The notes: generated from the letters alone by a model not told the origin. Numbered from the stretch's first letter, positions 1 through 24,098 are shown. The stretch: 24,098 bases of DNA from a virus (IMGVR_UViG_3300048796_000186:1-24098); one strand, 5' to 3'. Numbers and translations are program-made.

Positions 1-2
1 AT

Positions 3-74
3 GCCGATGACTTCAAAAGTTTTGAAGTCGCCGCGCCGCCAAAGTACCCGCCGCCGAGATGGGTGGACCCATGA
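3..74 (+). CDS. Possible 3' end of a gene entering from the left (...ADDFKSFEVAAPPKYPPPRWVDP*)
   Basis: Frame open from the window edge to TGA 72-74, overlapping the next ATG (ATGA). Confidence 0.35.
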   Translation, partial: ADDFKSFEVAAPPKYPPPRWVDP

Positions 75-259
75 GGGCACGTAAGAACGGCAAGGGCGGC
101 AAGCATGTCGCGATCCAGCGCGGGCTCAGGCCAACCGGCAGCGGTTGGCCGTTCCGCCGCGAACTTCGTGAACTGGCGTCGATGTGTTTCGGTGGACATC
201 GGGGGCCAATACGGCCGACCAGCCGTCCCGTGAAGGAGCCAACACCATGCCGAGCGTGA
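71..259 (+). CDS. Small basic hypothetical protein
   Basis: ATGA coupling at 71-74 and short overlap with the next gene; no motif. Confidence 0.3.
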   Translation: MRARKNGKGGKHVAIQRGLRPTGSGWPFRRELRELASMCFGGHRGPIRPTSRPVKEPTPCRA

Positions 260-537
260 TCACACCCGAGGTCCTGGCGGAGCGCGTTTGCAGGAGGCTC
301 GACCTACCCACGAAGGACAACGCCGAGAGCCTGACCGAGATCCTGCGGGTGGCACTTACCGAGACGCGCGACCTGGCGATCGGAGCGGCAAAGGCTGTCT
401 GCCTGGAGATCGCGGAGGACGAAGCCGAGCGGTGCCGCAGCGTAGGGGCGACAATGGCGCAGCAGACGGCGCTGACCATCGCGGCTCGCATTCGTAAACG
501 GCATGTCGAGGTGGCCCGCAGCAATTCAGGGACCTGA
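247..537 (+). CDS. Hypothetical helical protein (96 aa, MPSVITPEVL...)
   Basis: GAAGGAG Shine-Dalgarno at 232-238 before ATG 247; GC3-rich codons. Confidence 0.7.
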   Translation: MPSVITPEVLAERVCRRLDLPTKDNAESLTEILRVALTETRDLAIGAAKAVCLEIAEDEAERCRSVGATMAQQTALTIAARIRKRHVEVARSNSGT

Positions 538-600
538 CCCCGCATCGGCGGCCGCGGCTTGAAATGTTGCGCAGTTCAACCAGTTAGACGGATTTTTTGA

Positions 601-635
601 GGTTGTCGCGGCGGGTTGTCACGTTGGTTGTCACG
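601..635 (+). repeat. Three direct repeats GGTTGTCRCG
   Basis: Copies start at 601, 614 and 626 in a non-coding gap. Confidence 0.75.
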
Positions 636-749
636 CGGATGCGGACGCCTATCGCGCCCGGAAAGGCGGCCTGAGATGGAACCGCGCAGCAATTGATCGT
701 TGTCTGGCGTGCGTCCACTACTGGCCGCGCCCTAGCCGCCCCCGACTCA

Positions 750-1994
750 ATGATTTACGGCAGCGTGTGTTCGGGCATTGAGGCTGTGACCGTGGCCTGG
801 AAGTCGCTGGGCTTCCGGCCGACATGGTTTGCCGAGATCGACCCGTTTTGCTCCGCGCTGCTGGCGCATCGACACCCGGGTGTTCCCAACCTTGGCGATT
901 TCACGACCATCGAAAAAAAACGCTGGCCAATCGACGTTCTGGCCGGAGGAACCCCCTGCCAGTCCTTCTCCCTCGCCGGAAGACGTGGCGGCCTGGAGGA
1001 TGCGCGTGGCAACCTGGCCATCGAGTTTTGCCGGCTTGCTGGCCGACTGCGGCCTCGTTGGATCGTCTGGGAAAACGTCCCCGGTGTTCTGTCCTCGAAC
1101 GGCGGACGGGACTTCGGCTCCATCATCGGGGCGCTGGCGGAACTCGGGTATGGTTGCGCCTGGCGAGTGCTGGACGCTCAGTTCCTCGGAGTGCCCCAGC
1201 GACGCCGTCGCGTCTTCGTTGTCGGACATCTTGGAGACTGGCGGCGTGCCGCAGCGGTACTTCTTGAGCGCGAAGGCTTGTGCCGGGATACTCCGGCGCG
1301 CCGCAAAGCGCGGGAAGACGTTGCCGGCGCTCTTGGCGGCGGCACTGGCGAGCGTGGCTGGTGCAACGACCTTGACCGGTCGGGAGCGTTCGTGTCCATG
1401 AGCCTGAACGCAAAGGGAGGCAGTGGGCGGCTCGATGGTGAGAGCGAAACGTTCGTAGCGTCCGGTTGCGGGTATTGGAACGAATCGGCGTCGGCGGAAA
1501 CGCTTGGGACGCAGGGGCGCGCGCTCTACGAAAGCACTGCCATCGTTGGCCCGCTGCCACCGACGGCGTTCTCCGCGAAGGACCACGGAGCCGACGCCGG
1601 TCCCCTCGCGCCGACGCTCCGCGCGATGCCGCACGCCGGCAGCCATGCGAACGCGGGCGGCCAGGTCGCGGTGTGTTTCGAGAGTCGCGTTGCGCGAAAC
1701 GGGCGCGGAGGTCCATCTGGAATTGTGCCGCCGCTCAAAGCGCAATCCGGCGGTTCTGGGCGGGGCGACGGCGCGCCACTGCTCGCGGTCGGCGGGCCAC
1801 TGGCGGTTAGGCGATTGACCCCGCGTGAGTGCGAACGCTTGCAGGGGATGCCAGACGATTACACGTTGATCCCATTTCGAGGGAGAGCCGCAGCCGACGG
1901 TCCCCGGTACCGCGCGATTGGAAACTCTATGGCGGTGCCAGTGATTCGGTGGATTGGCCGCCGAATTCAGATGGTGGACAGCATTGGTGGCTGA
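750..1994 (+). CDS. DNA (cytosine-5)-methyltransferase, main (alpha) frame
   Basis: Motif I SVCSGIEA, catalytic GTPCQSFS, WENVPG, VPQRRRRVF, RRLTPRECERLQG, YRAIGNSMAVP; start taken as ATG 750. Confidence 0.95.
   Translation: MIYGSVCSGIEAVTVAWKSLGFRPTWFAEIDPFCSALLAHRHPGVPNLGDFTTIEKKRWPIDVLAGGTPCQSFSLAGRRGGLEDARGNLAIEFCRLAGRLRPRWIVWENVPGVLSSNGGRDFGSIIGALAELGYGCAWRVLDAQFLGVPQRRRRVFVVGHLGDWRRAAAVLLEREGLCRDTPARRKAREDVAGALGGGTGERGWCNDLDRSGAFVSMSLNAKGGSGRLDGESETFVASGCGYWNESASAETLGTQGRALYESTAIVGPLPPTAFSAKDHGADAGPLAPTLRAMPHAGSHANAGGQVAVCFESRVARNGRGGPSGIVPPLKAQSGGSGRGDGAPLLAVGGPLAVRRLTPRECERLQGMPDDYTLIPFRGRAAADGPRYRAIGNSMAVPVIRWIGRRIQMVDSIGG
829..1401 (+). CDS. Overlapping +1-frame ORF, putative beta-type subunit of the C5 methyltransferase (start uncertain)
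   Basis: 190-codon open frame nested in the MTase gene containing SSLSDILETGGVPQRYFLSAKACAGILRRAAKRGKTLP; arrangement recalls M.EcoHK31I alpha/beta. Confidence 0.7.
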   Translation: MPRSTRFAPRCWRIDTRVFPTLAISRPSKKNAGQSTFWPEEPPASPSPSPEDVAAWRMRVATWPSSFAGLLADCGLVGSSGKTSPVFCPRTADGTSAPSSGRWRNSGMVAPGECWTLSSSECPSDAVASSLSDILETGGVPQRYFLSAKACAGILRRAAKRGKTLPALLAAALASVAGATTLTGRERSCP

Positions 1995-3555
1995 CGCGCG
2001 TGTCCCTCCCGCTATGGCGCGGCAAATCGAACTGTGGCCTGTCGAGCGGCTGGTCCCCTACGCCAGGAATGCACGGACGCATTCCGACGACCAGATTGCC
2101 CAGATTGCGGCAAGCATCGTGGAGTTCGGGTTCAACAATCCCGTCCTGGTGGACACCAACGCCGGGATCATCGCCGGCCACGGACGCCTGTTGGCCGCGC
2201 GGAAGTTGCGGCTGGAGTACGTGCCGGTGGTTGTGCTCGACCACCTCAGCGAGACGCAGAAGCGTGCGTACATACTCGCGGACAACCGGATTAGTGAGAA
2301 CGCCGGGTGGGACGAAGATACGCTGGCGGCGGAACTCGGGGAACTGCAAGCCGCCGATTGGCGGCTCGATCTGCTGGGCTTCTCCGAGGAGGAACTGGCC
2401 AAGCTCCTGGCCGATACCGAACCTGCGGCAGAGGCTCCTGCCGCGACTGAGGAGGAGATCCCCGAAGCACCGAGTGAGCCGGTAACGCGGGCCGGAGATG
2501 TCTGGTTGATCGGAAAGCACCGGCTGATCTGCGGGGACTGCCGCGATCATGGGACGCGCGCGCGATTGTTCGACGGGCAGAAGGCGAACGTAGTGATTAC
2601 CTCGCCGCCATACGCTACGCAGCGCGAGTATGATCCCGCGAGCGGCTTTAAGCCGGTGCCGCCGGAAGAGTACGTCGATTGGTTCCGCGCGGTGGCCAGC
2701 GGCGTCGAAGCGGTGCTGGCGCCGGACGGTTCCTACTTCCTGAACATCAAGGCGCACGCCGATGAGGGCGAGCGGAATCTCTACGTGATGGATCTGGTGC
2801 TGGCGCACCGGCGGCAGTGGGGATGGCGCTTCGTCGACGAGTTCTGCTGGCGCAAGACCGACAACGGCGTGCCGGGCGGTTGGGGAAATCGATTCAAAAA
2901 CGCGTTCGAGCCCATCTACCATTTCTGTCGCCAGCAGCAGATTAAATTCCGGCCTAAGGCGGTCGGGCACGAGTCGGAGGACTGCTTCGATTACAACCCG
3001 AACAATCCGAAATCGACTTCCGGCAGCGGCTTGCTGGGCACGGGGCCGCGCGGCGCGGCAGCCGATGGCGGCAAGAACCAGAGCGCATGGCAACGGAGCC
3101 GAAGCAGCCTCTCCGATGATTCCGAAGGCCGCCATGCGGGTGTCGCGCGGCCTTCCAACGTGATCGAGGTCCGCACGGAGTCCGGTCAGGGATCGCACTC
3201 CGCTCCGTTCCCGCGACCGCTCGTCGAGTTCTTCCTGCTGGCGTTCAGCGATGCCGGCGACGTGGTGTTCGATCCGTTCATGGGGTCTGGAACCACGATG
3301 ACCGCGGCGGCGATGTTGGAACGCGTTGCCTATGGCTGTGAGATCAGTCCCGCCTACTGCGACGTGATCCTGCGCCGGGTGATGCATTTGACCGGTGATA
3401 CGGCGATGCTCGCGGAGACGGGAGAAACATTCGCGGCGGCCGCGGAGTCGCGCGGCGTACCCGTCGACCAGGCTTTGAACCCGAAGCAACAGGACTCGCG
3501 GGCCATCAAACATCGCGGCCCGAATCCGTTCTACGGACCCAAGAAAGCATCCTGA
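1987..3555 (+). CDS. ParB N-terminal domain fused to beta-class amino (N4C/N6A) DNA methyltransferase
   Basis: PYARNARTHS...IIAGHGRLLAA...LADN ParB motif; TSPPY motif IV precedes DPFMGSGTT motif I; start GTG 1987 or ATG 2014. Confidence 0.92.
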   Translation: MADARVPPAMARQIELWPVERLVPYARNARTHSDDQIAQIAASIVEFGFNNPVLVDTNAGIIAGHGRLLAARKLRLEYVPVVVLDHLSETQKRAYILADNRISENAGWDEDTLAAELGELQAADWRLDLLGFSEEELAKLLADTEPAAEAPAATEEEIPEAPSEPVTRAGDVWLIGKHRLICGDCRDHGTRARLFDGQKANVVITSPPYATQREYDPASGFKPVPPEEYVDWFRAVASGVEAVLAPDGSYFLNIKAHADEGERNLYVMDLVLAHRRQWGWRFVDEFCWRKTDNGVPGGWGNRFKNAFEPIYHFCRQQQIKFRPKAVGHESEDCFDYNPNNPKSTSGSGLLGTGPRGAAADGGKNQSAWQRSRSSLSDDSEGRHAGVARPSNVIEVRTESGQGSHSAPFPRPLVEFFLLAFSDAGDVVFDPFMGSGTTMTAAAMLERVAYGCEISPAYCDVILRRVMHLTGDTAMLAETGETFAAAAESRGVPVDQALNPKQQDSRAIKHRGPNPFYGPKKAS

Positions 3556-3632
3556 TTTCTTTTCTTTGAGCGGCCAGGCGATCCCGGCTGCATGACCCTA
3601 ACCGCAACTCCAACCGAAAGGACTTTTCCCGT

Positions 3633-4148
3633 ATGGCCGAAACCAATCCCAATCTCTCTCCGTGCGTCACCCACCAGCCGAGCTTGCTGGGCGGCGCCGA
3701 AAACATCAAGCTGCTCTTCGACGAAGAGCTGGACAGCCGGCGCGAAACCCTGGCACGTCAGCGCGCCTGGGAAGCGGTATCGCTGGATCTGGCGCAGACC
3801 GCCAGCCGGCGCGCGCAGAACGCGGCAACGATCGATCACGCCATCAACGCCGGCATCGTGTTGTCCGGCCAGGTGGGCACGACCGAGGGCCAGCAGACCG
3901 TGTCGCCCGCCGGCACGGCCGCCAGCGAGACCACCAAGGGTGCCGTCGCCGCCGCCGGAGCTGGCGAGGCGGTGAGCGCCGAAGCAGTCACGGCCAACGT
4001 CGCGAACCTGTTCACGTCGCTGACGCCGGTGATCGCGAGCGCTTTGGCCGCCGCCATCTCGCAGACCATCGCGGCCCTTGTGCCGGTGGTGGTGACCGCT
4101 TCCGGAGGGGCGTCGACCCCTTCCCAGACGCAGCCCAAGGCCGCGTAG
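3633..4148 (+). CDS. Ala/Thr-rich hypothetical protein (171 aa)
   Basis: GAAAGGA SD-like element upstream; strong GC3 bias; hydrophobic C-terminal helix. Confidence 0.8.
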   Translation: MAETNPNLSPCVTHQPSLLGGAENIKLLFDEELDSRRETLARQRAWEAVSLDLAQTASRRAQNAATIDHAINAGIVLSGQVGTTEGQQTVSPAGTAASETTKGAVAAAGAGEAVSAEAVTANVANLFTSLTPVIASALAAAISQTIAALVPVVVTASGGASTPSQTQPKAA

Positions 4149-4224
4149 ATCTCCCCATACGGGAGATCCCTACCGGGGGCGGTTGCGGACGCTTCGGCTC
4201 CGAGGCCGCCTCCAAGGGCCTTTT
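4148..4224 (+). terminator. Tandem hairpins, the second with a cUUCGg loop, followed by a short T-run (weak terminator or processing/stability element)
   Basis: GATCTCCC-catac-GGGAGATC at 4148-4168; GGGGGCGGTT...CGGA.GC-TTCG-GC.TCCG...GGCCGCCTCC then CCTTTT. Confidence 0.5.
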
Positions 4225-4249
4225 CGTGTGGACCAGAAAGGACAAGAAG

Positions 4250-4432
4250 ATGAACTTCCTGCAAATCATTCAAACGATTCTCAGCGTGGCTCCCTCCGGC
4301 ATTCAGTTGACCCAGGAGGTGGTGGCGCTTGTTCAGGCCATCGAAGCCGCTTTCACCGCCGGCCAGACTCCGGCGACTCACCAGCAGGCCGTGGCGTCGG
4401 CTCTCGGCGCCCACCTCGCCAAGACCGCGTAA
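4250..4432 (+). CDS. Small amphipathic helical protein (60 aa, MNFLQIIQTIL...)
   Basis: GAAAGGA SD before ATG 4250; coding-like codon usage. Confidence 0.75.
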   Translation: MNFLQIIQTILSVAPSGIQLTQEVVALVQAIEAAFTAGQTPATHQQAVASALGAHLAKTA

Positions 4433-4444
4433 CACCCCATCCAC

Positions 4445-5761
4445 ATGAAGACCGCGCAAGATACAACCACGAGTCGGGAGAGCTCCGTGACGCCCGAGCG
4501 TGTCTTGCGCGATCTTCTCGTGGAGCGCTGGCAGGTCGAGCGCCTGATTCCCTACATCCGCAATGCCAGGACGCATTCGGAGGAGCAGGTTGCGCAGGTC
4601 GCCGCCAGCATCGCCGAGTTTGGGTGGACGAATCCAATCCTCGTCGGCGCCGACGGAGTGATCATCGCGGGTCACGCGCGCCTGCTTGCCGCCCGCAAAC
4701 TCGGGATGACCGAGGTCCCGGTCATCGTCCTCGACCACCTGTCGGAAACGCAGCGCCGCGCGCTGATCATCGCTGACAATCGTCTGGCGATGAATGCCGG
4801 TTGGGACGAGGAGATGTTACGCGTCGAGCTGGAGTCGCTCCAGGTGGACGGCTTCAATCTGGACATCGTGGGCTTCAGCGACGAGGAAATTGAAGCACTG
4901 CTCCACGAGCCGGAAGAGGCTCGCGCCGGGAACACCGACGACGATGCAGTCCCGGAGACGCCGGAGACTGCGGTCACGGTCCCGGGCGATGTCTGGATAC
5001 TTGGTGAGCACCGCCTGCTCTGCGGCGATTCCACGCAGTTGGAAGCAGTGGAGAAGGTCATGGCTGGTGGCCTTGCCGACATGGTTTGGTCAGACTTGCC
5101 GTACAACGTCAATTATGGCCAGACGATGAAGGACAAGCTCCGCGGCAATAAACGTAAGATCCTCAATGACAACCTCGGCGAAGGCTTTGGGGCATTCCTG
5201 CACGAGGCTTGCAGCAACATGCTGGCCGTCACCAAGGGCGCGATCTACATCTGCATGTCCTCCTCGGAGTTGCACACGCTGCACCGCGCCTTCACAGAGG
5301 CGGGCGGGCATTGGTCGACTTTCATCATCTGGGCAAAGAACACCTTTACCATGGGCCGCGCCGACTACCAGCGTCAATTCGAGCCGATGCTCTACGGCTG
5401 GCGGGATGGCACGGATCACTTCTGGTGTGGCGCCCGCGACCAGGGTGACGTGTGGTTTGTGAAGAAGCCAGTGAAGAACGATCTGCACCCAACTATGAAG
5501 CCAGTGGAGTTGATCGAACGGGCGATCCGCAACTCCTCAAAGACGCGCGACACGGTACTCGATCCGTTCGCCGGATCCGGCTCAACGCTGATCGCCTGCG
5601 AGAAAGCCGGTAGGCAGGCACGGGTGATTGAACTGGACCCGAAGTATTGCGACGTGATCTGCCGCAGGTACTCCGCGTTCACGGGTAAAGCTATCACGCT
5701 CGAATCCGACGGCCTGACATTTGACCAGGCCGCAGAAGCCCGGGGAGCGGTTGCTGCGTGA
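4445..5761 (+). CDS. Second ParB-N fused beta-class (probably N6-adenine) DNA methyltransferase
   Basis: PYIRNARTHS...IIAGHARLLAA; motif IV variant DLPY; HPTMKPVEL; DPFAGSGST; alternative start GTG 4487. Confidence 0.92.
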   Translation: MKTAQDTTTSRESSVTPERVLRDLLVERWQVERLIPYIRNARTHSEEQVAQVAASIAEFGWTNPILVGADGVIIAGHARLLAARKLGMTEVPVIVLDHLSETQRRALIIADNRLAMNAGWDEEMLRVELESLQVDGFNLDIVGFSDEEIEALLHEPEEARAGNTDDDAVPETPETAVTVPGDVWILGEHRLLCGDSTQLEAVEKVMAGGLADMVWSDLPYNVNYGQTMKDKLRGNKRKILNDNLGEGFGAFLHEACSNMLAVTKGAIYICMSSSELHTLHRAFTEAGGHWSTFIIWAKNTFTMGRADYQRQFEPMLYGWRDGTDHFWCGARDQGDVWFVKKPVKNDLHPTMKPVELIERAIRNSSKTRDTVLDPFAGSGSTLIACEKAGRQARVIELDPKYCDVICRRYSAFTGKAITLESDGLTFDQAAEARGAVAA

Positions 5762-6294
5762 GTGGCGAGGGCATCCCAGATCTCGAACTCGGGAAGGCTG
5801 CCGAGCATTTGGTGGTGGCCGACCTGATCCTTTCTGGATACCGGGCTTATCTCACCGAACAAGGATTGCCTTACGACGTCGTGGTTGATCACGAGGGGAG
5901 CTTGTATCGGGTTCAAGTGAAGGCAAGCCGTCGCGCAAAGAGAATGCCGCAGCGCGCGATGGTAACACCAGGCTATTTGTACAACGTGCGAAGGGCCGGT
6001 AAGGCCGGCAGACGCCAGTATGCGGATGATGAGTTCGACATCGTTGCCCTGGTTGCCATGGACGTACGGATTGTCGCTTATCTGCCGTTCAAGGGGCAAA
6101 TTCTGCAGACGATCTACCTGCGTCCTCCAGGGCACGTGGGCTCGGCGCGTACGGAGCGGACACGCACGATAGACCAGTTTCCGGTTGAAGCCGCGATGGC
6201 GGCTCTTACGGGCAAGCGTCCAACACTGGCCCCCAAAACGGAGTCTGTCCGGGTTGTGGCGAGAGACCAGGGGCGCCTGTTCGAGATTGCGTGA
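5758..6294 (+). CDS. PD-(D/E)XK endonuclease, PDDEXK_5 / group I intron-associated-like
   Basis: G..AE helix, PYD, RVQVK and FDIVA motifs; GTGA-coupled to the MTase stop. Confidence 0.8.
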   Translation: MSGEGIPDLELGKAAEHLVVADLILSGYRAYLTEQGLPYDVVVDHEGSLYRVQVKASRRAKRMPQRAMVTPGYLYNVRRAGKAGRRQYADDEFDIVALVAMDVRIVAYLPFKGQILQTIYLRPPGHVGSARTERTRTIDQFPVEAAMAALTGKRPTLAPKTESVRVVARDQGRLFEIA

Positions 6295-6352
6295 CTTAGC
6301 GACCCCTGACGCTCGCCCGACTCGAACAGAGTTCACCAAACGAGGAGGATCG

Positions 6353-6517
6353 ATGCCAACCCCAGGAATCATAGTGGCCGCGATGGCGGTAGCTCTGGTG
6401 GTAATCGGAGCGCAGAAGACGGTGCATGGCGTGAAGAAGGTGGGTCACCAGATCGGATGCCTTGCGAAGACGGGCCACAATTGTCCGCCGAAGCCGCCGC
6501 CTGTAACGGCGAAGTAA
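6353..6517 (+). CDS. Small exported or membrane peptide (54 aa)
   Basis: GAGGAGG SD; hydrophobic IIVAAMAVALVVIGA, then basic region, two Cys, Pro-rich tail. Confidence 0.7.
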   Translation: MPTPGIIVAAMAVALVVIGAQKTVHGVKKVGHQIGCLAKTGHNCPPKPPPVTAK

Positions 6518-6546
6518 TAGCCGCAGCGCCGGATCTCCAACGTGAG

Positions 6547-6783
6547 ATGGCGCGCTGCCGCGCGGAGATCGCCGCTGTCGAAGCGTTGCTGCGCGGCGGT
6601 CACAAGGATCTACAGGGCCTGTGTTTGGCACTCTCGGACTGGTCCGCCGAGCTACGCCTTCTGGAGAGAGAACGTGAACGATCATTTGTTTCAGATTCTG
6701 ATCCCGGTAACCGGGCTAGTGTCGGGACTGATTGCAACCTATGTCAGCCTGCAGAATCGGGCGCTGCTCGCCGAGGTGCGTAG
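6547..6783 (+). CDS. Hypothetical helical-hairpin protein (start uncertain)
   Basis: Amphipathic RCRAEIAAVEALLRGGH...GLCLALSDWSAELRLLE; fills the gap between neighbours; 3' end overlaps the next gene. Confidence 0.55.
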   Translation: MARCRAEIAAVEALLRGGHKDLQGLCLALSDWSAELRLLERERERSFVSDSDPGNRASVGTDCNLCQPAESGAARRGA

Positions 6784-6934
6784 GGAGCTGGCCGAGTTGG
6801 AGAATCGAATCATTGCGCGGATCAACGGTACCTACGTCCGCGCTGGGGAGTGCCAACTCCGAGAACAATTAGTCCACGAAAGACTCGCCGCCATCGCGGA
6901 GGAGCTGAAGAACAACAAAGCCGCCGGCGATTAG
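6674..6934 (+). CDS. Single-TM plus coiled-coil protein (86 aa)
   Basis: GGAGAG SD before GTG 6674; LFQILIPVTGLVSGLIATYVSL followed by a heptad-like helix. Confidence 0.7.
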   Translation: MNDHLFQILIPVTGLVSGLIATYVSLQNRALLAEVRRELAELENRIIARINGTYVRAGECQLREQLVHERLAAIAEELKNNKAAGD

Positions 6935-6950
6935 ACCGGCGGCGCGTTTC
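6920..6950. terminator. Hairpin between convergent genes, possibly a bidirectional terminator
   Basis: GCCGCCGG (6920-6927) / CCGGCGGC (6936-6943); A-rich before, short TTT after. Confidence 0.5.
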
Positions 6951-6962
6951 AGTGCGGGGCTG

Positions 6963-7514
6963 TTACAGCGCAACCCGGTAAGCGCGCACTCCATCGGGGC
7001 GTTTGAAGGATTCGACGGTGAGGCCCATCTTCTTTCCGAGGCTGCCCGAGATGAAGCCGCGGACGCTATGCGCCTGCCAGTCCGTAGCGGACATGATGTC
7101 AGCGAGCGTAGCGCCGTCCGGGCGCTTCAGCAGGTCGAGGACGATGGCCTTCTTGCTGCCGTCGCGCGCCGTGGGCGTCGCGTCCTTGACGGTGGCCGCC
7201 TTGGTCGCCTTGGCCTTCTTCGGCGCAACCGGGGCGGCCTGTGGCGCGGGGGTTGGCGTCAGGGCGTGGATGGCCTTCCAGATGCGCGCGACCGCCGTCT
7301 TGCGGTCGGTGAACTTCTTGACCGGCTTCAGCTCGCCAAAGGGCGGCGCGCCGGCGAAGGCGTTCCAGACTTCGACGAACCGCGTGATGGGCCAGTCGGC
7401 GGAGAGCTTGGCGAACTCCTTTTCGCTGGTGAAACGGTCTTGGCCTTCTGAAATCTGCTCGGCGGCGGCGAAGGCTGTGATGTTGTTGTCGGTGTCGATG
7501 GTGAAAGTCGTCAT
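6963..7514 (-). CDS. DUF3489 domain (winged-helix-like) protein
   Basis: GSKKAIVLDLLKRPDGATLADIMSATDWQAHSVRGFISG signature; AGGAG SD. Confidence 0.9.
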   Translation of the reverse strand: MTTFTIDTDNNITAFAAAEQISEGQDRFTSEKEFAKLSADWPITRFVEVWNAFAGAPPFGELKPVKKFTDRKTAVARIWKAIHALTPTPAPQAAPVAPKKAKATKAATVKDATPTARDGSKKAIVLDLLKRPDGATLADIMSATDWQAHSVRGFISGSLGKKMGLTVESFKRPDGVRAYRVAL

Positions 7515-7528
7515 GGTGGTCTCCTGTT

Positions 7529-8038
7529 TCAGAACTCGATCTCGTCGGCGATGCGGCGCGCCTCGTCGTCAGTGAGGCGTTTCAGGCCTCCCTGCTTGAT
7601 CCATGCGTCAACGGCATCCTGGACAGCGTTCCAGAAGCCCGTCTCGTTGTTGTCGAAGGGACGCTCAAACGCCCCACCGTAGCCGTTGGCGTCCGTGTAG
7701 TCGTGCAGTTCGCTGAAGGAGGCGCAAGTGCTGGGGACGGTTCCAGAGGCGACATCCGCGAGGATCTCGGCCTTGGCCCGTTCCACAACGCGGCGCAGTT
7801 CGTCGGCGCTGAAGTCCGGCAAGCGCGGGTTGCGAGGTTTTTCGATGCGCGCTTCTCCAGCCGGTTTCACCTCCGAGCGGAGGCGGGCGGCTGTGCGGAT
7901 GCGGATCTCGCGGCCGGTGGCGAGGTTGGTTCCGTACCATCCGCCGCGCGGGTGTTCGCGCGTGATGCGAACCTTGGCCAGCGTGCCGCTGACCTTCACG
8001 ATGTAGGTCGTGCCGATTTGTACGTTGTGTTTTTGCAT
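7529..8038 (-). CDS. Hypothetical prophage protein (beta-rich N-domain plus acidic C-domain)
   Basis: GGAG SD; co-directional with neighbours; GGWYGTNLATGREIRIRTAARLR segment. Confidence 0.75.
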   Translation of the reverse strand: MQKHNVQIGTTYIVKVSGTLAKVRITREHPRGGWYGTNLATGREIRIRTAARLRSEVKPAGEARIEKPRNPRLPDFSADELRRVVERAKAEILADVASGTVPSTCASFSELHDYTDANGYGGAFERPFDNNETGFWNAVQDAVDAWIKQGGLKRLTDDEARRIADEIEF

Positions 8039-8040
8039 GT

Positions 8041-8286
8041 TCAGTACTCCAGTTCTTTCTGGTCCACCGCGCTGCGGTCGCCCAGGCTGGCGAGGACGTA
8101 GGCCAGTTCTTCGGTGACGCGGCCGAGGTCGCCAGCATACCCCCAGTTGGCGGGTTCCTGAGTCTGGTCCTTCTGGTGTTGCTCCAGGCAGCTGGCGATG
8201 CGCTTAAGTATTTCCTGGCACTCGGCGTGGCGTTCGGCGTAGCAGGCGGCGGCGGTTTGTTTGGTGGTCTTGGTGGTGCGTGGCAT
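8041..8286 (-). CDS. Small hypothetical prophage protein with NWGYAGDL motif
   Basis: Helical protein of the type seen upstream of DUF3489 genes; ATG at 8286 lacks an SD. Confidence 0.75.
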   Translation of the reverse strand: MPRTTKTTKQTAAACYAERHAECQEILKRIASCLEQHQKDQTQEPANWGYAGDLGRVTEELAYVLASLGDRSAVDQKELEY

Positions 8287-8336
8287 CGAACACATACATC
8301 ACTTCAGTCGCGACGAATAGCAACTCTGAAGTTCGA
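8287..8336 (-). promoter_or_regulatory. Divergent control region with a putative leftward promoter and inverted repeat
   Basis: Minus-strand TTGCTA (-35-like) followed by GAAGTGATGTATGT just upstream of ATG; ACTTCAG (8301-8307) / CTGAAGT (8326-8332). Confidence 0.4.
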
Positions 8337-8368
8337 CTTTTCCAAAGAAAGATTCACTAGGCGAACGT

Positions 8369-8905
8369 ATGGCGATGATGGGCATTTCTCTTCGGGCGTA
8401 CGCGCGGATGCGCGGGTGCAGTCTGCCCGCCGTGCAGAAAGCCATCGCCAGCAAGCGCATCACGACGCTACCTGACGGGAGCATCGACCCGGAGCGTGCC
8501 AACCAGGAATGGGCCAGGAACACCTTCGCCGGCCAGACGGTCAATCGAACAGCGGCCGCAGCACCGAAGGAACGGGTTTCCCCGATGCCGGAACCGCCGA
8601 CAGCAACGGGCGATCCGGTTGCTCAATACCTGCGTGCCCGAGCGGTCAAAACGAGCTTCGAGGCGCGCACGGCGCAGTTGGAATATGAGGAGCGCGCCGG
8701 CAAGCTGATCCAGGCGGTGCGCGCATCGGAGTATGCCGCGAGTTTCTCGGCCATCGTGAAAGACCACCTCCAGGCGCGCGCCGACCGTTTGGCACCCATG
8801 CTGGCCGCCGTCAACGACGAGAAAGCCATCCATCGGCTATTGAAAAACGATGATGAGGCCGTGCTGCGCAAGGTGAGCAAAGCGATTGCGGACGCAGGTT
8901 TGTAA
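8369..8905 (+). CDS. Terminase small subunit (Nu1-like)
   Basis: N-terminal HTH SLRAYARMRGCSLPAVQKAI, coiled coil ending in GKLI; immediately upstream of TerL. Confidence 0.85.
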   Translation: MAMMGISLRAYARMRGCSLPAVQKAIASKRITTLPDGSIDPERANQEWARNTFAGQTVNRTAAAAPKERVSPMPEPPTATGDPVAQYLRARAVKTSFEARTAQLEYEERAGKLIQAVRASEYAASFSAIVKDHLQARADRLAPMLAAVNDEKAIHRLLKNDDEAVLRKVSKAIADAGL

Positions 8906-8907
8906 GC

Positions 8908-10800
8908 ATGCAGCCGTTTTCCATACACGAAGTCGGAGCCGCGGCCATGTTGCCGCCGCGCGACATTACCGTTTCGCAGTGGGCGGATGAGAACCGCGTG
9001 CTGACCGGCGGCGCGGCGGCCGAGCGGGGCCAGTGGTGCACGCGGCCTTATCAGCGGGAGCCGATGGATGTGCTCAGTCCCAGTCATCCCTGCCGCCAGG
9101 TCGTGGTGCTGTCGGGAGCCCAGATCCTCAAGACGGAAGTGCTTCTCAACTTCATCGGCTTCATCGCCGATGTGGATCCTGGGCCGGTGCTGGTGGTCGA
9201 GCCGCGCACCGAGGATGCCAAGGCACTGTCGAAGGATCGCGTCGCGCCCATGTTCCGCGCCACGCCCGCGCTGCGCGGGAAGATCGCGCCCGTCAAGTCG
9301 CGCGATTCGAGCAACACGACGCTGCACAAGGTTCTGGCAAACGGCGCAGGGCAAATCACGCTGACCGGGGCGATCTCACCCTCGGGGCTGGCCATGCGGC
9401 CGATCCGGTATGCACTCCTGGATGAGGTGGACCGTTACCCGGCCAGCGCGGGTACGGAGGGCGACCCAGTGTCGCTGGCCATCCAGCGCACCGCGGAGTT
9501 CGCCCACAACAAGAAGATCGTGATGGCGTCCACGCCGACGATCAAGGGCGTCAGCCGCATCGAGTTGGCGTGGCGGGAGAGCGACCAGCGCGATTACTTC
9601 GTGCCCTGCCCACAGTGCGGGTGCTTCCAGGTGCTCGCGTTCGGCGATGGCACGGGGCCGGGCGTGGTGTGGCCGGAGGGGAAGCCCGAAGACGCTGCCT
9701 ATCGCTGCGCCGAGTGCCGCGAGCTGATTCCTCACCGATTGAAAGCCGAGATGGTGGAGCGCGGCGAGTACCGCGCGGCGAACCCGTCCTCGCCGATTCC
9801 CGGCTTTCGCGTCTCGCAGTTGATTTCGCCAAAGAAGTCCTGGGGCGAGATCGCGGTGGAGTTCCTGGCTGCGAAGAAGTCGCCGGAGACGCTCAAAGCA
9901 TTCCTGAACACGGTGCTCGCTGAGTTGTGGGAGGAGACCCACGAGGTAGCAACGGATGCCCACGCATTGTGGAACCGCTGCGAGCCTTTCGAAGCCGAAG
10001 CGCCGGACGGGGTGGCGCTGATCACGGCAGGCGTCGACGTGCAGGCGGATCGCCTGGAGATGGAAATCGCTGGATGGGGACGCGATGAGGAATCCTGGTC
10101 GATTGCCTATCACGTAATTCCTGGCGATGCGACCCGCAACGAGGTCTGGGAGCACTTGGAAGGCCTGCTGCTCTCCGAGTACCTGCACGCATCCGGGCTC
10201 CCGATGCGGATCGTCGCGACGTGCATCGACTGCGGGTTCAAAGATGCCACCGTACTGCATTTCACGCGTGACCGCTACAACCGGCGTGTCTATGCCACTA
10301 AGGGACGCGCGGGCGAGTCGCCGATCTGGCCGCGCAAGCCGAGCCGGAAGAACCAGACGCCGTTCTTCATGATCGGCGTGGATGCGGCGAAGACGGCGAT
10401 CTACGACCGGCTGAAGCTCCGGGATGTGGGGCCGGGGTATTGTCACTTTCCGATCGGGCGGGACCTCGAGTACTTCGAGCAGTTGACCGCCGAGAGAAAG
10501 TTCACCCGGTACCACAACGGGTTTCCGAAGCAGGAATGGCGGAAGCCGGCCAACGCCCGCAACGAAGGCTTGGACGCGCGGGTCCTCGCATACGCGGCGT
10601 TGCACGCGCTGTACGCGAGCGGTTTGAAACTGCCGGTGCATTGTGACCGCTTCGCGCGGATGGTGCAGACGCGCCGAGGGGAGACTCCGTCCGTTCCGGT
10701 GGTGACGAAGCCGGCCAACACCAACCGCCCCGCCCAACCTCCCACCGAACGCGGCGAAGACCCATGGATACCGCGCCGCAACTGGTTTGGAAGAAGTTGA
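8908..10800 (+). CDS. Terminase large subunit, lambda GpA family
   Basis: TRPYQREPMD, Walker A variant SGAQILKTE, Walker B LLDEVDRY, STPT, CPQC...CAEC, nuclease AGVDVQ and NEGLD. Confidence 0.97.
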   Translation: MQPFSIHEVGAAAMLPPRDITVSQWADENRVLTGGAAAERGQWCTRPYQREPMDVLSPSHPCRQVVVLSGAQILKTEVLLNFIGFIADVDPGPVLVVEPRTEDAKALSKDRVAPMFRATPALRGKIAPVKSRDSSNTTLHKVLANGAGQITLTGAISPSGLAMRPIRYALLDEVDRYPASAGTEGDPVSLAIQRTAEFAHNKKIVMASTPTIKGVSRIELAWRESDQRDYFVPCPQCGCFQVLAFGDGTGPGVVWPEGKPEDAAYRCAECRELIPHRLKAEMVERGEYRAANPSSPIPGFRVSQLISPKKSWGEIAVEFLAAKKSPETLKAFLNTVLAELWEETHEVATDAHALWNRCEPFEAEAPDGVALITAGVDVQADRLEMEIAGWGRDEESWSIAYHVIPGDATRNEVWEHLEGLLLSEYLHASGLPMRIVATCIDCGFKDATVLHFTRDRYNRRVYATKGRAGESPIWPRKPSRKNQTPFFMIGVDAAKTAIYDRLKLRDVGPGYCHFPIGRDLEYFEQLTAERKFTRYHNGFPKQEWRKPANARNEGLDARVLAYAALHALYASGLKLPVHCDRFARMVQTRRGETPSVPVVTKPANTNRPAQPPTERGEDPWIPRRNWFGRS

Positions 10801-10801
10801 T

Positions 10802-11056
10802 ATGGCACTGACCGTTCAGCAGTTGCAGGCGAACCTGGACGCGGTCACCCAGGCCATCGGAAGCCCCACGCTCAAGGTCCGTTTCCCGGATGGGCGCGAG
10901 GTAACTTACCGCTCGACGGACGAGCTTCTGAAGGCGAAGGCCGCCATCGAAGAGGATATCCGGAAGACCAGCGGGCAGACCGGAAGCCGCGTCCGGTTCG
11001 CGCAGCACCAGCGCGGCGATGGTTCCACGGGCCCAACGCTGGACGACCGCTGGTAA
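10802..11056 (+). CDS. Head-tail joining protein, gpW-like
   Basis: Lies between TerL and portal; VRFPDGREVTYRSTDEL motif. Confidence 0.85.
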   Translation: MALTVQQLQANLDAVTQAIGSPTLKVRFPDGREVTYRSTDELLKAKAAIEEDIRKTSGQTGSRVRFAQHQRGDGSTGPTLDDRW

Positions 11057-11060
11057 CGAA

Positions 11061-12749
11061 ATGAATCTCCTCGACAAGGCCATCAGCATCGTGGCGCCGC
11101 GCGTCGCGTTGCAGCGTGTGCGCAGTCGCGTGGCACTCGAATTGACCACGGGCTATCTGGAACGCCACGCGCAGCGGTTCCGCTACGAAGGCGCCACCGC
11201 TGGCCGCCGCGCCCACGGTTGGTACGCCGCATCGACGGACGCCAACGTCGAGTTGATGGGATCGCTCATCTGGCTCCGCAACCGCAGCCGCGATCTCATC
11301 CGCAACAATCCGTATGCCGCGCGCGCGGTAGAGGAACTGGCCGGCAATGTGGTCGGGACCGGGATCGTGCCGAAGGCCAAGACCGGCAACACGACCATTG
11401 ACAAGATCATCGATGCCGAGTGGCCGTTCTTCGCCGACGGCTGCGACACGCCGCAGCGCCTCGATTTCTATGGCATGCAGACGCTGACCGTTCGCACGAT
11501 GGCGGAATCGGGAGAAGCCATTGTCCGTTTCCGGCCGCGACCTGCGGACGCCGGCCTGCGTATTCCGCTTCAGCTTCAGATGCTCGAAGCCGATTTCCTC
11601 GATCAGGCCCGCACGATGGGCCTGGTCAACGGCCATGTGATGGAGGGCGTGCAGTTCGACGAGATGGGACGCCGCGTCGCGTACTGGCTGTTCAGTTACC
11701 ACCCCGGCGGTGTGTTGATCCTCAACCCGCGCGGCGGCATTGTCAGCCAGCCCGTGCCAGCCGACCAGATCATGCACGTTTACCGCGTGCTGCGGCCCGG
11801 CCAGGTTCGCGGCGTACCGTGGCTCGCGCCGGTGATGATGGCGCTCCGCGATCTTGACGACTACTGCGACGCGGAGCGGGTCCGTAAAAAGGTGGAAGCC
11901 TGTGTTACGGCGTTCGTCCAGCAACCGGAAGGCGTCGATGGCGATCCACTCGGCATCGCGGGAACCGATCCTTCCAGTGGGCTCCCGGTCGAGAGCTTCC
12001 AGCCGGGCATGGTTGAGTATCTGAAGCCCGGCCAGGACATCAAGTTCAACAATCCGCCGCCGGCGGGCGGGTACCGCGAATACAAGATGACCGAGTTGCA
12101 GGGGATCATGGCCGGCATCGGCTTGCCTTACGAGCTCGGCACGGGCGACATGTCGCAGGTGAATTACTCCTCCTGGCGCGGCGGGATGCTCGGCTTCCGC
12201 AACACGGTGGAGGCTTTCCGTTGGCTCACCCTGATCCCGCTATTCGCGATGCCTGTGTGGCGGCGGTTCATCGACACGCTGATTCTGCAGGGCAAGATTC
12301 CGAAATCCGCCGCCAACGATCCGAAGATCGGATTGCGCAGTGTGCAGTGGACCGCGCCACGGTTCGAATCGGTCGATCCGGTGAAGGACGCGGAGGGCGT
12401 GTTGAAGGATGTCCGCATGGGACGCAAGACCTGGTTCGAGGCGGTGCTGGAGAACGGTTACGACCCTCCCACCCAGCTTCAGCAGATTGCACTGTTTAAC
12501 AAGCTGGTGGACAAATTCGAAATCATCCTGGATTCGGACCCACGCAACACGACGCTGCGCGGCCAGGAGCAGCCGGCGGCAACGGAGGAGCGGACGCCGA
12601 GTAGCAAAGCGGCTCCCACCAAGGCCAAGGGCCAGGGTTTCGCGGCGCTCTCGGAAGAGGACCTGGGCATGGTCAAGGATCTACTCGTCGCCGGCATGTC
12701 GCGCGCAGGCAGCGGTTTCGAATCGGCCCCACGGCTCTACCGCGGTTAA
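11061..12749 (+). CDS. Portal protein, lambda family
   Basis: YEGA, LRNRSRDLIRNNPYA, RPGQVRGVPWLAP, GDMSQVNYSS, VDPVKD motifs. Confidence 0.96.
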   Translation: MNLLDKAISIVAPRVALQRVRSRVALELTTGYLERHAQRFRYEGATAGRRAHGWYAASTDANVELMGSLIWLRNRSRDLIRNNPYAARAVEELAGNVVGTGIVPKAKTGNTTIDKIIDAEWPFFADGCDTPQRLDFYGMQTLTVRTMAESGEAIVRFRPRPADAGLRIPLQLQMLEADFLDQARTMGLVNGHVMEGVQFDEMGRRVAYWLFSYHPGGVLILNPRGGIVSQPVPADQIMHVYRVLRPGQVRGVPWLAPVMMALRDLDDYCDAERVRKKVEACVTAFVQQPEGVDGDPLGIAGTDPSSGLPVESFQPGMVEYLKPGQDIKFNNPPPAGGYREYKMTELQGIMAGIGLPYELGTGDMSQVNYSSWRGGMLGFRNTVEAFRWLTLIPLFAMPVWRRFIDTLILQGKIPKSAANDPKIGLRSVQWTAPRFESVDPVKDAEGVLKDVRMGRKTWFEAVLENGYDPPTQLQQIALFNKLVDKFEIILDSDPRNTTLRGQEQPAATEERTPSSKAAPTKAKGQGFAALSEEDLGMVKDLLVAGMSRAGSGFESAPRLYRG

Positions 12750-12775
12750 AGACTCAACCACAAGGGAGGACGCTT

Positions 12776-13264
12776 ATGAAAGGGAACCCACAGGTAATCG
12801 CTGGGCTTCAGGAAGCGGCCAACATGGAAGGCTCCATGATGCTTCAGTATCTTCTCGACCAGCGCGACGTAAAGCGCCTGGGCCTGGATCTGGCCGACGG
12901 CCTAAAGCAGATGAAGGAGCAGTGCGAGGATCACATGAAATGCCTGGTGAGCCGCGTCCTGTTCCTCGAGGGCGCGCCCACGATTGAGTTGAAGCCCGCC
13001 GCGACTCACGATAGCGTCACCGAGATTCTGAACGATGCTTTTGCTGCCGAGCAGGCTGCCACCGCGCGGTTCACCGATCTCTGCAAACAGTGCTACGACG
13101 CCGGCGACATGTCGAACTTCCACTTCTACCAGCACCTGGTGAAGTGGCATCGCGAGGGCGACGACAAGTTCAAAGGCCATGTCGCGTGGCTGCAGAAGCA
13201 ACTCTACCAGTTGAAGAAGCTGGGAGAAAACGACTACATCGCCGTCAGCGCGGTGAAGGATTAG
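12776..13264 (+). CDS. Bacterioferritin-like (ferritin superfamily) protein, degenerate active site
   Basis: MKG start, E18, QY25, RVLFLEG.P, E92, GHVAWL and LG..Y align by eye along the full length of E. coli Bfr; GGGAGG SD. Confidence 0.85.
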   Translation: MKGNPQVIAGLQEAANMEGSMMLQYLLDQRDVKRLGLDLADGLKQMKEQCEDHMKCLVSRVLFLEGAPTIELKPAATHDSVTEILNDAFAAEQAATARFTDLCKQCYDAGDMSNFHFYQHLVKWHREGDDKFKGHVAWLQKQLYQLKKLGENDYIAVSAVKD

Positions 13265-13272
13265 GAGGCACG

Positions 13273-15516
13273 ATGCCGCTTCTACGAACCGAAATATCCC
13301 CTGCGGGTACCGGCGCGCCGCCGCCCGCGCGGGCTGACGCCGAAATCTTGTCAGCCGACGCCCAGGTGCTGCCGAGCACCGCCAACGCCAAGGACGGCAC
13401 CATCGATGTGGTCTGGTACAGCGGGGCCGCCGTCCCGAGGGTTGACCGCGCGACTGGTGAACCCTACATGCTCCAGCTCGACATGGAGGGCTGCCGCTTC
13501 GACCGGCTGAACAACGGCGCGCCGGTGTTCGATACCCATTTCACCGGCGACGATTTCAAGTCCCTCATGGCGGGCAAGGTCGGCACGCGGGCCCAGTTGG
13601 GCGTGGTGCGCCGCGCCTGGCCCAACGGCGATAAGGGCATGGCCACGCTGCAGTTCGATCTGGGCGATCCCGATGGCGCCGAAATGTTCCGTAAGGCCAG
13701 CACCGGCATCCTGCAAAACCTCAGCTTCGGAACCTTCGTGTACAAACGCGAAAAGGTGGATGCGCAGGCCGAGGGGATGCCAGAGGGCAAGCCGCCCTAC
13801 CTGAACGACAAGGAAATCGGCATGTTCAAGGCCACCGACTGGGAGCCGTTCGAGATTTCGCCTTGCACGGTGCCGGCCGATTTCAACACCTGCTTTCTGA
13901 GCGCACAACCGAACGATTCAGTACGGGCAATCAGCCCACAAAAGGAGAAACCTGCAATGGAACAGACGACCACGCAGGACACGGGCGCGGATGCCCGTAC
14001 TGTGAACGAACAGGCCCTGGCAGCCGCGCGGGAAGAGGCGGTCCAGGCCGAACGGGAGCGCGTCAGCGAAATCCAAACGCTGGGCGCGACCGCAATCAAA
14101 TACGGGATCGACGAGACCGTCATCAGCGAATTCATCGCCAAGGGCGTACCCGTCGATCAGGCACGGAAGGAACTGTTTGCCCATCTCGCGACCAAGGGCC
14201 AGCAGGGTGTGCCGCCGCGCGCGGGCGCAGACGGCCCGGCGTTCCCGATTCGCGGGGAGGGCGGCACGTCGGTGACCCGCGACGGCATGGAGCAGCGCCT
14301 TGCCTGCATGCAGATGGCTCTGTTGCTGCGCGCGGACGGGCGGTTCTTTCTGGCGCGGCGCCGGGACCATAACGGCAACGAAACCGGGGAATATCTCGAT
14401 GGCTACGGTCCCGAGCAGCAGCGGCGCGCCGTCGAGATGGCCCGCGAGTACCGCAATTTCAAGCTCATCGACATGGCGAAGGAAGCCCTGGAGTTGCGCG
14501 GCACCAACCCGCGCGGGATGGATGTGACGCGGATTGCGGAGATGGCTCTCCAGGGATCCTCGCGGGGACGGGAGTTCTTCGCGGGCGGCGCCGAATCGAC
14601 CGCGGACTTCCCGGCGATCCTGGCCAACGTCGCGAACAAGACCTTGCGCCAGGGCTACGAAGCCTATCCGCGCACGTTCCAGCCCTTCTGCCGGCAGGTG
14701 ACGGCGCAGGACTTCAAGCCCATCAACCGGGTGATGCTCGCCGATGCGCCCGTCTTGCAGGCGCTGAATGAGAAGGGGGAGTACCACCGCGCCAACCTGA
14801 CCGACAACAACATCAATTACGCGCTCGGCACGTACGGCGAGATCGTGGCACTGACGCGCAAGGTCATCATCAATGACGACCTGCAGGCGTTCACCCGTGT
14901 CCCGGCGCTGCTCGGCGTGGCCGCGGCGCAACTCGAATCGAACACCGTCTGGGGCATCATCACGTCGAATCCGGCGGCGGTGTACGCGGGCGACAAGAAC
15001 TCCACCGCGCTGTTCCACGCCAATCACAGCAACTTGCTGACCGGCGTGGCCAGCGCCATCGATTCCACCGTTGCCAACTCTGCTCCGCTGACCGCGCTGG
15101 GCAAGGGGCGCGGCGCCATGCGCCTTCAGAAGGGACCTCAGGGTACTCCGCTGAACCTCATTCCGCGGTTCATTGCCGTGCCGACCGCGCTGGAGACTTA
15201 CATGCTCCAGCTCGTATACCCGATCAACATTGCTTCGGCGGATGCGACGAAGGTCGTGCCGGAGTGGGTGCGCAGCCTGATTCCGGTGGTCGAACCGCGT
15301 CTCGATGCCGCCACGAATGGGACCACCGGCTGGTATCTGATCGCCGACCCGGCACAGATCGACACCGTGGAGTACTGCTACCTGGAAGGGCAGCAGGGCG
15401 TGTACATCGAAACCAAACAGGGCTTCGAAGTGGATGGCGTCGAGATCAAGGCGCGCATGGATTTCGGCGCGGCTGCTCTCGACTATCGCGGGCTTCAGAA
15501 GAACGCCGGCCAGTAG
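13273..15516 (+). CDS. Prohead protease - scaffold - major capsid fusion (HK97 fold)
   Basis: AGGAGG SD; protease motifs VFDTH, NLSFG, WEPFEIS..VPAD; capsid motifs STADFPAILANVANK, TYG...TRKVIINDDL. Confidence 0.93.
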   Translation: MPLLRTEISPAGTGAPPPARADAEILSADAQVLPSTANAKDGTIDVVWYSGAAVPRVDRATGEPYMLQLDMEGCRFDRLNNGAPVFDTHFTGDDFKSLMAGKVGTRAQLGVVRRAWPNGDKGMATLQFDLGDPDGAEMFRKASTGILQNLSFGTFVYKREKVDAQAEGMPEGKPPYLNDKEIGMFKATDWEPFEISPCTVPADFNTCFLSAQPNDSVRAISPQKEKPAMEQTTTQDTGADARTVNEQALAAAREEAVQAERERVSEIQTLGATAIKYGIDETVISEFIAKGVPVDQARKELFAHLATKGQQGVPPRAGADGPAFPIRGEGGTSVTRDGMEQRLACMQMALLLRADGRFFLARRRDHNGNETGEYLDGYGPEQQRRAVEMAREYRNFKLIDMAKEALELRGTNPRGMDVTRIAEMALQGSSRGREFFAGGAESTADFPAILANVANKTLRQGYEAYPRTFQPFCRQVTAQDFKPINRVMLADAPVLQALNEKGEYHRANLTDNNINYALGTYGEIVALTRKVIINDDLQAFTRVPALLGVAAAQLESNTVWGIITSNPAAVYAGDKNSTALFHANHSNLLTGVASAIDSTVANSAPLTALGKGRGAMRLQKGPQGTPLNLIPRFIAVPTALETYMLQLVYPINIASADATKVVPEWVRSLIPVVEPRLDAATNGTTGWYLIADPAQIDTVEYCYLEGQQGVYIETKQGFEVDGVEIKARMDFGAAALDYRGLQKNAGQ

Positions 15517-15550
15517 GGCGCGGCGGGCATAAGGAACAGGAGAAAAACCG

Positions 15551-16345
15551 ATGCAGAATTACGTTCAAAAAGGTCAAACCCTCACGGTGGTCGCGCCCTA
15601 CGCGCTGCTCAGCGGCGGCGGTTGCCAGGTCGGCAACATCTTCGGCGTGACGGTCAACAGTCAGAACATAGGCGACTCGAGCGAGTTGGTGGTGGAGGGC
15701 GTGTTCGATCTGGCCAAGGATGCGAGCACGTTCAACCCCGGAGACAAAGTCTTCTGGAACAACACCGCCCTGCAGGCCACGTCCAGCCCGCTGACGGCGG
15801 CCGGCGTCTCGAACAAGGAGATCGGCTACGCGGTGCTCAGCCAGGCGAGCGGCGTGAATGCGCCGGGCGGCCTGACTGGCGATGCGACCGTTCGCGTGCG
15901 GCTCAATCCGCTCGGCTTCGGTCCGGTGCAGGCGGCGGACACCGACCCGTCGCTGATTCAGAAAACCGTGGTGACGCTCACTGCCGCGCAGATCATGGCC
16001 ATGTTCGGAGCGGCGGTCAGCATCTTGCCGGCACCTGCGGCCGGACAGGTACTCGTTGTTGACCAGTTCATCGTGCAGATGAAGCCCGGCGCCACGCAGT
16101 TCACGGGCGGCGGGGCGGTGTCGTTCCAGTATCACGGGACCGGCGTGGTGCCGCACTCGTCCACCATCCCTGCGGCTACCATCACCAGCGCGGCCGCGAG
16201 CGAGAACGTCGTACCGCCGCCCACTGGCGTCATCCAGCCGCCATCGGCGACCGGCATCGACATCGTCAACGCCACGGGCGCTTTCGCCACTGGCAACGGC
16301 ACGATGGTCGTGACCGTGTTCTACTCGATCATCACGCTCAACTAA
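15551..16345 (+). CDS. DUF2190-family capsid cement/decoration protein with an extra C-terminal beta domain
   Basis: MQNYVQKGQTL...EGVFDLAK...TVRVRLN typical of DUF2190, followed by about 145 extra residues; AGGAG SD. Confidence 0.8.
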   Translation: MQNYVQKGQTLTVVAPYALLSGGGCQVGNIFGVTVNSQNIGDSSELVVEGVFDLAKDASTFNPGDKVFWNNTALQATSSPLTAAGVSNKEIGYAVLSQASGVNAPGGLTGDATVRVRLNPLGFGPVQAADTDPSLIQKTVVTLTAAQIMAMFGAAVSILPAPAAGQVLVVDQFIVQMKPGATQFTGGGAVSFQYHGTGVVPHSSTIPAATITSAAASENVVPPPTGVIQPPSATGIDIVNATGAFATGNGTMVVTVFYSIITLN

Positions 16346-16375
16346 GGGTGGCCGCCGCGCCGCGCATCATTATAT

Positions 16376-16717
16376 ATGTCCGACTGGCCCACCATCGACG
16401 CGGCGGCGAACGCGGTCATGCTGAAGACGTTCGGCGAGCCGATGGTGTATCAATCCGCACAGGCTGGCGTGGCGGTTGGCAATCCGGTGACCATCACCGC
16501 CATCCGCCACGCACGTGTGCGCGAAGAGTCCGGCGCACTGGCGAACGTCGAAGAAATCTCCGTCAATCCATCCGACATTGCGAACTTCCCCCAGCGCGGT
16601 GATTGGGTGACCGCCTGGGGATCGCAGTTCGTGGTGACCACCGTGCGCCAGCCGGACCCGTACGGCCTGGTCGAGCTTTCGCTGATGGCGCGGGCCGGGC
16701 AGAACCCCAATGACTAA
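16376..16717 (+). CDS. Head-tail joining (head closure, FII-like) protein
   Basis: Position, size, FGEP..Y and P.RGD.V motifs. Confidence 0.7.
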   Translation: MSDWPTIDAAANAVMLKTFGEPMVYQSAQAGVAVGNPVTITAIRHARVREESGALANVEEISVNPSDIANFPQRGDWVTAWGSQFVVTTVRQPDPYGLVELSLMARAGQNPND

Positions 16718-17207
16718 CCCGAAAACGATTCTGGCCGAGTGGGTGGCGGCGCTCCAGGCTCTGCCGAACCTGGTGGATGCCCTGGGCGGGGATGCCAGTT
16801 ACATCCAGTTCTACACCGAGAACGCCGTCGTCTTCGGCCAGCCCACGCAGAACAACATCCGGCTGGCGATCCTTTCGATGCCGCCCGGTTCGATCATGAT
16901 TGCCTGGCAGGGCACTGGGCCCGGCAGACTTGGCAATGCGCTCGTATTTGTGCATGATTTCTCGTTGTACTTGCGCGCGCCGGAAGAGGCCGATGTCGGC
17001 TACGAGGATCTCTTCAACTGGATCGTGAACGACGTGCCGGCGGGCAGCAGCCTGCGGATGCTGCACACCCAAGTCGATCCGAACTGCGAGCCGATGGACT
17101 TCTACCTGCCGTCGGCGCGCCGCAACACCGTCGTGATCAGCCCGGACGGAGCCACTTTCGAGTACTTCGAGGTGCCGGTTCGGCTGATCGAGTCCTATAA
17201 CCCGTAG
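16710..17207 (+). CDS. Putative tail terminator or neck protein
   Basis: Overlaps the previous stop; upstream of the tail tube gene; function inferred from position. Confidence 0.55.
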   Translation: MTNPKTILAEWVAALQALPNLVDALGGDASYIQFYTENAVVFGQPTQNNIRLAILSMPPGSIMIAWQGTGPGRLGNALVFVHDFSLYLRAPEEADVGYEDLFNWIVNDVPAGSSLRMLHTQVDPNCEPMDFYLPSARRNTVVISPDGATFEYFEVPVRLIESYNP

Positions 17208-17227
17208 TTGTCCGAGAGGAAAAAACA

Positions 17228-17398
17228 ATGGCGGAAATGGTATTTCTTCGATCGCCTCAAGGCGATGAGATCAAGGAAGTCGAGGCGACTGCGGAAAAAC
17301 TCTCACCGTGGATGTCCTCTGGATGGCATCAGGTTCCGGCGCCGACGGCGGCGCAGAAGCCAGCAGGTGAGATTGAGGAGGAAAAGCTGCATGGCTAA
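17228..17398 (+). CDS. Small protein (56 aa, MAEMVFLRSPQGDEIKEVEA...), absent from the ORF track
   Basis: GAGAGGA SD; stop TAA 17396-17398 overlaps the tail tube start. Confidence 0.7.
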   Translation: MAEMVFLRSPQGDEIKEVEATAEKLSPWMSSGWHQVPAPTAAQKPAGEIEEEKLHG

Positions 17399-18419
17399 CA
17401 TCAGTGAATTGCTGAACGGTTGGGGATTCGGCAAACAGACTGCCATTGGAACGGCCAACTTGGTGGCGACCATCTGGCGTCACACGAATCTCAATACCAA
17501 ACCCTGGGCGAAGGTCCCCGTGAACGAGGATGACCGGGCGGAAATCGGCAAAGGCCACGAGTTCCCAACGCAGCTCTTCAAGTCGCATTACAACATGCCG
17601 GCCTACGAGCTCTCGAAGTACGCCTCGTCGGAGTTCCTCGCGTGGGCGCTGTCCTTCTCTATGGGCAACGTTGTCGTGAGCGGTAGCGGTCCGTACGTTT
17701 ACACCATCGTTCCGGCCCTGGGAGCGACGAACCCGACCGGCCTGGAGCTGCCCTACTTCTCGTTCCTGCAACAGATCCGGCCCGGTGGGTCGGCGGTGTT
17801 GGACGAAATGCTGGTGGGCTGCGCGGTCAAGGGCTGGAAGCTCTCCATCAAGAACTCTCCAGGCCGCGCCAGTGCGATGTGCGCGGTGGAGTGCGTCACC
17901 ACCGGCCAGTACACTTCGCCAAGCGGCATCACGCTGCCGGCCATCTCCACGCCGCATGAATTCAATGCTGGCATGATCAGCGCTCTGACGTTCAACGGCA
18001 TCAACTATCTTGCCGGCGGCAGCGCCAAGCAGTTCGTGTCGATGGAAGCTTCCTGGGAAAACAACTTCCGGCCCGGCTTCTTCCCTGGCTCGGGAGCTCA
18101 GGATGGCTACCAGATCCAGGGGCGTTTCGAGTGGGGTGATCGGGCTTTCGCGGTGCAGTTTGTAGTGCGTGTGCAGGCGGGGTCGACCGAGTACGCAAAC
18201 CTGATCAACCTGACCACTGGGACGGCGACGTTCACCATGACCCGCGACGCCAACAACTCCTTCACGATGCTCATCCAGAAGATGGGCTTCAACGTCGCCG
18301 AACTCGGGAACACGGATGGCATCGTGACGCTCCAGATCACCGGTGTACAACTCTACGACCCCACCAACGGGATGGTCACGATGACCGTCACCACGCCGCT
18401 ACAGGGCATCTGCCAATAG
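17391..18419 (+). CDS. Major tail (tube) protein
   Basis: GAGGAGG SD before ATG 17391; 342 aa rich in Gly/Thr/beta strands; upstream of chaperones and tape measure. Confidence 0.75.
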   Translation: MANISELLNGWGFGKQTAIGTANLVATIWRHTNLNTKPWAKVPVNEDDRAEIGKGHEFPTQLFKSHYNMPAYELSKYASSEFLAWALSFSMGNVVVSGSGPYVYTIVPALGATNPTGLELPYFSFLQQIRPGGSAVLDEMLVGCAVKGWKLSIKNSPGRASAMCAVECVTTGQYTSPSGITLPAISTPHEFNAGMISALTFNGINYLAGGSAKQFVSMEASWENNFRPGFFPGSGAQDGYQIQGRFEWGDRAFAVQFVVRVQAGSTEYANLINLTTGTATFTMTRDANNSFTMLIQKMGFNVAELGNTDGIVTLQITGVQLYDPTNGMVTMTVTTPLQGICQ

Positions 18420-18428
18420 GAGGCTGAA

Positions 18429-19016
18429 ATGTTTGATGCGAGCAAACCCTTTGTGGTGCCGATCCTTTCGGGCGGCGAGAAGACCTGCGAGGTGCGGTTC
18501 CCCTCGGACGAAGAGTGGTGCGCCTGGGCTCGTGCGCAGCGCACCGTGCGCCATTTCCTGGGGCGGGGAAAATCGCAGAGCGAGGACGTGGACCTACCAA
18601 AGATCAACGCCGAACTTTTCGGCAAGATCCGCACCGACAAGGACGGTCCTGCCTTCGATGACGCCGAGGCCGGCATGGTGATCGGCCGCATTGAGCGGTG
18701 CGCCGTGGCCACCGTGGAACGCGAAGGGATCAACTACCGGACCGAAATGAAGGTCCCCGGCACGCGCGTGGTTCACGTGCTCCGCATGCCGACCGCGAAG
18801 GAGATGCAGGACCACGAGCGTGCTTCAACCAGCGTGGTCGCAGCGCGGCGCTCCATCGAGACGCGCGCGTTCCTGGAACCGAGCGGCGCCCTCTACGATA
18901 AGCTGCACATCTCGCACGACGGCTATGCTGCAGCCGTGCCGATCGTTCACAAGTCGGCGGCTGTGTCCGAGGTCATCGCCCAACTTGCCATCGAGGCTGA
19001 CGAAGACCCGGAATAG
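18429..19016 (+). CDS. Tail assembly chaperone (gpG-like)
   Basis: AGGAGG SD; follows the tail tube gene; ends in CCCGGAA-TAG. Confidence 0.7.
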   Translation: MFDASKPFVVPILSGGEKTCEVRFPSDEEWCAWARAQRTVRHFLGRGKSQSEDVDLPKINAELFGKIRTDKDGPAFDDAEAGMVIGRIERCAVATVEREGINYRTEMKVPGTRVVHVLRMPTAKEMQDHERASTSVVAARRSIETRAFLEPSGALYDKLHISHDGYAAAVPIVHKSAAVSEVIAQLAIEADEDPE

Positions 19017-19438
19017 CCGCGCCCGGCGACTGGCCGGAAGAGCCGGGCGTGCGATTCCTGATCCGGTCGGTGCTGCACCAGGGCGGGTTGTGTGGGCCTG
19101 ACGAAGAGTGTCCCGACCGCATCTTTCGTTGTCGGCGGTGCGGATATTCCGCGCAGACGGAATTGGATGGCTGCCCCGCCTGCAGTGCGGACTGGAAGGC
19201 CATCGACGTCAGCCACGGGCCCGACTGCCCGAAGAACCTGCTCGAAGAGGCGATGGATACACCGAATGGCGCTCTCGTTCGACGGTGCTTCCGCATTCTG
19301 AATGCGAAGAACATCGGGTTGACGATCACGCTGGCCGACATCACGGAAGAGGAGTTTAGGGTGCTGGAGTTCATCGAAGCTGAGCGTCAGGAGCAGGTCG
19401 GACATGGGGATGGCGGCCACAGGAAGACACTGTACTGA
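19001..19438 (+). CDS. Tail chaperone -1 frameshift extension (gpT-like) with a Cys4 ribbon; alternative own start GTG 19049
   Basis: The -1 frame is open from 19001 and overlaps the upstream stop; contains CRRCGY-x8-CPAC. Confidence 0.65.
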   Translation, partial: RRPGIAAPGDWPEEPGVRFLIRSVLHQGGLCGPDEECPDRIFRCRRCGYSAQTELDGCPACSADWKAIDVSHGPDCPKNLLEEAMDTPNGALVRRCFRILNAKNIGLTITLADITEEEFRVLEFIEAERQEQVGHGDGGHRKTLY

Positions 19439-19441
19439 GTA

Positions 19442-20248
19442 CTATTCGAGCCCCAGTTCTCTCCTGAGCTGGTCTGCCTGTTCTTCGCCGTCGGTCCACG
19501 GAACCATCTGGGCGTATCGCATCCGGATCTTAACCTTCGGGTCGTGCTTGTTGAGCTTAAACTCGTCGATAATCGCCGTCATGAGCGCCATGTAGGACTT
19601 TACCGCGATGGTGAAAGCGATTCCCGCCATAAGCTCGAACGACTCTTTCTGCAGATCTGCGAATCCTGTAAGCCCGGAATGGATGTACCAACTCAGGCGT
19701 GGATATTCCACGGCGTAGATCTCGTTGAAAGGCTGACCCAGCTTTTCCACGCGTTTCTGCAGCTTGAGCAGTGACCAATGCTGGACGTCGGGTCGGTTGG
19801 GCCATAGGGAATCACGCAATGCAGTAATGCGGGCACCTTCCAGTCTGATGAACTCCTGAAAAGTTGTCGCATCCACCTGGGCGTCTGGATTCGCGGCTTT
19901 GAAATCGATTATTGCTTGCGCTGAGCGCATTTTCTCCACGTCGATCAGGGCAAGCATCTTTTCCGGCCCCTGCGGAACTTCATCAATCACCGCGACATCG
20001 ACGGCAATTTCGAAAAGACCCCGCGCGGCAGATGCGATTCCTTGAACGTGCTTTACGTGGTTGAGCGCGAGTATGGACTCAACGTTGGCGAATGCTCGGT
20101 AGTAGTTGGCAGTAAAACATATCTCCCGCTGTGGTGGATTTAGAAGGCCTCGAATGATATTGCGGATTTCGAGCTTGTCGAAATTGTTCAGGCTCGTCAG
20201 GGTCGAAAAGAATCTTGCTGGTTCTTCGCGCAAGTTCTGAGATGACAT
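19442..20248 (-). CDS. Moron gene, DUF5677/HEPN-like all-helical protein
   Basis: Opposite strand inside the tail operon; visibly more AT-rich; ARGLFE and YPRLSWYIHS (R-x5-H) motifs; GAGGT SD before ATG 20248. Confidence 0.7.
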   Translation of the reverse strand: MSSQNLREEPARFFSTLTSLNNFDKLEIRNIIRGLLNPPQREICFTANYYRAFANVESILALNHVKHVQGIASAARGLFEIAVDVAVIDEVPQGPEKMLALIDVEKMRSAQAIIDFKAANPDAQVDATTFQEFIRLEGARITALRDSLWPNRPDVQHWSLLKLQKRVEKLGQPFNEIYAVEYPRLSWYIHSGLTGFADLQKESFELMAGIAFTIAVKSYMALMTAIIDEFKLNKHDPKVKIRMRYAQMVPWTDGEEQADQLRRELGLE

Positions 20249-20411
20249 CGCGGACCTCAATCTCTCATCCTACGCTTCTTGTTCCCGAGGTACGTTGCGC
20301 AGACGCTGGTCGTTTCGAAAGACCGACCAGTTATGCCAATCTCGGCGAACTGACCCGCGAATCGAGGTCGCATCGTGCGGCCTGTTGCGCAAGATCCTGC
20401 CGAAGGCAATC

Positions 20412-20870
20412 ATGCCCAGATTCCAAACTGTAATAAAGAGTGCCCGCTTCGTTTATTCGCACTACACGGCCACCGAGATGCAGGGCTTCGCGCAGGTGCT
20501 GGCGGATTCGATTCGGGCGCGCATCCAGAGCGGGCGGAACATCTACGACCAAGCGGCGGCGCCGCTGAAACCGGGACTATCTGGCCGCCGCGGCTACCCG
20601 GATTACAAAGCGGCGCGCGGCCTCCAGCCGATCCGCGATTGGACCTGGAGCGGGCATACCCTGCGCTGCCTCAAGGTCCTCACTGCGAATGAGAACCGCG
20701 CGGCGATCGGGTTCCTGGACGAAGCTCTCCCCGGTCGGCGACTGACAGCCTCGCAGATCGCCTTCTTCAATAACCGGCGCGAGGCGCAGTGGGGCGTGTC
20801 ACCGCGCGACCGCCAGGCGGTGCTCGCCGCATTCCTGGCGCGTCCCATCGTGATGCTAAAGGCAGCGTGA
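20412..20870 (+). CDS. Putative tail completion / virion morphogenesis protein
   Basis: Basic 152-aa protein with APLKP..Y..YK and RDWTWSG.TL pattern resembling Mu gpG / P2 gpS-like proteins. Confidence 0.55.
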   Translation: MPRFQTVIKSARFVYSHYTATEMQGFAQVLADSIRARIQSGRNIYDQAAAPLKPGLSGRRGYPDYKAARGLQPIRDWTWSGHTLRCLKVLTANENRAAIGFLDEALPGRRLTASQIAFFNNRREAQWGVSPRDRQAVLAAFLARPIVMLKAA

Positions 20871-20871
20871 A

Positions 20872-23800
20872 ATGGCAGACCAAGCGGAGCGCGTAATTCT
20901 CGAAGCCGAGGACCTTGTCACGCCGATGGTGGACAAGGCCAACGCCGGCCTCGACAGCTTCGAGAAGAAAGCTGAATCGTCGCACAGCAAGGTCATCCGG
21001 ATCTCGGATCAGACCCGCTCCAGTGTCCAGCGGCTCATTGCCTCCCTCGAAAAGCAGGCCGAGACCTACGGCAAGAGCGGCGTGGACCGCCTGATCACGC
21101 AGCGGGACCAACTTCTCCAGCGGTACAACCGCGAGCCCCAGGCCATCGACGCAATCACCAGATCCTACGAGAAGATGATCGCCATGGAAGAGAAGGCCGC
21201 GCGCGAAGCTCTCGCAGTCAAGGCGGCCAAGGAAGCGGAGGAGGCTCTACGGAAGCAGGCCGAATCCATCCAGTCGTTCGGCGACCGGGTTAGCCAGTTC
21301 ATGGAGAACCCGCTCCAGGGCGCGAAGGGTGCTCTCTCGTCTGTGCTGACGGCTCTTGGTCCTTTCGGCGTCGCGGTCACTGCCGGCGCTGCGGTGCTTG
21401 GCACCATTGCGGCGTCTGCATTCGAGGCGGCGAAGAGTCTCGGCGAATACGGCACCCGCGTGAAGGACGCGGAACTGCGCACCGGCTTGACCGCAAAGGA
21501 AGTCGGGCAGTTCGGTTTCGCGGCGCGCGCGGTCGGGCAGGACATCTCGATTGTCGAGCGCCTCATGCGCGGTCTGTCCCAGGCAGCCGACGACAATTCC
21601 AAGGAAGGTGAGAAGGCGCGGACCACCTTGCGCGGGATGGGCATCGATTTTCACACCGCCACCGGAGAGATGAAACCCACCTCCGAGATTCTGACGGAAA
21701 TTTCCGAGGGCCTGAACAAGCTCCCGGAGGGCCTTCAGCGGGACGCCGCCGCGATGGACCTGTTCAAGAAGGTGGGCGTGGAGGCAATTCCGTTCATGAC
21801 GGAACTCAACGAGAACCTGCGCGTCGCCCACGACCAGGGCTTCGGACCAACCGAGGAGGACATCCGCCGCTTTGCCGAATACCAGCGTGAAGTGACCGTG
21901 CTCGAAACCAAGTGGGATGCGCTGGTCCGCAAGTTCAAAGAGGGGCTGGTCGTCACCGTGACGTGGGTCGGGAAGGGTGTCGACTGGTTCCTCAACAACA
22001 TCAGCACCGCCGGAGACGATGAACGGGAACACCGCGAGGAGGAACAGGCACGCCAGGATGCTGCCGCCATTCGTGCGGCTGGCGGCGTTGGGGCGAAGAT
22101 GTCGATCTCCGGTCATCGTCAACAGGTTGCTGACATGGAGCGACAGGCGCCGGAGATCATGAAGAATCGCGATGCCACCTTGAAGCGCATCGAGGATTTG
22201 CGGGCCCAACAGCAAGGGCTGGTCGGCGATTTCGGCATCCTGCAAGCGATTGCGCCCACCCGCGACGAGGAGGCCCGAGCGAAGCGCGCGAACGATATCC
22301 AGGGCCAAATCCAGCAGTTGCAGAAGATGCTGGAGGATGCCAAGGCGGCCACCAAGCGGACAGACCTGCGTGCAGGCAAGGAAGAAACGGATCGCATTCG
22401 CGCCCGGTTCTTCGGCACGCACGACGGCATGGAGAAGGCTTACGCCGACGCCAAGAAGGATGTCGAGCGGCTCCAGAAGCAACTGCTCGAACCGGACAAG
22501 CCGTTGACGAAGGCTCAGGCACAGGATCTGGGCCAACAACTCCACGTCGCGGAAGCTACCGAGGCGCGGCGCAAGGCGGCATTGGACGCGGTGGCAAAGG
22601 GCGCGGATCAGCTCAGGGATTTCCGTCGCCAGGCGGCCGAGTTCGAGAAGAAGGGCGATGAAGCCGAGCTCGATGCTATCGGCAAAATCTACTATCAGCG
22701 CGATCAGCTTCTGCAGCAGGCCGCGAAGGTAAAGGCTTCGGAATCGGAGATTGCGGCGATCCGCAAGGCGGCGGACGAGCAGGCGGCCGTGATCTCGAAA
22801 AAGGCATGGGAGGAGTTCGAAAAGTACGCCGACAAGCAAGCGGCCGAGCAGCAGAAGAAAATGCTCGCGCTCATGTTGCCCTCCAAAGAGCAGATGAAGG
22901 AGTGGGAGGAAGGCTTCGCTGCGCAGGAACGGATCGAGGACATCGGGGTCCAGGCGCAGCGCGATGAATTGCGGCGGCGCGCGGCGCGATCTGCGCGCAT
23001 GGCGGAACTGACGATCGGCCAGGAAACGCCGATGGCAATGTCCGAAGCCGAAAAACGCGAAATGTCGGCTCGCAAGGAAGAGTCAGCCGCGCATCAAGCC
23101 TACCAGATCCGGCTCGATCTGGCCGTGCAGTTGGCTGGCATCGAAGCGGAACGGATATCGAAAGAAGAGAACGCGGCGAAGCGTTCCGTCCTGGCCGCGC
23201 AGGCGCAAAAGGAACTGTTCACCGATCTTGCGCAGGCCCAGGATCAGTTCAAGGAGAAGCAAGCGCAGATCCAGCAGAAGCGCGAGCAGGAATTGCAGTC
23301 TCAGATCGACGGACTGCAGAAGCAGGCCGAGAAGCTGTTCGAGGTTCTGTTCACCAGGCCCGCGAACTTCGGCAAGGATCTGCTCAACACGATCCACTCC
23401 GCGGTGCTCAAGCCGGTTACGGAAACGCTGGGCGCCGCTGCGGTAAATGTTCTCCATCCGATAATCTACGGGCCGGACGGTCAGGGCGGACTGAACGGAA
23501 TGTTGCGCGGCACGTCGAAGGACCCGGTGCGCGTAGCCACCGACCAGAACACCGCTGCGACGATGCAGAACAGCGCGGTAATGGCGGCGTTGACGGGCAT
23601 CCTCGCCGCCGGGATGGGGATCGCGGCACCGCACGTGTCTGCCGGAACTGCCGGAGTGCCGAGCATCGCCGTTCCGTCGATTTCCTCGGCAGCGCCGGCT
23701 ACCGGTGGCATGCAGGTGGCGTTGGCGGGTTATTCCCCGGCTCCCTGGAGTTCCAGCGGCGCGGGCGCTCCGGTATCTTCGGGCGGTGCCGGTAGTGTGG

Positions 23801-24098
23801 CTTCGGTGTCCGGTCCCGGTTTCGCCGACCTGGCCAACCTGCCGGTCTCCCATTCCGGTACCGGCATGAACCCGCTGGCGATGATCTTGGGGAGCAGTGG
23901 CGCCGGCGCGAAAAGCGGGAGTTCGGGCATCTACAGTCTGTTTTCGAAGGGCGGGTTTTCGAAGAGCCTGTCCAACCTGAAAGACTCGGTTTGGAACCAG
24001 AATGCGTGGGATGCGTATCCGAGCACCGCGGGCGGGTATGTTGCCGGGGGCGTGCAGGGAGTGGCCACCTCGCCGGCCGCCGGTGCGGCTGGCATGAT
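20872..24098 (+). CDS. Tail tape measure protein (partial, at least 1075 codons; absent from the ORF track because there is no stop)
   Basis: Open frame from ATG 20872 (MADQAERVILEAED...) to the window end; long Ala/Glu/Gln/Lys helices, then a Gly/Ala/Ser-rich segment. Confidence 0.9.
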   Translation, partial: MADQAERVILEAEDLVTPMVDKANAGLDSFEKKAESSHSKVIRISDQTRSSVQRLIASLEKQAETYGKSGVDRLITQRDQLLQRYNREPQAIDAITRSYEKMIAMEEKAAREALAVKAAKEAEEALRKQAESIQSFGDRVSQFMENPLQGAKGALSSVLTALGPFGVAVTAGAAVLGTIAASAFEAAKSLGEYGTRVKDAELRTGLTAKEVGQFGFAARAVGQDISIVERLMRGLSQAADDNSKEGEKARTTLRGMGIDFHTATGEMKPTSEILTEISEGLNKLPEGLQRDAAAMDLFKKVGVEAIPFMTELNENLRVAHDQGFGPTEEDIRRFAEYQREVTVLETKWDALVRKFKEGLVVTVTWVGKGVDWFLNNISTAGDDEREHREEEQARQDAAAIRAAGGVGAKMSISGHRQQVADMERQAPEIMKNRDATLKRIEDLRAQQQGLVGDFGILQAIAPTRDEEARAKRANDIQGQIQQLQKMLEDAKAATKRTDLRAGKEETDRIRARFFGTHDGMEKAYADAKKDVERLQKQLLEPDKPLTKAQAQDLGQQLHVAEATEARRKAALDAVAKGADQLRDFRRQAAEFEKKGDEAELDAIGKIYYQRDQLLQQAAKVKASESEIAAIRKAADEQAAVISKKAWEEFEKYADKQAAEQQKKMLALMLPSKEQMKEWEEGFAAQERIEDIGVQAQRDELRRRAARSARMAELTIGQETPMAMSEAEKREMSARKEESAAHQAYQIRLDLAVQLAGIEAERISKEENAAKRSVLAAQAQKELFTDLAQAQDQFKEKQAQIQQKREQELQSQIDGLQKQAEKLFEVLFTRPANFGKDLLNTIHSAVLKPVTETLGAAAVNVLHPIIYGPDGQGGLNGMLRGTSKDPVRVATDQNTAATMQNSAVMAALTGILAAGMGIAAPHVSAGTAGVPSIAVPSISSAAPATGGMQVALAGYSPAPWSSSGAGAPVSSGGAGSVASVSGPGFADLANLPVSHSGTGMNPLAMILGSSGAGAKSGSSGIYSLFSKGGFSKSLSNLKDSVWNQNAWDAYPSTAGGYVAGGVQGVATSPAAGAAGM

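Follow-up and report, generated by a model that had tools for sequence, protein, structure and literature searches.

A putative phage accessory protein of bacterioferritin fold with a predicted rewired metal center, encoded between the portal and capsid genes

In a virus record of 24,098 bases with an estimated completeness of about 51% (the whole of this stretch is called the window below), we have identified a gene whose product appears, judging from its sequence and predicted structure, to be a phage-encoded accessory protein of the ferritin superfamily. It would belong to a clade derived from bacterioferritin (Bfr), carry a rewired metal center and occupy the slot between the portal and capsid genes. 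The gene, carried by a group of acidobacterial phages, is a lineage-specific insertion that has been selectively retained in many lineages and lost in others. An earlier note on this DNA had described a degenerate Bfr that is hard-wired into the phage head operon. Its interpretation stands as far as the fold, the substitutions, the operon integration and the synteny of loci found through the gene are concerned, whereas the idea of a required head component does not.

The open reading frame that had been taken for a Bfr-like gene was confirmed to the nucleotide (Table 1), and so was its tight integration, on the same strand, into the head operon. The portal gene ends with a TAA at 12749, 26 nt before the ATG of the ferritin-like gene, which itself ends with a TAG at 13264, leaving 8 nt to the ATG of the protease-capsid gene at 13273. 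The Shine-Dalgarno sequences of both genes are readily read, a purine-rich one is found at the equivalent place in the related loci inspected, and the close spacing recurs in related loci as well. Between positions 10500 and 16500 we detected neither a sigma-70-like promoter, a consensus that may not suit Acidobacteria, nor a terminator-like site adjoining the ferritin-like gene, in agreement with the claim that it has no such signals of its own. A codon style matching that of the head genes was upheld for GC3 (0.80 versus 0.81-0.86 in the neighboring head genes) but not for overall GC content (0.58 versus 0.64-0.65). Co-transcription with the head genes late in infection is likely. Four metatranscriptome runs yielded contigs 90-99% like this stretch, one of which, of 1006 nt, joins the 3' end of the portal gene, the whole ferritin-like gene and the 5' end of the capsid gene. 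Since contigs from the RNA libraries likewise cover all of positions 1-20000, the methyltransferase genes included (DNA carry-over is possible), they say nothing specific about the ferritin-like gene.

Table 1. Features of the window, with positions counted from its first base.
Feature	Position	Strand	Basis
C-5 cytosine methyltransferase	693-1994		
ParB_N + N6/N4 methyltransferase fusions (two)	1954-3555 and 4445-5761		
PD-(D/E)XK endonuclease-family protein	5758-6294		
Large terminase, gpA type	8908..10800	+	Pfam GpA_ATPase 254.6 bits, GpA_nuclease 292.1 bits
Small ORF in the position of lambda gpW (head-tail joining)	10787..11056	+	Assigned by position only
Portal protein, lambda family	11019..12749	+	Pfam Phage_portal_2 350.5 bits
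Shine-Dalgarno GGGAGG of the ferritin-like gene, 6 nt 5' of the ATG	12764..12769	+	Sequence
Bacterioferritin-fold protein, 162 aa, phage-type clade	12776..13264	+	ORF call, Pfam, NCBIfam, PDB matches, AlphaFold2, alignments, tree
Shine-Dalgarno GGAGG of the protease-capsid gene, overlapping the ferritin-like stop codon	13264..13268	+	Sequence
Prohead protease / linker / HK97-type major capsid fusion, 747 aa	13273..15516	+	phrog_4523, Pfam
Head decoration (cement) protein	15551..16345	+	Pfam Phage_cement_2 57.6 bits; phrog_122 head decoration
Head-tail attachment protein	16376..16717	+	Pfam Phage_attach 38.4 bits

Within the head module, the protease-capsid fusion matches phrog_4523 ('major head and protease protein', E = 1e-166), and its residues 422-744 match Phage_capsid_4 of Pfam with 178.1 bits. 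The small ORF in the gpW position has no Pfam match; it is conserved in related loci according to tblastn, and the gene in this position of phage RcOceanus is annotated as 'lambda gpW like'. The true start of the portal protein may be the Met of MNLLD at about 11061; the portal of a second lineage (L098, see below) aligns from residue 15 of the window's portal. A run of DNA-modification genes (693-6294) lies 5' of the packaging module, and the tail region comprises several large ORFs without a family match as well as a DUF5677 gene (19442-20260, minus strand).

Searches with the ferritin-like protein lead to the ferritin superfamily throughout. Pfam Ferritin (PF00210) matches residues 8-137 with 45.5 bits against a cut-off of 24.5 (E = 9.4e-12), and the NCBIfam model bfr (TIGR00754) matches from end to end, but with only 42.1 bits, below the equivalog cut-off of 125.55. 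The NCBIfam matches are confined to bfr and non-heme ferritin, and 44 out of 44 matches of a PDB sequence search are bacterioferritins or ferritins (best E = 1.2e-9), Dps thus not being the closest sequence family. PHROGs offered no real family for the protein (best E = 0.0085). An AlphaFold2 model built with 22 family sequences (pLDDT 94.6, pTM 0.88) predicts helices at residues 5-34, 39-63, 81-108 and 112-127/135-149 and a short fifth helix at 151-158, which is the four-helix bundle with short C-terminal helix expected of a Bfr; helix D is broken by a small hairpin at residues 128-134. Foldseek against the PDB returned bacterioferritins throughout (TM 0.83-0.92), the E. coli protein and subunits from hetero-oligomeric Bfrs among them. 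The proposal of a Bfr-like four-helix ferritin fold is thus borne out by PF00210, the AlphaFold2 model and Foldseek.

Residue equivalences were taken from HMMER, BLASTP and 136-sequence MAFFT alignments, and both the retained and the replaced positions listed in the earlier note hold in them. The protein keeps the equivalents of Bfr E18, Y25, H54 (H53 in the phage protein), E94 (E92) and H130 (H135). C50 occupies the position of the bridging E51, its own E51 that of the heme ligand Met52, and W124-H125 those of D126-E127, after which a net insertion of seven residues (loop 128-134) lies in helix D. The full set of six di-iron ferroxidase ligands (E18, E51, H54, E94, E127 and H130) is therefore not present. 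At the Met52-equivalent position, 100 unique family sequences have 76 E, 17 Q, 3 K and not a single Met, so that the axial heme ligand is absent. The same 100 sequences conserve E18 (98), Y25 (99), C50 (94), H53 (97), E92 (100), H116 (99), H120 (99), H125 (100), E127 (97), D129 (98) and H135 (99), numbered as in the phage protein. Clade-wide, Bfr E51 is replaced by C, S or A, E127 by an invariant His and M52 by E or Q, and position 54 is H, Y, F or W; the site signature is [C/S/A]-x-[H/Y/F/W] / E / W-H-H in the phage type versus E-M-H / E / D-E-H in canonical Bfr.

The word degenerate thus fits the replacement of E51, Met52 and E127, but the replaced positions are themselves conserved across the family, and the metal center therefore appears to be remodeled rather than decayed. 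Canonical ferroxidase and heme functions seem unlikely given the lost bridging carboxylates and Met52, and with ferroxidase chemistry of the canonical kind thus improbable, a role in iron storage is not assured. The pI of the family is acidic (median 5.66), as is usual for ferritins.

The family forms a clade of its own. When 1.84 billion representatives were searched exhaustively, only 156 proteins reached E <= 0.001, with 35 at <= 1e-10 and four at <= 1e-30. They make up a graded series of relatives with 35-49% identity that share the motif FHxxQHLxKWH...GH(I/V)xWL and in which the loop varies in length or is absent. A near-length search gave 64 homolog clusters, mostly unnamed or labeled 'bacterioferritin', the family proper spanning 49-98% identity. 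No match was obtained by tblastn of the protein against 50,697 deposited phage records. In a quick maximum-likelihood tree of 131 rows (LG+C20+F+G4 by PMSF, SH-aLRT support only, midpoint root), whose rows are the sequences that phmmer reached from this query rather than all Bfr diversity, all 35 phage-type sequences and ten variants form one 45-row clade. The branch that separates it has an SH-aLRT support of 97, and all 76 canonical Bfrs, 20 of them from acidobacterial genomes, lie on its opposite side. The phage protein is thus not nested within host Bfr clades.

The host whose genome harbors a prophage copy has a canonical Bfr of its own, with intact motifs and 31% identity to the phage protein, as well as Dps-like and other ferritin-like genes. 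Among 401 acidobacterial genomes only this prophage copy (in G001) scores high, with 189.9 bits; the next matches score 104 bits or less, as canonical Bfrs do. One of the 401, G155, is flagged as unpublished and supplies a single row with a canonical-range score, on which nothing here depends. A recent capture from the host is ruled out by the 31% identity together with the separate clade. As a side observation, a protein of 3179 aa (P0106) contains 34 stretches that match query residues 52-125 (E = 6.3e-10, 21% identity); it may be a giant protein in which paired ferritin-like helices are repeated, or else an artifact of helical repeats.

Searches anchored on the ferritin-like gene provided 80 loci, on six genome contigs (Bryobacterales, Bryobacteraceae, Terriglobia or Acidobacteria metagenome-assembled genomes, MAGs) and 74 viral contigs. 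The occurrence of one copy within a 1.05-Mb contig indicates that the phage is temperate. The synteny survey that had been suggested found the portal upstream and the protease-capsid gene downstream in 74 of the 80; five further loci are cut by contig ends and one (L005) is a remnant. Of 78 complete copies, 71 have an upstream gap of 12-37 nt and 72 a gap of 5-21 nt to the capsid gene, the outliers being explained by frameshifted neighbors or by the choice of alignment piece, with the exception of L048. In that locus an ORF of 239 aa on the minus strand (4746-5465), with a signal-peptide-like start, lies between the portal and ferritin-like genes, from which it follows that this junction accepts other inserted genes.

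Counting the window, ORFs are complete in 78 of 81 copies, the rest being two cut by contig ends and one remnant. The complete copies include L004 (6001-6483, equal to G001:C7:1029879-1030352), the prophage copy in the 1.05-Mb Terriglobia MAG contig. Its codon 49 reads TAG in frame, through a nonsense mutation or else an error of sequencing; its neighbors look intact. L005 (5148-6643, from an acidobacterial MAG) retains a gpW-like piece, residues 47-162 of the ferritin-like protein and about 90 capsid codons, has no portal gene and looks like a decayed prophage. Purifying selection on the ferritin-like gene is strong: the median pairwise Nei-Gojobori dN/dS is 0.112 (1380 pairs from 55 unique sequences), against 0.076 for the portal gene. 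Selection is thus not relaxed, and dN/dS and intactness rule out a decaying pseudogene, save for single copies such as L004 and L005.

The slot is also occupied outside the immediate relatives of the window. In a second lineage (L098 and five further loci) the order is likewise terminase, portal, ferritin-like gene, capsid, decoration; portal and capsid are 67 and 60% identical to those of the window, while the ferritin-like protein is only 36% identical and has no loop. A metagenome contig (L135) with a portal of 73% identity again has the slot occupied. It was the only phage-type locus among the 80 from the P0087 metagenome scan; the other 79 gave no tblastn match to the head proteins of the window, and in 47 of the 80 the second site shows the motif [DEQS]ExxH, which is of canonical type. 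No usable viral-contig loci were found for P0068, P0072, P0067, P0076 and P0089, and no P0088 loci in the metagenome collection. All phage-type members with a visible context lie in the portal-capsid slot, about 30 distant representatives being without context. Two longer proteins, P0065 and P0066, were considered as portal-ferritin and ferritin-capsid fusions and rejected, as both are frameshifted read-throughs with out-of-frame stretches; such read-throughs could mislead surveys of domain architecture.

Because these loci had been found through the ferritin-like gene itself, we added a portal-anchored search, in which the best 80 of 207 relatives were classed by the portal-to-capsid gap and by the family HMM applied to that gap. 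Among these best 80 of 207, 37 carry the gene, 32 do not, eight are too short and three are unclear. The gap of the gene-less loci is 160 nt or less, mostly 52-73 nt, and they include a 22-tip clade whose portal is about 80% identical to that of the window. A FastTree portal tree of 60 unique sequences (midpoint root) for the same best 80 of 207 requires at least five changes between presence and absence and places carriers on the deepest branches. Two gene-less loci, L257 and L265, have portals 92% and capsids 87-88% identical to those of the window and are nested in its own carrier clade with supports of 0.93-0.995, and absence there reads as secondary loss. Their junction is clean: the capsid gene starts about 30 nt past the portal stop and encodes a different short N-terminus. 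L217, L249 and L252 have gaps of 260-435 nt that the ferritin family HMM does not match; a small gene of another kind may lie there, or the capsid N-terminus may be divergent (MNKKKLKELAGELD...).

Among cultured phages the capsid fusion has relatives in 124 records, all below 60% identity. In the three inspected, Rhodobacter phage RcOceanus, Pseudomonas phage LPPA33 and Bordetella phage PBb001, the capsid fusion directly follows or overlaps the portal gene and the ferritin-like gene is absent. The gene is thus not present wherever the cognate capsid protein is, and the gene-less close relatives together with the cultured ones show it to be dispensable for head assembly. Hard-wired is therefore an apt word for the order found in the loci recovered through the gene itself, but not for the portal relatives. 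Sporadic occurrence, which had been named as a point against the original interpretation, applies in part, given the 37 carriers and 32 gene-less loci among the best 80 of 207 and the repeated gains or losses.

The starts of the capsid fusion were compared as well (L213-L284 and window positions 13273-13345). In most carriers the fusion begins with MPLLRTE, after which comes a leader of about 17 aa rich in Pro; gene-less relatives have short leaders such as MKANQALEFF or MSESPQYD, and the L098-type capsid has a different extension of about 120 aa. The difference may reflect simple linkage at the junction or be a hint of coupling.

In this study, we tentatively propose that the protein is an optional metal-binding protective protein, dealing with iron, another metal or peroxide during DNA replication and packaging, a role that seems to us possible though short of probable. 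The Bfr fold, the Glu/His/Cys/Tyr core, the acidic pI, the selection, the operon signals and the dispensability together point to a condition-dependent late accessory protein. It would be made along with the head genes, late in infection, and would assemble in the manner of Bfr as a dimer or cage. Iron or another metal would be bound, without heme, at the remodeled intrasubunit site, and metal or peroxide chemistry could thereby be buffered while DNA replicates and is packaged, a Dps-like form of protection. The advantage would depend on conditions, which may be why the gene is conserved yet dispensable; iron or redox stress in the habitat can be invoked here only as conjecture. The position of the gene counts against an accessory role, because some phages encode minor head proteins between portal and capsid (SPP1 gp7, Mu gpF), and so do the ferritin-like proteins detected in phage G particles and in a Vi01-like phage (see below). 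Dps-like ferritin-superfamily genes of Lactobacillus phages and of 'Gratiaviridae' have been read as protection against oxidative stress (PMC6669764, PMC8008677).

Alternatively, the protein could be an optional internal cargo associated with the virion or procapsid, held by the interior or linker of the capsid fusion or by the portal, and thus a phage analog of ferritin-loaded encapsulins. We consider this unlikely, although the position of the gene directly 5' of an HK97-type capsid gene and 3' of the portal gene speaks for it: family 1 encapsulin operons have the cargo gene immediately upstream of the HK97-type shell gene. The slot has moreover been kept at 67% portal and 60% capsid identity while its occupant diverged to 36%. 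Particle proteomics of phage G has detected ferritin-like proteins, as has mass spectrometry of a Vi01-like phage preparation (PMC12484599, PMC10892097), and a 2025 preprint puts forward the hypothesis that procapsids might bear cargo-like proteins (10.1101/2025.06.18.659913). Weak ferritin/Dps-like fold matches in BFVD 'prohead protease' proteins (E 0.07-0.3) point in the same direction. Those proteins come from uncultured Caudovirales (A0A6J7XDU5, A0A6J7WIS1 and A0A6J7WPK9, of 333, 432 and 763 aa), and long BFVD 'Dps' proteins of 290-679 aa give equally weak matches (E 0.07-0.3); a fusion of ferritin-like domains to head proteins could lie behind them, or helical scaffold regions that match by chance.

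Several observations weigh against cargo. Relative to Bfr there is no N- or C-terminal extension to serve as a targeting peptide, the alignments ending in helix E, and neither of the two longer proteins is a genuine fusion to portal or capsid, both being frameshift artifacts. Close relatives with near-identical head proteins do without the gene, and the capsid leader, which differs between carriers and non-carriers, varies among carriers too, as fits simple linkage. The fuller version, in which a ferritin-fold cargo would be loaded into procapsids or virions, its remodeled Cys/His metal center would be active in or on the capsid, and the system would represent a living intermediate between phage heads and ferritin-loaded encapsulins, is slightly more doubtful.

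It is rather improbable that the protein acts as a heme-less and ferroxidase-altered subunit that enters the 24-mers of host Bfr and changes iron storage or release. Such co-assembly would be served by the predicted whole-length Bfr fold with retained helix E and by the canonical Bfr in the host genome checked, and natural hetero-oligomeric Bfr and Bfr-Ftn cages with specialized subunits are among the structural matches (9h1u, 9iig, 9bts). Its identity to the host Bfr is only 31%, however, its own conserved polar core and clade-specific loop suggest a separate function instead of mere interference, and the two phage subclades differ greatly, with 36% identity to each other, in contrast to the host Bfrs, whose uniformity in the tree is far greater. 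Finally, a scaffold or chaperone of head assembly using the four-helix bundle as a structural module only, in line with its place in the head module and with a distance to the capsid gene short enough to suggest translational coupling, is very improbable, since a gene not required in the head argues against a repurposed scaffold (three cultured relatives and 32 of the best 80 of 207 portal relatives encode heads without it), the capsid fusion already contains a protease and linker region, and the conserved Glu/His/Cys/Tyr core goes beyond the needs of a pure scaffold.

As far as is known, the ferritin superfamily is otherwise represented in phages only by scattered Dps-like genes that have not been characterized. 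What we describe is a coherent, seemingly Bfr-derived clade that has so far been seen only in one phage head-gene slot, with a metal center that appears systematically rewired, the heme ligand and the two bridging glutamates having given way to residues that are themselves conserved. It provides a putative new ferritin-fold metal site for characterization, and natural pairs of phages with and without the gene permit a direct comparison. In addition, it makes concretely testable a question from the literature on encapsulin origin, namely whether enzyme-like cargo is ever carried by phage procapsids. If true, the cargo alternative would be of high interest: a genome-packaging HK97 capsid would then have a natural cargo of ferritin fold.

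Full-text searches of a limited literature collection did not turn up any account of a bacterioferritin-like gene located between those for portal and capsid. The known phage Dps- or ferritin-like proteins (Lactobacillus phages such as Semele, 'Gratiaviridae', Bacillus phage G gp346, Vi01-like gp217) likewise belong to the ferritin superfamily. They are of Dps type or of uncertain type, are encoded near DNA-metabolism or tail genes in the cases compared, and in none of these cases lie between portal and capsid; in BFVD they are weak structural neighbors of the window protein, with 9-18% identity. Bfr itself (TIGR00754; PDB 1bcf, 4am2, 8sqr) has in common with the window protein the length class, the four-helix bundle with short fifth helix (TM 0.83-0.92) and the E18, Y25, E94 and H130 equivalents. 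The phage clade differs by the replacement of Met52 (E/Q), E51 (C/S/A) and E127 (His), and the window protein by the seven-residue net insertion whose loop 128-134 interrupts helix D, by being phage-borne in a separate clade and by its 42 bits against the cut-off of 125.55. Hetero-oligomeric Bfrs (9h1u, 9iig, 9bts) contain Bfr-fold subunits without heme binding or ferroxidase activity, and chain M of 9h1u is among the best structural matches (TM 0.92). They are, however, the products of paired chromosomal genes of one cell, whereas here a single gene of a head operon has no adjacent partner. Family 1 encapsulin operons share with the window a ferritin-superfamily gene directly 5' of the gene for an HK97-fold shell. 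The terminal targeting-peptide extension of encapsulin cargo is absent from the window protein, as judged from the alignments. The encapsulin shell stands alone without packaging genes, whereas the ferritin-like gene described here is flanked by those for terminase, portal, protease, decoration and head-tail attachment.
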